Source: Acidobacteriota bacterium (GTDB taxonomy: Bacteria; Acidobacteriota; Blastocatellia; RBC074). Taken from it: a DNA stretch of 64,000 bases. Positions 1 through 64,000 of the stretch are shown one piece after another. Position numbers and translations under genes: made by a program. The notes beneath the pieces were generated by a model that did no database searches, was not told the DNA's origin, and was given only the letters and a program-made list of their open reading frames with translations. The stretch spans positions 251 to 64,250 of the forward strand of contig JBBIWA010000023.1 in the NCBI GenBank assembly GCA_037439425.1, in the 5' to 3' direction. Numbering within the stretch: position 1 is the first letter of the stretch; every line of letters starts with the position of its first letter.

Positions 1-642
1 ACACGCCAACCCACCCTGAACCGTTTGAACCTGTTGCCGCGCCGCCGCATGGACCTCCAACACCTGGTGGGCTAAACACGCCAACCCACCGAGAGCAGGT
101 AAAAGACCAGCGAGAGCGTCTGCTGTCCGTGACCACGAGTTGTGTTCCCATTCATAGCCGTGCTTCTTGTGGAGGTTGAACTGAAGACTCCTCGATTCGA
201 GAGCGTGAAGGCCCGATGAGCTAAGCCGCCTTCTCCCGGATCACTTCTAAGTGCGGTCACATACGAGTTGTGATAGCTCAGCTTACGCCGTGGAGTTTCA
301 CGTTTGTGGCTACGCACGAGAGCGGGATCATTTTGAGATGCCACGGCCTTGCGCCGTGGAGCTTCACGTTTGTGGCCACACACACGGGCAGGATCATTTT
401 GAGAGGCCACGGCCTTGTGCCGTGGAGTTTCACGTTTCTGGCTACGCACGAGAGCGGGATCATTTTGAGAGGCCACGGCCTTGTGCCGTGGAGTTTCACG
501 TTTGTAGCTAGCCTGCAAACTCGACGTTTTTTCCTAAACGCTCTCAATTCGCGGTTACAGTAGCAAGGATCGCGAGACTCCACGGCACAAGGCAGTGGCC
601 TCTTCTATTTACAGCCGCATCCGGCTAAGCGGGAATTGCTGC
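1..642 (-). mobile_element. Partial copy 1 of a ~1.4-kb TIR-bounded non-autonomous composite repeat element. It is inverted relative to copies 2 and 3, lacks the 650-bp internal segment, and runs off the window start.
   Basis: Terminal inverted repeat gctaagcgggaattgctg at 625-642 matches the TIRs of copies 2 and 3. Reverse complement of 130-290 matches 60165-60340. Contains hairpin repeat array 283-515, the central segment, and one A-type repeat. Confidence 0.6.
283..515 (+). repeat. Tandem array of about four 66-bp units. Each carries the hairpin ccacggccttg(c/t)gccgtgg inside a ~40-bp conserved core (B-type: ...gtttcacgtttgtggctac).
   Basis: Direct reading shows period 66-67 bp. Inter-core segments (gcacgagagcgggatcattttgagat and variants) are near-identical to each other and to those of arrays 2 and 3. 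Confidence 0.85.
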
Positions 643-1137
643 GCGATACATCGGACTCGATTTCCACACCGGGAGATTCAGGCGCATGTTACGCTCACTG
701 ATGGCTCTTCGCTCAGGCTGGAACGCTACGGCGACTTTGGCCACTAACGTCAAGCCACTTTGCTCGGAGCCTTCGCCGCCGTGTCGCCGTAGCTATGGAA
801 GCTACTACCAACGCTTTCACCGCCGCTCGATTGCTCAAGCCTTCTGGCGCTTGCCGAATCCTTATCGGCGATCGTCTCGGCCAACTCTTGGCTGGCACGA
901 TCAATGCCAGTGTCAAGGCTGTTCCACCGATAGCCCCACAATGCTAAGTGTCAGTTCGACTGGAGAGGTCGGGCTTGGCCCGATGGCCAAAACATCAATG
1001 ACATTGAACAAGACCTCGCTCGCCGGACCGAAGCCTTGCGCGACGTGGTCACGAGAATCTTCTCTCCTCGCCTTCGAGGCTTTGTTTCTTATGATCATGC
1101 GCCTAGCATAACGCTCGACGCGCGCCTCGCGGGGAGG

Positions 1138-1919
1138 CTAAGCCTCCCCTTTTTTGACTAAACTCGTGGTGTAGACCTTGTGCTTTAGTTTCCGGTGATG
1201 TGTGCCGAGGCTCACTCCATCGAGCTTGCGAGTGAGCTTCACGCCACAGGTAAATTGCCACTTCCGGCGATGAACAAACTTGAGAATCTTGTTCGAAGCC
1301 TGCCAACTGTCGAATTGCACAACCACCGTCCAACCTTCCGACAAGAGCGGCGCAATTCGCTTGAGCATCTCGCGGGCGATGGTGTTCTTGCTGCCGCAGT
1401 CGGACTCGCTCATCCGGCTTGCGCTCCCGATTGATGGCGCGCACCGTGCGTTTGCGCAGGTACAACTGAAAATTGAACGTGGTGGCGATCTCGCTGACTC
1501 GCATCGTGCAGACAACATAGCCACAAGCCATTGATGTAACGCGGATGTTTCGGCGCGCTATTGGTGTGATCGTGATGAATGTCAACGAGCGCCAGCCGTC
1601 AGGTATCGCGATGCTTCTGGCCGATCGAGTCGTCAATGTTGATGTAGATTTCTCTGGCCTGACAACTCTTTTGACTTCCCTCGATGGCGAAGGAGATTGA
1701 AGCCTCAAGGAGTTCCGCACGGACTCTTTGAGCATTCCAGGGGCCGATCCGCCGCAAAGTCATCCCAATTGGAAGGGTCGGTTGTCTCGACAGACTGGCA
1801 TTGTAAAGCCGCCAGAGTATGTTCGCTCTCGCCGCACCAGCAAAGCGTCGCAAAGGTTGCGTAAATGCTGGCGTTGCGGGACTGACAGGAAGCCGATCAG
1901 CGGGTTGAGAAAGGCGCAT
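1138..1919 (-). pseudogene. Frameshifted DDE transposase remnant (IS4/IS701-like). N-part with the IDDS..K motif is in ORF 1599..1919; C-part with the DSW..S...F motif is in ORF 1138..1524.
   Basis: Motifs IYINIDDSIGQKH and VQFDSWQASNKILKFVHRRKWQFTCGVKLTRK resemble DDE_Tnp_1-type transposases. The gene is split across two frames. Confidence 0.4.
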
Positions 1920-1961
1920 AATTGCGGCGAATTGTATATAATCTCGCTAAGCAGAGGGCGT

Positions 1962-2219
1962 TCATCCTGTTTGGAACAATGTAAGGCGGCTGAATGATGG
2001 GCCGATGCGGTCACCTTTGGTAAAGTAGATGGCGTTCGGCGCAGTCCGGTCGGTATATTGCGCCACGCGACGCGAAAGCCCGGTCAAAACCGCGCCCACC
2101 ATTACGACCACCGCTGTCCCGATGATCACCCCGAGCAGCGTCAGCGCCGAGCGTAGTTTGTGAGACCAGATCGAGTCGGCCACGAGCTGGATGATTTCAC
2201 GCTGAAGTTGCCGTCGCAT
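1962..2219 (-). pseudogene. 85-aa N-terminal fragment of a second FtsX/MacB-type ABC permease, truncated at the IS remnant.
   Basis: MRRQLQREIIQLVADSIWSHKLRSALTLLGVIIGTAVVV is a typical MacB-like N-terminus and TM1. The ORF ends after 85 aa, next to the transposase remnant. Confidence 0.5.
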
Positions 2220-2225
2220 ATGAAC

Positions 2226-3569
2226 TCACTCGGCGCGCAAAGCCTCAATTGGATTGAGCCGCGCCGCGCGGCGCGCCGGAAAGACTCCAAAGACAATCCC
2301 GGTCAGCGCCGAGACCAGAATCGCCGCCGCCGCGGCCCACAAAGGCAGCGTGATCGGCAACCCACTGGGCCGTGCGGCGGCCCAGACAACCAGGCCGGCG
2401 CACAACAAACCGATCAGACCTCCTGACAGAGTCAGTAGAGTCGCCTCCACCAGAAACTGCGCCAGCACGTCGCGCCGCCTCACACCAACAGCCATACGCA
2501 CACCGATTTCTCGAGTGCGTTCGGTGACTGAAGCCAGCATCATATTCATCACCACCACGCCGCCCACCACCAACGCGATGGCCGTCAGCGGATAGATCAC
2601 CAGTCCAACCAGTGTGGTCAGCCGACCGGCGAACGCCTCAACGCTTTTGGCCGTGACGACGCTGAAATCATCATCCGCACCGTAGTCCAGCCGATGGCGC
2701 AGACGGAGCGCGAATCGCATACCCTCTTCCACCTCCAGGCGCGTCAGCGATGACTCCGGTCGCGCGCGTCCCAGAATCGCCAGCGAACGTGAACGTTCAC
2801 CAAAGACCTTGGTGAAGTTCCCTAACGGAATTTGCAAAAAGGCGTCCTGCGATTGCCCAAAGTTCGAGCCGCGCGCCGCTGCCACGCCAACCACTTCATA
2901 AGGCAACGCGCCAATGAAGATCCAATCGCTAATCGGGTCTTGCCATGGGAAAAGCAGATCGGCCACATCCGCGCCGATAATGGCCACCGGACGGCGATAA
3001 GCGTCATCAGTCGCGGTCAACTCGCGCCCACGCTCGATCTCGATATTCGAGAGAAAAGAGATATTGGAGGTGACGCCCTGCACGACAATTCCATTGAGCG
3101 ATTGATTTCCCCGCCTGACCGAGAGCGCCGCGTCACCTTGCGCGCCGATTTCGATGGTTTCGCCCAACCGGTCGCGCAGCCAGCGAACATCCTCAAGCGT
3201 CAGGTCCGGTCGCCGCGAACGCGCAATCACCCAGGCCCGCGCATCCCCGATGAAATCCTGGAAATTGGCCTTCTCAACGCGCACCACATCGGGCGCGAGC
3301 GCCCTTGTCTCTTGAGTGATGAATGCTTGCCCCCCTTCAAGCAAAGCCGCCACCAGAACGATCACGGTCATTCCTACCACGATTCCAATCACCGTCAACC
3401 CTGACCACAATCGGTTAGAAAGAATCGAGCCGATCGCCGCGCGCAAGGCCTCGTTCCATCGAGAGAGCGCGCCAAGCTCCGGCGTGACGAATCTCCCATC
3501 TCGATGGACAGCCTCAACGCTGACGCTTTCAGATAGCGGCAACGCCACTTTGTTGGCCGATTCACTCAC
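2226..3569 (-). CDS. ABC transporter permease, FtsX/MacB family (MacB periplasmic domain plus FtsX 4-TM C-terminus).
   Basis: 447 aa. N-terminal TM, large periplasmic domain, C-terminal FtsX-like TM bundle ending ...NPIEALRAE. Confidence 0.8.
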   Translation of the reverse strand: MSESANKVALPLSESVSVEAVHRDGRFVTPELGALSRWNEALRAAIGSILSNRLWSGLTVIGIVVGMTVIVLVAALLEGGQAFITQETRALAPDVVRVEKANFQDFIGDARAWVIARSRRPDLTLEDVRWLRDRLGETIEIGAQGDAALSVRRGNQSLNGIVVQGVTSNISFLSNIEIERGRELTATDDAYRRPVAIIGADVADLLFPWQDPISDWIFIGALPYEVVGVAAARGSNFGQSQDAFLQIPLGNFTKVFGERSRSLAILGRARPESSLTRLEVEEGMRFALRLRHRLDYGADDDFSVVTAKSVEAFAGRLTTLVGLVIYPLTAIALVVGGVVVMNMMLASVTERTREIGVRMAVGVRRRDVLAQFLVEATLLTLSGGLIGLLCAGLVVWAAARPSGLPITLPLWAAAAAILVSALTGIVFGVFPARRAARLNPIEALRAE

Positions 3570-4024
3570 AGCTCACCAAATTGTTCGGCTACCACGCTGT
3601 GGCGGTAATCGAACATCCTCTCCAATCTTTTCCGTATGAACCAGCCAGCGATCATCTCGCCCAGAACCCCCATCGGTGCGGCGTACTCAACCTCGTCGGT
3701 CATCAGCGTCCCGCCGCGAGCGGTCGGCTCGAAGCGATGCCGATGGCGCCAGTAAGCGAAAGGCCCTTGTCGCTGAACATCAGTGAAAAGATGGGGCGGC
3801 TCGTATTCCGTGTGCTCGGCCACCCAGAGCCGCCAGAATGGTCCGAGATAAACTTTGAAAACGACGCGCGTCCCAACCTGCAAACCATTTGCGCGCTCCA
3901 AAACCTCGACACGCTCCCAGGGCGGCGCCAATCGCTCGACCGCGCCCGGCTGCTCGTGCCAGGCAAAGACCACATCGGGCGGCGCGGCTATCTCCGTTTG
4001 TTTGATGAATCGTCGCGTCTTCAT
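3566..4024 (-). CDS. SRPBCC (START/Bet v1-like; polyketide cyclase/dehydrase-like) family protein.
   Basis: 152 aa. Motifs WRHRHRFEP and MFDYRH, paralogous to ORF 7216..7722. Overlaps the FtsX start by 4 nt. Confidence 0.65.
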   Translation of the reverse strand: MKTRRFIKQTEIAAPPDVVFAWHEQPGAVERLAPPWERVEVLERANGLQVGTRVVFKVYLGPFWRLWVAEHTEYEPPHLFTDVQRQGPFAYWRHRHRFEPTARGGTLMTDEVEYAAPMGVLGEMIAGWFIRKRLERMFDYRHSVVAEQFGEL

Positions 4025-4028
4025 CGGC

Positions 4029-4970
4029 TTAAAATCGCGCTCCGAGTCTGACCAGATGCTGCTCCAGCATCTGGAAGTCTTCGATCAACAGCGCGCGCGT
4101 CTGTCTGATCTTGTTGATCAAGGACTCTTCCTTAGCGCCGCCGATCCATAGTTCGATTCTCGCCGGTAATTCTCGCGCGATCTTTCGCACATCTCTCAGC
4201 CCGGCTTTGGCCCCGTTGGCGCCGATAAATCCCAGGATGACCGCCTGTGGCGCGGCCTTCTGCGCGGCGGTTACAATCTCTTCGGCCGGGAGATTGGCGC
4301 CCAGGTAGACGATGCCAAATCCACCTCCGACCGCCAACATCGCCGAGAGCAGAATGCCGAATTCGTGCTGCTCTCCGCTCGGCGTGGCGAACAACAGTTT
4401 GCTGGTCGGTGCAGTTCGACGATAGAGCGGAATCAGCGATCCCAGCAGGTTCCGCAACAAGGCCGAGGTCATGTGTTCCTGCGCGACGCTCAACTTGCCT
4501 TCGTGCCATGCCTCACCCACCTCCTGCATCAATGGCAGAGCGACCCGATAAACCAGCTCGCGCGGCGTCAACCCTGCAACCAGCAGGGCCAACTCCTTTT
4601 CCGCTTCACCGTAATCCAATCGCTCAATCGCGGCTATCACCGAGCGCGGAGGATGCAAAGGCTGCTCTGGCCATCTCTTCGTCATCGCCTCCACACTCTC
4701 GATCATTGATGATGGCATCGGCGACGGCCCAGCCATCAGCGCCCGCAGCTCTTCGTCATCAAGCGCGGCCACACGGCCAATCGCATGCCCTCTCTCCACC
4801 ACGGCGTTCAGCAGTCGCAGACGCTCCACATCGGCCTCAGTGTAGAGCCGTCCGCGCCTGTCGCGCTGTGGCGTGACGACCTGATAGCGCCGCTCCCAGG
4901 CGCGCAGCGTGTCAACGCTGATCCCGGTCAGTTTGGAAACGGCGCGAATTGGATAGAGCAAGGTCTTCAT
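4029..4970 (-). CDS. carH: MerR-family transcriptional regulator with a C-terminal cobalamin-binding domain (CarH/LitR-type light-responsive repressor).
   Basis: N-terminal MerR HTH (IRAVSKLTGISVDTLRAWERRY). C-terminal B12-binding Rossmann-like domain with the E/DxHxxG signature (GEQHEFG). Confidence 0.75.
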   Translation of the reverse strand: MKTLLYPIRAVSKLTGISVDTLRAWERRYQVVTPQRDRRGRLYTEADVERLRLLNAVVERGHAIGRVAALDDEELRALMAGPSPMPSSMIESVEAMTKRWPEQPLHPPRSVIAAIERLDYGEAEKELALLVAGLTPRELVYRVALPLMQEVGEAWHEGKLSVAQEHMTSALLRNLLGSLIPLYRRTAPTSKLLFATPSGEQHEFGILLSAMLAVGGGFGIVYLGANLPAEEIVTAAQKAAPQAVILGFIGANGAKAGLRDVRKIARELPARIELWIGGAKEESLINKIRQTRALLIEDFQMLEQHLVRLGARF

Positions 4971-4987
4971 CGTGATTCAGCTTTCAT

Positions 4988-6202
4988 TCAGCCGGATTGC
5001 CTGGTCTTGACTAAGCGCGAGACGTCAAATCCCTTGGCCGCCGCCTGCTCGATGATCCTTTGATAAACCGCTTCGTCCATCTGCGGCGTGCGCGAGAGTA
5101 TCCACAGATATTTCCGATCCGGCGAGCCGACGACCGAATAACTGTAATCGGGCGCGAGCGCGATGATCCAGTAATCTCCCCAGACCGTCGGAAGCCATCC
5201 GAGCCACGCGGGCGCGAACCGCACTTTCAGTTTGGAGTTCGGCCTCCTCTCGCCGGCAAGTCTGGCTCTGCCTTCAGCCCTGGCGATCTGGCCGTTTTGT
5301 TGGCGGCATTCATTGACAACTTTCAGTTGACCATCATCGAGTTGCGAATAGGTCGCTGTCACCTCGCCAGCGCATTTCTTCTGAAACTGGTTCGGCAACC
5401 GCGCAACTTCATACCACTTTCCAGAATAACGCGAAAGCTCAACCGAAGCGACGACTTCCAACGCTGGTGGACGATCTCTTTCCGCCACAAGCGGCAGATT
5501 CGGCAGGATAAGAACCAGCGCAAACAATTTTCTCAACACAACTCCTCCGCTCGAAAGACGCTGTTTAGTTGCAGCAGATGACCCATCCGCTTTCGTCAGC
5601 AGGTAACGAAAGGCCGGCGGGCTGGCTTTGATCTCCAGCGGGACGCGCTCGACCACTTCCAATCCGGCATTGCGCAGGGCGAGGACTTTGTCCGGATTGT
5701 TCGACATCAATCGCACCCGACGCGCTCCCAATTGTTTGATGATCTCGGCGCACTGGTTGTATTCGCGCGCGTCAACCGCAAAACCGAGTTTGAGGTTGGC
5801 TTCAATCGTGTCGGCACCCTGATCCTGCAAGGCATAGGCGCGAATCTTGTTGATGATGCCGATTCCGCGCCCCTCTTGCTGCTGATAAACGATGACGCCT
5901 GCGCCTGCGGCTTTGATCATCTGCATGGCGCGTCTCAGTTGCAGCCCACAGTCGCATTTCAATGAATGAAACACATCGCCCGTCAGGCATTGCGAATGAA
6001 TGCGCACGAGAGCAGGCTTGGCCGCGTCAATCTCTCCCTTGATCAACGCCACAAATTCTTCGTCTTCTTCGTCGCTGATGACACTGCGAAATCCGGCGAT
6101 CTTGAACCGCCCAAATTCTGTCGGCAAATCAGCTTCGGCTTCCAACCTCACGGTCGCACTCTCTGTTCTTCGGTCTTGCCCGATATCCAAACGCATAAAC
6201 AC
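4988..6202 (-). CDS. ribA: GTP cyclohydrolase II (RibA) domain read in-frame into a Blc-type bacterial lipocalin domain. A signal-peptide-like segment lies between them.
   Basis: Residues 1-215: [20 protein letters not shown] zinc motif and the ERVPLEI tail of RibA. Residues ~222-404: hydrophobic [18 protein letters not shown], then [11 protein letters not shown]...YLWILSRTP...GFDVSRL, matching Blc lipocalin. Confidence 0.7.
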
Positions 6203-6318
6203 CCTCCTTCAATCTCTTCCGCCTCCGGCCATCACATCCCACGCGCATTCTTCACCCCTTGACGCATCATCGCCACACTCGCCGGAAGCGCGCCCCCCGG
6301 GCCGGGAGCGATGCCGGT

Positions 6319-6347
6319 ATTATAGTTATATGTCCAATATTTGTCAA
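6319..6347 (-). promoter_or_regulatory. Consensus sigma70 promoter on the minus strand driving the ribA-lipocalin/carH operon.
   Basis: TTGACA (rc of 6342-6347), a 17-nt spacer, then TATAAT (rc of 6319-6324). Confidence 0.6.
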
Positions 6348-6399
6348 GCCACTGCCAGATATATCGGACAAAATATCAGCTATTGTCTTGGAAATAGAC

Positions 6400-6428
6400 T
6401 TGACAAATATTCTAAGAGCCATTATCTT
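6400..6428 (+). promoter_or_regulatory. Sigma70-like promoter on the plus strand driving the fasciclin gene.
   Basis: TTGACA at 6400-6405, a 17-nt spacer, TATCTT at 6423-6428. Shares the TTGACAAATATT motif with the divergent promoter. The palindrome GACAAAATATCAGCTATTGTC lies between them (6366-6387). Confidence 0.55.
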
Positions 6429-6577
6429 GTCCACGGTTGAAGGGGGGAGGTGAATGATGTGGCGAGCGGTGGTCATTCGGATGATCGTCGCTCGGCTGAT
6501 GAAAGAGGCTTTCGCCAAAGGATCTGTGCGTTGGCGGGAAATCACAAACAGAACAACATACAGGAGAAAGAAAAGAG

Positions 6578-7078
6578 ATGTATCTCAAGTCGAAAGTTGC
6601 AAGTTTGATCTTAGTTGTCGCCGTTGCTGTGGTGATGGCAATGCCGCCGGTCAGCGCGGCTGACAATCACGAGAAGAAGGATATCGTTGACACAGCGGTG
6701 GCCGCAGGTAACTTCAAGACTTTGGCTACTGCCTTGGAAGCAGCTGGTCTGATCGAGACGTTGAAGGGCCAAGGCCCATTCACCGTCTTTGCTCCGACCG
6801 ATGAAGCTTTCGCCAAGTTGCCTGCGGGCACGGTCGAGTCGCTGCTCAAGGACAAGGAGAAGCTGACGCAAATCCTGCTCTACCACGTCGTCCCCGGCGC
6901 TGTGATGGCCAAGGATGTGGTCAAGCTCAAGTCGGCGAAGACCGTCCAGGGATCATCGGTCAAGATCAACGCTAAGGGCGGCAAGGTAATGGTGGACAAT
7001 GCCAATGTCATCAAGACCGATATCGCGGCGACCAATGGCGTGATCCACGTGATTGATACTGTCATCATTCCCAAGTAG
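6578..7078 (+). CDS. Secreted fasciclin (FAS1) domain protein.
   Basis: Signal peptide, then [14 protein letters not shown]...LLYHVVPG...[13 protein letters not shown], which are FAS1 hallmarks. Confidence 0.85.
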
Positions 7079-7215
7079 CAAAACAAAAGACAAAGCTAGA
7101 CAGGCGGCTGGGCTTGTGGGAGGCCAGCCGCCTAATTTTCAAAGCGGTTGAGAGAGAATACAGCGCAGTTGCGCCTGAGCTTGCCTGATCTTAGTTGATT
7201 GATTGACGGAAACGC

Positions 7216-7722
7216 ATGAAAATTTGCCTGCTCGAACGCATGCAGATAATCCCGCGCTCGCTCAGTGAAGTGTTCGCTTTCTTCAGCGACGCTTTCAATC
7301 TGGAGCGCATCACGCCGCCGTTTTTGCGGTTTCGCATCCTGACGCCGCCGCCGATCAGAATGGCTGCGGGAACGGTGATCGAATACCGGTTGCGGCTCTT
7401 TGGCGCGCCCATTTTCTGGCGGACGCTGATCGAAAGCTGGAGGCCGGAGGAGTCATTCGTTGACATACAGATGAAAGGGCCTTACTCGCTCTGGCGACAC
7501 ACGCATTCGTTTGAGGAAACTAGACCAGGGCAAACTCTGATGCGCGACACGGTCGAATACGCCCTTCCATTTGGTCTGGCGGGAAGACTTGCTCATTATC
7601 TGTTCGTCAGACGATGGCTGGATGAGATTTTCGATTACCGGGCGAGGATGACATCGTGGTTGTTGGGAACGGAAGACAAAGAGGAGAGAGAGATTGAACC
7701 GCTTAGAGCAATTGCTGGCTGA
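7216..7722 (+). CDS. SRPBCC family protein, paralog of 3566..4024.
   Basis: YSLWRHTHSFEE and IFDYRARM match the paralog motifs. 168 aa. Confidence 0.6.
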   Translation: MKICLLERMQIIPRSLSEVFAFFSDAFNLERITPPFLRFRILTPPPIRMAAGTVIEYRLRLFGAPIFWRTLIESWRPEESFVDIQMKGPYSLWRHTHSFEETRPGQTLMRDTVEYALPFGLAGRLAHYLFVRRWLDEIFDYRARMTSWLLGTEDKEEREIEPLRAIAG

Positions 7723-9088
7723 TCCTCGCATCACAGTCCGCCGTGCCGGAGAGCCGGAAGCCGACGGCAGGTGCGTGGTCTACTGGATGCAGCGCGCTCA
7801 ACGCGCGACCGACAATCCAGCGCTCGATGCGGCGATTGAGGCGGCCAACGAGTTGCGACGGCCGGTGGTGGTCTTCTTCGGCTTGCATCCAAAATATCCG
7901 AACGCAAATGAGCGCCATTACGCTTTCCTGATTCAAGGACTGGAAGAGACGAAGCGAAGGATCGAAGCGCGCGGCGCGGCTTTTGTTTTTCGCCCTTTTC
8001 CCGATCACGACCTGCTGCGCTTTTGCGCTGAGGTCAAACCGTCTCTGGTGGTGGGCGACGAAAACCCGATGCGCGAGCCTGAGGCCTGGCGACAAAGCGC
8101 GGCTCGCAAGTTGACCATTCCCTTCTGGACGGTGGAGGCTGATGTCGTCGCTCCGAGCAAGCTCTTTCCCAAAGAAGAGTACGCGGCGCGCACTATCCGC
8201 CCGAAGCTTTGCAAATTGTTGCCGATCTTCTTGCGACGGCCGGACAATCTCCAAGCCAGATACCGCTGGAATGAGAAAGACAGACCCGCCGGCCAGGAGA
8301 TTGATCCGACGCGCCTGCTCAAAGACTTGCCGCTTGATCGCAGCGCCACGCCAGTCAGCAGCTTCCGAGGCGGGACATCTGAAGGGATGCGGTTGCTGCG
8401 CCGGTTCATCAACGAGCGGCTGGCCAATTACGATGCAGCGCGCAATCAACCTCATCTGGCCGGAACCTCCGAGCTTTCGGCCTATCTACATTTCGGCCAT
8501 CTCGGCCCGCTGACGATCGCGATGGCCGTGAGCGAAGCCGAGGCGCCGGAAGCCGCCAAAGCGGCCTTTCTGGAGGAGCTGATCGTGCGTTGTGAGTTGG
8601 CCATCAATTTCGTGGCGCGCAATCCCGACTACGACCGGCTGGCTGGCTGTCCTGAATGGGCGCGGAAAACTTTGGCCGAGCGCGCCGATGATCCACGGCC
8701 ATACCTCTACACCGAGGCGCAACTCGAATCGGCCGAAACACACGACCCGCTCTGGAACGCCGCGCAAATGGAGATGGCCGTGACCGGACGAATGCACGGC
8801 TACATGAGAATGTATTGGGCGAAGAAGATTTTGGAATGGACGCGCGCGCCCGAAGAGGCTTTTGAAATCGCCGTCCGCTTGAACGACCGGTATGAACTGG
8901 ACGGACGCGATCCGAATGGTTATACAGGAGTCGCCTGGGCCATCGGTGGCAAACATGACCGCCCGTGGGCGCCCCGGCGCGCAGTCTTTGGCCTGATTCG
9001 TTATATGTCGGCGGATGGATGTGCGCGCAAATTCGACACGCGGGCTTACATTGAGCAGGTGAACAAGCTCGTTCGCAATCACGCCTGA
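7694..9088 (+). CDS. phr: Deoxyribodipyrimidine (CPD) photolyase, class II.
   Basis: 464 aa. C-terminal GGKHDRPWAPRRAVFGLIRYMSADGCARKFD and overall class II architecture. Confidence 0.85.
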   Translation: MNRLEQLLADPRITVRRAGEPEADGRCVVYWMQRAQRATDNPALDAAIEAANELRRPVVVFFGLHPKYPNANERHYAFLIQGLEETKRRIEARGAAFVFRPFPDHDLLRFCAEVKPSLVVGDENPMREPEAWRQSAARKLTIPFWTVEADVVAPSKLFPKEEYAARTIRPKLCKLLPIFLRRPDNLQARYRWNEKDRPAGQEIDPTRLLKDLPLDRSATPVSSFRGGTSEGMRLLRRFINERLANYDAARNQPHLAGTSELSAYLHFGHLGPLTIAMAVSEAEAPEAAKAAFLEELIVRCELAINFVARNPDYDRLAGCPEWARKTLAERADDPRPYLYTEAQLESAETHDPLWNAAQMEMAVTGRMHGYMRMYWAKKILEWTRAPEEAFEIAVRLNDRYELDGRDPNGYTGVAWAIGGKHDRPWAPRRAVFGLIRYMSADGCARKFDTRAYIEQVNKLVRNHA

Positions 9089-9099
9089 TCAATCCGAGG

Positions 9100-10127
9100 T
9101 TGACTCTGTTTATTGAAGACATGGTCGAAGCCCCAAAGATCACAACCAGCGAGGTCTGGAGTGAGGCCGAATGGGAGCGGCTGGAGCGACGAACGCGCCA
9201 TCTCGCCGCCGCCGCGTCGGAAGCCGCAGCCTGGGAGATCACCGTTCGGCAGGCGCGTCGCGTGCTGCGCGCCTACAGCACCAGTTTCTTCATCGTCACC
9301 CGCTTCCTACCGCGCAGCAAGCGAGACAAGGTCGAGGCCATATACGCCGCCGTTCGTTACCCGGATGAGATAGTAGACACCTTTCCGCTTGCGCCGGCGG
9401 AGCGCGCCGCGCGGCTTGACCGCTGGGCAGCGGATTACGAGACGGCGCTTGCGGCTCGCTCGATCAAAGAAGCGCTGAGCCAGAACGCGCCCTGCTTCCT
9501 GGCCAGTTTCGCTCGCGTCGTGCGCGAAGACTCCATTCCGCCGGAGCATTATCGGTCGTTTCTCGCCGCCATGCGCCAGGATGTCTGGCCGCGCCGCTTC
9601 AACACGCTCGACGATCTGATAGAATCTTACGTTTACGGCAGCGCCATTGTCGTCGGCTATTTCCTGACCTACGTTTATGGCTCGACGACCAGCGAGGATT
9701 TCGAGCGGGCGATGGCAAGCGCGCGCCACCTGGGCATTGCGCTGCAGTTGACCAACTTCTTGCGCGACGTGGGCGAAGATCAACGGCGTGGTCGTCTCTA
9801 TCTGCCGCTCGATCTGTTGCGTAGCGAGGGAATCGAAGAGCCTGACGCCACAGACCCACGGCAACAGGCCGCGTTCCGGCGCGCGTTACGCCGCATGACC
9901 GAAATCGCGGAAGAGCATTATGCCCGCGCATTGGCCGACCTGGATGCATTTGCGCCTGATTGCCGGACGGCGATTCACGCTTGCATCAACGTTTATCGCC
10001 AGCTCAATAGGCGTATCGCCAACAGCCCGCACGGAATTAGGCATCGCGAGAGCGTTCCCGCGCGGGAGAAGTTCAAAGCGCTTCCGGCCAGCAAGTACTG
10101 GCGTCTACCGCTCGCATATTTGACCAG

Positions 10128-10131
<4 letters not shown>
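9100..10131 (+). CDS. crtB: Phytoene synthase (squalene/phytoene synthase family).
   Basis: YSTSFFIVTRFLP, YAAVRYPDEIVD and LQLTNFLRDVGEDQRRGRLYLP motifs. Confidence 0.85.
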
Positions 10132-11613
<1,482 letters not shown>

Positions 11614-11624
<11 letters not shown>

Positions 11625-12348
11625 GCGCTACGGATCAGGCCCAGAGGTCTATTTCGGTCTGCACGGCTGGAGCGGTGATCATCGGACGTTTGCGCCGCTC
11701 CTCGCTTATCTCCCTGCAAGCGCGTCGCTTTATTGCGCGGACCTGCCAGGCTGTGGACGTTCGCCCGCGCCGCCGCGTTGGGAATTATCGGCCATCACGG
11801 ATGAAATCGCCGCGACCATCTCGCAAATTGAAGCGCCGGCCGTTACGTTGATCGGCAATTGCAGCGGGGCGCTGTTTGGGTTGATGGCGGTCAGACGGAT
11901 CGAAAGCAAATTCCGGCGGCTGATTCTGATTGATCCTTTCGCCTACTGGCCCTGGTATTTCAAAGTCTTCGTCGCGCCTGGCTGGGGGAGATATGCTTAT
12001 TACTCGACCTTCGCTAACCCCATCGGGCGATGGTTGACCAATCGGTCGCTTCGCCATCGGCGCGCAGCTGAAACGAGCCTGACGCAATCCTTCGCTTCGG
12101 TCAATCATGAAGTGGTTTATCGTTATCTGGTCATGCTGACCGGCATTGAAGGGATCGAGCGATTCGAGCGGTTTCGCATGCCGATTGACATCGTTTACGG
12201 AGCGCGGACCTTCGGCGCAGTCAAACGATCGGTCGCGCGCTGGCGCGCAATCTGGCCGCAGGCGCGCTGCTGGGAGCTGGCCGGCGCAGGGCATCTGCCG
12301 ATAGAAGAAGCCACCGCGCGATTGAGCGAAATCATTTTTGAGCTATGA
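11614..12348 (+). CDS. Alpha/beta hydrolase fold protein embedded in the carotenoid operon.
   Basis: HGWSGDH...GNCSGALFG (GxSxG-like nucleophile elbow). Overlaps both neighbours. Confidence 0.55.
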
Positions 12349-13289
12349 CAGATCGCCTCGCCCAATTCATCGCCGCGCACAGAGACGCGCTCGAAGCCGC
12401 GCTCGAACTTTGGCTGCCGCTCAGCGAGAGAGCTGGCGCCGAACGGCTCAACCGGGCGCTGCGTTACGCGGTCTTCACTGGCGGCAAGAGGTTGCGCCCC
12501 ATGCTGACTCTTATAGCGACGAAGCTTGTCGCTGGCGATTTGTCAAAGGCTCTGCTGGCCGCCTGCGCGATTGAGTTTTTGCACACCAGCTCGCTCATCC
12601 TGGATGATCTGCCCACGATGGATGACGCCGATTTGCGGCGTGGCCGCCCGGCGACGCATCTGGTCTTCGGCGAAAGCGTCGCGCTGCTGGCGCAAGCCGC
12701 CTCAGATGGTCAGATGGCGACAAGATTGATCGCCGAAGCCGCGCGCTGCATCGGCGCCGATGGCATGATTGGTCGACAGGCGATTGATCTCGCGCCGCGA
12801 GCGGTGAAGGTCGGGGCTGAAGCGTCGGCGAGTCGTAATCTGAAAACGACTGCGTTGATGCGATTGACGATGATCGCCGGCCCGATTGCGTCCGGCGCCG
12901 ACGAAGCCGATCTCTCCGCGCTGGCCCGCTTCGGCGAATGCCTGGGAGCGGCCTATCAGGTCTGCGACGATCTGCTCGATGAGCTGGGCGAGAGCGAATT
13001 GACCGGCAAACCAGCGCGGCAGGATGCGCGCCATCTGCGTCAGACTTATGTAGCTGAATTAGGTGTTGAAGGAGCGCGCCGTTTGGCGATAAGTCTGGCC
13101 GAAGAGAGCAAAGCGGTCATCAGCGAAAGGTTCGGACCCCGCTACGAAGCAAGATTGTTGATTGATGTGGTGAAGCTGATGATGGGCGATGAAAGCGCAG
13201 AGATGGAGCCAGGAGAAGGACGAGAGGAAAGCGCGCATTCTCCTGCCCCCATTCCTCTGCCATACCTGCTTGCCGATTCGGAGAGTTGA
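12345..13289 (+). CDS. crtE: Polyprenyl synthetase (geranylgeranyl diphosphate synthase).
   Basis: First DDxxD motif (LILDDLPTMDDADLRRGRP) and second (YQVCDDLLD). Confidence 0.8.
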   Translation: MTDRLAQFIAAHRDALEAALELWLPLSERAGAERLNRALRYAVFTGGKRLRPMLTLIATKLVAGDLSKALLAACAIEFLHTSSLILDDLPTMDDADLRRGRPATHLVFGESVALLAQAASDGQMATRLIAEAARCIGADGMIGRQAIDLAPRAVKVGAEASASRNLKTTALMRLTMIAGPIASGADEADLSALARFGECLGAAYQVCDDLLDELGESELTGKPARQDARHLRQTYVAELGVEGARRLAISLAEESKAVISERFGPRYEARLLIDVVKLMMGDESAEMEPGEGREESAHSPAPIPLPYLLADSES

Positions 13290-13304
13290 AAGTGGAGTGG
13301 AGAG

Positions 13305-14414
13305 GTGGACTTCTTTCTCATCCCCTCAATTCTGGCGGTGATGATTCTGGCTCTGGTGTGCTGGAATGTCCTGGCGTGGCCGAAGGTGCCAGCGACAGCG
13401 GCCACTCATCCACAATCGGTCTCCGTTCTGATCCCGGCGCGCAACGAAGAGTTTCATCTGCCCGCCTGCCTCGACGCCGTCCTGCGACAGGGCGAGACGG
13501 TGATGGAGGTATTGGTCTATGACGATCATTCGACCGATGGAACAGCGCAGATCGTCCGTGATTATGCGGCGCGCGATGGCCGCGTGCGCCTGATCCGAGG
13601 CGCGACGCTGGCCGAAGGGTGGTGTGGCAAGAACTTCGCCTGCGCGCAACTGGCCTGCGCGGCGCGCGGCGAATGGCTATTGTTTCTCGACGCCGACGCA
13701 CGATTGGCTGACGCGGCAGCGGCCTGCATGGTCGAAGAAGCGACGCGCTGCAATCTGACGCTGCTTTCGTGCTGGCCGCGCCTGGAGATGGTGGGCTTCT
13801 GGGAAAAGACGCTCATGCCGCTGCTCAATTTCGTCGTCTTCACACTCTATCCGGCGCCGCTCTCACTTCGGCGCAACGACGCTTCGCTCGGTCTGGCTCA
13901 CGGCGCGTGCCTGCTCGCGCATCGCGCGAGCTATGAAGCCCTTGGTGGTCACGCCGCGGTGCGCGATCAAATCTTCGAAGACACGCGCCTGGCGCAGTTG
14001 TGGCGCGCGAGCGGCAGGCGCGGCCTTTGTCTCGACGGGCAGGAGGTGGTGAGCGTGCGGATGTACGGTTCGCTGGGGGAAATCTGGCGTGGCTTTCAGA
14101 AGAATTTCTTTCTGGCCTTTCGCCACGAAGCGAGCTTCTGGGCCTTTCTGTCGCTCCACGCCGTGGTCTTCCTCTCTCCTTTCATCCTTTTTATGTGGAG
14201 CGTCAATGCGGCCATCGCCGCGGCTTGCGTTCTGGCTGCGCGCTTATTGCTCGCCTGCCGCTTTCATCATCCGTGGTGGTCGGCGTTGCTGCATCCGCTG
14301 GCCGAGGCGATCCTCATCGCCCTCGGCCTCTCCTCGTGGCGCCGTTGTAAGAGTGGCAAGGGCGTGGTCTGGAAAGGCCGCCTCTATCATTCCAGTGGAG
14401 ATGGTAGAGCATGA
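13305..14414 (+). CDS. Membrane-anchored family 2 glycosyltransferase, candidate carotenoid glycosyltransferase (CruC-like).
   Basis: GT2 core: SVLIPARNEE, VYDDHSTDGT, WCGKN, FLDAD. C-terminal TM segments. Sits in the crt operon. Confidence 0.5.
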   Translation: MDFFLIPSILAVMILALVCWNVLAWPKVPATAATHPQSVSVLIPARNEEFHLPACLDAVLRQGETVMEVLVYDDHSTDGTAQIVRDYAARDGRVRLIRGATLAEGWCGKNFACAQLACAARGEWLLFLDADARLADAAAACMVEEATRCNLTLLSCWPRLEMVGFWEKTLMPLLNFVVFTLYPAPLSLRRNDASLGLAHGACLLAHRASYEALGGHAAVRDQIFEDTRLAQLWRASGRRGLCLDGQEVVSVRMYGSLGEIWRGFQKNFFLAFRHEASFWAFLSLHAVVFLSPFILFMWSVNAAIAAACVLAARLLLACRFHHPWWSALLHPLAEAILIALGLSSWRRCKSGKGVVWKGRLYHSSGDGRA

Positions 14415-15883
14415 AGCAGAAACCTGCGGTCATCATCGGCGGAGGATTGGGCGGCCTGGCGACGGCGCTGCGGATGGCGGCGAGCGGGTGGCAAGTCACG
14501 TTCTGCGAGCAGGGCGAGAGATTCGGCGGCAAGATGAATCGCTGGAGCGAGCACGGCTACCGTTTCGATACCGGCCCGTCGCTTATCACCATGCCCTGGG
14601 TCTTTGAAGAGTTATTTCAGGCCGCAGGCAGCCGTTTGCAGGATCACGTGGAATTGATTCAACTGGATCCGCTCGCCGAATATGTTTATGCCGATGGCGC
14701 TCGCTTCACTTACACGGCCTCGCTGCCCGATTGGCTGCCGACAGTTCGCTCGCTCGATCCGCGCGACGTGGACGGCTTCTTCAAGTTCATGCGGTTGGGA
14801 GCGCGGCTGTTTGAAATCTCGCAAGAGACCTTCCTTCGTCGTCGCCCGCTCGATTGGCCGCGCGCGCGCGACCTGAAGGTGCTGCGCCAGCTTCCTTTGC
14901 GTTACGGCTGGGGCAATTACCATCGCACGGTCGCCGCGCACTTTCGCAGCCCATACCTGCGACAGCTTTATGACCGCTATCCGACCTACGTCGGCTCATC
15001 GCCTTACGCCGCGCCCGCCACGCTCGCCGTGATCCCGTATATTGAATACGCTTTCGGCGGCTGGTACGCCCGCGGCGGTCTCTACCGCATCGTGGAGAGT
15101 TTGCTGGAATTGGCCACCGCGACCGGCGTCAATCTTCTGCCGCGAACGCGAGTCGAGCGCATCGAGCGCACAGGCCGCCGGGTGACGGGCGTGCGATTGG
15201 CTGATGGCGCGCGCCTTTCAGCCAAAGTCGTGGTGATGAACGGCGACGCTTCAGACGCGCCAAAGCTGTTGGGAGAGACCGACAGCGGCGGCCTTCCGCT
15301 CACTCAACGCTCGCTCTCGGGATTGGTCTTTCTGCTCGGACTCAAGCAGACGCTGCCCGCGTTGCGGCATCACAACGTCTTTTTTTCGGCTGATTACAGA
15401 AGTGAGTTCGCCCAGTTGTTCAGCGAACGTCGCTTCCCCGATGATCCAACCGTCTACGTCAACGCGCCCAGTCGCAGCGACCGTTCGCTCGTTCCCGGCG
15501 AGGGAGAGACGTTGTTTGTTATGGCGAACGCGCCAGCTAACGATGATGATCCGTGGGATCAGGAACAGATCAATGTGGCTCGCCACCGCGTCTTTGACCG
15601 TCTCCGGCGCAGCGGGTTCCCCGCAATCGAATCGGACATAGTCGTGAGCGATGTTTGGACGCCGCGGCGAATCGCCTCCCGTTATTCGATGCCGGGTGGA
15701 GCGATTTACGGCTCGCACTCACACGGCTGGAGGCGGGCCTTCCTGCGCCCGCCGAATAGATCCGCTCGTTATGCGGGGCTATACTTCGTTGGTGGCAGCT
15801 CGCATCCGGGCGGCGGCGCGCCAACCGTGCTGCTTTCGGCTCAGATCACTTGCGAATTGATTCAAAGGTATGAATGTCGGTAA
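14411..15883 (+). CDS. Second phytoene-desaturase-family oxidoreductase (CrtD/CrtI paralog).
   Basis: IIGGGLGGLATA N-terminus, colinear with 10128..11624. 4-nt overlap with the upstream GT2. Confidence 0.7.
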   Translation: MKQKPAVIIGGGLGGLATALRMAASGWQVTFCEQGERFGGKMNRWSEHGYRFDTGPSLITMPWVFEELFQAAGSRLQDHVELIQLDPLAEYVYADGARFTYTASLPDWLPTVRSLDPRDVDGFFKFMRLGARLFEISQETFLRRRPLDWPRARDLKVLRQLPLRYGWGNYHRTVAAHFRSPYLRQLYDRYPTYVGSSPYAAPATLAVIPYIEYAFGGWYARGGLYRIVESLLELATATGVNLLPRTRVERIERTGRRVTGVRLADGARLSAKVVVMNGDASDAPKLLGETDSGGLPLTQRSLSGLVFLLGLKQTLPALRHHNVFFSADYRSEFAQLFSERRFPDDPTVYVNAPSRSDRSLVPGEGETLFVMANAPANDDDPWDQEQINVARHRVFDRLRRSGFPAIESDIVVSDVWTPRRIASRYSMPGGAIYGSHSHGWRRAFLRPPNRSARYAGLYFVGGSSHPGGGAPTVLLSAQITCELIQRYECR

Positions 15884-15920
15884 AGCGCTCCTGGCTGTTT
15901 TGGTCGGGTGTTATTAGATC

Positions 15921-16619
15921 TTGTGGGCAGGCGGCGTTGGCTCGCATCTGTTATTCGGACGCGCGCCGGTCGACTCGATATGGGCGGCGTCCGCTTTTCT
16001 GTCGCTAGCCGGGCTGATCACGTTGCTGAAGGCAGATCGCAACGAGAGACCCGCGCTGATTGCGGCCGGCGCGCTGGGATTTATCGCCGAAGCCGTGGGC
16101 GTTCATGCCAGCTTTCCGTTCGGGCGTTATGAGTACACCGGCGCTTTGCAACCTCAGATCGTTGGCGTGCCGCTGGTTATGTTCGCCGCCTGGATGGCGC
16201 TGATCGCTTACGTCAAGACGATTTTGGCGGGAGTTAAATTTTCAGCCTGGCTCGCGGCGATAATCGCCAGTTTGTGGATGACCGCGATTGATCTGGTGAT
16301 TGATCCGCTGGCGGCAGGCGAATTGAACTACTGGCGCTGGATCGACGGTGGTCGCTATTACGGCGTGCCGGCGCAAAACTTCCTCGGCTGGTTTGCAGTG
16401 AGTCTACTCATCTTCGGCATCATCAATCTGATAGACAAAAGGCCCGGGCGTCCCAATCCGTGGGCGCGCGCGATTGGTTTGAGCATTTTGTTTTTCTTCG
16501 CTCTGGTTGCGCTGGCTCACCGCCTCGATCTGGTTGCGAGCATCGGCCTGGGGCTATGCCTGGTTGATGCTGGCGCGCGTGTGATTGTCAGGAAGGCCTT
16601 CACAAAATTACGTGATTAG
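15921..16619 (+). CDS. Polytopic membrane protein, possibly a CruF-like carotenoid 1,2-hydratase.
   Basis: Six or more predicted TM helices, Trp-rich. Last gene of the crt operon. The family call rests on context only. Confidence 0.35.
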   Translation: MWAGGVGSHLLFGRAPVDSIWAASAFLSLAGLITLLKADRNERPALIAAGALGFIAEAVGVHASFPFGRYEYTGALQPQIVGVPLVMFAAWMALIAYVKTILAGVKFSAWLAAIIASLWMTAIDLVIDPLAAGELNYWRWIDGGRYYGVPAQNFLGWFAVSLLIFGIINLIDKRPGRPNPWARAIGLSILFFFALVALAHRLDLVASIGLGLCLVDAGARVIVRKAFTKLRD

Positions 16620-16847
16620 CTGCGCGTGAAATCTCTCGGCCCTGACCTGCCGCTGGTAGAGTTTGTGGTAATGGCCTTCGCGCTCCATCAGCTCAGCGTT
16701 AGTTCCCTGCTCAATCAGCCCGCTATTCTTCAAGACCAGGATCAGGCCGAAATTCTCCATCGCGGCGAAGTGGTGAGCGATGACGATTGTGGTCTTGCCA
16801 CGGAGCAAACGTTCGAGTGCGTCGTGAAGAAGCGGCCAGCTTATCAA
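16608..16847 (-). pseudogene. 79-aa C-terminal fragment of an ABC exporter ATPase.
   Basis: LRGKTTIVIAHHFAAMENFGLILVLKNSGLIEQGTNAELMEREGHYHKLYQRQ matches the ABC D-loop/H-loop and tail. The N-terminus is absent and the repeat module abuts it. Confidence 0.6.
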
Positions 16848-17020
16848 TCAGCGGTACCAGAGCCCATCATGAGCAAACAAGCTTCCTCGAATGTCGGCGA
16901 CGGTGTCAGGCTCTTGCTGTTGTCTAAGATATTCCGCCATTGGCGCGCCATCTGACTGAATAAGAGCGTCTCGGTGGCACGTTCAAGGCTTGTGTTTCGG
17001 GTTGGGCGGGAATTCCCGGG
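16845..17020 (+). repeat. Solo copy of the ~170-bp right-end module of the composite repeat element.
   Basis: caatcagcggtacc(a/g)gagccc...gcaaacaagcttcctcgaa...ggtctaagatattccgc...tctgactga... matches 36359-36525 and 60345-60509. Confidence 0.6.
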
Positions 17021-17483
17021 ATTACTTCAGGTCATTTGCTCACGCACATGGACTTTCCAGGAGAGAATGACAAAAGCGATGGAGGAACCGCTTCGCCAGT
17101 AGAGGCATCAGCTCCGGTGTCCGAGGAGCCAGCCGCAGCAGTAGACGAGCTTGCTGGCGCGGCGCCGGAAACGCCAACCACGGAGACGAGGATTGAAGAC
17201 TTGCTCAAACACCTGCGGCGGCGGCGGTTCAAGCAGGAGATCCTGCTTTCGAGCGCCGCCCCAGAGGAGACCACGGCAGCAGCTACCGACTCTCCAACCC
17301 CTACGCTGCAAGAGCCCCCAAACACACTGCGCCAGTAGCCGAGCTGGCGGAAGAATCAACCACAGGGTCAGAGCCGGCCTTAGAAGAGGTCGCGGCTCAG
17401 GCCAGCGCGCAAACGCGGCTGATACTGATAGAAACGAACAGCCGCATCACGCGACATCGGTCGCAGCTCAGGCCAGCGCGCAA

Positions 17484-18353
17484 ATGCGGCTGATACTAGA
17501 GCGGGTGGCAGCTGAAGCGGCAACCAGCACTAGCCGTGCGCTGGAACAGTTGTCGGCTGAAGCAGCCGAACGAACCCGCCTGACGCTGGAGAAGCTGGCG
17601 GCTGAAGCCTCGGTGCAGACAGGTCTGTTGCTGGAGAAGCTGGCAGCAGATGAAACGGTAGGGCAGACCGAGGCGCTGGCCGAGCTGTCAGATGAGATCC
17701 GGCGCCTGGGTCGGGAGTTGTTCAGGGTCAATCGCGCGGCGCAACACAACCAGGAACTCTTTGAGACAGCGATCGCTGAACTTCAGCAATTGACCCACCG
17801 AGTGGAGCAGGTTCCAGCACAGCTTCACAGCTCAGAGTCGATCATTGAAATGAAGTCCACCCTCTGCCGCGACTTGCTAGGTGTGGCTGATGCACTGGAG
17901 GCAAGTCTGGCTGCGGCGCAAGAAATACTGGCCCAACTCCGGCAGCAGGTAGAGCAGGTGGAGCGGTCTGCCTCAGTCGGCGAAGCGGCCCCGGCAGCGC
18001 CTCGCAGCTTCTGGCGAGAGAAATTTGAGCAGTGGGCCAGTAAGTTTATTTCTCCACCTGCGCCCGCGCCGCCGCCGATCGAACGCTTGGCTGCCGCCGT
18101 GGCTGCCATGAGTCAGTGGCATGATGGGCAGCAATTGATTTATGAACGTCTAATGACAGTCTTGCACACGGCTGGCGTTCGCAGGATCGAGTCAACCGGC
18201 CACTCATTCGATCCGGCCCGACATCGCGCTGTTGCAATCCAGCAGCGCGCGGATCTGCCTGCGGGCACCATCGTCAGTGAAGAGCGGAAAGGTTATATGC
18301 TTGGGGGAAGAATCCTGAGATATGCGGAGGTCATTGTAAGCAGACATGAGTAA
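17484..18353 (+). CDS. grpE: GrpE-like nucleotide exchange factor with an unusually long repetitive coiled-coil N-terminal region.
   Basis: C-terminus [45 protein letters not shown] is the GrpE beta-domain. ATG at 17484. Repeated LEKLAAEA heptad-like segments. Confidence 0.7.
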
Positions 18354-20049
18354 GACAGTAGGCATTGACTTAGGAACCACCAATTCACTGGTCGCGATTG
18401 TGGAAAATGGCCGCCCCCGAGTGCTGGCGCGCGGTGATGAGTGACTTGTTCCTTCAGTGGTCGGCCTCTCAGACGAAGGGAAAATTATTGTCGGTCAGGC
18501 GGCGCTCAACCAATACGTGTTGGCTCCGGAGCGGACCGTGCGTTCGATCAAGCGCAAGATGGGAAGTGAAGAAAGAGTCACGCTCGGCGATCGCTCCTAT
18601 CTTCCGGAAGAGATTTCAGCCTTCATTCTGCGCTACCTGAAACAGTTGGCCGAAGAGGTGTTGGGAGAGACAGTGGCGCGCGCTGTCATCACGGTGCCTG
18701 CTTATTTCAATGATGCGCAGCGCCAGGCAACCAGTCGAGCGGGTGAGCTGGCCGGATTGGAATTCATCCGCATCATTAATGAGCCGACGGCAGCGGCACT
18801 GGCTTATGGCATTGATCGCCAGCTCAATCAATTTTTGATGGTCTACGACTTGGGCGGCGGAACTTTTGATGTCTCGATCATCGAACAGCAAGGTGACGTC
18901 CTGGAAGTGCGTGCCAGCCACGGCAACGTGCGGCTCGGTGGCGACGATTTCGATCAGCGCCTGCTGCAACACTTGCTGGCGCATCTGTCGAGCGAGCACC
19001 GCTACAATTTCGAGGAAGACTGCCAGGCGATGGCGCGGTTGATTCGAGCTTCAGAGCGAGCCAAGATCGCTTTGTCAGATGCGCCCTATGCGCGAGTGAC
19101 GGAGGAATTCCTGGCGCGCTATGACGGGCGGATTGCACATCTCACCCTGGAAATCGGGCGCGATGAGCTGGAGCGGATGATTGATGACCTGCTCAATTCG
19201 ACGCTCGAGTCCATTGATCGTGCGCTCGCAGATGCTCAGCTTAAGCCCGAACAGATCAATCGCGTGCTGTTGGTTGGCGGCTCGACGCGGATTCCTCGCG
19301 TCTGGGAGCTAATTCGTGAGCATGTAGGTATCGAGCCAGCGATGGAGGTCAATCCTGACGAAGCGGTAGCGCTAGGCGCAGCGGTGCAGGCCGCGATCAT
19401 CAGTGGTGAAGAGATCAGCGCCATGCTGATTGACGTCGCGCCCCACAGTCTGGGAATTGAGGTAGCCGAGTTCACGCTCAATGATCTGGTGCCTGGTTTC
19501 TTTCGTCCCATCATCCGCCGCAACACAACCATCCCAACCACCAAGGCCGAGCGCTTTTATACGATCACCCCTTCCCAGGACACGGTTGAAATCAAGGTCT
19601 TTCAGGGCGAAAGTCAGCTTTGCGCAGAAAACTCCCCTCTCGGCAAATTCCTGCTCACTGACATCCCGCCGTCGGATGATCCTAACAAACCGCGCGAAGT
19701 GATCGTCGAGTTCAGCTACAACCTCAACGGCATCGTTGAGGTGACGGCGCGCGACCGGCGCGGCGAGCGGCGCGAGGTGACCACTGTCAGCACGATCGCT
19801 GGCAAGCGCGTCGCTTCGGAGCCGGAACAGAAGAAACACTTTGATCCCGCACTGGAGCGTGAGGTTGCGCGAGCGCTGGAGAACGCGGTCCGGCTGGAAT
19901 TGCAACTGGCGGCCGATGGCAACTCCAAAGACGCATCTCGCCTGAGCCGGAAGCGGCACGCGCTGGAGAAGGCTCACGAGCAGGCCGATGAAAAGCGCGT
20001 GCGCAAGGCGCTGGACGAGCTGGATAACCTGATTTACGACCTTGAGTAA
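18346..20049 (+). CDS. Short (567-codon) Hsp70-family protein with an in-frame TGA at 18442-18444.
   Basis: [22 protein letters not shown]...(TGA)...[16 protein letters not shown]...[16 protein letters not shown]...[13 protein letters not shown]...[10 protein letters not shown]. Ends ...LIYDLE. Overlaps the grpE stop. Confidence 0.7.
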
Positions 20050-20070
20050 AAAGCGCCAACAGGTCAATCA

Positions 20071-22494
20071 GTGCTCCTTTTTCATCTCATGGCCAAGAAG
20101 AAACAGGAAAAGCACAAGCCGCTAGGCGGCGTGAATGTTGGCGGACTGGCAACGCTGGCTGAGGAGCAATTGGCGCAGGGGCAGATTGATGAAGCGATCA
20201 AGTGGCTGCTGCGCGCCGAAGCTGAGACCAAGCGACTATCGTCCCGCAGCGGGAAAGGGGCTTCTCTCCCGCCTCACCTGGCCGCGGCGCAAGCCTCCAT
20301 CGCACCGTTTCTAGCCCGCGCTTTCGGCCAGCGTGCGCTGGCAGCTAAGAATTTCAATCAGCAAATCGCCGACCTGGAAGAAGCGTTGAAGCGCGCTCCG
20401 GCTGATACTACCTGCTTGCTCGCACTGGGAGCCTGCCAACTGCTGTTGGGGAGACCTGAGCAAGCCTACGAGCGCTTCCGCCAGGCGCACAAAGCATCAC
20501 CTGAGGATCTGCTGGTTAATCGCGCCTTCGCGTTGGGCCTGTTGGCTACTGGTCAGACTCGTGAAGCCGTAGATTGGCTCAGACGGGCATCGGAAGGTCA
20601 TGATCAGATTCAATTCCAACGGCTAAATGCCATCCGTGACCTGCTCGTTGGCAATTTCGCGCGGACCAGAGTGCGTCTGGGAGATGATGAAGGTGGAAAG
20701 ATGAAGGATGAGATAGCAGGCCAGAAGAGAGTTCCATCCTGCATCCTGAATCCTGCCTCCCTCCTGAGCGGCTTGCCGCACCTGGCTGCGGGTGAGATAG
20801 AATGGGCTCAGAAGCAGCTAACTGCGCTGCCCTCAGCCGATCACAATCCTTCTCGCGCTGAGGCTGCGGTGCTTGCCACTCAGTTCTTTTACAGTGGGGC
20901 GCTCTGCTTCCAGACACAACGCTTCAAGGAAGCCGCTGCTCACTGGTTTGAGGCGCGGCGGCTGGCGCAAGCACACGCTTTTCGTCTGCCGTGGCTGGAA
21001 GGGCTGGCTGTTTACTATCACCATCTCGCCGAGAGCGCGATCCGTCATGGGGAACAGGACCTTGCCATTGAATGCTGGCAGCGCACACTGGAGCTTGAAC
21101 CGGGCAATAAAATGGCGGCTGCCAATCTCAGTATTGCTCGGCGAGTTCAGGCCAACCAGGCGTGGCGCGCTGGGGATACGGAGCGAGCTGTCAAGCTGTG
21201 GCAGGAAAGTCTTACCTCGAGCCCGCAGGATGAGCGCTTGCTTAAGAATCTCGCGATTGGGTGTGAGCAGCTCGAACGCAAGCAAGAGGCTGTCACTCAC
21301 TGGCGCCTACTGGCTCGCCTCTGGCGGCAACAAGCCAAGACCCGAGCTGCTGAACCACAGTTCAAACAGCGGCTCCTTCGCTTAGAGCAACACCTGGTCA
21401 AATTGATGATAGCAGCAGAGCTATCAGGCAATGAGGTCTTCAATGAACTGGAATCTGCGCCCAAGCTCGATCCAGACAACCACGACTTGCGGCGGCAGTG
21501 TGCTGAGCTGCTGCTGGAGATAGGGCGGCCGCAGCAGGCGCTCAAATATCTGGAGATAATCGAACGCCAGCAAGGCCAGTCAGCCGATTTGCTCGTGCAG
21601 AAAGGCATGACGTTTGACCAGATGAGACGACCGGAGCAGGCGCGCAAAGCCTTCGAGCGGGCGTTGGAACTGGACCCTTCACATGCTATAGCGCGCCGCA
21701 GTTATCTCGTCTTGCTAGGCAACGAAGCAAGGCAAGCTCAATCAAGAGGCCAACTTGAACGTGCCAGCGAGATCTGCCGCCAACAACTCTCCATTGATTC
21801 TCGATACGCGCCAGCGCTGGCGAATCTGGCCTCGCTCTCTTTCAGCCTCGGCCGCAAGAAGGAAGGCCTGGAATGGATTGCTCGCTATCTCGAGACCGAA
21901 CCAAGCAGCCCGCAAAAGCGGGTGACGGCCGGTAGTATCTACCTCGCTCATGGGTACAATCGCGAGGCCGAGGCCGAGTTCAAGCGCGCGATTGAGCTTG
22001 AGCCGAGTGAGATTTGTTACTTCAACATTGGCCTGTGTTATTTGGAGCATGACAAACTCAAGAAGGCGCTCCAATATTTCGATCTCGCCATCGAAGCTGG
22101 CTCATTCGATGTGCTGTTAGAAATCTTCAGCGCCCTGGCTGAGGCTGATTACCTCCGTGAAGCCGAGCGGTATCTCGACCTGGCGATCAGCCGTTACCCC
22201 CAACATCCATTGCCGCATTTTGCCAAAGCGATTCACATCATTAGCAGCAATCCACTCGCCTTCTTGCTCACCCCCGAGATGTTAGAAAAAGCCTGGCAGG
22301 AAATAGTGGAAGCTGAGCGCCTGAGCTTGATGGACAATGAGTTCAAAGACATGCTTGACGATGTGCGCAAGCTCAAACGTGATATTGAGCGAATGCGCCA
22401 TCTGGAGCGTCAGCTTGATTTCTCAGCAGAGGAAGAGGCGGAGGAGGACTGGGGACCGATACCACCAGAGGTCTGGCGGCGGCTCTACAGATGA
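20071..22494 (+). CDS. Large (807-aa) tetratricopeptide-repeat protein.
   Basis: Multiple TPR-like helical repeats. Tightly linked to the Hsp70 and J-like genes. Confidence 0.7.
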   Translation: MLLFHLMAKKKQEKHKPLGGVNVGGLATLAEEQLAQGQIDEAIKWLLRAEAETKRLSSRSGKGASLPPHLAAAQASIAPFLARAFGQRALAAKNFNQQIADLEEALKRAPADTTCLLALGACQLLLGRPEQAYERFRQAHKASPEDLLVNRAFALGLLATGQTREAVDWLRRASEGHDQIQFQRLNAIRDLLVGNFARTRVRLGDDEGGKMKDEIAGQKRVPSCILNPASLLSGLPHLAAGEIEWAQKQLTALPSADHNPSRAEAAVLATQFFYSGALCFQTQRFKEAAAHWFEARRLAQAHAFRLPWLEGLAVYYHHLAESAIRHGEQDLAIECWQRTLELEPGNKMAAANLSIARRVQANQAWRAGDTERAVKLWQESLTSSPQDERLLKNLAIGCEQLERKQEAVTHWRLLARLWRQQAKTRAAEPQFKQRLLRLEQHLVKLMIAAELSGNEVFNELESAPKLDPDNHDLRRQCAELLLEIGRPQQALKYLEIIERQQGQSADLLVQKGMTFDQMRRPEQARKAFERALELDPSHAIARRSYLVLLGNEARQAQSRGQLERASEICRQQLSIDSRYAPALANLASLSFSLGRKKEGLEWIARYLETEPSSPQKRVTAGSIYLAHGYNREAEAEFKRAIELEPSEICYFNIGLCYLEHDKLKKALQYFDLAIEAGSFDVLLEIFSALAEADYLREAERYLDLAISRYPQHPLPHFAKAIHIISSNPLAFLLTPEMLEKAWQEIVEAERLSLMDNEFKDMLDDVRKLKRDIERMRHLERQLDFSAEEEAEEDWGPIPPEVWRRLYR

Positions 22495-22503
22495 GGTCTG
22501 GCG

Positions 22504-22878
22504 ATGAATCCATTGCTTCCTGAAGACCCATATAAAGTGCTCGGCGTGGAACGTCAGGCGACCGAGGCCGAAATCAAACAGGCTTACTTTAGCCTGGTTC
22601 GCGAGCATCCGCCTGAACGCGATCCGGAGGGCTTCAAACGCGTCCGGGCAGCTTACGAAAAATTGAGAACTGCCACCGAGCGCATAGAAACAGACCTCTT
22701 TCCGATTGATGATCAGCCCCTCACTCTGGAGCTGGCCGCTCTTCGGCGACCCGAAACTGAGCCACCGCCGATCACTTTGGAGACGATCAAGACCGACCTG
22801 CTGGCGCTCGAGGCGCTGCTTTTGCTCGAAGAAATAAAAGAGCGTAGTTTCAGCTTAAGCGGACCAGAGACCGCATAA
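22504..22878 (+). CDS. J-domain-like protein (DnaJ-like co-chaperone) in which the HPD motif reads HPP.
   Basis: DPYKVLGVERQATEAEIKQAYFSLVREHPPERDPEGFKRVRAAYEKL shows the helix II-loop-helix III J-domain pattern. Confidence 0.6.
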   Translation: MNPLLPEDPYKVLGVERQATEAEIKQAYFSLVREHPPERDPEGFKRVRAAYEKLRTATERIETDLFPIDDQPLTLELAALRRPETEPPPITLETIKTDLLALEALLLLEEIKERSFSLSGPETA

Positions 22879-22977
22879 ATCGCGCCTGAGCGTGCTGGCG
22901 TAGTCCAGACTCGTCGCCCCCCGCTCGTAGCTGGCGAACTTCTTGCTGTTGAGATTGGCGGGCGCTGCTGGGTCTAT

Positions 22978-23229
22978 CTACTCCATCAACTTCTGTCTGT
23001 GGGGATCGAACTCTCCGCGATAGACCACACCCCCATCACTCTTGGTCAACTTGCGGCTGCTGCCCAGATAATCCACGTGCACCCAGTAGAACTGGTAGCT
23101 GTTGAAGTCTGAGACAGCCGTCCATATCTCCTGATAGTCGAGTGACTGATGCAACCGCCGAGGATTGTAGAAGTCGAAATAGCGACCGATCCCACTCCGC
23201 TCCTCTTTCGGATTGGCGTAGTCAAGCAC
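22978..23229 (-). pseudogene. Gene remnant with an integrase-tail-like segment (YFDFYNPRRLHQSLDYQ) and an RHS/YD-repeat-like segment (HVDYLGSSRKLTKSDGGVVYRGEFDP).
   Basis: Short ORF in a 680-bp stretch with no intact gene. Motif resemblance only. Confidence 0.2.
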
Positions 23230-23565
23230 CTAGACCTCTTGGTAATTGCTCGGTGATTTTCCTGACCCGTAGAAAGGGCAGTCAGTGTAACTTTCCGGGT
23301 CCGATGTTTCAGCGCGATTTCCCCCGCTGTTGGCGGGAGCGATTTGTAGTAAAGGCTCGAGCGACTCAGGCTCAAAAGTTCCGCTGGTACCCCCAAGCTC
23401 AACCATCATGTAGTAGGGGGTGCAGTGTCCTCCAGGCGATAAGGTGCCAAAAGTAACTCCTTTGATTATGCGAGTAGCTCGGTTTTGAGCCTAAAAGCGT
23501 AATATGTTGTGGCTTTGCCGCCAAGCCCCGATATCTTCCGCTAATCAAATGCCGGGAGTTAAAAC

Positions 23566-24198
23566 TCACTGCGGGAACAACTCATCCTCGATCAACTGAC
23601 AAAGGATATGGCCTACTTCGATGTGGACCTCTTGAACGCGCGGCGTGCTGGTGGTAGGTACAATGAGCGGTAGATCAACCAGCGAGGCCAGGCGGCCACC
23701 ATCCCCGCCAAGCAAACCAATGGTGCGCAGATCCATCTGGCGCGCCTGCTTGACGCCTTCGACGACATTCGGTGAATTGCCGCTGGTTGAGATGGCCAGC
23801 GCCACATCGCCGCGACGACCCAAGGCAGCCACTTGCCGCGAAAAGACGAAATGAAACGAACGATCATTGCTGATCGCGGTCAGCAGCGAGGTATCGGTCG
23901 TCAGCGCAATGGCTGGCAAAGCTGCCCGCTCGCGGCCCATCTTGAAAGCCAGCTCAGCAGCGATATGCTGAGCGTCGGCTGCGGAACCGCCGTTGCCGAA
24001 AATCAGCAACTTGCCGCCAGCGCGGAAAGCTTGAATGATCATGCGCGCCGCGCGGGCGATATCGGCCGTGGCTCGCTCGAAGAACCGGCACTTGGCATCG
24101 AAAGCAGCCATGACCATTTCGTTGATCTTGTCCTCAAAATTCTGCTCGCGCTCCGGCTCGCGGGGCAGCGAGACAGCTTTAGCGATAGGTGTGCTCAT
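23566..24198 (-). CDS. gmhA: SIS-domain sedoheptulose-7-phosphate isomerase (GmhA/DiaA family).
   Basis: 210 aa. LLIFGNGGSAADAQHIAAEL...AISTSGNSPNV. Confidence 0.75.
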   Translation of the reverse strand: MSTPIAKAVSLPREPEREQNFEDKINEMVMAAFDAKCRFFERATADIARAARMIIQAFRAGGKLLIFGNGGSAADAQHIAAELAFKMGRERAALPAIALTTDTSLLTAISNDRSFHFVFSRQVAALGRRGDVALAISTSGNSPNVVEGVKQARQMDLRTIGLLGGDGGRLASLVDLPLIVPTTSTPRVQEVHIEVGHILCQLIEDELFPQ

Positions 24199-24202
24199 AG
24201 CT

Positions 24203-25492
24203 CTATTCTCTCACGGTAAAGGTAAATTCCTGCTTGCTGATACGAATGCGATCGCCCACTTTGAGTCGGGTCGGCGCAGTGATCTTTTTGCCATTGAGCC
24301 AGACGCCGTTGCGGCTGTGCTGGTCAACGATGAAATAGCCTGATTCCTGGCGAATGATCTCAGCGTGATAGCGGCTCACCCGTTCGTTGTTGAGGACGAT
24401 GTCGTTATCGAGGTTGCGGCCGATGCGCGTCTGGCGGCGGCGCAAGGGGTAGCATTTATGACTGTCCACAGCAATAAGCAACAGGTGCGGGTCGGGCGCA
24501 TTGTCATCAGCTTCGCTCAGTTCACCGGAACCAGAGAGCGTCACTAGCTCTTTCGGCTCAGCTTCCAGGGCCGCTGCTGACTCTTTGCGCGGGAGATAAC
24601 CCGTGCGTAAGAAGGTCTCTGGCAGCGCCTCCAGGATCTGCGTGTAGCTTCGCTCCTCCGGCACCAACTGGCGAAACTTGTCCGAGAGCGCAAAGCGAAC
24701 CAGATTGCGCACTCGCGCAGTTAGATAAGGCTGCTCGGCAATGATTTCCGTCACGCGCCCGCCGACGCTGCGCACATCATTGATCTGCTCCAGAAATTCG
24801 CGAATATCAAGCTTCTCGTAGAGTTTTATCCCCACCCCGAACTTGAGCATGGAGCTCACGGCGGTGGTCAGCGAGCGGCAAGCAATGAATCCAGCCCGGT
24901 CAGCAGTGTATTCGCCACGGTTGACCCAATCGCCGAAGATCACGCTGTTGAGCAACTTCCCAATCACAGCCACATCAGACCCGACTGGCTTCAGCAGCAC
25001 TCGCAACCAGGTATGGCCAGCAGAGATATGACCAATTTCGCGCCCGATGAAGAACTGCAAATTGCCCGGCTCCATCTGATCGACCATCGAAGAGGTGATC
25101 ACAATCAGAGGCTTACCCCACAGCCCCAAAGGATAGATGTTCATCTCCGAAGCGCGCTTGACGTAAACTGGCACGGGCGAAACAGACAACCGCTCGGCGG
25201 CGGTCACCGCCAATTGGTAGAGTTCGGGAAACTGGCGGGGGCTGACCCGCACCAGCGTCCCGAAAGCCGCGCGCTGCTGGACTATCACCATCACAAGATA
25301 AACAGCAATCCCTGCGGCCGTGATCGCCAGAGCTTGCCAAACTTGCTTCAAGTTACTCGGAAAGAGCCAGATAGCCAGCCCGTAAAGTACCGTGATGATA
25401 ATAAAGGTCAGCACCAGCGACAAAACTTCGCCAGGATAGCGATAGTCACGCAGCTTGAGCTTTCTCGCACCTATAACATCGCCTCTCATCAA
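24203..25492 (-). CDS. Membrane M48-family peptidase-like domain fused to a C-terminal FHA domain. The zinc motif reads RExxH.
   Basis: TM helices, then VYVKRASEMNIYPLGLWGKPLIVITSSMV...FFIGREIGHISAGH (M48 core), then the FHA domain TRIGRNLDNDIVLNNERVSRYHAEIIRQESGYFIVDQHSRNGVWLNG. Confidence 0.65.
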   Translation of the reverse strand: MMRGDVIGARKLKLRDYRYPGEVLSLVLTFIIITVLYGLAIWLFPSNLKQVWQALAITAAGIAVYLVMVIVQQRAAFGTLVRVSPRQFPELYQLAVTAAERLSVSPVPVYVKRASEMNIYPLGLWGKPLIVITSSMVDQMEPGNLQFFIGREIGHISAGHTWLRVLLKPVGSDVAVIGKLLNSVIFGDWVNRGEYTADRAGFIACRSLTTAVSSMLKFGVGIKLYEKLDIREFLEQINDVRSVGGRVTEIIAEQPYLTARVRNLVRFALSDKFRQLVPEERSYTQILEALPETFLRTGYLPRKESAAALEAEPKELVTLSGSGELSEADDNAPDPHLLLIAVDSHKCYPLRRRQTRIGRNLDNDIVLNNERVSRYHAEIIRQESGYFIVDQHSRNGVWLNGKKITAPTRLKVGDRIRISKQEFTFTVRE

Positions 25493-25691
25493 GTAGCCTC
25501 TGGTAACTTAGGAAATTGCGCACCTATTATAACAAAAGGGTCGCCAGGATTTATAGACGCAGGCCACCTTCACTTTTCAACGCCGCAGATAAGGGCGAGT
25601 GGTTGCTGACAGACGCACTCGATTGTACAATACCGGGCCAAGTGATCACAGGCGTAATCCCAGGGTAAACTCTTTATCACGGAGGCAATCT

Positions 25692-27368
25692 ATGCAGCGC
25701 TTTCGATTCTCTTTCCACCCCTTATGGCCGCTTCTGGCTCTACTTGTCATAGTAGCTTTTGTCCTGCCAGCAGCAGCTCAACAATCCTCAAAGACCCAAT
25801 TAGGCAAGGTAGATTTTCCAACCTCTGGCTCGCCACAGGCGCAAGCCCATTTTCTTCGTGGGGTCGCCGCGCTGCATTCTTTCTGGTACGAAGAAGCGCT
25901 GGAAGCCTTCCGCGAAGCGACCAGAGTGGATCCGGACTTTGCTATGGGCTACTGGGGCGAAGCCATGACGTATAATCACCCGCTCTGGGCACAACAAGAC
26001 ACCGAAGCGGCCAGAGCTGCGCTCGCTAAGATCAAAGATACTTCAAAGCTAACGGCCAGAGAGCAAGCCTATCTGAAGGCGGTGAAGCTCCTCTATGGCG
26101 AAGGCGACAAGCTGAGCCGCGATCTGGCTTACGCGACGGCGATGGAGAAGCTCTATCGTGATTACCCGGATGATTTAGAAGCGGCGGCTTTCTATGCGCT
26201 TTCGCTGTTGGGAACAGTGCGGCCGGGTGATAAAGGGTTTCAGCGCCAGATGAAGGCTGGGGCGATTGCGCTGGAGGTTTATCAAAAGAACCCTGATCAT
26301 CCCGGCGCAGCACATTACATCATCCACGCATTTGATGATCCGGAGCACGCGATCCTGGCGCTGCCGGCTGCGCGCCGTTACGCTGAGATCGCACCCGAAG
26401 CGCATCACGCGCGCCATATGCCTTCACATATCTTTTTGCAACTCGGCATGTGGCCAGAAGCAGCCGCCTCAAATGAATCGGCTTGGGCTGTCTCCGACAG
26501 TTGGGTCAAGCGTAAGAAGCTGGCGCTTAGTCTTCGCGATTATCACAGCTACCATTGGTTGATCTACGTCTACTTGCAGCAAGGCCGCTACGCTCGGGCT
26601 GAAGAGTTGCTCGCGCAGTTGCGGCAAACGATGCAGGAGCATGGACGCGAGAGCGTGCGCTGGTACGATGATATGGTGGCAGCCTTCATCGTGGAGACGC
26701 AACGGTGGGAGCTGGCAGCGAAGCTATTTGAGACTCCGGCCAGCAAAACGGCAGCCGGACCTGAGGGTGGGGAACACGCCGGACACGGCGCCGCGTCAAA
26801 ACCTGCTACCACGATGGTTCCCAATACCAGACGCGGCCAAGCTCTGCCGCTCTTCGTGCGCAGCCTGGCCGCAGCTAGCGGTGCGCGGCCTGAAGCCGAG
26901 AAGCTGCTGGCTGAATTGCGCGCGCTCCGCCAGCGGAACAGCGATGCTTACGGCGCGAAGATGATGGAGATTCAGGAACTGGAAGTGGCAGCATTGCTAA
27001 GCGCAGCGCAGGGCAATTACCAACAAGCCATCGCCTCGATGAAGAAGGCAACCGCGCTTGAAGAAGAATTGTCTCCGCCTTCAGGCCCACCCGATCTGAT
27101 TAAACCTTCGCACGAGTTGTTCGGCGAGATTCTGCTCGGCGCGGGCCTTCCCAAAGAAGCCGCACAGCAGTTTGCAAAAGCGTTGCTCAGACAGCCCAAT
27201 CGCGCGCGTTCACTGCTCGGCGCAGCGCGAGCTGCCGCGCAGAGTGGTGACCAAGCTGGCGCGGCGACGGCTTACGCGAGGTTCTTGCAGATCTGGAAAC
27301 AGGCTGACGCTCAGTTGCCAGAGCTGCGTGAGGCGCAGCAGTACCTGGATCAGGCGAGCGCGCGGTAA
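25692..27368 (+). CDS. Secreted helical-repeat (TPR-like) hypothetical protein.
   Basis: ATG at 25692, 7 nt after GGAGG. Signal peptide, then ~530 aa of helical repeats. Confidence 0.5.
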   Translation: MQRFRFSFHPLWPLLALLVIVAFVLPAAAQQSSKTQLGKVDFPTSGSPQAQAHFLRGVAALHSFWYEEALEAFREATRVDPDFAMGYWGEAMTYNHPLWAQQDTEAARAALAKIKDTSKLTAREQAYLKAVKLLYGEGDKLSRDLAYATAMEKLYRDYPDDLEAAAFYALSLLGTVRPGDKGFQRQMKAGAIALEVYQKNPDHPGAAHYIIHAFDDPEHAILALPAARRYAEIAPEAHHARHMPSHIFLQLGMWPEAAASNESAWAVSDSWVKRKKLALSLRDYHSYHWLIYVYLQQGRYARAEELLAQLRQTMQEHGRESVRWYDDMVAAFIVETQRWELAAKLFETPASKTAAGPEGGEHAGHGAASKPATTMVPNTRRGQALPLFVRSLAAASGARPEAEKLLAELRALRQRNSDAYGAKMMEIQELEVAALLSAAQGNYQQAIASMKKATALEEELSPPSGPPDLIKPSHELFGEILLGAGLPKEAAQQFAKALLRQPNRARSLLGAARAAAQSGDQAGAATAYARFLQIWKQADAQLPELREAQQYLDQASAR

Positions 27369-27650
27369 CGACAACCAGATGATCAGGAGATCACGAGACG
27401 ATCATCGGGCGCAGGCGCTATGAACAGTTTGTTGTCCATTCTTCCTTATCCAGCCGCCATCAACTACATCAGGTACTCTCTCCATGACCGATGCATTGTG
27501 AAGCAAAGGGAAGGGGATAATGGACAATGAGGAGCATTCCTCGGTTAATTTCGCAAGCGACTACTAGAGCCTTCCTGAAGCGGCCGCTAACCCAAGCGTG
27601 AGCAAGGGCTCTGTGGAGAACGAACCATCAGTCACCGTCAAGGACCGTGC

Positions 27651-29036
27651 ATGCATCAACCAATAGAGGCGGGGTTAATCAGAGGAATTCGCCGGTGGGA
27701 CCTGGTCGCGGTCGCGCTCAACGGGATCATCGGGGCGGGCATTTTTGGACTGCCGTCGAAGGTTTACGCTTTGATCGGTCCCTACAGCCTGATCGCCTTT
27801 GTGGCCTGCGCGCTGGTTGTGGCATTGATTATTCTGTGTTTCGCTGAAGTGGGTAGCCGCTTCAGCGAAACGGGCGGACCATACCTTTATGCGCGCGAGG
27901 CGCTGGGGTCTGTAGCTGGCTTCGAGGTGGGCTGGCTGGTATGGCTGTCGCGGCTGACGGCGTTTGCGGCCAATTGCAATCTGCTGGTTGAATATCTCGG
28001 CTATTTCTGGCCGCAGGTGGTGGCGGGCTGGCCGCGTGCGATGGTGATTACGACCGTCGTCGTTTCGCTCACTGTAGCCAACGTCACCGGCGTGAGCAAT
28101 GCGGCCAAGCTCAGCAATCTCTTCACCGTAGCGAAGCTGATCCCGATCACGCTGTTTATCGGGGCCGGACTGTTCTTTCTCAATCCGCAGAATTTTGTTT
28201 CTGCGACGCAGCCCGCCTTTGACAACTTCTCACAGGCCGTGTTGCTGCTGGTTTACGCATTCACCGGTTTTGAGATGGCGATGATCCCGGCGGGCGAAAT
28301 ACACAACCCACAACGCAATCTGCCTTTCGCCATCCTCCTAACCATCGGAGCTGTGGCATTGATTTACATCCTGATTCAAGTGGTGTGTGTCGGGACGCTG
28401 CCGGAGCTGGCCACTTCCAATCGCCCGTTGGCTGATGCGAGCCATCGGTTTCTCGGCGCGGCTGGTGCCAGTGTGATCACGGCGGGCGCGATTGTTTCGA
28501 TCACTGGTAACCTGGTTGTGATCATCCTGTCCGGAGCGCGTTTGCCTTTTGCGATGGCAAGCCAGCGCCAGCTGCCGCGCCTGCTGGCTGCAACGCACGA
28601 ACGCTTTCACACGCCGCACATTGCGATCCTGCTGACGGGTGCGATTATGCTGGCGCTCACGCTGTCAGGCACCTTCATCTACGCCGTGACGATCAGCACA
28701 ATTGCTAGGCTCTTGTCCTATGCCTCTGCCTGCGTGGGGCTGCTGATTCTGCGCCGTCGCGATGAGCAGCGGCCCGCCTTGTTCAAAGCGCCGGCTGGCA
28801 TTGTGGTCTCGGGCGCGTCGCTTGCGCTGATTACGTGGCTGCTTTCACACAGCACCTGGCGTGAAGCAGGCCATGCCAGCCTGGCAGCAGCAGCCGGTCT
28901 GCTGATTTACCTCGGGTACAAGTTATGGCGTGGCGGGGCAAGGGCTGAAAAGATAGCCCAGCCCACCGCAGGCTTAATCACCGCCGAGGTCCCAAACAGT
29001 CTGGCTTCGGATTTACCACCGGAGGGAAAGAGATGA
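27651..29036 (+). CDS. APC-superfamily amino acid permease.
   Basis: 461 aa, 12 TM. N-terminal GIIGAGIFGLPS signature. Confidence 0.85.
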   Translation: MHQPIEAGLIRGIRRWDLVAVALNGIIGAGIFGLPSKVYALIGPYSLIAFVACALVVALIILCFAEVGSRFSETGGPYLYAREALGSVAGFEVGWLVWLSRLTAFAANCNLLVEYLGYFWPQVVAGWPRAMVITTVVVSLTVANVTGVSNAAKLSNLFTVAKLIPITLFIGAGLFFLNPQNFVSATQPAFDNFSQAVLLLVYAFTGFEMAMIPAGEIHNPQRNLPFAILLTIGAVALIYILIQVVCVGTLPELATSNRPLADASHRFLGAAGASVITAGAIVSITGNLVVIILSGARLPFAMASQRQLPRLLAATHERFHTPHIAILLTGAIMLALTLSGTFIYAVTISTIARLLSYASACVGLLILRRRDEQRPALFKAPAGIVVSGASLALITWLLSHSTWREAGHASLAAAAGLLIYLGYKLWRGGARAEKIAQPTAGLITAEVPNSLASDLPPEGKR

Positions 29037-29395
29037 AAGTACCGCTTCTCAAATTAGCTCATGCTCGTTCAGGCGACAAAGGAGATACTGCCAATATCGG
29101 ACTGATTGCGCTCAAAGCGGACTACTACCCGATCCTCGTCAAAGAGGTCACCGCAGAGCGGGTCAAGCAGCATTTCGCTGAATTTTGCCACGGTGAAGTA
29201 GAGCGCTATGAGCTGCCCAATCTCAATGCACTCAACTTTCTCTTGCACCGCAGCCTGGGTGGTGGTGGTACGCTTTCACTCAGGGCTGACCCTCAGGGCA
29301 AGACACTCAGCGCAGCGTTGTTACGAATGGAGATCGAGGTGGATGAAGAACAGATGAGAAGGATCGGGCGTGAGGGGGTGGAGTTGCGGGCCTGA
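29033..29395 (+). CDS. DUF4387-like (AtuA C-terminal-domain-like) small protein, translationally coupled to the permease.
   Basis: ARSGDKGDTANIG...ERYELPNLNALNF, recalled as the DUF4387 pattern. ATGA overlap with the permease stop. Confidence 0.4.
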   Translation: MKVPLLKLAHARSGDKGDTANIGLIALKADYYPILVKEVTAERVKQHFAEFCHGEVERYELPNLNALNFLLHRSLGGGGTLSLRADPQGKTLSAALLRMEIEVDEEQMRRIGREGVELRA

Positions 29396-29417
29396 TTGCC
29401 CACCCCCCGAGACCTGA

Positions 29418-30650
29418 CTATTTGTGACGATCGTTCTTGGCCCTGGCAGGCGCAGATTGCAATTCTTGCTGCGCGAAGGCTGCGCTGCCGCTGCGTTGAT
29501 TATGGGGCTGTCGCATGAGCGCCGCATCGTTCACCTCATCGGCAACAAGCGCTCCGCCGACCTCTTTTGAAAAGACCAGCTTGCCGATCTCCGGTGAATA
29601 ATCAACCAGCAGCAGATCACCCAGGCCCACCTGACCCGTGGCGATCAGGTTCGAGAGCGGATAGACGAGGAAGCGTTCAATCGCGCGCTTGAGATGGCGT
29701 GCGCCATACTTGAAATCAATCCCTTCGTCGAGGAGGAACTTCTTGGCTGCTTCTGTGCACTTGAAGACGAACTTCTCGCCTGATCCGCGCATAATGCGCT
29801 CCTGCACGGCGCTCAGTTCGATCTCGAGGATCTGCCGCAGATGTGTATCCTTGAGCGAGCGAAAGACCACCACCTTGTCAATGCGGTTCATGAATTCCGG
29901 CGAGAACTTGCGCCGCGCCGCCTCGACCGCCGTGCGGTAGATCTTCTGATCCACCTCGCTATCGATCACGCCCGGCTTGGGTGCAAACCCAATGCCCCCG
30001 GAAATCAGCTCGCTCATCTCGCGCGCGCCAAGATTCGACGTCATAATCACGATTGAGTTAGAGAAGTCTACGCGGCGATTGTCGCCCAGCGTGAGCGTCG
30101 CCTTATCCAGGATGCCGAGCAAGAGCTGCCACAAAGCGTCACTCGCTTTCTCGATCTCATCAAACAGCACCAGTGAGAGCTTGAGATTTTCCGTATGCGA
30201 GCGATCCAGATTCTCCTGCGTCAGCATCGGCGAGGTCTCGCGGTGGCCGAGATAGCCCGGCGGCGAGCCGATCAGTTTGGCGATTTCGTGCGAGTGCTGG
30301 AACTCGGCGCAGTCAATTTTGGTCACCAGATTGGCATCCCCAAACAATACTTCAGCCGCAGCTTCGACGACCCGAGTCTTGCCAGAGCCAGTCGGCCCCA
30401 GAAAGAGCAACGTCCCAATCGGCCGGCCCGGATGGGCTAATCCCGCCAGGTAGATCTGATAGAGACCTGTGATCCGCCGCACAGCGCGCTCCTGCCCGAC
30501 AATGCGAGCTGAGAGTTTATCCTCAAACTCCTGTGCTTGCGGACTCTTCAAATCCGGATTGAGATACTTGCCTGTCATTGCTGATTTCTGCCCGCTCTGG
30601 TTTGACATTGGCTTTTGCTCCTTGATGCGCCCACTTCTGGGAAGCCGCAC
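29418..30650 (-). CDS. Stand-alone Clp/Hsp100 D2-type AAA+ ATPase (ClpB/ClpC C-terminal module only).
   Basis: IVGQERAV..., Walker A GPTGSGKT, LVLFDEIEKA, sensor-2 KYGARHLKRAIERFL. No N-domain or D1. Confidence 0.75.
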   Translation of the reverse strand: MRLPRSGRIKEQKPMSNQSGQKSAMTGKYLNPDLKSPQAQEFEDKLSARIVGQERAVRRITGLYQIYLAGLAHPGRPIGTLLFLGPTGSGKTRVVEAAAEVLFGDANLVTKIDCAEFQHSHEIAKLIGSPPGYLGHRETSPMLTQENLDRSHTENLKLSLVLFDEIEKASDALWQLLLGILDKATLTLGDNRRVDFSNSIVIMTSNLGAREMSELISGGIGFAPKPGVIDSEVDQKIYRTAVEAARRKFSPEFMNRIDKVVVFRSLKDTHLRQILEIELSAVQERIMRGSGEKFVFKCTEAAKKFLLDEGIDFKYGARHLKRAIERFLVYPLSNLIATGQVGLGDLLLVDYSPEIGKLVFSKEVGGALVADEVNDAALMRQPHNQRSGSAAFAQQELQSAPARAKNDRHK

Positions 30651-31196
30651 TTTCGAGGTTTTCTTGAAAGACCTCCTCTACTTTATCACTCCCAAATCCC
30701 GACCTCTTCCATGGTCTGGGAAGAAAACCCGAAGATTATATGCTTCAGCTTGAAATATCGTTGCCCGATTGGCGCACTCACTCCCAAGCTCATTTGCTGT
30801 CTTGACACCTACTTATTGCCTGTCGTTTATAACCAACAAATGAAGGGCCCCTAACAAAACCTTCGCGATCAGGGGGGTAACTCGGCGAGCACCTCTCAAT
30901 TATCTTTAGTATTGCCTCCCCTCCCCTTCTCCCTTGATCCTGGCACAGCCAATCACCTACCTGGTGATGTGAGCGCCCGCCTCCGGAGCAAGCAACCAGT
31001 TTCTTTTCGATCCAAAAGAGTCGCCAAACACGACAGCGGCGGGGGCTCAGTAACTGAACTAAATCATAACCTATCGGATATCAAGCTTTCAACAAGGCTC
31101 TGCTTTGACTGACTCATCCAGGTTTGACTTGATCAGATACAGCGCAACTGAGAGCAATTGTCCGTCGAACGGAGCACTGGCCAATCAGGAAAGTGT

Positions 31197-31814
31197 TCAG
31201 TCGCCACGGCTGGAAGGACTGGCAGCGACAAACAGCCGCACCCTCCAGTCCAGACCTGCGATCACTGCACCCACGACAATGGCAAATGCTCCACAGTCAA
31301 AAGCTCGACACGCTTGCTCCGGAGTGGAGCTCCCTCCTTCGCAAACCACCGGCACGCTCAGTTTGGCTGCCAGGCGTTCGAGTAAATAAAAAGCCGGCCT
31401 CACCGTGCCTGCTGTTTCAGAGGTAAAGCCACAGAGTGTGGTCGCAACTATTTCCGTACCACACTCGGCAGCGTAAACTCCTTCTTTATAAGTTGCCACC
31501 TCAGCCATCACTGGCCGGCACAATTCTTCACGCACCTGCCGAATCAGCTCCTTTATCCGCTCACCACCTGGGCGCGGACGGCGAGGGGCATCAAGCGCTA
31601 CAACGCTTGATGCCCCTCTCAACTATCCGGCGCGCTGCTTCATAAATAGGAGTAAAGCGCTGATAATGTGAGGATCGTCAAGCGGTAATCCTGGGGGCGC
31701 CTGGCAGGAGAAGATCAGACCACCACGGAGGCGCTCAATTTCTGCTATTGCCCAATCATTCCGCTCAGTCACTTCTAGAGGGTCTCGACGACTCCGAGTT
31801 GGAGCATCTACCAC
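31197..31814 (-). pseudogene. nanE: N-acetylmannosamine-6-phosphate 2-epimerase (nanE) pseudogene, with an in-frame TAG and a ~58-codon internal deletion.
   Basis: GGLIFSCQAPPGLPLDDPHI (N-terminus), then VATTLCGFTSETAG and PVVCEGGSSTPEQACRAFDCGAFAIVVGAVI (C-terminus) align to NanE. The ORFs 31623..31814 and 31197..31622 are contiguous in one frame, separated by a stop. Confidence 0.55.
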
Positions 31815-32121
31815 CTTGCCCTTCTCTGGTCTGCTGGCAGGAGTTTTTCGGAAGGACCTTCAAAAAACTACTCCAGAAAGCCTTTGACTCCAGCTTTCAA
31901 GTTCTTAATTAGAGCGTGTCGCATAATTCGATGACTATACACCACTGGTGTTAGCCTCTTGTGATTACTTTTTCCCTTTCATCACTTTAGTCGCCTTTCA
32001 GCCTTGCGCCAAGCTGGCGGCTTTGGCTTGTGCGACCAAATCTCGCACAGGCGTACCTGAGAGCAGGCTTTTTTCAATGGCGACAATGTCAACATAGCTT
32101 CTTTTGTGCGATCCGCTCTAA

Positions 32122-33828
32122 CTAAAACTCATAATCTATCTTGTACTCAATGGCCACTTCAAAGGTGCGCGGCCAGGGGAGATAGATCTTCAAGTCTTTC
32201 AGCCCGGTGAGCTTCACCGACCGTTTGACCTGATTGTAAAAAGCCAGCGTGTAAGTGCGCCCTTGAAAGTGATTGGCGAAGAATTGTTCGATCAAAGAGC
32301 GCATTCGTGCGGCGAGTTCACGGCTAATCTGCGCCTGCATCTCCGCAGTGAGTTCGTCAGTTGCAATCTTCAGCTCTTGGTGCAAATGCCGATTAAGCTC
32401 CGGACGCACAATGTCGTGGTAAAGATAGTCCCCAACGAAACGATGCATCAGGAACTCAAAGTGAGCAGCGTAGGCGCGTGCAGCCCGGTCAGCGCGATCG
32501 TTGAGTTTACTGCGGAAGAAGACTCGCATGTTGGCGTGGGCTATCGCCGTGCCGAGCGTGTTACTCGCCGTATTCCACGCCGCATAGCTGGACAGTCTGT
32601 CAATCAGCCCTTCGCGTTTGAGCGCTTCTACCAGGCGTTCATCCGCTCCGCTGTAATGCGGCGCGGGGAAGGCTACATCAGCCAGCGCCACAGGCTTGAA
32701 GGCTTTAAGATCTGTTATTAATCGTCGGAGAAAATCATTAAACTCTTTCTCGCCAGTCTCTGGGGCATTGACGTAAAGCGTGTAGTCGGCCTCCTCTGCG
32801 CGGTTGACAAGGCGCCCTCCTGCGGCCTTGATTTGGTTCTCCACTGTGAATTGAAGTGGCTGGTCTTCGTAAGGCGCAATTATTTGCTTGCTCTTCTCAG
32901 CGGAGTAGACGACTGCGACCTTGACCCGCCAGCGAAACTTGTCAAGCACGGCGCGACTGACCAGCGTGAGCGAACCTTCATCCGTGCCATTGTAAATTGG
33001 CACGCGCGACTCTAGTCCTACCTCCTTGAGTCGCTCGTGCAAGATTTCTTGATCCTGCCGATGCAATCCGTAGAGGCGGGCATCGTCTTGGAGCAAGATC
33101 AGGTGATTGACTATGCCCGCCCTGACCAGCTCGATCATCGCCAGATTGATCTGCAAATTGCGCCGCCGTGCAGCCAGGTAATCATTAACTACTTTGGGAT
33201 CGAGCTCTTTCTTTAACTGCTCCAACTCGGCAGCAAGTCGTTCATCTCCGCTCTTCGGCACGCGGTCTTCTAGCTCTGCCCAGCGAGCGAGCTGATCGCG
33301 CCAGGGGCGGCTTGCCGCATCAGCAGTCGGAGCTATACGCATAATCACATTGAAGGCGTAAACCGGAACACGCGGATACTTTTGTTTGAACCAGCGGAAG
33401 AATTCCAAATGCTTCTGAGCTGCCTCAAGCGGCGTGCGATGAGTGCGCGAAGCGACCAGGCCGCCGTAAGCCAGCATGTCAACCGCCACGATGAGCGCAT
33501 CCACAATTCCGTAGTCCTGCACGCGCAGCCATTCAATAATGCGCGCTGGATCGCCCGGAGTAGTGAAGCTGCCCAGCGTTTCCGGCGGTGGTATCAGCAC
33601 CCGATGATCAGCTACTCTGCCGATCATCTGCGCAAACTGCGCAACGGCTGGGCGATCGTCTAACGGCACCAGTACTATGTAACCCGCTGAGCCGAGCGGG
33701 CCGGGATGCATCGGTACAGGTTTAAGTTTCGGCGGCTGCTGCGCTTTTCCCGCGCGCAATGTTAGCGCGGATGAAAGTGTCAGCAACAGAGAGAAGCTCA
33801 GCAGAAAGCAAGTCTTCATTGAGGACAT
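32122..33828 (-). CDS. Secreted DUF4127-family protein.
   Basis: Signal peptide, 568 aa. Family assignment is recalled, supported by adjacency to nanE. Confidence 0.45.
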
Positions 33829-34114
33829 GACGTACTACTTACTTGCTGCGCCACCACAAGCGGGCAGGCTACAGGTTAACAGCAAACTTGCGGCCTGTTC
33901 CCCCGCACTGGCTTGAGGTAGTCTTGAGGGCGATACTTTAAGGTCTCTGTCCCAGCAAAGCCAATCTGGGAGGATTTACTGTCTGGCGTCCAATGCACCG
34001 CTCCTCATAAGGAGATATAGCTGATTACGGAGAAGCTTACAGACGGCTGTCTGCGCTATCGCAAATGAATGGCCGCTTGATAGTACTTACTTGAGGCAGA
34101 AGTGAAAAAGAACG

Positions 34115-34852
34115 CTAAGAGCTGCTGCGCCGTCGCAAATGAATAGCTGCCTGATAGCGGTCGCCACGATAAACCGTGCGCACGACTTCAATCGGCGTGT
34201 TGTCTTCAGCGTAGACCGCGCGATGCACTACCAACAGCGGCGCGCGCAGTTTGATCGAGAGCAATTCAGCGTCGCGGCGTGAAGCGCAGGCGGCTTCCAG
34301 GATCTCATCAGCCCAGGCCAAGCGCACACCGTAGGTTTGTTCCAGCAACTTGTAAAGCGAACCGCGCTCAACATCCGACCGCTTCAGCCCTGGACACAGA
34401 TGTACTGGCACATACGATCTCTCGTGTGCCATCGGGACCTGATTGGCCAGCCGCAACCTGATAATCTCGAAGGCCTCCTCATCTTCCGTCAGAAGAAGCT
34501 GTCGGGCGATCTCTTCTCCAGGTTTCAAGCGTTTGAATGAGAGCACCCGGGAACTTGCCACCAGGCCGCGCCGTTGCATGTCTTCGGTAAAGCCGAGCAG
34601 TTGGCGCGTATTTACATTCATCTTAGGCTCCGCCACGAAAGTTCCACGCCCCCGCTCAGCGTAGATTAATCCATCCTCACGCAACGCGCGCAGCGCCTGT
34701 CGTGCAGTCATCCGGCTGACGCCGAAGCGCTCAGAGAGTTCGCGCTCCGAGAGCAGGTGCCCAGGCTTCATCTCTCCACGCTCAATACTCTGGCGCAACG
34801 CCTGTTCGATCTGATGGTAAAGTGGCGCAAAACTGTGCTTATTGAGTTTCAT
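34115..34852 (-). CDS. GntR/HutC-family transcriptional regulator (wHTH plus UTRA effector domain).
   Basis: LSERELSERFGVSRMTARQALRALREDGLIYAERGRGTFV. Confidence 0.85.
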   Translation of the reverse strand: MKLNKHSFAPLYHQIEQALRQSIERGEMKPGHLLSERELSERFGVSRMTARQALRALREDGLIYAERGRGTFVAEPKMNVNTRQLLGFTEDMQRRGLVASSRVLSFKRLKPGEEIARQLLLTEDEEAFEIIRLRLANQVPMAHERSYVPVHLCPGLKRSDVERGSLYKLLEQTYGVRLAWADEILEAACASRRDAELLSIKLRAPLLVVHRAVYAEDNTPIEVVRTVYRGDRYQAAIHLRRRSSS

Positions 34853-34984
34853 GCCAACCTCAGGCTCACTCCTCCTTCCATAGCTGATGCGGCATAGATG
34901 TCTAGTGGTCTATACCACTGGACCAGAGTTTTATACCCCACCCACGCGCCCGGCGTCAAGCGGAGCGCTGCTTAACTTTGCAGG

Positions 34985-35109
34985 GGTGCAATTAAAAGTG
35001 GGACTCACCTTTACAAGCGCACGCATCTGGCGTGCTGCGCTCCTACGGCAAATCAGGCACGTCGTGCGCTCGTGAGGGCGAGCTGTTTAGTCCCACTTTT
35101 AATTGCACC
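34985..35109 (+). repeat. MITE-like or structured hairpin: 21-bp perfect inverted repeat (ggtgcaattaaaagtgggact / agtcccacttttaattgcacc) with an 83-nt spacer, flanked by ttgcagggg direct repeats.
   Basis: Read directly at 34985-35005 and 35089-35109. Flanks at 34978-34986 and 35111-35119. Confidence 0.5.
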
Positions 35110-35160
35110 ATTGCAGGGGAAAGCTCAAGTCAATCGGCTTGAAGCCTTCTTTCTGCGGCC

Positions 35161-36525
35161 AAGCAGCTTAACAGCAATTCCCGCTTAGCTGGATACGGCT
35201 GTAAATGGTTGAATGAGACAAAAGAGTTTCTGCACTTGAAACGGAAGAGGTTATGAAATAAGCGCGGAAGAGGTAACCAGTAAGGAATTAAACTCCCGCC
35301 CGGAGACCACTCAAGAGTTTAACTTTTGAAGCCTTTCGAGATTTGCTCACCCTGAAGTCTTCAAGCAACTCCTTTGAGAGTCGTGAGCGCGAGACCGCTT
35401 TCGCAGTGGCTGGGGTGGCACTTCAGCACATTCTTCTTCCTTCAACACCCGAGCTTGCTGGCGGTTCAGCGAGGGATGAAGAACAAAGCTGGGCGAGCGG
35501 GAGCTGGAACGAGTCTTTGAGGTATAGGAGATAATGTCTGATACGCATATGCGAGAGAGCTTGGACATGGTGCCGACCGAGTCTTTGCGGCAGCTCTGGC
35601 CTGAGGTCTTAGAGCGGACGGCTGCGAGTCGGATGGAGTGTGCAGTTTGTGACCGGGTGGGGAGAAGTATTAACTAGTCGCTTTCGAGGGAAGTGAATAT
35701 TTTCCTTCGAGGAAGATCGACTCTGCTGGGAGTTTGAGGCGCAAGGGCAAGGACGGCGAGATGCATTATTCACACGTAGTGGTCGCACGTGACAATAGGC
35801 GCGCGCCTGCAGCCCGGACACTTTGCCGCAAGAGGCCACGGCCTTGCGCCGTGGAGTCTCACGATCTTCGCTACTGAACAGATCGCTGCAGCTCGAAGAG
35901 GCCACGGCCTTGCGCCGTGGAGTCTCACGATCCTGGCTACCAAATCCGCAATCCACAATTCGCAATCCGAAATTCAAAGAGGAGTCTCACGATCCTGGCT
36001 ACTGTAACCGCGGATTAAGAGCGTTTAGGAAAAGACGTTGATGTTAGCCAGAAACGTGAAACTCCACGGCGCAAGGCCGTGGCCTCTCAAAATGATCCTG
36101 CCCCTGTGTGTAGCCAGAAACGTGAAACTCCACGGCACAAGGCCGTGGCCTCTCAAAATGCTCCCGCTCTCGTGCGTAGCCACAACCGTGAAACTCCACG
36201 GCGCAAGGAGACTGCTTAAAAAGTCCCATGAGGCCCCAATATTTGGGACTTTAGATCAGGTTAAGACACGATATACAGTATCGCTGGGAGGCTTTTTAAG
36301 CAGTCTCGCAAGGCCGTGGCATCTCAAGGAGAAAGATTGTGACGAAGAGCCCGCGTTTCAATCAGCGGTACCGGAGCCCACTTGCGGGCAAACAAGCTTC
36401 CTCGAAGCTGGGGCGGCGGCCGTCCACTCTGCCGCTATGGTCTAAGATATTCCGCAATCGGTGCGACGTCTGACTCAGTGAGGCACACTCGGGGTCCCTC
36501 GTTTCCCGCTTGAGCGGGAATTGCT
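35161..36525 (+). mobile_element. Copy 2 (full, 1365 bp) of the composite repeat element. Order: ~18-bp TIRs, a 650-bp conserved non-coding segment, A-type hairpin repeats, a central segment, an inverted B-type hairpin array, a ~170-bp end module. Flanked by a perfect 9-bp direct repeat gcagcttaa.
   Basis: TIR cagcaattcccgcttagc at 35172-35189 pairs with cagcaattcccgctcaagc (rc of 36499-36517). gcagcttaa at 35163-35171 and 36518-36526. 35215-35830 is ~90% identical to 59185-59776. Confidence 0.7.
35832..36208 (+). repeat. Hairpin-repeat arrays of copy 2: about 2.5 A-type units forward (gaggccacggccttgcgccgtggagtctcacgatcctggctac), then about 3 B-type units in inverse orientation (gtagccagaaacgtgaaactccacggcgcaaggccgtggcctc).
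   Basis: Direct reading. Same core hairpin ccacggc-N5-gccgtgg as array 1. Confidence 0.85.
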
Positions 36526-36625
36526 GGCAGCTTAAAGCGCAACTTGACAGGCGCTGGCCTCGATCCCTATACTTGCCGCTTTGCAAGCAAAGGAGATTTG
36601 TCTGTTAGTTATCAAGGAGAACTTC

Positions 36626-36898
36626 ATGCCAAATCACAAATCGGCTGAGAAGCGCGATCGCCAGAACGTGCGCCGCAACGCTATCAACACTGCTAACCGC
36701 AGCAAGCTGCGCACTCAGATCAAAAAGCTGCGCGCCGCTATCAGTGCTGGTGACCTTCAGACCGCGCAGGCGCTTTTGCCGAAAACCATCGCTGTCATTG
36801 ACAAATCAATCCAGAAGGGCATCCTTCATCGTAATGCGGCAGCGCGCTATAAATCGCGCCTGACACTACGTGTTAACTCGCTCGCTGCGGCCCAATAG
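36626..36898 (+). CDS. rpsT: 30S ribosomal protein S20.
   Basis: MPNHKSAEKRDRQNVRRNAINTANRSKLRTQIKKLRAAI. Confidence 0.9.
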   Translation: MPNHKSAEKRDRQNVRRNAINTANRSKLRTQIKKLRAAISAGDLQTAQALLPKTIAVIDKSIQKGILHRNAAARYKSRLTLRVNSLAAAQ

Positions 36899-37085
36899 CA
36901 GTCGCTTTGCCCAGGAGTGCCGTAGCGGAGAGGGAAAAGCAGTTTGCCCAGAAGTGCGCTGTCGGGCAAAGTGGTCAGTTTGCTCAGAAGCTGGAAGTAG
37001 AAGCGGTATGCGGGACGGGGACCCACTAAGTGCTCGGCCCGACATTTTCTGAAGAATCGTAAGGGGTAAAGTGAACTGCCACGGA

Positions 37086-38632
37086 CGATGAAAATATTAT
37101 GGATGTGTCCCACCTGTCTAACCGCTAGAAGCGGCCAGATTTGGCGGGTTATGGATGCTCCAGCCCAGATAGGTGACGGCTTGGTAAATCTTGATCGCGT
37201 TGCGCCGTCCTTTCTCTGAACGGAAACCATCGTGGTTACGTTCCAGACGGCGCAACGTTCGCATCCCTGTCTCGGCCAGCGAATTTTGCTGCACGCCTGG
37301 CACTCTAAAAAACGTCGTCATGTTTTTGAAATTGTCTTCGAGAAATGTGATTGATTTCCTGTAACCATCATTCTCGTGATGCGCCGCATACAGCTTCAAT
37401 TCGGCCAGCTTCTCTTGCGCTTCCGCCTCAGTGGTCAGGCCTTCAAAGATGGCCCACACTTTGTGCAGGAATCTGCGCAGGAATGACATCTCCGATTGTG
37501 TCTGAAGAACCTCTTGCATGGTCTCTTTCTCTTTTGCTGTGAGGTTCTTGTCGGATTTGAAGAAGAGGTAACGGTTCTTCCATAGTTCGGCGGCCAGACG
37601 TTTGAGTTTTTCCGCGTACCATTTGGTCTCGGCAGCTTCACCACGTTCTTTGAGATCACGGCGATGCGCGCGGAATTCATCCCAGACCTTGCGCCAGATA
37701 TTCTGCAGGATGTGAAAGTAGTCGAGCTGAATATGGGCCTCCGGATAGACCGCTTTAATCGCGTTGGCATAAGCTTGCCAATGATCGATGTAAAAGGCTT
37801 TCAGCTCCAGTCCGAACCGTTTCATCCGCTCCAGGAAGGGCTCGACGTGTTCTTCCGTGACGCTTCTCGACTTCCTGCGTGGCGATGATCCGCCCGTGTT
37901 CATCCTTGAGCACAAGCAGACACTGAGTTGCGCCGAGTGCAAACAGTTCGTCAAAGTGTCCTTGCGTGATCGGCTTTTCTTTGTGCAGCAATTTGATCAT
38001 CTCCTCTTCGGAGGGCAACGAGTCGCCGACTTCATCAACCCAACGGTCGATGGCCGATTTGGAAACCGTGACTTGAAATAACACTTGCATCAACCAACTG
38101 GCTTGGCGCGAGCCGAGTCCGGCGATGATGCATAAAAAGACGCCAAGCCGCATCACCACGTCAGAGACTTTGCGCTGCGTCGAGAGAGCCCCGCCACCTT
38201 AGGCGTGAAGTAGACACGCTGGCCTTGCTCATCGATGTAATAGCCGTCGGCGGTCGTGATCCGATAGATGATCAGCCAGGCGAAGCCGGAGAGTTCTTGC
38301 ACATCAAATGTGCGTTCGTTGATCCAACGAATCTCCACGCCGCGTTTGAGCTGGAAGAGTTTGTGATAGTCGCGCTTGCGCGTATCGAACTCAATGATGG
38401 TTTTGTTGTCTTCGGCCTTTCCCTTTGGGCAAAGGTCCTCGTTCTGCTCGAGCACTGCGGTCGTCACCGGCAATTGAATGATCATCGTCTTATGAACTCC
38501 AATGTGATGGTTGTTCGTAAGATCATATGCTGGTTCGAGAAGGTTTTGAATGCGCTCCGCTCGTCTTTCCTCCATTCATTGAAAAAGCAGGCGGTTAGCG
38601 CGATTTTCCGTTAGACGGGTGGGACACACCCA
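37086..38632 (-). mobile_element. ISL3-family insertion sequence (~1.55 kb) with ~28-bp imperfect terminal inverted repeats.
   Basis: Left end aatattatggatgtgtcccacctgtctaacc versus rc of right end taatattgggtgtgtcccacccgtctaacgg. Confidence 0.65.
37118..38575 (-). pseudogene. ISL3-family transposase split over three frames (38575-38153, 38159-37755, 37954-37118).
   Basis: C-part YIDHWQAYANAIKAVYPEAHIQLDYFHI and ...NSLAETGMRTLRRLERNHDGFRS fit the ISL3 DDE domain. Middle part carries an HTH (SKSAIDRWV). Two frameshifts. Confidence 0.6.
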
Positions 38633-38657
38633 ATATTATTTCCAGGGGAGCGAAAAC

Positions 38658-39494
38658 TCAGTTCAATTGCGCCTGCCTTCGGCGAATCTCTTTGATCCTT
38701 TCCTTGATCACGTCCGCATCCTCTGCCTGTGGTTGGCAGCGGAGATAAGCTTCCAGCTCCGCCAGCGCCTGAGCATAACGTCCCAGCTCCAAGCAGACCA
38801 GGCCACGATCGCGCAGCTCAACTGTTGACTCCGGATTGAGCAGCAACACGCGCTCAATCACAGCAAGCGTCTTGTGATAGTCTGCTGCGCGGGCGTAGAT
38901 ACCTTTCAAGTTCCGCAGCATCCGCGTGAGAATTTGTTTCCTCGTCACAGCCTTCAGAAAAGAAGGCTGAAAGCTGAGCCTCCCGCCGTACATCTCTGCA
39001 ATCAGATTTCGACAACCCTCAACTGATAGAATGCGCCCACCGTGGAATGGATCAATCAAGATCTCCTCCATCTCATCGCAATACTTGACGAGAAAGTGGC
39101 CGGGCAGGCCCACGCCAGCTACCGGCCAACCGATCCGCCGCGCCACTTCTATGTAGATGACCGAGAGCGTGATCGGGATCCCGGTGCGCCGATCAATCAC
39201 GTCGTTCAAAAAGCTATTGCGCGCATCGTAATAATTCTCACTGTTTCCTTTGAAACCGAGTTCGCCAAACAGATAGTCGCTCAAGCCGAGCACGCGCTCG
39301 TAAGGATCAACTTGAGAGCCTTGCCGCTCGCGCGCTTGCTTCGCGAAAAGATCGAGCTGAGTAAGATACTTTCCGATTTCGAGATGCGGATACTCTTCGG
39401 CAGCGATGAGCAACGCTGCGCGATCTAACTCAATTTCGTGTTCATCCCGCGCCACCATCTCAGCAAACTGGCGGCGGGCTTCGGCTTTGGTCAT
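38658..39494 (-). CDS. Transglutaminase-like/TPR protein of the SirB1/YchA (UPF0162) family.
   Basis: NYYDARNSFLNDVIDRRTGIPITLSVIYIEVARRIGWPVAGVGLPGHFLVK, plus a C-terminal TPR-like region. Confidence 0.6.
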   Translation of the reverse strand: MTKAEARRQFAEMVARDEHEIELDRAALLIAAEEYPHLEIGKYLTQLDLFAKQARERQGSQVDPYERVLGLSDYLFGELGFKGNSENYYDARNSFLNDVIDRRTGIPITLSVIYIEVARRIGWPVAGVGLPGHFLVKYCDEMEEILIDPFHGGRILSVEGCRNLIAEMYGGRLSFQPSFLKAVTRKQILTRMLRNLKGIYARAADYHKTLAVIERVLLLNPESTVELRDRGLVCLELGRYAQALAELEAYLRCQPQAEDADVIKERIKEIRRRQAQLN

Positions 39495-39678
39495 CCCGAC
39501 TAAGATTCTCCTGAAGTGCCCCCAGCTTCCATCCTACCACAAAATTTTGAATTGTTATCCTGACTCGTAAAAGTTGCCGCGCAGCACTTTCTCTCCAGCA
39601 GAAGTTTTCAGATAATGCAAAACCAGGCAGTTTTCGCCCCCAGGGTTATCTACTTCGGACTGCCAACAGGAGGCTGTT

Positions 39679-40602
39679 ATGAGCATTATGCGTAGCGTTC
39701 TCTTAGCCAGCGCCCAGAACCAATGGTTGCGCGAGCAAGCGCCCAAATATAGCTTTGTGCGGCGCGCCGTCTCGCGCTTTATGCCCGGCGAAACCGCTGA
39801 TGATGCTCTGGCTGCGGCCAGGGAGCTGCGGAACAAAGGCATCGGAACGGTGCTGACCTGCCTGGGAGAAAACACTACTGATCCGGCTGAAGCTGGCAAC
39901 GTGACCCGCCATTATCTTGAAGTACTGGATCGCATCTCTTCACTGGAGCTACCGACTGAAATCTCTGTCAAGCTAACCCATCTCGGTTTGGACCTCGACA
40001 CAGAGTTGTGCTATTCGAATCTCAAACAGCTCATCGAGCGCGCCAAAAGCGTGGTCTGGATTGATATGGAATCAAGTGAATATGTTGACCGAACGCTCGA
40101 GCTGTACCGCCGCGCGCGCCAGGCTTATCCCAATGTCGGGCTTTGTTTGCAAGCCTATCTTTACCGGACGGCCGATGATCTGGCTTCCTTACTCCCACTT
40201 GGCCCGGCCATCCGGCTGGTCAAAGGTGCGTATCGGGAACCGCCCCATCTCGCCTTCCCGCGCAAGAAGGAAGTGGATGAGAATTTCTTCGCCCTGACCA
40301 AACAGCTTCTCAACGATGAGGCCCGGCGCGCTGGAGTGCGCGCCGCGATTGCTACTCACGACCGCCAATTAATTCGTCGAACGATAGAGTTTGCGACTGC
40401 TTCGGGATTGCCGAAAGAAAGCTACGAGTTTCAAATGCTTTACGGCATTCAACGAGCGGAGCAAGTGCGCCTGGCGCAGGAAGGTTATCGGTCCATTGTG
40501 CTGATCTCTTACGGAGCTTACTGGTTCCCCTGGTTTATGCGCCGACTCGCTGAACGTCCAGCTAACGTGTTATTCGTGCTGCGCAATTTGCTGGCGAAGT
40601 AA
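39679..40602 (+). CDS. Proline dehydrogenase family protein (PRODH TIM-barrel).
   Basis: 307 aa. LTCLGENT...KLTHLGLDL...WIDMESSEY...RLVKGAY, typical of monofunctional bacterial PRODH. Confidence 0.75.
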   Translation: MSIMRSVLLASAQNQWLREQAPKYSFVRRAVSRFMPGETADDALAAARELRNKGIGTVLTCLGENTTDPAEAGNVTRHYLEVLDRISSLELPTEISVKLTHLGLDLDTELCYSNLKQLIERAKSVVWIDMESSEYVDRTLELYRRARQAYPNVGLCLQAYLYRTADDLASLLPLGPAIRLVKGAYREPPHLAFPRKKEVDENFFALTKQLLNDEARRAGVRAAIATHDRQLIRRTIEFATASGLPKESYEFQMLYGIQRAEQVRLAQEGYRSIVLISYGAYWFPWFMRRLAERPANVLFVLRNLLAK

Positions 40603-40608
40603 ACCGCC

Positions 40609-41640
40609 ATGACTGCGACCGATTGGAATCCGCCCGAGCACTGGTTAAAAATAACCACCATTGATGCCCACACGGAAGGCGAGCCGTTGCGCGTTATCAC
40701 TGGTGGATTCCCAGAGGTGCCGGGCAACACGATGCTGGCTCGCCGCCAGTATGCGAAAGAGCATTTAGACCATCTGCGCACTGCCTTAATGTGGGAGCCG
40801 CGCGGACACGCTGATATGTACGGCTGCATCATCACACCGCCAGTCTCGCCCGAAGCAGACATCGGCGTTCTCTTTATCCACAATGAAGGCTACAGTACGA
40901 TGTGCGGCCACGGCATCATTGGTCTTGCTACTGTGGCGCTTGAGACCGGCCAGCTGCCGATGATCGAGCCTGAGACCACGATCAAAATTGATACGCCCGC
41001 TGGCCTGGTCACGGCGCGCGCCAGAATAAGCGCAGGGCACGTCAAGAGCGTTTATTTCCACAACGTGCCTTCATTTGTGCTGGCGTTAGATGAAGAAGCA
41101 GAAGTGCCAGGACTGGGTCGAGTGCGCTACGATCTGGCTTTTGGCGGAGCGTTCTACGCTTATGTTCAGGCTGCGGAGGTTGGCTTGAACTGTACGCCTG
41201 AAGATCTTCGCCAACTCATCGAGAAAGGCATGGCGATCAAACGCGCAGTGATGGCCAGCCGGCCTGTAGTTCATCCCCTTGAAACAGACTTGAGCTTTCT
41301 TTACGGCACGATCTTCATCGGGCCGCCTGAGTCCGAGGGGGTGCACAGCCGCAACGTCTGTGTCTTTGCCGAGGGAGAGGTAGATCGCTCACCGACGGGC
41401 ACGGGAGTCAGTGGACGTCTGGCGATTCACTACGCCCGAGGGGAAATCGGCCTCAATCAACCCATTGTGATCGAAAGCATCATCGGCAGTCGCTTCACCG
41501 GGCGTGTCGTTGCGGCCACCACAGTGGGCCCTCACCCTGCGATCATTGCTGAAGTCGAAGGCAGCGCTCACATAACTGGCCGCCACGAATTTCTGATAGA
41601 CCCGTCCGACGAACTGCGAAATGGGTTCTTGCTTCGCTAA
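40609..41640 (+). CDS. Proline racemase-family enzyme with a Cys/Thr catalytic pair, predicted trans-3-hydroxy-L-proline dehydratase.
   Basis: First catalytic position STMCGHG (Cys). Second position DRSPTGTGVS (Thr where racemases and epimerases have Cys). Confidence 0.7.
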   Translation: MTATDWNPPEHWLKITTIDAHTEGEPLRVITGGFPEVPGNTMLARRQYAKEHLDHLRTALMWEPRGHADMYGCIITPPVSPEADIGVLFIHNEGYSTMCGHGIIGLATVALETGQLPMIEPETTIKIDTPAGLVTARARISAGHVKSVYFHNVPSFVLALDEEAEVPGLGRVRYDLAFGGAFYAYVQAAEVGLNCTPEDLRQLIEKGMAIKRAVMASRPVVHPLETDLSFLYGTIFIGPPESEGVHSRNVCVFAEGEVDRSPTGTGVSGRLAIHYARGEIGLNQPIVIESIIGSRFTGRVVAATTVGPHPAIIAEVEGSAHITGRHEFLIDPSDELRNGFLLR

Positions 41641-42224
41641 ACAGCCTGGTGGTTTGCTTGGAGCTTCAGCGATTTGATGAGATTTTGGACCTGCTTAAAT
41701 TCAGGCTGATCTGGGCCGCACATTTCAAAAAGCGCCATCTCAATCGAGGAACCAATGGCGCCTGCGCGGATCATTTTGTTCAGACCCGCTTCGCGGTTGA
41801 GGGGGAAACGCGCCGAGATCGCATCGCTGAGCAGGTGCACTTGATAGCCCAGCCGAAGTAGGTCGTGCGCCGTTTGATTGACGCAGACGTGAGCTTCAAT
41901 GCCACACAGGATCACCTGCTCGATGTGCCGCTCGCGCAATCGCGTGTCGAACTCCTGCGCGCCGCAAGCTGAAAAGGCGATCTTGGCGATCGGCTCTGTT
42001 GCTTCAGGCAAGCACGATTTTATTTTCTCCACTGTCTGCCCAAGCCCTTGCGGATATTGTTCGGTCACGATCACCGGGATCTTGAGCAGCTTGCAGGCTT
42101 GCACCATCAAAGCGATGCGCTCGGCGACCTCGTCGAAATCGGCGATGATCTTGCGAAATGCCTCCTGCATATCAATGATGGCGAGGGCTGCGCGGTTGCG
42201 ATCGAGGAGATTAGGGTGTCTCAT
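41637..42224 (-). CDS. Isochorismatase-family cysteine hydrolase.
   Basis: ALAIIDMQEAF...IPVIVTEQYPQ...ILCGIEAHVCV. Confidence 0.8.
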   Translation of the reverse strand: MRHPNLLDRNRAALAIIDMQEAFRKIIADFDEVAERIALMVQACKLLKIPVIVTEQYPQGLGQTVEKIKSCLPEATEPIAKIAFSACGAQEFDTRLRERHIEQVILCGIEAHVCVNQTAHDLLRLGYQVHLLSDAISARFPLNREAGLNKMIRAGAIGSSIEMALFEMCGPDQPEFKQVQNLIKSLKLQANHQAV

Positions 42225-42236
42225 AGTTCCAGTCTC

Positions 42237-45626
<3,390 letters not shown>

Positions 45627-45658
45627 AGTTCTTCAACCTCTTTCGATTTTTCTCGCGG

Positions 45659-46168
45659 TCACTGTTTCATCCTGAAGCTGGCGCGTCGTGCTTTCGGTAA
45701 CATCGCAGCCGAGCGTAGCGGTGACTGCAGCTCTAGCGTCTTGCCTTCATCGCTTGCCACCGACGCTTTGCGCTGCTGCTCAAGGCGCGCCAGTTCGTAG
45801 CGCCGTTTGCGCTCCTTCATCTCTTTAAAGAAGCCGCCCCACACTAGACAGGCTACTGCGAAGATGCTAGGAATCAGCGCCAGCGTGAGATAAAGGATGA
45901 ACATAATTGGCAGTGCAGGCCTGCCCGCAGGGTGAAACAACGCGGTCACCCCGAAGATGACCAAGAGGGTTAGATAAAGGAGCGGGAGCCCCATTATCTG
46001 CCCAACCCCAAACAGCACCCATCTCTCGCGCTGCATCTGCTTTTGGCTCAACGCGGCAGCCTCGCGCGGGTTTTCCAGCGGTCGCACGTGGTCAGTGAGC
46101 TTGAGTCCGCACGATTGGCAAAATTTCTTTGGCTGTTCAGCCTGCGCACCGCATTGAGGGCAATACAT
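45659..46168 (-). CDS. Zinc-ribbon domain membrane protein (hypothetical).
   Basis: MYCPQCGAQ...CQSCG, then two TM helices. Confidence 0.45.
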   Translation of the reverse strand: MYCPQCGAQAEQPKKFCQSCGLKLTDHVRPLENPREAAALSQKQMQRERWVLFGVGQIMGLPLLYLTLLVIFGVTALFHPAGRPALPIMFILYLTLALIPSIFAVACLVWGGFFKEMKERKRRYELARLEQQRKASVASDEGKTLELQSPLRSAAMLPKARRASFRMKQ

Positions 46169-46315
46169 AGCAGTCCTCTAATGAAAATCCCGGGAGCGCA
46201 CGCCTGCCGCTGCTTTGATGAGCGACTCGACGGCCTGAGCACGCTGGAAGCGTGCGCTCCCAGGTAGGTTCCCAGGTAGGTTCCATTGCTTTCTTCCACG
46301 TCCTGATTCCTCAGT

Positions 46316-47698
46316 TCACTCTTTGAGCCGCTTCTTGACCTGAGCTGGCACGCCCACGACCAGGGAATCGGGCGGCACATCTTCGGTAACTACTGAACCG
46401 GCGCCCGTCACTGATCCACGCCCAACACGCACGGGCGCAACGAGCATAGTATCTGAGCCGATCTTGACATCGTCTTCGATGTAAGTCGGGTTTTTCTGCT
46501 TCCCGTCGTAGTTGCAGGTCACTGTGCCTGCGCCGATGTTGACGCGCTCACCAATGGTGGCATCACCCAGGTAGCTCAGGTGCATGGCTTTTGTTTTCCG
46601 TCCCAACTTTGATTTCTTGACCTCGACGAAATTACCGATCACCGCTTCTTCTGCCAGTTCGGCCTGCATCCGCAGATGCGCAAATGGGCCAACGGAATTG
46701 CGCCCTGCGAGCCTGCTACCAACCAGGAAGCAGCAATTGAGCACCTTGCAATCATCGCCAATGTCAACATCAACCAGGCGCGACCAAGAGTGGATTTCGC
46801 AATTGCGCCCGATGCGCGAAGCGCCCTCGATAATTACCTGAGGATGAATGATGCTGTCGCAGCCAATCTCAACTCCATCGTCAATGTAGGTCGAATCGGG
46901 ATCGACAATCGTCACCCCCTCGGCCATCAAGCGGTCGAGAATCTGCCGCCGCAATCGTCTCCAGGTGGCAGCCAGTTCGGCGCGCGTGTTGATGCCCAGC
47001 AGTTCTTCAGCATCCTCATGAAAAACTGTTCCAATGCCGCGCCCATCGCGCCGCAAAAGCTCAGGCACATCAGTCAGGTAGTACTCGCCCTGCGCATTGC
47101 GCGTGGTCAATCGGTCAAGAGCCGTCAGGAGCGCTGCTATCTCAAAGCAGTAGAAGCCCGGGTTGATCTCTTTGATTGCCCGTTCAGCCTCAGTCGCATC
47201 TCTCTCCTCGACGATGTGGAGGAAGTTGCCGCGCTCGTCACGCAAGATGCGGCCATACCCATACGGTTGATCAAGATGTGTGGTAATCAACGTGACGGCG
47301 TGACGGCCGTGCTTATGTTCTGCGATCAGGCGGCGGAGCGTCTCAACGCGCACCAGCGGCGCATCTCCGTAAAGCACCAGCAGCGCACCTTGCGCCCCTT
47401 TGAATGCTTCACGCGCGCTCATCACTGCGTGACCAGTACCGCGCTGTTCGGCTTGCAGAACAAAACGCAATCGCTCGGCCATCGCGGCATCGAGCGCCGC
47501 TCGCGCCGCCTCTTCCACCTTTTCGGCCTGATAGCCGACGACTACAAAAATGTTATCAGGATCAAGCTGGGCAGCCGTGCGCATCACGTGCGCGATCAGT
47601 GGGCGCCCGCCCAGTCTGTGCAGGACCTTGGCCTGTTCACTTTTCATCCGGGTGCCAAGGCCGGCGGCCAGAATCAAGACGTTGATCGGTTCTTTCAC
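46316..47698 (-). CDS. glmU: Bifunctional UDP-N-acetylglucosamine pyrophosphorylase/glucosamine-1-phosphate N-acetyltransferase.
   Basis: [14 protein letters not shown]-terminus, C-terminal left-handed beta-helix hexapeptide repeats. 460 aa. Confidence 0.9.
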
Positions 47699-47727
47699 AG
47701 GTATGTCCTCTAGTTGGTTGGGGGCTG

Positions 47728-48831
47728 TTAGGGGATTAAGCCATGATAGATCTCAAAAATGGCACGACTCAATCGCTCTGGATTATGACGCACGGCACGC
47801 GCCTCGGAGGCGAGGGGCAAGGCAATGAATTTGACAGGTGGCGATTCTAGGCCGGGGGACTGTGGCGGATCAAGTGGAATGGCCTGCTCAGCTGCGTAAC
47901 GCTTCAGCATCTCGGGCGAGATCGGGCTGGAATTAAAGAGCGCATAGTCGAGTGATAAACCGCGCCCGTATTTCAAGACCTCTCTTACGTGGTCGACCGC
48001 AGTGAAACCATCGGTCTCATCAGCTTCAGTCATGACATTGCAGATATAAATCTTCTTAGCCCGCGACCTGGCCAGAGCCTGAGCAAGGTCCTCAATCAGG
48101 AGGTTTGAGATCACACTAGTGAAGAGCGAGCCGGGGCCAAGCGTGATCAGGTCTGCCGCTAGAATTGCTTCCACAGCTTCGGGCAGCGCGCGCACATTTG
48201 GTGGAACGAGAGATAAGTGATGGATGGGAGCACGCTGCGATTTGATTGCGACCTGTCCGCGCACAGTCTTGCCTCCAACCTGCGCCACCAGATCAACCTG
48301 CTCGAGCGTTGAAGGCAGCACCCGCGCCTGGATCCCAAGCAATTCACCTGCTTGATTGATGGCCTTGAGGAAATCTCCGCTCATCTGACTTAGCGCCAGA
48401 ATGATGAGATTGCCAAGCGAATGCCCCCCCAACTGACCACCGCCAGAGAAACGATGTCTGAAGAGGCGGGTCATCAGCCGGTCTTCACAGGCAAGCGCCA
48501 CCAGGCAATTACGAATGTCACCAGGCGGAAGAACACCGAATTCCTCACGCAGCCGTCCTGAACTCTTACCGTCATCCGTCACCGTCACAATCGCAGTCAA
48601 CGAAGCCAGTCGAGGCTCAGGCCTCAGGGCCTTAGTCTGCCCTGAGCTTGAGGTAGTGGCTGTACCTGCTCGCACTGACTCAGGCTTGAGGTATAGCCTA
48701 AGCCCTTTGAGCAAGGTCGCAAGACCAGTGCCACCACCGATGGCAACGAGCTTCAGTGAATCAGTCGCAGACATAAGACAGAGGCCGTAGGTTTCAGGCT
48801 CCGATTCATTCGATTCAACCTTCATGCCCAA
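47728..48831 (-). CDS. YvcK/CofD-like (UPF0052) gluconeogenesis factor family protein.
   Basis: [17 protein letters not shown]...ICNVMTE... Confidence 0.7.
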
Positions 48832-48866
48832 GCGCGGGCTGGAAGCTGAGCTCTGAGGTTCTAACT

Positions 48867-49229
48867 CTACGCCTGGCGTCGGGGCTTGTGTTCGCAGCCT
48901 TCGGTGTTAATACACTCATCGCGCAACATAAGCCGAGCAACGGGGATCCCCTTGATGATGTGCGATTCGATAATCTCAGCGATATCTTCGGCTTTGACTC
49001 CACCATACCAGACACCTTCAGGATAAACAACAATGTTTGGCCCATGCTCACATTGATCAAGGCAGCCAGCCTTGTTAGCCCGGACACGCTCCTTTAGACC
49101 GCGCGCAGCTAGCTCCTTCTTGAATAAAATCTGTAACGACCCAGCCCCTTCTGGGTCACAGCAGCCGCGCGGATTTCCGGGCGGGCGTTGATTGGTACAG
49201 ATAAAGATGTGACGCTCAAACTTAGCCAT
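48867..49229 (-). CDS. Thioredoxin-like [2Fe-2S] ferredoxin.
   Basis: HIFICTNQRPPGNPRGCC...CLDQCEHGPNIVVYP. 120 aa. Confidence 0.65.
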   Translation of the reverse strand: MAKFERHIFICTNQRPPGNPRGCCDPEGAGSLQILFKKELAARGLKERVRANKAGCLDQCEHGPNIVVYPEGVWYGGVKAEDIAEIIESHIIKGIPVARLMLRDECINTEGCEHKPRRQA

Positions 49230-49761
49230 TCCTGTCCTGATAAAATCTTCCTGCTAGGTGACCCGAGTTCCAACCCGCCTCAGTGTGCCTCAGCACTCTC
49301 TAGCGCGTCAAGCTAATCAGATTCGCTAAAAATTCCTCTGGCTTTTCCAGAGCCAATCTGTTATATTGTTGCACGTGTAAAACAATAAACTAACAGCGGG
49401 ATTAAAACCACCGGGCTCTGATACAGACCTGTCTCAGGACACCACAGTAGGGGGTTAGCTGGAATATCAGGCCCCCAAATTAATTATAGACGGATAGAAC
49501 GCTGATTTGGGAAACAGTTTGATTAGTCAAAAATAATGGCCTCTAAGCCAGCTTTTGAGCAGGTAAATTGCAACCAAATGGCGTAGCTATCGTTCAAGGT
49601 CATGGCTTGGGAAGCTGTCTTGATTAGAGCTTACAAGAGCGAAATTTCAGCAATTAATCGCCACAGAGCCTGTATGCGGGCTAAGTTGCTCCTTTTTGGC
49701 GGGGAGAGCTAGGTAACAACTAAGCAATCAGCGATTTATCGGGACTAAGGGGGGAATACAA

Positions 49762-50022
49762 ATGAAGATATCAAAGGAAACATTGAAACTGCTTAACAAA
49801 CTACCTAAAGACAAGCGTGAGAAGGTGGAGGCGGTGGTGCGCCGGCATGTTTCAGCTTGCCTGAAGAATGGCTTTCCGCCCGAAAACCTTGATCGGGTTT
49901 ATATCGAAGCCATTGAAATCGTTGATCTGGAAGCGCTCTATCCAGAGCCAGTAGTTGAGGAAGTGCGCGACTGGGAACCAGCTCGCCATTATGATCAGTA
50001 CGTCAGTCCCAAAGCTGCCTGA
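49762..50022 (+). CDS. Small hypothetical protein (86 aa).
   Basis: ORF with GGGGGAATACAAATG RBS context, followed by the terminator at 50056-50095. Confidence 0.35.
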   Translation: MKISKETLKLLNKLPKDKREKVEAVVRRHVSACLKNGFPPENLDRVYIEAIEIVDLEALYPEPVVEEVRDWEPARHYDQYVSPKAA

Positions 50023-50055
50023 CTCTGGAGAAGATAGAAATAAGCCTCTGAAGCT

Positions 50056-50095
50056 ATCGGGGATCCACCTTGGCGGTGTGTCCCCGATACTGTTT
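50056..50095 (+). terminator. Rho-independent terminator candidate after the 86-aa ORF.
   Basis: tcggggatccacc-ttggc-ggtgtgtccccga hairpin, followed by tactgtttt. Confidence 0.5.
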
Positions 50096-50227
50096 TAGGC
50101 CGGGTCGAAGCATTCGACAACAGCTTGCCCCTCGGCTATAATCTGCCCTTTCATCAACAACGCACTCAAAGCACTGAGCCAACTTGCTTGTACCACTGGC
50201 TTTGATTTCGAGAAGGAGTCTTATAGC

Positions 50228-52375
50228 GTGAAGAGAATCTTCGGACTGTTATCTGCTCTCATCATTTTCTTCTCTCTGTTCTTACGTCCGGCTGGTATTT
50301 TCTCCCCAGCCCTGGCACAATCCGATCAACTCTCCATCATTCAAGTAACCGAGCAACTTACCACGGACGCTTTTGTCCGCGGCATCAGCGATGACGGGAA
50401 ACGGATCGTCTTTGAGTCGTCGTCTGACCTCACGGGTAGCAATCCCGATCTCAATAACGAAATCTTCGTCTACGAAGTGGATAGTCGTACCATCATTCAG
50501 ATCACTGACACCAAGAATGTGACTGATCCGATGGACGCCAGCAAGGTTCTGATCAATGTCAGCAATCATTCTCCTGCTATCAGCGGTGATGGGACGCGCA
50601 TCGTCTTCACCTCCAATAGCGGTACGCTTACTGGAACTAAGAATGACGACGGCAATCAGGAGATTTATCTAGCTCTTCTGCCTCCCGGTGAGACAGTCGC
50701 CACCTTCGTCCGAATTACCGATACTGATGGGGTTAAGGAGATCTTTGATAACTACTCGCCGACAATCAATGTTGATGGCACGCTGGTTGGCTTCGTTTCA
50801 ACCCGCAATGTCTTTCGTGTGGAAGGGACAGTGGTCTTCACGGCCGATAACGCGGACGCCAACGGGGAGATCTTCCTTTACAACCTGACAAACGGCCAAT
50901 TCACTCAGGTCACACGGTCACTTGATCGTGATGCCACTATTGGCGTGACTGTCAAGGGCTTCAACAGCAACCCCTTCCTGAGCGGCAACGGGAGAGTGCT
51001 AGTTTTCCTTTCAGGCTTTAATTACTCCGGTACCGCCACCCCTAACAATGCTGACTTCAACGGTGAGATCTATCTCTACAACGTGGGCGCGCCGAGCAAC
51101 ACTTTTACGCAGATCACCGATACCACAGGTAACTCGGCAGTGCCTGTTGGCGGAGCCGTCAACGTGTTGAGCGCTCACTCCCGCCATCTCAATAATGCAG
51201 GCACGTTGCTCGTCTTTGAATCAAGCGGCAACTTTGCGGGTAAGAATGCTGATCAGACCAGGGAGGTCTTTCTTTACGATATCACCAACAAAATCTTCAC
51301 TCAGATTACGGACCAGACTGCCGCCGACGCTGCCAAGAGCGATTTTAACTTCTCTCCGAGCATCAATGCGGCAGGGACGTTCATCACCTTTGGTTCGGTG
51401 CTCAATCTGGTTCCTACTAATCCCAGTGATCCGAAGACGGACAACGCCGACGGCAGCCGCGAAGTCTTCCGTTACGAGATCGCCACTGCCAGCCCCCGCC
51501 AAATAACTTTTTCTCAACCTTCAGCGTTTATACTCGACCAGCGGGAGAACGTAATCTCGCCTTATATTGATACGGCTGGCAGGCAGTTTGTCTTCTCTGC
51601 TCCTTTTAATCTGGTGGGGGCCAATGCCGATCTTTCTAACGAAATATTCCGGATCGAGCTCCTCCCAGTTACCAGCACCAACGACCAAGCAGTGACGCTC
51701 ACTAACGCTGCCAGCTTCGAGACGGCTTCAATCGCTCGGGGTTCGATTGTCGCGGCTTTTGGAACGCAATTAGCTGATGCGACCGTGGGAGCGCCTGGTG
51801 GATTGGACCTGCCTTATGATTTAAGCGGTGTGCGCGTGACGGTGGATGGGGTGGCGGCACGCATTATCTTCGTCTCCCCTCTGCAGGTCAACTTCGTCTT
51901 TCCACAAGGAATTGCAGCTGCTGATGAAGTGAATTTTTCAATCAACAACAATGGCCTACTCTCGTCAGGCAAGGTCAAGGTGGTTGATGCCGCGCCCGGC
52001 ATCTTCACAGTTACCGGAGATGGCACAGGGCCAGCAGCAGCTTTGTGTGGGCGAGTCTCCGACGATGGAACGGCATTTCTCACCTCGCTGCCGCCCTGTT
52101 CAGTAGGTACGGAGATGTCTCCTCATTACCTGATTCTGTTTGGTACCGGCTGGCGCAACGCTTCAAGCACCAGTGTGACCTTCAAGGGCGAAGGAACCGA
52201 TGTGACGACTATCCCAAGCTTTGCTGGTAAGCAGCCCGACTTTTTGGGGCTGGACCAGATCAATCTCACGCTCCCTCAATCACTGGCAGGCAAAGGCACA
52301 GTTGAGTTTACTGTCAGCGCCACCAGCGGCGCGACCACTACCACAAGCAGGCCGGTGCAGATCACACTCCAGTAG
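50228..52375 (+). CDS. Secreted multi-repeat PD40/TolB-like beta-propeller protein with a C-terminal domain of unknown function.
   Basis: Signal peptide, then about 8 repeats of the form ...P(S/T)I(S/N)xDG..(I/L)(V/A)F.S...L.....D.N.EI(F/Y)LY. Confidence 0.7.
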   Translation: MKRIFGLLSALIIFFSLFLRPAGIFSPALAQSDQLSIIQVTEQLTTDAFVRGISDDGKRIVFESSSDLTGSNPDLNNEIFVYEVDSRTIIQITDTKNVTDPMDASKVLINVSNHSPAISGDGTRIVFTSNSGTLTGTKNDDGNQEIYLALLPPGETVATFVRITDTDGVKEIFDNYSPTINVDGTLVGFVSTRNVFRVEGTVVFTADNADANGEIFLYNLTNGQFTQVTRSLDRDATIGVTVKGFNSNPFLSGNGRVLVFLSGFNYSGTATPNNADFNGEIYLYNVGAPSNTFTQITDTTGNSAVPVGGAVNVLSAHSRHLNNAGTLLVFESSGNFAGKNADQTREVFLYDITNKIFTQITDQTAADAAKSDFNFSPSINAAGTFITFGSVLNLVPTNPSDPKTDNADGSREVFRYEIATASPRQITFSQPSAFILDQRENVISPYIDTAGRQFVFSAPFNLVGANADLSNEIFRIELLPVTSTNDQAVTLTNAASFETASIARGSIVAAFGTQLADATVGAPGGLDLPYDLSGVRVTVDGVAARIIFVSPLQVNFVFPQGIAAADEVNFSINNNGLLSSGKVKVVDAAPGIFTVTGDGTGPAAALCGRVSDDGTAFLTSLPPCSVGTEMSPHYLILFGTGWRNASSTSVTFKGEGTDVTTIPSFAGKQPDFLGLDQINLTLPQSLAGKGTVEFTVSATSGATTTTSRPVQITLQ

Positions 52376-52429
52376 AGCCGTGGGAGATCGGTTGCTTGAG
52401 CTCACCGCCGCCGGCATCCGGTCTCCACT

Positions 52430-52696
52430 TCAATGCATTTGCGGTGTTCGGGTAAACATCTCCACCACGTAGTCGTGCAGATAGTTGAAGAGCTGGCGCT
52501 GGAAATCCCAGTCAAACTGGCGCGTCTGCAGTTCGCGGTCAGAGACGAAGAAGTGGTATTGATGGACTGTGAGATTAAGTTCTGGTTTGAGTGAAATTGT
52601 CACCGACACGCCGCCCTCGGCTGGTTCGGCCTCGAAGTCGAAGAGCGGATGTTGATAACGCTCCAATTCTCGGCGTATCTTCTCGATGTTTTCCAT
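52430..52696 (-). CDS. Hypothetical protein (88 aa).
   Basis: ORF only. Confidence 0.25.
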   Translation of the reverse strand: MENIEKIRRELERYQHPLFDFEAEPAEGGVSVTISLKPELNLTVHQYHFFVSDRELQTRQFDWDFQRQLFNYLHDYVVEMFTRTPQMH

Positions 52697-52734
52697 TCCT
52701 CCTCCCTACTGGTCTCTTCTCTCCCTGCCACTCT

Positions 52735-54045
52735 TCATAGCAACTTCACGCGCTTGAGCTTCAACGTGATGGTGCGCTGACCGCGCTGAAGAGCGATCTC
52801 CAGTTCCGATCCTTCAGGGCCACGCAGCGCCTCGATCAGTTCGCTGAACGAATAATAGTCTATGGTGTGACCGGCAAGCTGAATGATCTCATCGCCAATC
52901 TCGATCCCTTCCTGATCGGCAGGCGAACCATTGATCACACCGGAGACATACAAACGTCCATCTCGTATCTTGGGCAAGACCCCGATGGAAGTGAACTCGT
53001 GTGGATCAACCTCGAACCTCCCGCTTCGTTCGAGCAGCAACTGCTCTCGACCATAATCAATCGTCAGGCGGAAGTGGCGCAGCACATTGGCCCCCAGCAA
53101 ACTCATCTCCGTTCCTGAAGTGAACAAGCCCTCCCGGGTTGAGACAATGACGGCCGCCGCATCAGCCAGCTTCACCCCGCCGAACTCTATCTCCCTTAAC
53201 CGATGTGGCAGGAAGGTCAGGCGGCCAATAGGCAAAAGCAGCGTGGTTGGTCGCGCTCCACTAACATCCAATCCGAGCCGTCGCGCTCGCTCGCGGCTGA
53301 AAGTGGTGAGTGCGGCTCCGGTATCAAGGATCATCTCCTCATCTTCGTTCCCATTGATCTTGGTTTGGACCACGATCCATCTGTTGCGCAGGGAAAAAGG
53401 CATGACGATGCGCTTACCTTTGAGCTCGACCCTTGGTTCGAGCACAGTCGTGCGCGAGGCCGGAACTCTACTCTCTGTCTTGCGGCCAAAGCTCACGCTC
53501 TGGCGCTGATAGTCTATCGTCGTGACGAAGCGGCGAATCACATCATAGCCCAGGATGCCGTCAACCCGGCGACCAGCGAATTCTCCAAAGGGTGCCAGAT
53601 CCAGCACATCAAGTTTAATCTTGCTGAGCTTGAGGTGAGCTTCAGCCTGGCCATTGTTCAAGAGCTGAAAATGACTGGCTTCGGCACGCAACGTGGGCAA
53701 CCTGATGCCGGCAAAGCTAACGCTTCCTGACGGAGTCAGTTCCAAACCGAGGCGCTGCGCGACCGTTACATCCACCACACTAGTCCCGGCGTTCCCCGTA
53801 TCGAAGAGAAAATCTAACGGCCCACTGCCGTTGATCTTAACCTGCACCAGGGGAAAAGCAGAGAAAAAGTTCTTGGAAAAGCGTGAGCCATCGCTTTTTA
53901 GACGCAGCGCGGTAGCCCGTGACGCCGCTGGCGGTGCGCCTTGCGTCACCGTAGCCAGCGAGTTTTTTGATTCACTGCACCCGCTGCAGAGGAGGCTCAT
54001 CCCGGTGAGAATAACTATGAAAAGAACCGATAAAGAATACCTCAT
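52735..54045 (-). CDS. Lipoprotein with two retropepsin-like aspartic-protease domains and a C-terminal PDZ domain.
   Basis: Lipobox LLCSGC, two D(T/S)G motifs (FLFDTGNAG, MILDTGAAL), C-terminal PDZ (GVINGSPADQEGIEIGDEIIQLAG). Confidence 0.7.
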   Translation of the reverse strand: MRYSLSVLFIVILTGMSLLCSGCSESKNSLATVTQGAPPAASRATALRLKSDGSRFSKNFFSAFPLVQVKINGSGPLDFLFDTGNAGTSVVDVTVAQRLGLELTPSGSVSFAGIRLPTLRAEASHFQLLNNGQAEAHLKLSKIKLDVLDLAPFGEFAGRRVDGILGYDVIRRFVTTIDYQRQSVSFGRKTESRVPASRTTVLEPRVELKGKRIVMPFSLRNRWIVVQTKINGNEDEEMILDTGAALTTFSRERARRLGLDVSGARPTTLLLPIGRLTFLPHRLREIEFGGVKLADAAAVIVSTREGLFTSGTEMSLLGANVLRHFRLTIDYGREQLLLERSGRFEVDPHEFTSIGVLPKIRDGRLYVSGVINGSPADQEGIEIGDEIIQLAGHTIDYYSFSELIEALRGPEGSELEIALQRGQRTITLKLKRVKLL

Positions 54046-54230
54046 GGTGACCGCTTATACTTCAGGGGCTGGCCCTGTTTCTGGCCAGTTTCAAGGACTT
54101 ACTCAGGTCCTCATCGGAGGGTGAGGCTCTTGACCAGTCTGCGATGACTTACTAGCCGCGCCGCGCCAGGGGGGTCTCACGCTGCGACCAAGGAAAGCCG
54201 CTTCTAGTATCGGGCCTAAAGCTACTTGCG

Positions 54231-55802
54231 TCAAGAACTCTTTCGGTGAGCCGTTAACAAACGGTGATGGGCTCTCAGAGTGCGCGCCAGGATCTCGTCC
54301 AGGGAAACGCAGGCAAGCTCTGCGGCTTCTATCTTCAGTACCTCCATCACGCCTGGGCCATACGGATGCCAGCGTTCAGCGAAAAGCTCAGAACCGGAAC
54401 TGACAAAGATGGTCAGAGTGGGCACGCCTAAGGCTGCAGCCAGGTGTTGACCGGCGGAATCGTAGCCCAGGTACTGATCACTGCCAGCGATGAGGGCAGC
54501 GAAACCTCCTATTCCACCCTCCCAAGTGAGCAGCTCAGCCTGTATTGCCTCTGCTTCAAGCACTCGTGCCGCCCCTGGCTCATCTATCTCGATGACGGTT
54601 TGGCCCTGCTGCCTCAGCAACTCTATGATCCGATTGACTTGATCCCGTTCCGCTTGAGTGTCACCTTTATCTAGGATCACAGTGGCCTTGGCAAGCACAT
54701 CCCTCAGCAACCGCTCCTCGAAGGGATCAGGCAGTCGCTTGCGCAAATTGCCGCCGACCCCCAAACTGACGCTCACCAGAGCAGAAGCTCCGCCAGCTCG
54801 CAACCTTTGACAAATTCCCTGCCCCAGCTCGCGCTGCTCAGAAGTCAGCGCCAGGTAAGGGTGCACAATAGAGGCTGTCCCGAGCAGTTCATTCACCCAA
54901 TGCGCCGTCAATTGAGCAAGGCAGCTAGCTTCGGGATGGCGATAGCTGCGACTCTCAAAGAAGAGATAACCAGTATCATTCTTGACCAGGGGAAGCAGCC
55001 CCAGTTGTGTCAGCCGCGAGTCGGGATCAATGATCAACACCTCATCTGGCTGCAGAGGCTGCAGCTCACTCTGAACGATCCTGACGACTTCGAGCCAGCT
55101 TTTGAGCCGCGCCAGCACCCCTCCGCTGCGTTCGTATGATACTTCTCTAAATCTCACCCGCGGATCGCCGCCAAAGAGCTGGATCAGCTTACGCGAGCCA
55201 ATAAACACAAACTCCGCTTCGGGCAAGACCTCTTGAAATCGCTTCAGGATAACACTAGTCACTGCCACATCAGCGCCCAGTGTTATCCGAGATAGCAACA
55301 ACACCTTTTTGATCTTCTCCAGCTCCGCACCCAGCACGCCACGTGGCGGTCGAAGCCGGGCCTTGCGAGCGAGCAGGTCCTGTTCGCTGGAGAGACCAAA
55401 GTAGTGAAGTTCGGCATCAAGATCACCGGCTTCGGGCAGACGACGGTAGAAGTCTATTATCTGGGCAAAGAGAGAGTCATAAAGCGCGCAATAGTCCGGC
55501 TCGAAAGAATCATTTAATCTTTCGACCAGAGAAGGAAAGAGAGCCTCCAATCCTGCGCTAGCCAGTTCCTGCTCCTTGAGAGAGGTCAGCTCGCACAGCA
55601 ACGTGATGTCGTCTCTCAGATAGCTGCCAGTCTTGAGATAGTAGGAGAGGAAACTGGCGGCTGCTTCTAGAGCCAGGCTAGAAGCTATTTCAGCCTTCAA
55701 CGTCCCACTATCGCAATACCGCCTCAGTGTGGCCAGACGGCGCGCTGCCTCTTCTTTCATCAATGTTGCCTCTTGCTGCATCTCTTCTCGGCTCCGGGAC
55801 AC
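54231..55802 (-). CDS. Family 9 glycosyltransferase (heptosyltransferase-like) with a ~170-aa N-terminal extension.
   Basis: C-terminal half shows GT9 motifs (...LIAGSDQYLGYDSAGQHLAAALGVPTLTIF). Confidence 0.6.
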   Translation of the reverse strand: MSRSREEMQQEATLMKEEAARRLATLRRYCDSGTLKAEIASSLALEAAASFLSYYLKTGSYLRDDITLLCELTSLKEQELASAGLEALFPSLVERLNDSFEPDYCALYDSLFAQIIDFYRRLPEAGDLDAELHYFGLSSEQDLLARKARLRPPRGVLGAELEKIKKVLLLSRITLGADVAVTSVILKRFQEVLPEAEFVFIGSRKLIQLFGGDPRVRFREVSYERSGGVLARLKSWLEVVRIVQSELQPLQPDEVLIIDPDSRLTQLGLLPLVKNDTGYLFFESRSYRHPEASCLAQLTAHWVNELLGTASIVHPYLALTSEQRELGQGICQRLRAGGASALVSVSLGVGGNLRKRLPDPFEERLLRDVLAKATVILDKGDTQAERDQVNRIIELLRQQGQTVIEIDEPGAARVLEAEAIQAELLTWEGGIGGFAALIAGSDQYLGYDSAGQHLAAALGVPTLTIFVSSGSELFAERWHPYGPGVMEVLKIEAAELACVSLDEILARTLRAHHRLLTAHRKSS

Positions 55803-56070
55803 AGACTATAACACTTTCGGCAGCCAGGAGAAGGGGCTGAGAAAGGATCAGTCCCCCCGAAGGAGGAGAAACTTAGCAGAAAGGCAGGGGTTAACTGCGC
55901 TGCTCGCCTATCTTGACACTCACTAAACCTGTTGGTAGACTGCCAACCCTTCCCGCTAGGTTGCTCGCTACCTTTTATTGCTGTGCCCGGACGAAGCGAC
56001 AAGGTTGTGCTGGCAACTGTAGCTGGCTGCGTCGCTGTTTTAGGATAGCTCTTAAGGAGGATTCGTCTTC

Positions 56071-57315
56071 ATGCCTGTATTTAATGGGGTTGAGACGCCC
56101 AAGGATGGTCAACCGATCAGGATGCAGGAGGGCCAACTCAAGGTGCCGGATAATCCGATCATCCCTTTCATCGAAGGAGATGGCACCGGGCCTGACATCT
56201 GGCGTGCAGCGCAGCGTGTCTTCGATGCCGCCGTCGAGAAAGCATTCAATGGCAGGCGGCGCATCGTCTGGTACGAGATCTTTGCGGGCGAGAAAGCCTT
56301 CAAACACTTCAATGAGTGGTTGCCTAAGGGCACGCTCGATGCTATTCAGTACTTCGTGGTGGCAATCAAAGGGCCGCTGACCACACCGGTGGGTGGCGGC
56401 ATCCGCTCGCTCAACGTGACTCTGCGCCAGGCGCTGGACCTCTACGCCTGTGTTCGCCCAGTCCGCTATTTTCCTGGCGTCCCCTCACCGGTCAAACATC
56501 CGGAGCAGTTGGATGTGGTGATCTTCCGGGAGAACACTGAGGACGTCTATGCTGGAATCGAATTTCAGGAAGGCTCAGAGCGCGCCCGTAAACTGATTGA
56601 GTTCCTCAGTGATCTCGGCTGTGAGATCAATCCCGACTCCGGCATCGGCGTCAAGCCGATCTCGCTTAAGGCAACCCAGAACCTCGTCCGCCGAGCGATC
56701 CAATACGCTATTGCCAATAAGCGCAAGGTCGTGACCCTGGTTCACAAAGGCAATATCATGAAATTCACCGAAGGCGCTTTTCGCGATTGGGGCTACCAGT
56801 TGGCTAAGACAGAATTTCGCGATCAGATCGTGACCGAAGCTGAACTCAATGAGCAGCACGGGGGCAAAATGCCGGAGGGCAAAATCCTCATCAACGACCG
56901 CATCGCTGATTCCATGTTCCAGCAAGTGCTCCTTCGGCCAGCCGAGTATTCGGTCATTGCTACGCCGAACCTCAACGGCGATTATCTTTCGGACGCTTGC
57001 GCAGCGCAGGTTGGAGGACTGGGTATGGCTCCGGGCGCCAACATAGGCGACGCCGCTGCTATCTTCGAGGCCACGCACGGCACGGCGCCCAAATACGCTA
57101 ATCAGGATGTGGTCAACCCCTCATCGGTGATCTTATCGGGTGTGATGATGTTTGACTACCTGGGTTGGCCAGAAGCTGGACGACTGATTATCAACGGTCT
57201 CATCAAAACAATAGAACAAAAGCGCGTGACCTATGATCTGGCGCGTCAGATGGAGGGCGCGACCCAGGTCAAGACTAGCGAGTTTGCGAGTGCAATTATT
57301 GAGAACATGCTGTAG
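56071..57315 (+). CDS. icd: NADP-dependent isocitrate dehydrogenase.
   Basis: 414 aa. [14 protein letters not shown]...[27 protein letters not shown]. Confidence 0.9.
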
Positions 57316-57335
57316 CCAGTAGTCGGTGGGTGTAG

Positions 57336-58328
<993 letters not shown>

Positions 58329-58423
58329 AGGCTGCTCATCACTGCTGGCTGATGCCTGTGACGCTCTAGTCTCTGCCAGTCTCTGATTGAAGCGCGCCTG
58401 GAATTATGATAGCGTGTTTTGGG

Positions 58424-58480
58424 CTGCCGCACTCTCGCCCCTGCGCGCAGGGCAGCGAGCTTGCGGCAGTCGCCTTTTTC
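58424..58480 (+). terminator. Candidate intrinsic terminator downstream of mdh.
   Basis: Nested palindromes ctgccgc...gccctgcgcgcagggc...gcggcag, followed by cgcctttttc. Confidence 0.4.
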
Positions 58481-58591
58481 AAGTTTAAGCACTAACCATC
58501 TGTCATTAGCGCCAAACTGCTGTGGGCTCAGTGCCGATAAGTTAAAGAGAACTTTCTGGCAAGCGGCCCTGAGGAGAGGAAAGGTAAAGCT

Positions 58592-59080
58592 GTGAGTGAG
58601 GAGAGAAAGCTAACTGGTAAAGAGAAGATTCTGGCTGAACTCCGTGCGCTCGAATACGAGCTGAATGTCGAACTGCCGCGTGTGCTGAGAATGGCCGCTG
58701 CGCTCGGCGATCTCTCGGAGAATGCCGAGTACAAATCAGCGCGCGAACGCCAGGACTTTGTGCGCGCCCGCGTGCGCCAGTTGCAGCAACAACTCGCCAG
58801 GCTGTCAAGTATTGATCTCAGCAAGTTGCCGCGCGATCGCGCTTCTTATGGCTCGACCGTCATCTTGCGCGATGTTGAGCGGGGCACCGAAGTAACCTAT
58901 CGCCTCGTCACTCCTGAAGAAGCAGACCCTGAGCAAGGCCTGATCTCTACCACCTCACCCATCGGCAGGAGTTTGCTCAATAAGGAAGAAGGCGATCGCG
59001 TCAAGGTTCAGGCCCCGTCGGGGGTGCGCACGTTCGAGGTGATTAAACTCACAACCATTCACGGCGATCCTAATGAGTGA
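58592..59080 (+). CDS. greA: Transcription elongation factor GreA.
   Basis: N-terminal coiled-coil with [11 protein letters not shown]-terminal FKBP-like domain. 162 aa, GTG start. Confidence 0.85.
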
Positions 59081-59116
59081 GGAGGGGCTGGCTCACCGCA
59101 GCCACTTCCCTCTGGC

Positions 59117-60518
59117 CACTGGTGGCAGCAATTCCTGCTCAGCCGGATACAGCCGTAAATAGTTGAATGAGACAAAAGAATTTCTGCGCTTGAACCTCTG
59201 AGAGGTCCTGAAGTAAGCGCGTGAGAGGTGAAAAGTATTAAACTCCCGCCCTCAGACCAATCAAGAGTTTAACTTTTGAAGCTTTTCGAGATTTGCTCAC
59301 CCTGAAGTCTTCAAGCGAGTCTTTGAGAGTAGTGAGCGCGAGACCGCTTTCGCAGTGGCTGGGGTGGCACTTCAGCACATTCTTCTTTCAACACCCGAGC
59401 TTGCTGGCGGTTCAGCGAGGGATGAAGAACGAAGCTGGGCGAGCGGGAGCTGGAACAAGTCTTTGAGGTAGAGTAGATAGCGTCCAATACGCAGATGCGA
59501 GGGAGCTTGGACGTGGTACCGACCGGGTCTTTGCGGAGCTCTGGCCTGAGGTCTTAGAGCGGACAGCTGCGAGTCGGATGGAGTGTGCAGTTTGTGACCG
59601 GGTGGGGAGAAGTATTAACTGGTCGCTTTCGAGGGAAGTGAATATTTTCATTCGAGGAAGATCGACTCTGCTGGGAGTTTGAGGCGCAAGGGCAAGGACG
59701 GCGAGATGCATTATTCACACGTAGTGGTCGCGCGCGACAATAGGCGCGCGCCTGCAGCCCGGACACTTTGCCGCAAGAGGCCACGGCCTTGCGCCGTGGA
59801 GTCTCACGATCCTGGCTACCAAATTCGCAATTCGCAATTCGCAATCCGAAATTCAAAGTGGAGTCTCACGATCCTGGCTACTGTAACCGCGGATTAAGAG
59901 CGTTTAGGAAAAAACGTCGATGTTAGCCACAAACGTGAAACTCCACGGCGCAAGGCCGTGGCATCTCAAATGAGCCTGCCCGCCTGTGTAGCCAGAAACG
60001 TGAAACTCCACGGCGCAAGGCCGTGGCCTCTCAAAATGATCCTGCCCGTGTGTGTAGCCACAAACGTGAAACTCCACGGCGCAAGGCCGTGGCATCTCAA
60101 ATGAGCCTGCCCGCCTGTGTAGCCACAAACGTGAAACTCCACGGCGCAAGGTGATCTATCACAATTCGTGGCTGATGGACTTTGAAGTGACCCGAGAGAA
60201 TGCAGCTCAGATCATAGGGCCTTCACGTTCTCGAATCGAGAAGCCTTCTATTCAAAGTCCACAAGAAGCACGGCTATGAATGGAAACACAACTCTTGGTC
60301 ACTTCCCTGCCCCAAGCTCTCAATGGTCTTTTCAATCAGCGTTACCGGAGCCCACTTGCAGGCAAACAAGCTTCCTCGAAGCTCGGCGGCGGTATCAGGC
60401 TGCCGTTATGGTCTACAATATTCCGCGATCAATACGTCATCTGACTCAATGAGGCACCTGCGGCGGCACACTCTGTGCCCCTCGTTTCCCGCTTGAGCAG
60501 GAATTGTTGCTCTCGACC
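59117..60518 (+). mobile_element. Copy 3 of the composite repeat element. Same architecture as copy 2, with no clear target-site duplication.
   Basis: TIR cagcaattcctgctcagc at 59126-59143 versus rc of gcttgagcaggaattgttg at 60491-60509. 59185-59776 is homologous to 35215-35830. Arrays 59777-60150, tail and end module 60150-60509. Confidence 0.65.
59777..60150 (+). repeat. Hairpin-repeat arrays of copy 3: about 1.5 A-type units forward, then 4 B-type units inverted. Inter-core segments tcaaatgagcctgcccgcctgt (twice) and tcaaaatgatcctgcccgtgtgt.
   Basis: Direct reading. Confidence 0.85.
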
Positions 60519-60806
60519 TGGCCAGCTTCATTGAGAACGACCATCACGGTAATATCTTTGTGAACCTCCCTGCCCACATACTTGACAGGTTTTATAGGAC
60601 GCCCCCTTAATTTCGTAATCTGGGTTTGGTTACCCCAAGATTACTCTAAGCGGGGCGTCCTTTCATATTACGTGCTAGAGACTTCAGGAGGGGGAATAGA
60701 AACAGAAACTCCTCCTCTTGCGGCGCTGCCTTAAGTTGCTGCAGCCGGTTGAAGGAACTTCGCTTAGTGTGGAGACACTCCGAGGATATACCCTGCGAAG
60801 GGGAAG

Positions 60807-61028
60807 TTAGCCTTTCTTAGCCTCTTCCATCTTCTTTCTCAGGCTGAGTGGTCTCATATCGGTCCATACTTCCTTGATATAGGCCAGGCACTCTTCTTTA
60901 GTGCCAACTTTACCCACATCTCGCCAGCCCAGCGCATTCTCCCGGTCAGCTGGCCAGATGGAGTATTGTTCCTCGTGATTGACTACCACTTTATAAATAG
61001 TCTTGTCTTCCTTTTCGTCTCTATTCAT
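60807..61028 (-). CDS. MbtH-like protein (73 aa).
   Basis: [64 protein letters not shown] matches the MbtH signature (NxEQYSxWP...W...G...ECL.YI...WTDMRP). Confidence 0.75.
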
Positions 61029-61159
61029 TGTTCCTCCAAGAGGCGGTCTCTTTTTGAAAATAGAACGAATCAAGCTGATTTCCCAGGGTGCGAGAGAAAG
61101 GCGCGCTCGTCTTGCTTTCGCCGTTGGCCCTGATGCTGAGCGACATTCTTCATCCAGTA

Positions 61160-62353
61160 TCAAAACTGAAGTTCACAAAACCTTCGATATAAATGGCGCA
61201 AATTCTCGCGCGGGTTCAAATAAAAATCAGCGGCCTTGATCTCTATCCAACTGAAATCATCAGGCTGCTTGCTTCGCTCGGCCCCTACCCATTGTCTGAT
61301 TTCAGCCAGCGCCGGCTTGGCTGTATAGTCGTTATGCCAGAGGCCGAAATAACGCTCATGCGTCGCTTCGTCTAATGGTGGTTCGCGCCACAGCGCGCTA
61401 GCGTAGTCACCATAACACCATAGCATCGCGCCGAGAAATCCAAATTGGTGCAGCAGGCTAAGTGCGCGACGGATGAAGGATGCCGCTTCATCTTCTTCAA
61501 GTAAGCTGACCGGCCCGGCTACTGGCTCCAATGCCTCTGTTCTCCTGTGAGGAGAAATGGCTGGCACGCCAAATTCTTCAAACAACACATCCCGGCCACC
61601 AAGCCAGCGTGTGACTAACCCCAGAAATGGTAGCAGCTTTGCATCAGCCGGCCCTTCGGCCCACCGAGCATAGATCGGGTATCCGTGCATAGAGAGAAAA
61701 TCACATACCCGCGCCGCCTCGGTTGGTCCTAATCGCCGGTCTTCTTCCAGGTCTTCCATGTGCAACCCGATGGTGATTGGGGAGGAGGAGTCCACTGACC
61801 TGATTTCTCCGGCGATGCGCTCTAACCAAGCGATGGCTGCGGCGCGCGAAGGCGGCACGACGCAGTTAGAGTTTTCATTGCCCAGATCGTAAGCCCACAG
61901 CGCTGGATGGTCTCGCAGCACAGCAGCGACCTCGTGGGCGAGACGAGCCTGGGCGTCAATGATATTCTGATCGTTATACCAATTCTTCAACCTCGCGCGG
62001 CGGACCTGGCCGCTGGCGAAGACGCGGAAACGTTCTGGCGCGTCACCTGCCTCAAGCGCCCACTCCGGAATCCAGTTGACACCGCTCATATGGCCAGTGA
62101 ACAGCGTTGGTATGAGTGACAACTCGTGGCGCGCTGCCAGGTCGGCCACGCTGAGGAGCCGCTTGAGCATCTCCGGCGCTATCTGGTGTGGCTCAGGCTG
62201 GAAGTCTTCCCAGAGCAGAAAAATGCGCACACTATCAAAGCCAGCAGCGCGAATGCGCGCAAAGTCCAGCTCGACCTCTTCGAGATCGAAGTGGCGCCAC
62301 CAGTACATGGCGCTCGTCACCGGCCAGTAATTGATGCCCAGTCGAAACTTCAT
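61160..62353 (-). CDS. Glycoside hydrolase family 5-like TIM-barrel enzyme (mannanase/cellulase superfamily).
   Basis: GINYWP...[23 protein letters not shown]..., acid/base motif YDLGNENSN (NEP-type). Confidence 0.6.
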
Positions 62354-62365
62354 GCCTCTACTGTT

Positions 62366-63745
62366 TCAACTGAGGCGTGCCTCGTAGTCTTGCAATCGCA
62401 CGACATCGTCCTCACCGAGATAATCGCCGCGCTGGATCTCGATAAAGACGAGCTTTTCGCCTCCGGGGTTTTCGATGTGATGAGCGGCGCCGATGGGGAC
62501 ATCAACCGTCTCACCTGCCCGAAGCGTGATTTCGCGGCCATCAAGCGTGACCTTCCCCACGCCCTGCACTACCATCCAGTGCCTAGCGCGCTGTGCGTTC
62601 TTCTGATAGCTGAGCTGTTTCCCAGGTAAGACTTCGATGCGCTTGACTTTGTAGCCGGTAGCTTCATCGAGCACGGTGAAACTGCCCCACGGGTGCTGAT
62701 CACAATGCGGGGAGGTAGTCGCTGCTTTGCTCTTCTCCATCTCTAATACCTCCCTGTAGACTTTGAGGTAACTCTCAACCATCCGGCCACAACTAAAATG
62801 TTCGGCAACATGTTGGCGGATCCGCGCGCGATCAAGTTCCCCAACCAGCCGGACTGCTTCGGCTGCTTCTGAGACACTGTTGACGAGAAATCCGGTCACG
62901 CCCTTCCTGACAATCTCTGGCACGGAGCCGCGACTGTGCGCGATGACCGGCGTGCCGCAAGCCATGGCTTCTATCATGCTCAGCCCGAAGGGCTCATCGA
63001 AGTTGATCAGATGGAGCAAGGCCAGAGCACCGCCCAGTAACTCATTACGCTGGTCAGGCCCGACCGAGCCAAGATAACGGATACGATCGCCGTCTGTGTG
63101 CGGAGCTACTTCGCGCTCGAAGTAATGCTGGTCTTGAATGATTCCCACAATGAGCAGTCGCAACCTGCTCCGCCGCGCCACTTCTATTGCCTCGGCTACT
63201 CCTTTATCAGGATGGATGCGTCCAAAGAAGAGCAAATAATCCCCGTGCTCGCGCCGCAGCGTGAATTCTTCCAGTGGGATGCCGTGATAGATCGTGGCTA
63301 TGTAGTTGAGACGCGGATGGCGGTCGGCATTGCTGATCGCTACGTAATAAACGCGCCCATTGTACTTCTCATAGACTGGCACAATCCGCTCGGAGGAAAA
63401 CCCGTGGATGGTGGTCAGCACAGGTGTGCGTACCAAGGCGCTGTAGGAGAGAGGGAGAAAGTCAAAATGATTGTGGATTAGATCAAATTCATCAGCGCGC
63501 TCAAAAACGGCCGAGATATGCAGGCACTCCCAGACCTTCGGGTCAAGACTCGGATCTTCAGAGTAAGGACGAGGGCAGACTGAAACCAGCCGCGCGCGCG
63601 AGACCGAATCAGCTGTGGCGAACAGGGTCACGTCAACGCCGCGCGCCACCAGCCCCTCTGTCAGCAGCGAGACCACACGCTCCCACGGCCCATAGTGCCG
63701 CGGCGGCACGCGCCAAGAGATAGGAGCAAGCATGGCGATGCGCAT
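62366..63745 (-). CDS. Fusion of a GT4 (group 1) glycosyltransferase with a C-terminal type II phosphomannose-isomerase-type cupin domain.
   Basis: N-terminal GT-B with the EPFGLSMIEAMACGTPVIA motif. C-terminal WGSFTVLDEATGYKVKRIEVLPGKQLSYQKNAQRARHWMVVQG...YLGEDDVVRL matches the ManC C-terminal cupin. Confidence 0.7.
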   Translation of the reverse strand: MRIAMLAPISWRVPPRHYGPWERVVSLLTEGLVARGVDVTLFATADSVSRARLVSVCPRPYSEDPSLDPKVWECLHISAVFERADEFDLIHNHFDFLPLSYSALVRTPVLTTIHGFSSERIVPVYEKYNGRVYYVAISNADRHPRLNYIATIYHGIPLEEFTLRREHGDYLLFFGRIHPDKGVAEAIEVARRSRLRLLIVGIIQDQHYFEREVAPHTDGDRIRYLGSVGPDQRNELLGGALALLHLINFDEPFGLSMIEAMACGTPVIAHSRGSVPEIVRKGVTGFLVNSVSEAAEAVRLVGELDRARIRQHVAEHFSCGRMVESYLKVYREVLEMEKSKAATTSPHCDQHPWGSFTVLDEATGYKVKRIEVLPGKQLSYQKNAQRARHWMVVQGVGKVTLDGREITLRAGETVDVPIGAAHHIENPGGEKLVFIEIQRGDYLGEDDVVRLQDYEARLS

Positions 63746-63837
63746 CGGTTAGCCTCAGGCGAGATCACGAAGATCTCATCCCACAGTCTGATAGTTCGAG
63801 GTAGTCTCTTGCCTGGTTGCAGCCGCTGCTGCAGGGA

Positions 63838-64000
63838 TTACGCTACTCGATGCTCTTTTTTGGATTTGAGCCAATCGAGCAATTCATTGACATTGCCAGT
63901 GGCGAGTGCGATCGCAGTATCGGCCGCGCCATAGTAAAGACGCAAATCTCCACTCTGCGGGTCGTGAATCACACCACAAGGGAAGACTACATCTCCTACA
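63838..64000 (-). CDS. C-terminal end of a GH130-family glycoside phosphorylase (beta-mannoside phosphorylase-like). Partial; continues beyond the window.
   Basis: Minus-strand translation of the window end: VGDVVFPCGVIHDPQSGDLRLYYGAADTAIALATGNVNELLDWL, the GH130 C-terminal signature. Stop at 63838-63840. Confidence 0.5.
   Translation of the reverse strand, partial: VGDVVFPCGVIHDPQSGDLRLYYGAADTAIALATGNVNELLDWLKSKKEHRVA

Follow-up and report, generated by a model that had tools for sequence, protein, structure and literature searches.

Short palindromic repeats of the REP and REPIN type, together with RAYT proteins, form REPtrons in E. coli, Pseudomonas, and Stenotrophomonas (Nunvar 2010, PMC2817692; Bertels & Rainey 2011, PMC3116915; Di Nocera 2013, PMC3733652). 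REP dimers are reiterated in tandem with flanking DNA, and REPs have also been described in PVC bacteria (Di Nocera et al. 2013, PMC3733652); roles of classical REPs in mRNA decay and termination are documented in literature cited by that source. REPtron-like Y1 genes have been reported in Acidobacteria and Planctomycetes (Quentin et al. 2018, PMC6006769). Here, we discuss three repeat loci in 64 kb of acidobacterial DNA (hereafter the window, i.e., the whole stretch analyzed). We consider it highly probable that these arrays are tandemly duplicated REP/REPIN-type palindromic units, carried here by a MITE, and that they represent selfish DNA rather than immune memory.

We investigated the anatomy of the repeats in the window. 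Tandem Repeats Finder detected a period-66 array at 282-510 (3.5 copies, 87% matches), another period-66 array at 36045-36208 (2.5 copies), and a period-65 array at 59924-60151 (3.5 copies, 92% matches); the hairpin-bearing 66-bp tandem units with a repeat-spacer appearance, which a preliminary description of this DNA had pointed out, are therefore real. Their hairpin in the window is CCACGGC-RCAAG-GCCGTGG, with a 7-bp stem and an RCAAG loop, and this 19-nt sequence (CCACGGCGCAAGGCCGTGG) occurred 12 times at ≤3 mismatches, compared with 0.02 expected from shuffled sequences. According to a covariance model, 12 full and 3 truncated units are located in three places, with none elsewhere in the 64 kb. 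The segments between the conserved cores (~24-26 nt; 5 distinct among 8) are variants of one sequence, in agreement with the preliminary description, with a pairwise identity of 0.67-1.00 (median: 0.79) within and between arrays.

All three arrays sit in copies (A, B, and C) of one non-coding element of ~1.36 kb. One or two inverted units are located ahead of each direct array, and each cluster, including that of copy A, has the same layout of inverted unit(s), a center, and a direct array. The ranges 35832-36208 and 59777-60150, previously taken as single arrays, do contain a direct array, but it is preceded by one or two inverted units (35828-35944 and 59773-59823, respectively) and the center. 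In copies B and C, the center comprises ~100 nt with AATYCGC heptamers. The last unit of each array is interrupted within the hairpin loop, and the number of units varies among the three element copies from 2 to 3.5. Copy C contains a 131-bp two-unit higher-order duplication, in which 59924-60020 and 60055-60151 are 99% identical. In copy A, the inverted unit and the first direct ("alpha") unit (460-610, minus strand) fold into a long REPIN-like hairpin (−43.7 kcal/mol, z = −9.4), and 0 of 200 shuffled sequences were as stable.

A protein-coding repeat was ruled out by the period of 65 or 66, which is no fixed multiple of 3, by reading frames that were not conserved between copies, and by the array-spanning ORFs (72-518 and 36038-36445), which had no Pfam match. 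Intrinsic terminators were also ruled out, as the hairpins have no T-tails and a terminator scan flagged none of them. Searches against Rfam (a gathering scan of the whole window and an E-value scan of 59000-60700) returned nothing credible. A tRNA scan of the window found no tRNA, and hence there is no tRNA-linked attachment site.

Copy B is a complete element of 1355 bp (35172-36526, plus strand). Its boundaries were read at the junctions with a relative (L234; ~90% nucleotide identity), where homology ends at 35171 and restarts at 36529; the relative has an empty site, with homology interrupted exactly at 35172-36528. The element is bordered by a 9-bp target-site duplication (GCAGCTTAA; left 35163-35171, right 36527-36535), which corresponds to a single GTAGCCTAA in the relative. 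Its terminal inverted repeats (TIRs; 14-18 bp, CAGCAATTCCCGCT) are located at 35172 and, inverted, at 36526; the left repeat, CAGCAATTCCCGCTTAGC, covers 35172-35189 (plus strand), and the right repeat covers 36509-36526 (minus strand). In the window, the terminal repeat had four matches at ≤3 mismatches compared with 0.21 expected, at 624-641 (minus), 35172 (plus), 36509 (minus), and 59126 (plus), and CAGCAATTCCCGCT ends are accordingly also present in copy C, with one end in copy A. Copy B contains, from left to right, the inverted units, the center, the direct array, a nested MITE, and the right arm. The two REP-type units inverted relative to the array ("beta"; 35828-35878 and 35894-35944, minus strand) scored 58.8 and 60.7 bits with the covariance model. 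They are followed by AATYCGC heptamer repeats (35942-35975, plus strand) in a segment bordered by a duplicated 22-bp stretch of the unit head; copy A lacks this segment entirely. The direct alpha array (36040-36207, plus strand) consists of units at 36040-36090 and 36106-36156 and a third unit that is broken in its loop at 36207 and continues at 36308, past the nested 100-bp MITE (36208-36307, unstranded) with perfect 16-bp inverted repeats (GAGACTGCTTAAAAAG). The 5-bp duplication of this MITE, GCAAG (36203-36207 and 36308-36312), is the hairpin loop itself.

Copy C (59126-60509, plus strand) is homologous to copy B along the whole length of the latter. A target duplication is lacking, and synteny breaks at the left edge of this copy; at the level of the whole element, these two features lend indirect support to the role as a recombination substrate raised in the preliminary description. 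An inversion between copies A and C may have caused the break, the partner flank of which lies outside the window. Copy C has one inverted beta unit (59773-59823, minus strand; 61.6 bits) and a direct alpha array (59919-60151, plus strand) of three full units and one cut in the loop after ...CCACGGCGCAAGG. The ~150-bp segment joined to this cut hairpin (60152-60302, plus strand) also occurs in copy A (129-280, reverse complement), and is absent in copy B. Copy A (129-641, minus strand) is a short truncated variant with the left inverted repeat at 624-641, and lacks both the right arm and a 620-bp segment present in copies B and C. It carries a direct alpha array of 3.5 units (282-510, minus strand), the last of which is loop-cut with a leftover half-hairpin at 281-293, and an inverted beta unit (556-606, plus strand; 44.3 bits). 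In addition, a solitary degenerate right arm of the element with a decayed right terminal repeat is located at 16800-17027 (plus strand).

TIRs, a 9-bp duplication with an empty site in a relative (copy B), its presence in several copies, and its lack of coding capacity mark the outer element as a probable non-autonomous TIR transposon (MITE). The proposal that the arrays are satellites inside a mobile element was thus borne out by copy B. Internal ORFs had no Pfam match, and their frames were not conserved between copies B and C. No units were found in 74 kb of syntenic DNA of relatives, and a plasmid search with the whole element gave no match. No partner IS of the outer element was found in 235 loci and the plasmids searched, and the terminal repeat was present in 0 of the 235 loci collected up to that point. 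As candidate partners in the window, we rejected transposase debris at 1103-2014, which lies outside the element and whose ORFs have no Pfam match, and an ISL3 fragment at 37118-37954, which is also outside and has no tie to the terminal repeats.

The units belong to a wider family, which was found in Blastocatellia/Pyrinomonadaceae, in contigs binned as Gemmataceae, and in soil metagenomes; related MAGs contain many contigs with unit clusters. From 87 distinct units, we obtained the consensus (G)TAGC-N-AACGTGA-N-hairpin-CAT. The (G)TAG tag, located 15-16 nt upstream of the stem and not adjacent to it, is conserved at T in 66, A in 76, and G in 76 of the 87 units. A sample of 188 clusters with 659 units almost always showed a "-..- +..+" arrangement: both orientations and a "-+" junction were observed in 151 clusters, with "--++" (42), "-++" (28), and "--+++" (15) among the patterns, and only 3 clusters had the reverse polarity. 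The arrays are direct, with a single orientation switch. The period of the family repeats was 63-71 bp (mode: 67). The comparison of spacer diversity suggested in the preliminary description revealed non-unique segments in the family as well as in the window: adjacent "spacers" had a median identity of 0.87 (n = 121), compared with 0.51 for random pairs. Compensatory stem changes were found in a model-fitted alignment of 142 sequences (CG to GC in 27 and CG to UA in 4), and stem variants beside Y1 genes covaried from locus to locus (GGC/GCC, GGG/CCC, GAG/CTC, and GAC/GTC). The unit sequence, including the loop and the 5′ box, is unusually conserved across phyla, and a sister hairpin family in Verrucomicrobiota, Lentisphaerota, and Kiritimatiellia has an identical 19-nt stem-loop. 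Such identity would imply either unusually constrained protein–hairpin recognition or horizontal spread of the system. Viral contigs gave no match to the unit, nor did a metagenome scan with a window-specific 39-nt unit. Literature searches on the hairpin sequence and on REPtron plus Acidobacteria returned nothing specific; the wider repeat family appears to be undescribed, and the feature in the window itself is ordinary.

In related genomes, unit arrays flank a gene for a ~280-aa protein with two IS200-like Y1 (HUH) transposase domains. In all five loci examined (L196, L236, L237, L238, and L239), the order was minus-strand units, gene, and plus-strand units. The Y1 gene of L196 matched PF01797 in two stretches (E = 8e-21) and is flanked by "--" and "+" units, and up to 16 and 33 units occur beside the gene of L238. 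Homologues that we looked up (58-65% identity) had "-" units upstream and "+" units downstream in 4/4 cases. The Y1 gene is single-copy and located among housekeeping genes. Most of its homologues were on ~1-kb contigs, which is attributable to breaks in the assemblies of these genomes at these sites. There was no Y1 gene within the 64-kb window, and among the ~190 clusters collected by DNA pattern, only L196 adjoined one; other Y1 genes in loci so collected carry unrelated repeats. In a first search for a cognate RAYT, the queries were a RAYT sequence of E. coli and RAYT-like ORFs from four loci (L091, L049, L015, and L199); the latter were rejected as partners of the repeat, each being flanked by a different repeat family. 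Clustering of all neighboring ORFs revealed no enriched protein family near the units except generic kinases.

The ~280-aa protein matches the NCBIfam IS200/IS605 transposase, and contains the motif PDH[VA]H. Its predicted structure (pLDDT 82.9) has two β-α-β-β-α-β halves, of which the N-terminal domain has no HUH motif and retains the tyrosine helix, and the C-terminal domain combines HUH with Tyr. In comparisons with the PDB, by sequence as well as by fold, the TnpA of IS200, ISDra2, and IS608 matched best, and the match to the E. coli RAYT 4ER8 was much weaker (E = 7e-4, TM 0.41). The protein is accordingly closer to IS200 transposases than to the RAYT clade, and some family proteins are labelled "RayT" by JGI. 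It is possible, albeit doubtful, that the repeat family and this protein constitute an undescribed class of REPtron, in which the Y1 enzyme builds and maintains opposed arrays phased at ~67 bp. Under this reading, with the HUH motif confined to the C-terminal domain and a tyrosine helix in both domains, a single chain of the protein would amount to a pseudo-dimer, and the system would be spread over Acidobacteriota and Planctomycetota. The preliminary description, made from the window, had missed the widespread REP/REPIN-type family, the inverted units facing the arrays, and the Y1-flanking arrays in related genomes.

Based on these results, we propose the following scheme. The unit of ~66 nt consists of a (G)TAGC head, an AACGTGA box, a 7-bp G+C-rich stem, an RCAAG loop, CAT, and ~24 nt that are less constrained. 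In the wider family, it typically forms two opposed tandem arrays with facing heads ("-..- +..+"), and the master form has the gene for the two-domain Y1 protein between them. Gene-less clusters, including those of the window, can fold as long single-strand hairpins like REPINs, and the Y1 enzyme, which we infer from sequence and context to act on the units, may generate and maintain such clusters through its action on single-stranded DNA. Arrays would change in length by duplication of whole units or two-unit blocks, through unequal recombination or slippage, and the "spacers" would be copies of each other for that reason. The three clusters in the window did not spread singly, but are passengers of the ~1.36-kb non-coding TIR element, which transposed with a 9-bp target duplication, probably in the manner of DDE-type transposons. 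Its copies then diverged by internal insertions and deletions, and probably took part in at least one rearrangement. Several observations stand against the REP reading. The units in the window are confined to three element copies, unlike the scatter in classical REP-rich genomes, and no Y1 gene is located in the window, which leaves a cognate enzyme in this organism hypothetical. The head is separated from the stem by 15-16 nt, the arrays are direct, the associated protein is closer to IS200 transposases than to the E. coli RAYT, and only L196 among the ~190 clusters adjoined the Y1 gene.

Other explanations must be weighed against this scheme. A CRISPR or CRISPR-like guide array, with acquired spacers processed into guide RNAs, is suggested by the superficial repeat-spacer architecture, namely a ~40-nt hairpin core, ~24-26-nt segments, and a regular period (63-71 bp in the family). 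However, the spacers are mutual copies both in the window (5 distinct among 8) and between family neighbors (median: 0.87), the units occur in both orientations at each window locus and in 151/188 family clusters, and all three arrays derive from copies of a single transposed element. Moreover, a PADLOC scan detected no Cas protein among the 51 ORFs of the window, as the preliminary description had stated for cas genes, and in related loci it is a transposase gene, rather than cas genes, that the arrays border; we regard the probability of a guide array as negligible. Near-identical adjacent units, the 131-bp duplication, and different copy numbers among the three copies would also be expected from a plain minisatellite, i.e., a hairpin-containing 66-bp segment expanded by slippage with no enzyme or wider family. 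This is very improbable given that many unrelated genomes share the unit core, with polarity and period being fixed and the stems covarying, and that units flank the Y1 transposase gene in 5/5 loci; slippage or unequal recombination is nevertheless the likely mechanism of local expansion within the REP/REPIN-type scheme.

Every unit in the window is inside an element copy, and the short variant, copy A, is little more than a terminal repeat and a unit cluster. The units might then be functional parts of the outer TIR element, such as internal or subterminal transposase binding sites, rather than an independent family. This is hard to reconcile with units in hundreds of clusters in other genomes, with the absence of the terminal repeat from all 235 loci, with unit numbers that differ between copies (2-3.5), and with an asymmetrical position, at distances of 37-660 nt (left) and >300 nt (right) from the element ends, and we consider it quite improbable. 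Finally, the hairpins could have been recruited by the host and kept by selection, as RNA elements (3′-end stabilizers, attenuators, or small-RNA precursors) or as DNA pause or nucleoid-protein sites. The compensatory changes in the stem, the unusual conservation across phyla that extends to the loop and the 5′ box, and the documented roles of classical REPs in mRNA decay and termination are in line with this. On the other hand, the hairpins are neither T-tailed nor flagged as terminators, have no Rfam family match, and are missing at the same loci of close relatives with no visible consequence, and the head-to-head symmetry and the tight link to the Y1 gene point to recognition at the DNA level. 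Host recruitment is unlikely as an explanation of the arrays, although it is compatible with the REP/REPIN-type reading and does not exclude it.

For the window, these results remove a false CRISPR lead. The three similar-looking loci are explained as copies of a single, apparently non-autonomous transposon, which has probably already contributed to a rearrangement of the chromosome. They also point to a REP-like system in abundant and poorly studied soil phyla, whose unusual features are a fused two-domain IS200-type enzyme, strict head-to-head polarity, a fixed period of ~67 bp, and a hairpin shared across phyla. A system of this kind would offer a tractable model of the process by which HUH transposases turn into resident "repeat gardeners."

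Compared with known systems, the arrays share with CRISPR arrays the regular alternation of a hairpin core with segments of constant length, and differ in their non-unique segments, two orientations, absence of cas from the window, and association with a transposase. The outer element resembles MITEs in its terminal inverted repeats, target duplication, several copies, lack of coding capacity, and empty site, but is larger than typical MITEs, and other repeats, namely a REP cluster, a heptamer tract, and a nested 100-bp MITE, make its interior a mosaic. The ~280-aa protein belongs by sequence and fold to the enzyme family of IS200/IS605 insertion sequences, which have miniature derivatives (PATEs), and IS200/IS605 enzymes recognize subterminal hairpins in single-stranded DNA. 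The conserved tetranucleotide ~16-19 nt 5′ of the hairpin foot is reminiscent of the left-end cleavage site of IS608. In IS200/IS605, each IS end has one hairpin and both are on the same strand. Here, by contrast, the hairpins upstream and downstream of the gene lie on opposite strands and have multiplied to give long arrays; the Y1 gene is single-copy among housekeeping genes.

The class 3 TnpA(Y1) proteins (PMC6006769) occur in the same phyla, and have Y1 genes flanked by several high-copy secondary structures and a Y motif of the IS200 type (Y----Q). However, class 3 proteins are ~178 aa long with NHVH as their HuH motif, and the structures beside their genes have a CnGA foot, whereas the protein here is ~280 aa with two domains and the motif PDH[VA]H, and its units have a TAGC head. 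The resemblance to REP/REPIN-RAYT systems includes a short palindrome rich in G+C, with a conserved (G)TAG tag that is in part comparable to the GTAG head, inverted pairs that can fold as one long hairpin (z = −9.4 in copy A; "-+" junction in 151/188 clusters), clusters reiterated in tandem along with flanking DNA, an extragenic position beside housekeeping genes, and, in related loci rather than the window, a single-copy Y1 gene flanked by inverted repeats. Conversely, the head is 15-16 nt from the stem and does not abut it, an extra AACGTGA box is present, and the conserved unit comprises ~43 nt within a period of ~67 bp. The arrays are direct with one orientation switch, whereas REPs alternate in E. 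coli BIMEs, and the associated protein, with ~280 aa and two Y1 domains, resembles IS200 TnpA more closely than it does the RAYT of E. coli. In the window, moreover, the units travel inside another transposon.

We investigated the distribution of hairpin units across the window. Tandem Repeats Finder placed arrays at 282–510 (period 66, 3.5 copies), 36045–36208 (period 66, 2.5 copies) and 59924–60151 (period 65, 3.5 copies). Allowing up to three mismatches, the window contains 12 occurrences of the hairpin CCACGGC-GCAAG-GCCGTGG (0.02 expected), and a covariance model of the unit, run over the whole window, recovered 12 full and three truncated units, all within these three loci and none outside them. 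These results confirmed the preliminary description of hairpin arrays alternating with segments of conserved length at three places, and its reading of the ~26-bp segments as variants of one sequence also held (5 of 8 distinct; identity 0.67–1.00 within and between arrays). However, that description overlooked the one or two oppositely oriented units that precede each array (35828–35944, 59773–59823 and 556–606), separated from the direct array by a short centre. When folded, an inverted unit and the first direct unit formed a long single hairpin (−43.7 kcal/mol, z = −9.4).

The arrays could be read as CRISPR, as protein-coding repeats or as terminators. CRISPR was rejected, as the preliminary description had proposed, because the spacers are not unique (the outcome of the diversity check it had suggested), units lie in both orientations, and PADLOC matched no Cas model among 51 non-overlapping window ORFs, in line with its claim that the window lacks cas genes. 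The arrays had no Rfam match, and by Pfam the window genes are ordinary chromosomal ones (carotenoid synthesis, Hsp70, isocitrate and malate dehydrogenases, greA and rpsT). A coding role was ruled out: the period of 65 or 66 is no fixed multiple of three, reading frames over the arrays differ between copies, and ORFs spanning them had no Pfam match; the repeats are therefore non-coding. The unit hairpins lack T-tails and are not terminator-like.

Self-comparison showed that each array lies in a larger repeat: 35172–36526 (copy B) matches 59126–60509 (copy C), with a shorter inverted version at 129–641 (copy A). Homology to L234, a relative with ~90% nucleotide identity, ends at 35171 and restarts at 36529, and the window junctions read …GCAGCTTAA/CAGCAATTCCCGCT…AGCGGGAATTGCTG/GCAGCTTAA…, where L234 has a single GTAGCCTAA. 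Copy B thus represents an insertion of 1355 bp, bounded by terminal inverted repeats of 14–18 bp and flanked by a target duplication of 9 bp. Together with the empty site in L234, these features support the preliminary view of satellites inside a mobile element, rather than CRISPR, and sharpen it: the units in the window travelled within this element. Copy C carries the terminal repeat at its ends and copy A carries it at one end; the repeat was absent from all 235 loci examined. The element has no coding capacity, as its internal ORFs lack Pfam matches; it corresponds to a MITE, apart from an autonomous partner, of which none was identified. Copy C lacks a target duplication. Three sister genomes (L229–L231) align with the window from 49451 to 59125, ending exactly where copy C begins; beyond this point they run greA-PASTA-rpe-yfiO and the window runs mbtH. 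By this alignment, copy C is located at a rearrangement breakpoint.

The copies are mosaic, as a 620-bp segment and a heptamer tract are present in B and C and missing from A. In copies A and C, a hairpin truncated within its loop adjoins a ~150-bp segment (129–280, reverse complement, and 60152–60302) that contains an inverted repeat (GGACTTTGAA/TTCAAAGTCC). The same loop position in copy B holds a 100-bp MITE (36208–36307), whose 16-bp terminal inverted repeats are perfect (GAGACTGCTTAAAAAG) and whose insertion duplicated the loop GCAAG. This coincidence suggests that the hairpin loop is especially prone to insertion. No further copies of this MITE were found in the window or the examined loci. 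A non-coding "right arm" of ~190 bp, without Rfam or tRNA match, is conserved in copies B (36339–36526) and C (60328–60509), and a degenerate solo arm lies between two genes at about 16800–17027.

Among named sequences, the malate dehydrogenase (57351–58325) is most similar to proteins from Blastocatellia (Acidobacteriota) MAGs (88–90% identity); an identical protein lies on an NCBI contig, and sister genomes encode 98%-identical ones. L234 retains the gene order Transglut_core2–rpsT–gntR with a 235-bp rpsT–gntR spacer. No units occurred in the relatives' 74 kb of syntenic DNA, so the units look imported into this lineage together with the TIR element. Copy B inserted upstream of a strong promoter-like site for rpsT without disrupting it, its right end being 18 bp from the −35 box; this near-consensus sigma-70 site (36544–36573, TTGACA-18-TATACT, 11/12) is conserved in L234. 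Additionally, ~1.5 kb (37100–38631) with a truncated ISL3-family transposase ORF (37118–37954, PF01610, E = 1e-17) is missing from L234, representing a second insertion adjoining rpsT. Between gntR and the DUF4127 gene, L234 carries ~4.2 kb that include a TonB-dependent receptor gene and are missing from the window (window 33828–34082 versus L234 6200–10688). Adjoining copy A, overlapping frame-shifted ORFs (1103–2014, minus strand) resemble decayed transposase debris, with no Pfam match at E ≤ 0.01.

We scanned GTDB species genomes with the 19-nt hairpin. Among the matches listed, it occurred in Pyrinomonadaceae/Blastocatellia, Gemmataceae, KSB1, Verrucomicrobiota, Victivallales and Kiritimatiellia, and the flanks split the repeats into two families. 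Family 1, which includes the window, has the consensus (G)TAGC-nnCnA-ACGTGA-nnn-hairpin-CAT(C), derived from 87 distinct units; its metagenomic matches, among those listed, were mostly from soil. Family 2, from the PVC phyla (Verrucomicrobiota, Victivallales and Kiritimatiellia), carries exactly the same hairpin between different flanks (…GAYCTGATTCAC-hairpin-GGGTCT) and was found at L001, L002, L007, L008, L010, L014, L022, L030, L033, L036, L049, L051, L053, L058 and L098, among other loci, with head-to-tail tandem copies of ~40 nt in L098. A literature search found no published description of this hairpin or repeat family.

Profile searches of 229 loci yielded 659 family 1 units in 188 clusters. 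Cluster polarity was nearly invariant, minus then plus ("--++" 42, "-++" 28 and "--+++" 15 times), with only three of the 188 reversed, and same-strand neighbours were spaced 63–71 bp apart (mode 67). Adjacent inter-core segments were usually near-copies (median identity 0.87 versus 0.51 for random pairs), showing that arrays everywhere grow by whole-unit duplication. Stem changes were compensatory: the loop-closing pair had switched from CG to GC in 27 of 142 sequences, and CG to UA changes were present in 4. This covariation exceeded all 500 shuffles and all slid controls, although the alignment had been fitted to the model. No protein family was enriched beside clusters, and no unit copies occurred in viral contigs. 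Clusters in a Gemmataceae MAG (L003, L011, L012, L021, L038 and L073) are themselves enclosed between the arms of a further inverted repeat (GTTTTGAAGTTGCGC … GCGCAACTTCAAAAC), suggesting a different carrier element there.

A search for cluster pairs with an intervening gene led to L196, where two minus units and a partial third precede a 281-aa ORF, followed by a plus unit, with GTAG heads toward the gene. The ORF matched Pfam Y1_Tnp in two stretches (E = 8e-21) and an NCBIfam IS200/IS605 transposase. Its 442 homologues (E ≤ 1e-10), some labelled RayT (JGI) and some IS200/IS605 transposase from Pyrinomonadaceae or Blastocatellia (NCBI), lie mostly on contigs of ~1 kb, as would follow from assembly breaks in the flanking repeats. 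We examined four homologues (58–65% identity) that lie on long contigs, surrounded by housekeeping genes; each had minus units upstream and plus units from the stop codon or just after. At L238, a single Y1 gene has at least 16 units upstream (1316–2452) and at least 33 downstream (3365–5652), with a period of 68–70; these arrays lie on a 2.18-Mb contig, and gene callers placed spurious ORFs over them. Beside Y1 genes, the stem variant differs compensatorily from locus to locus. RAYT-like Y1 genes at L091 (830–1830), L049 (135–1316), L015 (1724–2700) and L199 (796–1140) were rejected as partners because each is flanked by its own unrelated repeats, tandem or inverted (periods 102 bp and 42–46 bp; palindrome CAGCAAACTGGAAAGTTTGCTG); these phyla thus harbour several REPtron-type systems side by side.

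The ~280-aa Y1 family (P0209–P0328) is a fusion of two IS200-like halves. In the C-terminal half, D-H-x-H is invariant and the Tyr in K-Y-I-E nearly so (Phe in P0313); in the N-terminal half the HUH motif is gone, whereas Y-L-x-x-Q remains invariant. The AlphaFold model has two beta-alpha-beta-beta-alpha-beta domains (pLDDT 82.9, pTM 0.82) and fits IS200, ISDra2 and IS608 TnpA (TM up to 0.83 over target) far better than E. coli RAYT. Active sites of IS200/IS605 transposases assemble in trans across the dimer, from which we reasonably infer that the protein is a predicted fused pseudo-dimer with one complete site.

These analyses establish the unit anatomy with its covarying stem, the polarity and period rules, array growth through unit duplication, the association with Y1 genes, and the transport of the window copies by a TIR element with a 9-bp duplication. 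The Y1 enzyme may recognise folded units in single-stranded DNA and would be responsible for the gene-less "-..- +..+" clusters, in parallel with RAYTs, which are thought to be responsible for REPINs. Copy number may change locally via unequal recombination or slippage, as in the 131-bp two-unit duplication visible in the copy C array, and a DDE-type transposase may have moved the outer element. The window arrays themselves are ordinary selfish DNA; the wider repeat family merits modest follow-up.

The present repeat–Y1 system works like REP/REPIN–RAYT ("REPtron") systems (PMC2817692, PMC3116915, PMC3733652). A second parallel is provided by the class 3 Y1 genes of Acidobacteria and Planctomycetes, which have been described as REPtron-like (PMC6006769). 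However, the present system differs in the tag–stem spacing of its units, its ~67-bp phased direct arrays with one orientation switch, and its two-domain IS200-like protein, and we therefore do not class it as a canonical RAYT/BIME member.

Follow-up and report, generated by a model that had tools for sequence, protein, structure and literature searches.

A ribA-lipocalin reading frame in an Acidobacteriota genome probably reflects a recent 5-bp deletion that ran two neighbouring genes together

In the 64,000-nucleotide stretch of Acidobacteriota DNA analysed here (the window), a single open reading frame on the minus strand encodes GTP cyclohydrolase II (RibA) followed by a lipocalin. Our analysis indicates, with a probability of roughly 0.78, that this frame does not represent an evolved bifunctional protein, but two separate neighbour genes that were run together by a recent 5-bp deletion in one lineage. 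In the ancestral state, ribA and the gene for a secreted lipocalin resembling Blc and plant temperature-induced lipocalins (TIL) would have been separate, tightly packed genes at the head of an operon. The deletion, located in the purine-rich codons for TKKEK, would have put ribA in frame with the lipocalin gene in this one lineage, and since no stop codon happens to intervene, both genes would now be read as one frame of 402 or 404 amino acids.

The merged frame itself is as described in an earlier note on this DNA, which had reported one open reading frame without a stop and, at its junction, a hydrophobic segment and an internal GTG around position 5539. The maximal continuous frame runs from GTG 6202 down to 4988 (404 amino acids), has no stop codon between the RibA part and the lipocalin part, and contains both Pfam domains, i.e. 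GTP_cyclohydro2 (residues 22-188, E 1.7e-64) and Lipocalin_2 (residues 254-402, E 8.9e-50). Between these two domains lie the signal-peptide-like segment and the in-frame GTG, the latter at 5539-5537. The translated form is probably the 402-amino-acid version that begins at ATG 6196 rather than at GTG 6202, because a Shine-Dalgarno sequence (GGAGG) sits 6 nt upstream of this ATG; GTG 6202 directly abuts the same GGAGG. The database copy of the protein (P0001) also has 402 amino acids and starts at ATG 6196.

In the RibA half, the catalytic domain (5639-6139, minus strand) is recognized by PF00925 (216.8 bits, cut-off 23.3), TIGR00505 (233.7 bits, cut-off 205.85) and PRK00393 (239.1, cut-off 148). 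Its zinc-binding cysteines C72, C83 and C85 as well as the core motifs occupy invariant columns, align with E. coli RibA and are intact, as are the other invariant columns, with P87L as the single lineage-specific change at an otherwise invariant site. The domain thus has not decayed, and decay of ribA as a pseudogene was rejected, since one unique change at invariant sites does not exceed the number found in several relatives. A separate observation concerns residues 45-50 (approximately 6053-6070, minus strand), where a 3-residue insertion turns DEE into DEEDEE relative to 11 aligned RibA sequences; this insertion resembles a 9-nt tandem duplication, i.e. a second slippage-type change in the same ribA.

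Close relatives of this RibA are stand-alone proteins of about 222-263 amino acids, which end with TKKE(K/Q)MGHLL(Q/K)LNG(I/V)F directly followed by a stop codon. When read in frame, the RibA of the window departs from these relatives right after LLTK and does not contain the conserved TK..KMGHLL tail. It had been proposed that the RibA part ends where E. coli RibA ends, at TKADGSS; this does not hold, because E. coli RibA (2bz0_A) and the close relatives continue with TK(x)EKMGHLL. The corresponding tail is encoded in the window, intact but in what is now the +1 frame, by the ancestral 3' end of ribA (5533-5589, minus strand), which terminates with the stop codon TGA at 5535-5533. Translated in this frame, the tail matches the C-terminus of one relative at 9 of 14 positions (13 of 14 counting positives). 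A frame-corrected RibA aligns with 2bz0_A up to residue 195/196, including KMGHLL, with a gap of two residues, and also aligns with the RibBA protein of M. tuberculosis.

The point at which the frame changed can be located in the DNA. Alignments with three relatives (L002, L096 and L009) put a 5-nt gap at the same place in the TKKEK codons, inside ACG AAA|GCG G at 5590-5596 (minus strand). Where these relatives have ACA AAA AAA GAG CAG, ACC AAG AAA GAG CAA or ACG AAG AAA GAG AAG, the window has lost five nucleotides (ACGAAA-----GCGGATG, as compared to ACAAAAAAAGAGCAGATG in L096). The gap falls approximately 19 codons upstream of the old ribA stop, and this stop is still present, within the stretch GTG-TTG-A (5539-5533) where the lipocalin starts. 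The junction is open as a consequence of a frameshifting 5-nt deletion. Given such a frameshift, a run of 19 codons stays free of stops with a probability of about 0.53 for this base composition, i.e. an open junction is unremarkable by chance, and the lipocalin frame is open upstream of the lipocalin start in L096 as well.

The substitutions in the displaced tail speak to the age of this event. Over the tail stretch, window and L096 differ at six nucleotides; four of these differences are synonymous in the old frame, whereas all six are non-synonymous in the new one. This argues for selection on the old frame during most of the divergence and, thus, for a shift that is recent relative to the split from L096. 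Two aspects could modify this picture. First, with the relatives compared being only 72-82% identical, the 5-nt gap could equal a 6-nt deletion, benign in itself, combined with an insertion of 1 nt. Second, CGA at 5553-5551 aligns with the TGA that serves as the ribA stop in L096, and this change from TGA to CGA, together with that from ATG to GTG at the lipocalin start (again in comparison to L096), could hint at a fusion that is older than a single event.

Downstream of the junction, the ancestral lipocalin gene (4988-5539, minus strand; 183 amino acids) can be delimited by comparison. Its start at GTG 5539-5537 aligns with the starts of its relatives: in all five relatives with a translated lipocalin N-terminus, the protein begins at the residue aligned with V222 of the merged frame, the position GVV|LRK, for which this GTG is the codon, and L096 uses ATG as its start codon there. 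An alternative start, TTG at 5536-5534 (minus strand), would overlap the old ribA stop in the tetranucleotide TTGA. The lipocalin gene has its own Shine-Dalgarno sequence (GGAGGAG, 5542-5548, minus strand), with the same spacing to the start as GGAGGA in L096. The earlier note had offered, as one of two readings, that the ribA stop was lost and that translation of the lipocalin begins at the internal GTG; the start site assigned there agrees with the relatives and with the conserved ribosome-binding site, but the stop was not lost.

The N-terminus of this lipocalin carries a predicted Sec-type signal peptide (5483-5539, minus strand), with a putative cleavage site before ERD. Accordingly built signal peptides, with a positively charged N-region, a hydrophobic core and a cleavage site of the xLA/ARA type, are found in the lipocalins of the relatives. 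Cysteine, and with it a lipobox, is absent from the N-terminal 55 residues of the lipocalin in the window and from the signal peptides of six relatives. What looks like an internal signal peptide is thus simply the one with which the product of the downstream gene normally begins, and what looks like a linker is the RibA tail plus a ribosome-binding site, both read in the wrong frame. The Lipocalin_2 domain (4997-5443, minus strand) matches PF08212 with 168.9 bits, and the closest solved structures, with scores of 138 and about 100 bits, are a plant temperature-induced lipocalin (8wb2_A) and Blc of E. coli. With the NCBIfam Blc subfamily model NF007786 the score is 126.6 bits, which is below the cut-off of 267. 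Thus, of the proposal of a Blc-type lipocalin, the domain assignment and the likeness to Blc and TIL can be maintained, but the label Blc is too narrow, given this sub-cut-off score and the missing lipobox cysteine.

The closest lipocalin in the databases (P0019, 74% identical; locus L001, GCA_043816365.1, JBDRHY010000389.1, 2283-3125 and 6001-6705) features a C-terminal extension of 50 residues. Its gene follows that of a MacB/FtsX permease, not ribA, and is found near a gene for a Lumazine_bd_2 protein. A link of such lipocalins to lumazine or flavin may recur in another form.

How are the two genes arranged in related genomes? The comparison of orthologues, which the earlier note had named as a check, shows ribA and the lipocalin gene to be separate and in different frames in both L096 and L009. 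In L096 (metagenome contig Ga0114938_1089949; RibA 82% and lipocalin 79% identical to the window), the TGA of ribA is followed by TCGGAGGACTT, i.e. 11 nt that contain GGAGGA, and then by the ATG of the lipocalin gene. In L009 (CAZSOE010000236, a metagenome-assembled genome of an uncultured Chloracidobacterium), ribA (548-1213) and the lipocalin gene (1206-1760) overlap by 8 nt and are followed by carH (1783-2700). In the Blastocatellia loci L006-L008 and L086, the lipocalin gene heads the operon and ribA is absent.

A genuine and selected bifunctional protein, in which RibA would be tethered to or delivered together with the lipocalin via an internal hydrophobic linker, was the other reading put forward initially. 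The continuous frame and the integrity of both domains would be in line with it, and CGA at the old ribA stop as well as GTG in place of the lipocalin ATG would be compatible with a fusion that has already settled. We nevertheless consider it very unlikely. The fusion is a singleton: among the top matches from 5.8 billion protein clusters, P0001, which is identical to the window sequence and was traced to a 66-kb NCBI contig and to a Logan contig, is the only protein that combines RibA and lipocalin domains. A full HMMER pass found no second fusion in the top 150 of 1.84 billion representatives, a rank that any fusion with at least 45% identity would have reached, and a search with the lipocalin half found none in 160 lipocalin loci from genomes and metagenomes. 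Moreover, the two genes are separate in the relatives that share their order, the supposed linker is nothing but out-of-frame RibA tail and Shine-Dalgarno sequence, a conserved RibA motif is lost from the fused product while the DNA keeps the tail out of frame, and the substitution pattern reveals selection on the old frame. Since the architecture does not recur in independent genomes among the collections searched, a conserved bifunctional fusion was rejected. Matches in two stretches were also obtained with P0121, P0122 and four other proteins, in which Pfam finds only GTP cyclohydrolase II and no lipocalin domain; P0121 and P0122 are RibA duplications or RibBA.

A different concern is that the organism may actually possess two intact genes, with the indel introduced during sequencing or consensus building, for instance as a surplus A in ACGAA(A)GCGG, combined with a deletion of two codons that would be harmless by itself. 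The singleton nature of the fusion, the undecayed RibA domain and the perfect out-of-frame preservation of a conserved tail with its invariant His speak in favour of such an artefact. In addition, frameshifted calls do occur in assemblies: in P0021, a RibA relative with 81% identity on an ENA contig of 82,865 nt, the C-terminus after NNPDKV (APCAMPDSKWWSEF...) matches an alternative ribA frame instead of the RibA sequence and therefore represents a second, independent frameshifted ribA call in public assemblies. Against an artefact, however, the NCBI contig of the metagenome-assembled genome and the Logan contig were produced with different software and are identical over 7.2 kb, a k-mer assembler builds only those junctions that are present in several reads, and the site is a run of three A rather than a long homopolymer. 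Altogether, an artefact appears unlikely, although an error or a minority allele retains a small probability. The Logan contig, assembled independently from SRR11582143, agrees with the window at every position over 7,209 nt, which makes a recent deletion in the organism likelier than an assembly error, and we regard the deletion, whether fixed or polymorphic, as probably real and recent.

If two genes were indeed joined by such a deletion, what would be made from them? Ribosomes that initiate at ATG 6196 meet no stop before 4988 and would produce a RibA without the KMGHLL tail and its invariant His, extended at the C-terminus by the pre-lipocalin. Initiation at the internal Shine-Dalgarno sequence and GTG 5539 would still yield the normal exported lipocalin, which should persist because GGAGGAG (5548-5542) and the GTG/TTG start are intact. 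The chimera may either be degraded, or the Sec system could engage its internal signal peptide, with cleavage after LVA then releasing nearly the two original products. The event would be recent and neutral to mildly deleterious, rather than an adaptation.

Programmed +1 frameshifting at ACG-AAA-G would represent yet another solution, by which some ribosomes would synthesize RibA with its native tail, such that RibA and the fusion would both arise from one message. In principle, a tRNA-Lys paired with AAA could slip by one base onto the downstream AAG, and the +1 frame encodes the fully conserved tail and a stop. Yet GCG, the codon in the A site, is common and neither slow nor a stop; the site comes without an upstream stimulatory Shine-Dalgarno sequence or a long homopolymer; and all relatives encode the tail in frame, with none showing such an arrangement. 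This solution is therefore hardly credible. We also give only a very small chance to the more elaborate scenario of a fixed deletion allele whose chimera is put to use. In one form of it, the internal signal peptide would serve as a signal-anchor that holds RibA at the inner face of the membrane, with the lipocalin being exported and then released by signal peptidase; if true, this would be a self-resolving fusion that links the synthesis of flavins with the export of a lipocalin for light stress. In the other form, low-level +1 frameshifting at AAA-G would provide native RibA along with the fusion.

Whether merged or separate, ribA and the lipocalin gene occupy the head of an operon with the order ribA-lipocalin-carH-SRPBCC-FtsX permease. 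The regulator encoded by the next gene (4029-4970, minus strand) combines a MerR-type helix-turn-helix with B12-binding_2 and B12-binding domains (PF13411, PF02607 and PF02310). Of the motifs defined for CarH proteins, Wx9EH and ExHx2Gx41SxV/Tx22-27GG (PMC8156234), it has Wx9EH as WHEGKLSVAQEH at residues 155-166, EQHEFG at 200-205 and GG at 277-278 in the right spacing; the strict second pattern is not matched, and the Ser of SxV/T is a Gly. The same exchange, at residues 247-249 in the window, is found in the CarH homologue of L009 (GFI/GFV in the two proteins), with Wx9EH and ExHxxG being kept. The opposite strand carries genes for a fasciclin, an SRPBCC protein, a photolyase, CrtB, a CrtI-like protein, an alpha/beta hydrolase, a polyprenyl synthase, a GT2 glycosyltransferase, a second desaturase and a Caroten_synth protein. 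Two proteins of the SRPBCC/polyketide-cyclase-like type flank the locus and are distributed over the two divergent operons, one encoded right after carH (3566-4024, minus strand) and one right before the photolyase gene (7216-7722, plus strand). Both may belong to the same regulon and bind lipids or carotenoids.

Transcription of the operon is predicted to start from a promoter at 6319-6347 (minus strand), which matches the consensus at 12 of 12 positions (TTGACA-17 nt-TATAAT). CarH operators are known to consist of three or four tandem 11-bp direct repeats of nAnnTnnACAn at a promoter (PMC8156234). Here, TTGACA (6347-6342) and TGGACA (6336-6331) are located 11 bp apart and overlap the -35 box, with both elements and their spacing kept in five related loci, and this pair resembles a CarH operator in sequence. 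A third repeat (CTGGCA) is weak, leaving two clear repeats only, and a strict operator scan (three nAnnTnnACAn repeats, at least 11 of 15 matches) gave no match. The 12-mer TTGACAAATATT forms the -35 region of each of the two divergent promoters, with the copies inverted relative to one another (6336-6347 on the minus strand and 6400-6411 on the plus strand), which suggests that one regulator controls the ribA operon as well as the fasciclin-photolyase-crt side.

The 5' leader (6203-6318, minus strand) carries a conserved motif, GCGCTTCC(G/A)GCGAG(T/C)G, that is also found in L086 (460-583), L006 (3515-3609) and L096 (1-118) and is present irrespective of whether ribA or the lipocalin gene comes first. 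Rfam searches that covered the whole window with the gathering threshold, and 6150-6650 with E<=1, yielded no credible riboswitch or other known RNA, and an alignment fold of four leaders produced only a weak small hairpin (-7 kcal/mol).

The domains, the motifs and the conserved promoter with the operator-like element support the proposed assignment of the regulator to the CarH type, beside photolyase and carotenoid genes. The same evidence underpins the genomic context of the proposed light-regulated operon, while light regulation itself is a prediction from sequence: the operon is probably repressed in the dark by its own CarH-type B12 photoreceptor. Related links have been described, with LitR regulons of Pseudomonas including photolyase and the GTP cyclohydrolase I FolE (PMC9758184), and with a light-induced lipocalin, under a regulator that is unknown, encoded beside crt genes in Chryseobacterium (PMC7064467). 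In the literature searched, we found no report of ribA and a lipocalin gene under CarH. The operon would be a new but unsurprising member of the CarH type. In several Blastocatellia/Chloracidobacterium genomes, a photolyase-carotenoid cluster faces the gene for a secreted lipocalin, which is predicted to be co-transcribed with carH and in some cases follows ribA. These arrangements suggest that the supply of flavins and a lipocalin that binds lipids or carotenoids are part of the light-stress response in non-phototrophic Acidobacteriota, which would modestly extend the known CarH/LitR regulons.

With respect to the fusion, the case calls for caution. A striking and unique architecture—a cytoplasmic enzyme joined to a signal peptide and a periplasmic lipocalin—emerges from a read-through of adjacent genes that is generated by an ordinary frameshift in a single assembled genome, i.e. 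by a kind of event that is well known. Annotation pipelines as well as function prediction based on fusions ('Rosetta stone') would be misled by such read-through.

In comparison to known systems, the operon comes closest to those of L009 and L096, which share its gene order ribA-lipocalin-carH with 65-82% protein identity, the ribosome-binding site before the lipocalin gene and the signal-peptide N-terminus. L009 also has the promoter architecture of the window, and for L096 too little upstream sequence is available to tell. In contrast to the window, both have the KMGHLL tail in frame, with ribA stopping before, or overlapping, a lipocalin gene that starts with ATG in another frame. The CarH/LitR regulons of Thermus thermophilus, Myxococcus xanthus and Bacillus megaterium, and those with class II LitR in Pseudomonas, likewise place a B12-binding MerR regulator with Wx9EH next to carotenoid and photolyase genes, and the 11-bp-spaced TnnACA repeats that overlap the -35 box resemble their operators (PMC8156234). 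The window differs from these by the cotranscription of ribA and a lipocalin gene, by two clear repeats instead of three or four, and by Gly instead of Ser in SxV/T.

At the level of the two proteins, the lipocalin shares the Lipocalin_2 fold family with E. coli Blc (1qwd) and plant TIL (8wb2), but unlike Blc it is predicted to be a secreted protein of the signal-peptidase-I type rather than an outer-membrane lipoprotein. The catalytic domain of RibA aligns with that of E. coli RibA (PDB 2bz0) from residue 6 onwards, including the conserved zinc-cysteine triad, whereas the in-frame protein of the window lacks the TKaeKMGHLL segment and instead runs on for about 200 residues. A RibA domain inside of a longer polypeptide also has a precedent in RibBA (DHBP synthase-GTP cyclohydrolase II), which is an established RibA fusion. 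RibBA, however, joins two enzymes of one pathway and is conserved across phyla, whereas the junction of RibA and lipocalin is a single one made by a frameshift.

Follow-up and report, generated by a model that had tools for sequence, protein, structure and literature searches.

The window, by which we mean the whole 64-kb stretch of DNA that was analysed, contains a composite element measuring 1.36-1.38 kb in its full copies. Copy 2 lies in a GntR/rpsT context, where rpsT was recognised via the gene record of L024, and copy 3 lies in a greA/MbtH context; the flanking genes are unrelated. Direct reading of the sequence, repeat search and alignment confirmed the inventory of the first-pass annotation of this DNA: two full copies, a shorter copy 1 at the window start and a solo end. 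Copy 2 consists of the following parts (TIR, terminal inverted repeat).

35172-36526: copy 2 as a whole, full, 1355 bp
35163-35171 and 36527-36535: 9-bp direct repeat gcagcttaa, abutting both TIRs on their outer side, read directly
35172-35189, plus strand: left TIR, CAGCAATTCCCGCTTAGC, followed by a 19-bp stub (to 35208) common to all three copies
35209-35829: non-coding segment of 621 bp, delimited by alignment, present in copies 2 and 3 and lacking in copy 1
35830-35874 and 35896-35940, minus strand: A block, a pair of REP-like units whose GTAGC tag reads on this strand, with the hairpin CCACGGC-GCAAG-GCCGTGG
35941-36002: heptamer-repeat insert (AATCCGC-like, about 4 copies), then 22 bp duplicated from the REP tail, GGAGTCTCACGATCCTGGCTAC; absent from copy 1
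36003-36043: centre between the opposed REP blocks, 95% identical in copies 2 and 3
36044-36340, plus strand: B block, three REP-like units starting at 36044, 36110 and 36176 (period 66), the third split in its loop
36209-36306: 98-bp MITE nested in the loop of B3, TIR AGACTGCTTAAAAAG, with the direct repeat CGCAAGG at 36202-36208 and 36307-36313
36356-36526, plus strand: end module, with the boxes GCAAACAAGCTTCCTCGAA and GTCTAAGATATTCCGC common to copy 3 and the solo end
36509-36526: right TIR, within the end module

The other copies are arranged as follows.

59126-60509, plus strand: copy 3, full, 1384 bp, in the order of copy 2 with one A unit and four B units
59126-59143: left TIR of copy 3, then the segment to 59774
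59775-59819: A unit of copy 3, then the heptamer insert with its duplicate, and the centre
59923-60151: four B units of copy 3, the last cut in the loop
60152-60325: insert X of copy 3
60330-60509: end module of copy 3
641-1, minus strand: copy 1, at least 641 bp, truncated by the window start, 621-bp segment absent
641-624: left TIR of copy 1
604-560: A unit of copy 1, then the centre
510-278: four B units of copy 1, the last cut in the loop
About 270-129: insert X of copy 1, then unrelated sequence; no end module in the visible part
About 16844-17016, plus strand: solo end module, right TIR degenerate, GCGGGAATTCCCG

An identical order of parts in each full copy, as the first-pass annotation had it, is found in copies 2 and 3; copy 1 lacks the segment, and no end module is visible in it.

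Ends and flanks of the composite element

It was clearly seen that the element is bounded by inverted repeats, as had been claimed: the TIR core CAGCAATTCCCGCT is perfect over 14 of 14 positions between the two ends of copy 2 (16 of 18 overall), and the TIR pattern has four matches in the 64-kb window against 0.21 expected, which excludes chance. The homology of copies 2 and 3 ends exactly at this 14-bp perfect inverted repeat on both sides. The 19-bp stub of copy 2 shares 94% identity with that of copy 1 and 84% with that of copy 3, and the end modules of copies 2 and 3 are 79% identical. The earlier proposal that the whole unit had transposed with a 9-bp duplication agrees with copy 2, from which it was made and where a match at 9 of 9 flanking positions, their place being fixed, has a probability of about 4e-6 by chance; the flanks of copy 3 (CACTGGTGG and CTCTCGACC) show no target duplication, and copy 1 and the solo end are incomplete. 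Duplications of 9 bp are typical of DDE transposases, and the one found here would, on sequence grounds, fit a non-autonomous element of DDE type.

The first-pass view that the element carries no transposase was supported, since it contains no conserved ORF, and searches of all six frames against Pfam and the protein database returned no transposase domain. In the end module, too, neither a conserved ORF nor a Pfam match was found by six-frame translation and direct reading. An insertion sequence with matching TIRs, which had been suggested as the mobilising partner, is not present in the window; the left TIR has no match in the JGI metagenomes, and there the conserved end-module box gave a single chance match in an unrelated coding region. 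Regarding the transposase remnants described beside copies 1 and 2, an ISL3 remnant (PF01610) indeed adjoins copy 2, but the ORFs beside copy 1 (686-2014) gave no transposase domain and have no Pfam support as remnants. The comparison with empty sites, carried out by means of the exact rpsT, greA and GntR proteins, retrieved only short-read contigs from the same genome, and these are broken at the element.

Hairpin units and the linked Y1 gene

The units of both blocks follow one consensus, in which GTAGC is followed after about 15 nt by a 7-bp stem (CCACNNN), the loop GCAAG, NNNGTGG and then CATC. The hairpin core has 12 matches in the window against 0.02 expected, and when five units were folded, each gave the 7-bp stem as its minimum-free-energy structure. 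The tag (G)TAGC is kept in at least 90% of 64 units, but it is set about 15 nt upstream from the stem instead of directly at the foot. Covariance across units, which the first pass had recommended to analyse, is evident: the three inner, unconstrained stem pairs covary (GGC/GCC, CGC/GCG, GAG/CTC, GGG/CCC), pairing holds in 99.3% of cells, both sides have changed in 26 cells, and none of 500 shuffles matches this. Since the direct repeats are grouped into two blocks of opposed orientation, the innermost pair makes a REPIN-like long hairpin; A2 and B1 pair across the centre with a DNA folding energy of -58.7 kcal/mol (z -9.6).

The regular spacing had been taken for a CRISPR-like repeat-spacer geometry, an impression that did not survive the analysis. 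In the 66-bp arrays the repetition takes in the complete unit together with its "spacer", which rules out a CRISPR-like nature: TRF aligned whole units with a period of 65-66 at 87-92% identity (period 66 and 89% matches in the B block of copy 2), and the stretches of 22 nt between the hairpins are variants of a single sequence.

Nor are the arrays peculiar to the element, as had been assumed. By exact core match the GTAGC-tagged unit was found at 23 loci in at least eight other Acidobacteriota MAGs, with 1-11 loci per MAG, which are lower bounds. Classical REPs typically exceed 100 per genome, above the counts seen here. The foreign arrays are intergenic, located between long ORFs, and always consist of n units on the minus strand and then m on the plus strand. 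They share only the arrays with the element of the window; its TIR, 621-bp segment and end module are absent, and extra inverted repeats around the arrays, unrelated to the window TIR, occur at L018 and L023 alone. The arrays thus represent a REP-like family that related soil Acidobacteria also carry. It belongs to the Blastocatellia/Pyrinomonadaceae lineage within the Acidobacteriota, for which we found no earlier description of REPs in the literature.

The two opposed and regularly spaced blocks, with a period of 66 bp that corresponds to about six helical turns and a superficial repeat-spacer look, might also be regarded as the element's own transposase-binding sites, in the style of the ends of Tn7 or Mu, or as a CRISPR-like guide array. 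We consider this extremely unlikely, given that the blocks stand in the middle of the element with 621 bp between them and the left TIR, that the units occur at the 23 foreign loci without TIR, and that the "spacers" are homologous between units. Moreover, no cas domain was detected in the scanned neighbours (GntR, DUF4127, the rpsT side, the ISL3 remnant, GreA, MbtH and a glycosyl hydrolase-like protein), and viral contigs scanned with the hairpin core gave no match.

In 6 of 6 related genomes inspected the units flank, on one or both sides, the gene of a two-domain, IS200-like Y1 transposase (Y1_Tnp loci L009, L027, L028, L029 and L032, and L031 from a Pirellulaceae genome), and the stem sequence of these flanking units varies between genomes. 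Compared with an IS200/IS605 insertion sequence, in which a Y1 TnpA with HUH and Tyr is accompanied by one subterminal hairpin at either end and the whole is multi-copy, the picture is mixed: the fold and the motifs of a Y1 enzyme are present, but it is arrays with units of both orientations that adjoin the gene, and most representatives of the clusters were seen on 1-2 contigs. The protein, of about 290 aa with tandem domains and the motifs DHVH, WQ and YIxNW, scored about 100 bits with transpos_IS200 (cut-off 55) and 20-22 bits with REP_Tyr_transpos (NCBIfam NF047646; cut-off 80). YIxNW belongs to the C-domain, while the N-domain has Y---Q--HH, the canonical RAYT signature being Y---NP. In the Foldseek search 4er8 ranked 48th, and the protein stood structurally nearer to the TnpA of ISDra2 and IS608 than to E. 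coli TnpA_REP. Its domains had no tblastn match in the 64-kb window.

Segment, nested inserts and exchange between the copies

The first-pass statements that the long segment (621 bp by our alignment) has no conserved reading frame and is missing from copy 1 proved correct; indels of 1, 2, 3 and 5 nt disrupt its frames. Six-frame comparison with Pfam gave no match, the six-frame translation has no relative among 5.8 billion proteins, and a distant blastn search of a plasmid collection with the segment found none either. The tRNA scan was empty, and Rfam, run over the window at gathering threshold and over the element with E<=5, yielded just a chance miRNA match. RNA folding, likewise suggested earlier, gave no signal: z values for both strands and for the conserved third lie between +0.1 and +0.5, the whole segment scoring +0.5 on each strand. 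The segment is probably without function.

Its last third (35592-35829) is 97.9% identical between copies 2 and 3, against 86.5% in the first third, and over the element as a whole identity reaches 94-100% in the middle and is lowest, 79-84%, at the termini. For a recently active MITE the opposite would be expected, and gene conversion or selection on the core is needed to explain it. Selection would mean that the middle (about 35592-36043 and the arrays) is a functional unit, such as a promoter, a regulatory site or a REP-hairpin transcript, in a domesticated element. Besides the identity gradient, a paired change from CACGTG to CGCGCG that retains the 6-bp palindrome and a weak promoter-like site (35769-35796) directed into the arrays point in this direction, and elsewhere REPs terminate transcription, stabilise mRNA or serve as binding sites for proteins (PMC3733652, PMC2817692). 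However, neither Rfam nor folding gave a signal, copy 1 does wholly without the segment, no relative of it occurs in the genomes and metagenomes searched, and gene conversion between recombinogenic arrays explains a gradient seen between two copies equally well, hence we regard a selected function as quite unlikely.

The segment abuts the array without target duplication, like insertions of the IS200/IS605 type, and in related genomes Y1 genes directly adjoin such pairs of arrays. It might accordingly be asked whether the composite arose by decay of a REPtron or of an element of IS200/IS605 type, the segment being what is left of a guide RNA or of the gene for Y1 or TnpB. The absence of any Y1 match in the window by tblastn, together with the empty six-frame Pfam, protein-database and Rfam searches, makes this very unlikely.

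What had been described as a structured composite is largely a nest made of a REP cluster, the 98-bp MITE in a loop, insert X, and the heptamer insert with its 22-bp duplication. Deleting the 98-bp MITE restores the B3 hairpin CCACGGCGCAAGGCCGTGG, as could be read directly, and in copies 1 and 3 the last B unit is interrupted at the loop position where B3 of copy 2 is split. The pattern of shared characters is reticulate, the 621-bp segment being common to copies 2 and 3 and insert X to copies 1 and 3, which points to recombination rather than to a fixed design.

These same features could be taken to mean that the composite is not a transposon at all, but a REP-containing stretch spread by segmental duplication, ectopic recombination or gene conversion, with inverted ends and a 9-bp repeat that are incidental. 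The missing duplication at copy 3, the reticulate sharing, a middle far more alike than the ends, and the failure to find a parent insertion sequence in the window, the metagenomes or the protein data would agree with such an origin. It is nonetheless unlikely, as the homology of copies 2 and 3 stops exactly at the perfect 14-bp inverted repeat on both sides, copy 2 has its 9/9 direct repeat at both ends, and the flanking genes are unrelated.

Origin of the composite and its relation to known systems

The locus is layered mobile-DNA debris and not a new defence or guide-RNA system. In our opinion it is probably a nest, in which REP-like clusters stand inside an IS-derived, transposase-less shell that received later inserts and underwent recombination between its copies. 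Since the arrays are widespread without the shell and linked to Y1 genes, and the TIR ends enclose no transposase, the composite is best read as a shell carrying a REP-like cluster; the insertion of the whole unit with a 9-bp duplication likewise leads to an IS-derived, non-autonomous shell with the REP cluster as its passenger.

According to this scheme the Y1 enzyme would recognise the hairpin and its tag on single-stranded DNA and would seed or maintain the clusters, as RAYTs do for REPs, and the number of units might shift by slippage or unequal recombination. The shell may have moved as a whole at least once, by a DDE transposase acting in trans and producing the 9-bp target duplication. 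Later it could have gained the 621-bp segment, which borders on the REP cluster, the 98-bp MITE in the loop, insert X and the heptamer insert, and the copies might have swapped parts by recombination.

Several observations run against the nest with its IS-derived shell: copy 3 shows no target duplication, conservation is lowest at the termini, the tag is placed about 15 nt from the hairpin foot, and the Y1 protein is by sequence of IS200 type and not a canonical RAYT. All three REP clusters of the window lie within the composite, as would be the case if the shell were their only vehicle here, but equally by chance.

It seems rather unlikely to us that the locus represents an undescribed REPtron with a single-chain, "pseudo-dimeric" Y1 (the N-domain having only the Tyr motif and the C-domain the HUH motif), whose cluster would escape its dependence on the enzyme in a DDE-mobilised TIR shell, one DNA thus being served by two unrelated transposition mechanisms, and with the middle of ~450 bp, 94-100% identical, under selection as a regulatory or RNA module.

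The analysis removes a false lead, as the CRISPR-like look of the hairpin arrays is due to REP-type repeats, and it documents a REP-like family with a linked two-domain Y1 transposase in Blastocatellia/Pyrinomonadaceae. If the nest reading is right and the shell truly moves the cluster, REPs would be spread by a second, DDE-type route, which bears on the persistence of REP/REPIN populations. For annotation, it should be considered that such nests fragment short-read assemblies and yield spurious ORFs of 100-150 aa.

The composite resembles MITEs and other non-autonomous IS derivatives in its TIRs, the 9-bp duplication of copy 2, the lack of a transposase, the presence of several copies and the intergenic position. 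However, MITEs are usually under about 0.6 kb, and here the size is 1.36-1.38 kb, the interior is a REP cluster with an orphan 621-bp segment instead of a deleted transposase gene, the termini are the least conserved parts and no parent IS was found. With CRISPR arrays it has a regular period and a palindromic repeat in common; it differs in the homologous inter-hairpin parts, there being no unique spacers, in the two opposed blocks, in the lack of a cas gene among the scanned neighbours and in the intergenic scatter of the arrays across many genomes.

REPs are documented insertion targets of IS (PMC1525189), and the small TIR element located exactly in the B3 loop with a short direct repeat recalls the insertion of IS1397, ISKpn1, ISPpu9/10 and others into REP hairpins (PMC1525189, PMC8450116), although the inserts of the present copies, 98-170 bp in length, lack a transposase.

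The class 3 TnpA_Y1 "REPtron-like" loci, which have been placed midway between IS and REPtron, come from the same phyla (Acidobacteria, Planctomycetes) and likewise have a Y1 gene flanked by several secondary structures, which are present in many copies in the genome as well (PMC6006769). By their description, class 3 proteins have about 178 aa, NHVH, YV..EQ and a CnGA foot, whereas ours have about 290 aa, tandem domains, DHVH, WQ, YIxNW and (G)TAGC.

With the REP/BIME/REPIN and RAYT systems, or REPtrons (PMC2817692, PMC3333891, PMC3116915, PMC3733652), the family shares short extragenic hairpins that are rich in GC and have a 5' tag of GTAG type, their clustering, their inverted pairs folding into a long hairpin, a stem that covaries between genomes, and a Y1/HUH gene flanked by the same units. 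It is distinguished from them by two opposed blocks of tandem repeats with a period of 55-69 bp, where known REPs alternate in orientation, by a GTAGC tag about 15 nt from the hairpin foot and a conserved GCAAG loop, by a two-domain IS200-type enzyme that fails the RAYT family model, and by a modest copy number of 1-11 loci per MAG.

The element and its termini

Direct reading, repeat search and a four-way alignment confirmed the multi-copy element described in the first-pass annotation; its parts are, in order, the left terminal inverted repeat (TIR), a 621-bp segment, A units (hairpin repeats on the minus strand), a centre, B units (on the plus strand) and an end module with the right TIR.

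Copies of the element in the window
641-1, reverse strand: copy 1, shorter, overruns the window start
~16844-17016: solo end
35172-36526: copy 2, full
59126-60509: copy 3, full, internal order as in copy 2

Copy 2 starts with CAGCAATTCCCGCTTAGC and finishes with the reverse complement of CAGCAATTCCCGCTCAAG (14/14 perfect, 16/18 overall), and the TIR pattern has four matches in the window against 0.21 expected. The claimed 9-bp direct repeat gcagcttaa is indeed present on both sides of this copy (35163-35171 and 36527-36535), the chance of a 9/9 match at a fixed position being about 4e-6. No direct repeat was found when the flanks of copy 3 were compared (CACTGGTGG vs CTCTCGACC). The 7-mer CTGGCCA occurs at 59112-59118, 7 nt beyond its left TIR, and at 60518-60524, 8 nt beyond the right one; this pair may be due to chance (roughly 2%) or may be the relic of an earlier insertion site. 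The 621-bp segment, earlier estimated at 650 bp, is missing from copy 1 as stated, the gap lying exactly between ...GTAAATAG and AAGAGGCCAC, and no end module follows within the visible part of this copy.

Searches of ORFs, Pfam and proteins gave no transposase signal, in agreement with the annotation. Given the TIR, the single perfect 9-bp duplication, this lack of a transposase signal and the location of copies 2 and 3 among unrelated genes, the shell (the TIR-bounded part around the hairpin cluster) is consistent with a non-autonomous element that a DDE-type transposase mobilised in trans. The end-module boxes GCAAACAAGCTTCCTCGAA and GTCTAAGATATTCCGC are kept at the nucleotide level in copies 2 and 3 and in the ~75%-identical solo end, and there is no conserved reading frame in the module; we read it as the putative non-coding end of a lost parent IS. 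The proposed search for an IS with matching TIRs returned no parent within the window or the JGI metagenomes. The one other trace of this genome is a short-read assembly with contigs that break at the element; it gave no empty site and no copy count for the whole genome.

Immediately left of copy 2 (34985-35109) is a MITE-like element of 125 bp whose 21-bp TIR (GGTGCAATTAAAAGTGGGACT) is perfect; one contig of the genome's short-read assembly ends within this element, suggesting that it is multi-copy. The ISL3 element reported beside copy 2 is a transposase remnant (37118-37954, minus strand; PF01610, C-terminal part only) downstream of rpsT; on its upstream side, the ORFs at 37755-38575 had no Pfam match. 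A minus-strand fragment at 16621-16840 (...GKTTIVIAHHFAAMENFGLILVLKNSGLIEQGTNAELMEREGHYHKLYQRQ...), which we take to resemble the C terminus of an ABC exporter ATPase, had no match in the Pfam search; it stops at the solo end module and is thus apparently a truncated gene.

Hairpin units and the linked Y1 transposase

The earlier interpretation was supported in part: the element, its TIRs and the 9-bp repeat stood, the CRISPR-like arrays did not. The 65-66-bp units align over their whole length at 87-92% identity (Tandem Repeats Finder), therefore the parts between the hairpins are variants of one sequence and not unique spacers; no cas genes were present among the neighbouring genes scanned, and the arrays had no Rfam match.

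The hairpin core has 12 matches in the window against 0.02 expected, and every unit falls within copies 1-3. When one genome per prokaryotic species was scanned, the core was recovered at 23 loci, all in Acidobacteriota MAGs (labelled Pyrinomonadaceae, Blastocatellia or Acidobacteriota). According to BLASTN the arrays are the sole part common to the window element and these loci, the TIR, the 621-bp segment and the end module having no match there; the TIR core, sought in all foreign loci, was absent from each. The foreign arrays are located between long ORFs, and in all loci and the three window copies n minus-strand units precede m plus-strand units, with no case of the opposite order.

The consensus of 64 distinct aligned units is GTAGCnGCnAnCGTGAnnCT-CCACGGC-GCAAG-GCCGTGG-CATC. 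Only the outer four stem pairs were demanded in collecting the units and the three inner pairs were left free; these covary (GGC/GCC, CGC/GCG, GAG/CTC, GGG/CCC, TGC/GCA), with 99.3% of cells paired and both-side changes in 26 cells, a result matched by 0/500 shuffles, and the slid controls collapsed. The 7-bp hairpin was the minimum-energy DNA fold in five units, one each from five genomes. In copy 2 the A and B units that adjoin the centre fold across it as a long hairpin (-58.7 kcal/mol, z -9.6), which matches the geometry of a REPIN. Two foreign loci show additional features: in L018 the REP-like cluster (2113-2640), whose stems differ between its two blocks (CCACGGG vs CCACGGC), is itself enclosed by a 42-bp imperfect inverted repeat (…GAGAATTAACTCCGGCCA), and in L015 (~4900-5300) a second hairpin family, CCACCAA-CTCCCG-TTGGTGG, adjoins the first.

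In locus L009 a gene whose product has two Y1_Tnp (IS200-like) domains in tandem lies between two array pairs. Its homologues measure 280-304 aa, and gene context was taken for this locus and for five of them.

Tandem-domain Y1 genes and their surroundings
L009, 4556-5490 (-): frameshifted
L027, 308-1222: flanked on either side by arrays of this unit type, stem CCACGGC
L028, 3001-3831: flanked on either side by arrays of this unit type, stem CCACGAG
L029, 3001-3915: flanked on either side by arrays of this unit type, stem CCACCGC
L031 (Pirellulaceae), 2501-3376: single TAGC-tagged units with GCAAG loop on both sides
L032, 2501-3367: two opposed arrays upstream

A REPtron is defined as a Y1 transposase gene flanked by genome-scattered repeats (PMC2817692, PMC3333891, PMC3733652), and given these contexts the defining arrangement is present in 6/6 loci. 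Against NCBIfam the protein scored ~100 bits as IS200/IS605 transposase (cut-off 55). Canonical RAYT identity was rejected on sequence, REP_Tyr_transpos reaching just 20-22 bits (cut-off 80, NCBIfam). The structures closest to its AlphaFold model (pLDDT 85.5, pTM 0.82) are ISDra2, IS608 and IS200 TnpA, and E. coli TnpA_REP ranks 48th. Alignment of 40 sequences shows that HUH has been lost from the N-domain, where an invariant Y...Q..HH motif persists, and that the C-domain has kept DHVH, WQ and a nearly invariant Tyr. The protein looks like a TnpA dimer in single-chain form. Among 1.84 billion representatives this small family accounts for 98 clusters at E<=1e-30. Since the arrangement is that of a REPtron but the sequence and structure matches are of IS200 type, we infer that the units and the enzyme would work like REP/RAYT, the enzyme itself not being classed as RAYT; judging from linkage and co-variation, it would act on the hairpin units.

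The 621-bp segment, nested inserts and mosaicism

As the annotation held, the 621-bp segment has no conserved reading frame: inter-copy indels break the frames. It had no Pfam match in six frames, no relative among 5.8 billion predicted proteins, no Rfam match, no excess of folding energy on either strand and no DNA relative in the searched loci, plasmids and metagenomes. It abuts the outer edge of the REP cluster exactly, with no target duplication. This segment is probably non-functional, either an insert or what is left of the parent element; chief among the competing readings is a regulatory or RNA core.

Inserts within the copies
35941-36002 and 59820-59881: heptamer insert (AATTCGC/AATCCGC, 4-5 copies), then a direct duplicate (22 bp) of the REP tail
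36209-36306: 98-bp MITE exactly in the loop of the third B unit of copy 2, TIR AGACTGCTTAAAAAG, direct repeat CGCAAGG
60152-60325 (copy 3) and 129-270 (copy 1, reverse strand): insert X, ~170 bp, 86% identical

On direct reading, taking out the 98-bp element restores the hairpin. The final B unit of copies 1 and 3 is also interrupted in its loop, at the position found in copy 2; there the shared insert X follows, which has internal inverted repeats (GAAGTGACC..., TGGACTTTGAA). REPs are known IS insertion targets (PMC1525189).

The characters are reticulate: the 621-bp segment is shared by copies 2 and 3, and X by copies 1 and 3. The heptamer insert with its REP-tail duplication is common to copies 2 and 3 and not in copy 1. 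Copies 2 and 3 are 79-84% identical at the termini and 94-100% across 35592-36043 (59537-59922 in copy 3). The simplest reading is that the copies exchanged parts by recombination or gene conversion; that the identity of the middle reflects selection on a functional core is less likely. CACGTG (35786-35791) in this middle corresponds to CGCGCG (59731-59736), two changes by which the 6-bp palindrome is kept.

Relation to known repeats and elements

The finding is a combination of known kinds, in which REP/BIME/REPIN-like repeats come with a REPtron-like Y1 gene, the shell is MITE-like, and IS/MITE elements have inserted in REP loops. The literature search returned no paper on REPs in Blastocatellia or on tandem-domain Y1 transposases, and we regard this Y1 family linked to hairpin repeats as the most interesting by-product of the analysis. 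Closest to it in the literature are the class 3 Y1 genes described from Acidobacteria and Planctomycetes, whose flanks are REPtron-like (PMC6006769); the tandem-domain genes differ from them in length and motifs. The system departs from the known kinds in that the units stand in direct tandem blocks and have their tag at a distance from the hairpin foot, the transposase linked to them is of IS200 type with tandem domains, and the REP cluster as a whole lies inside a TIR-bounded element.
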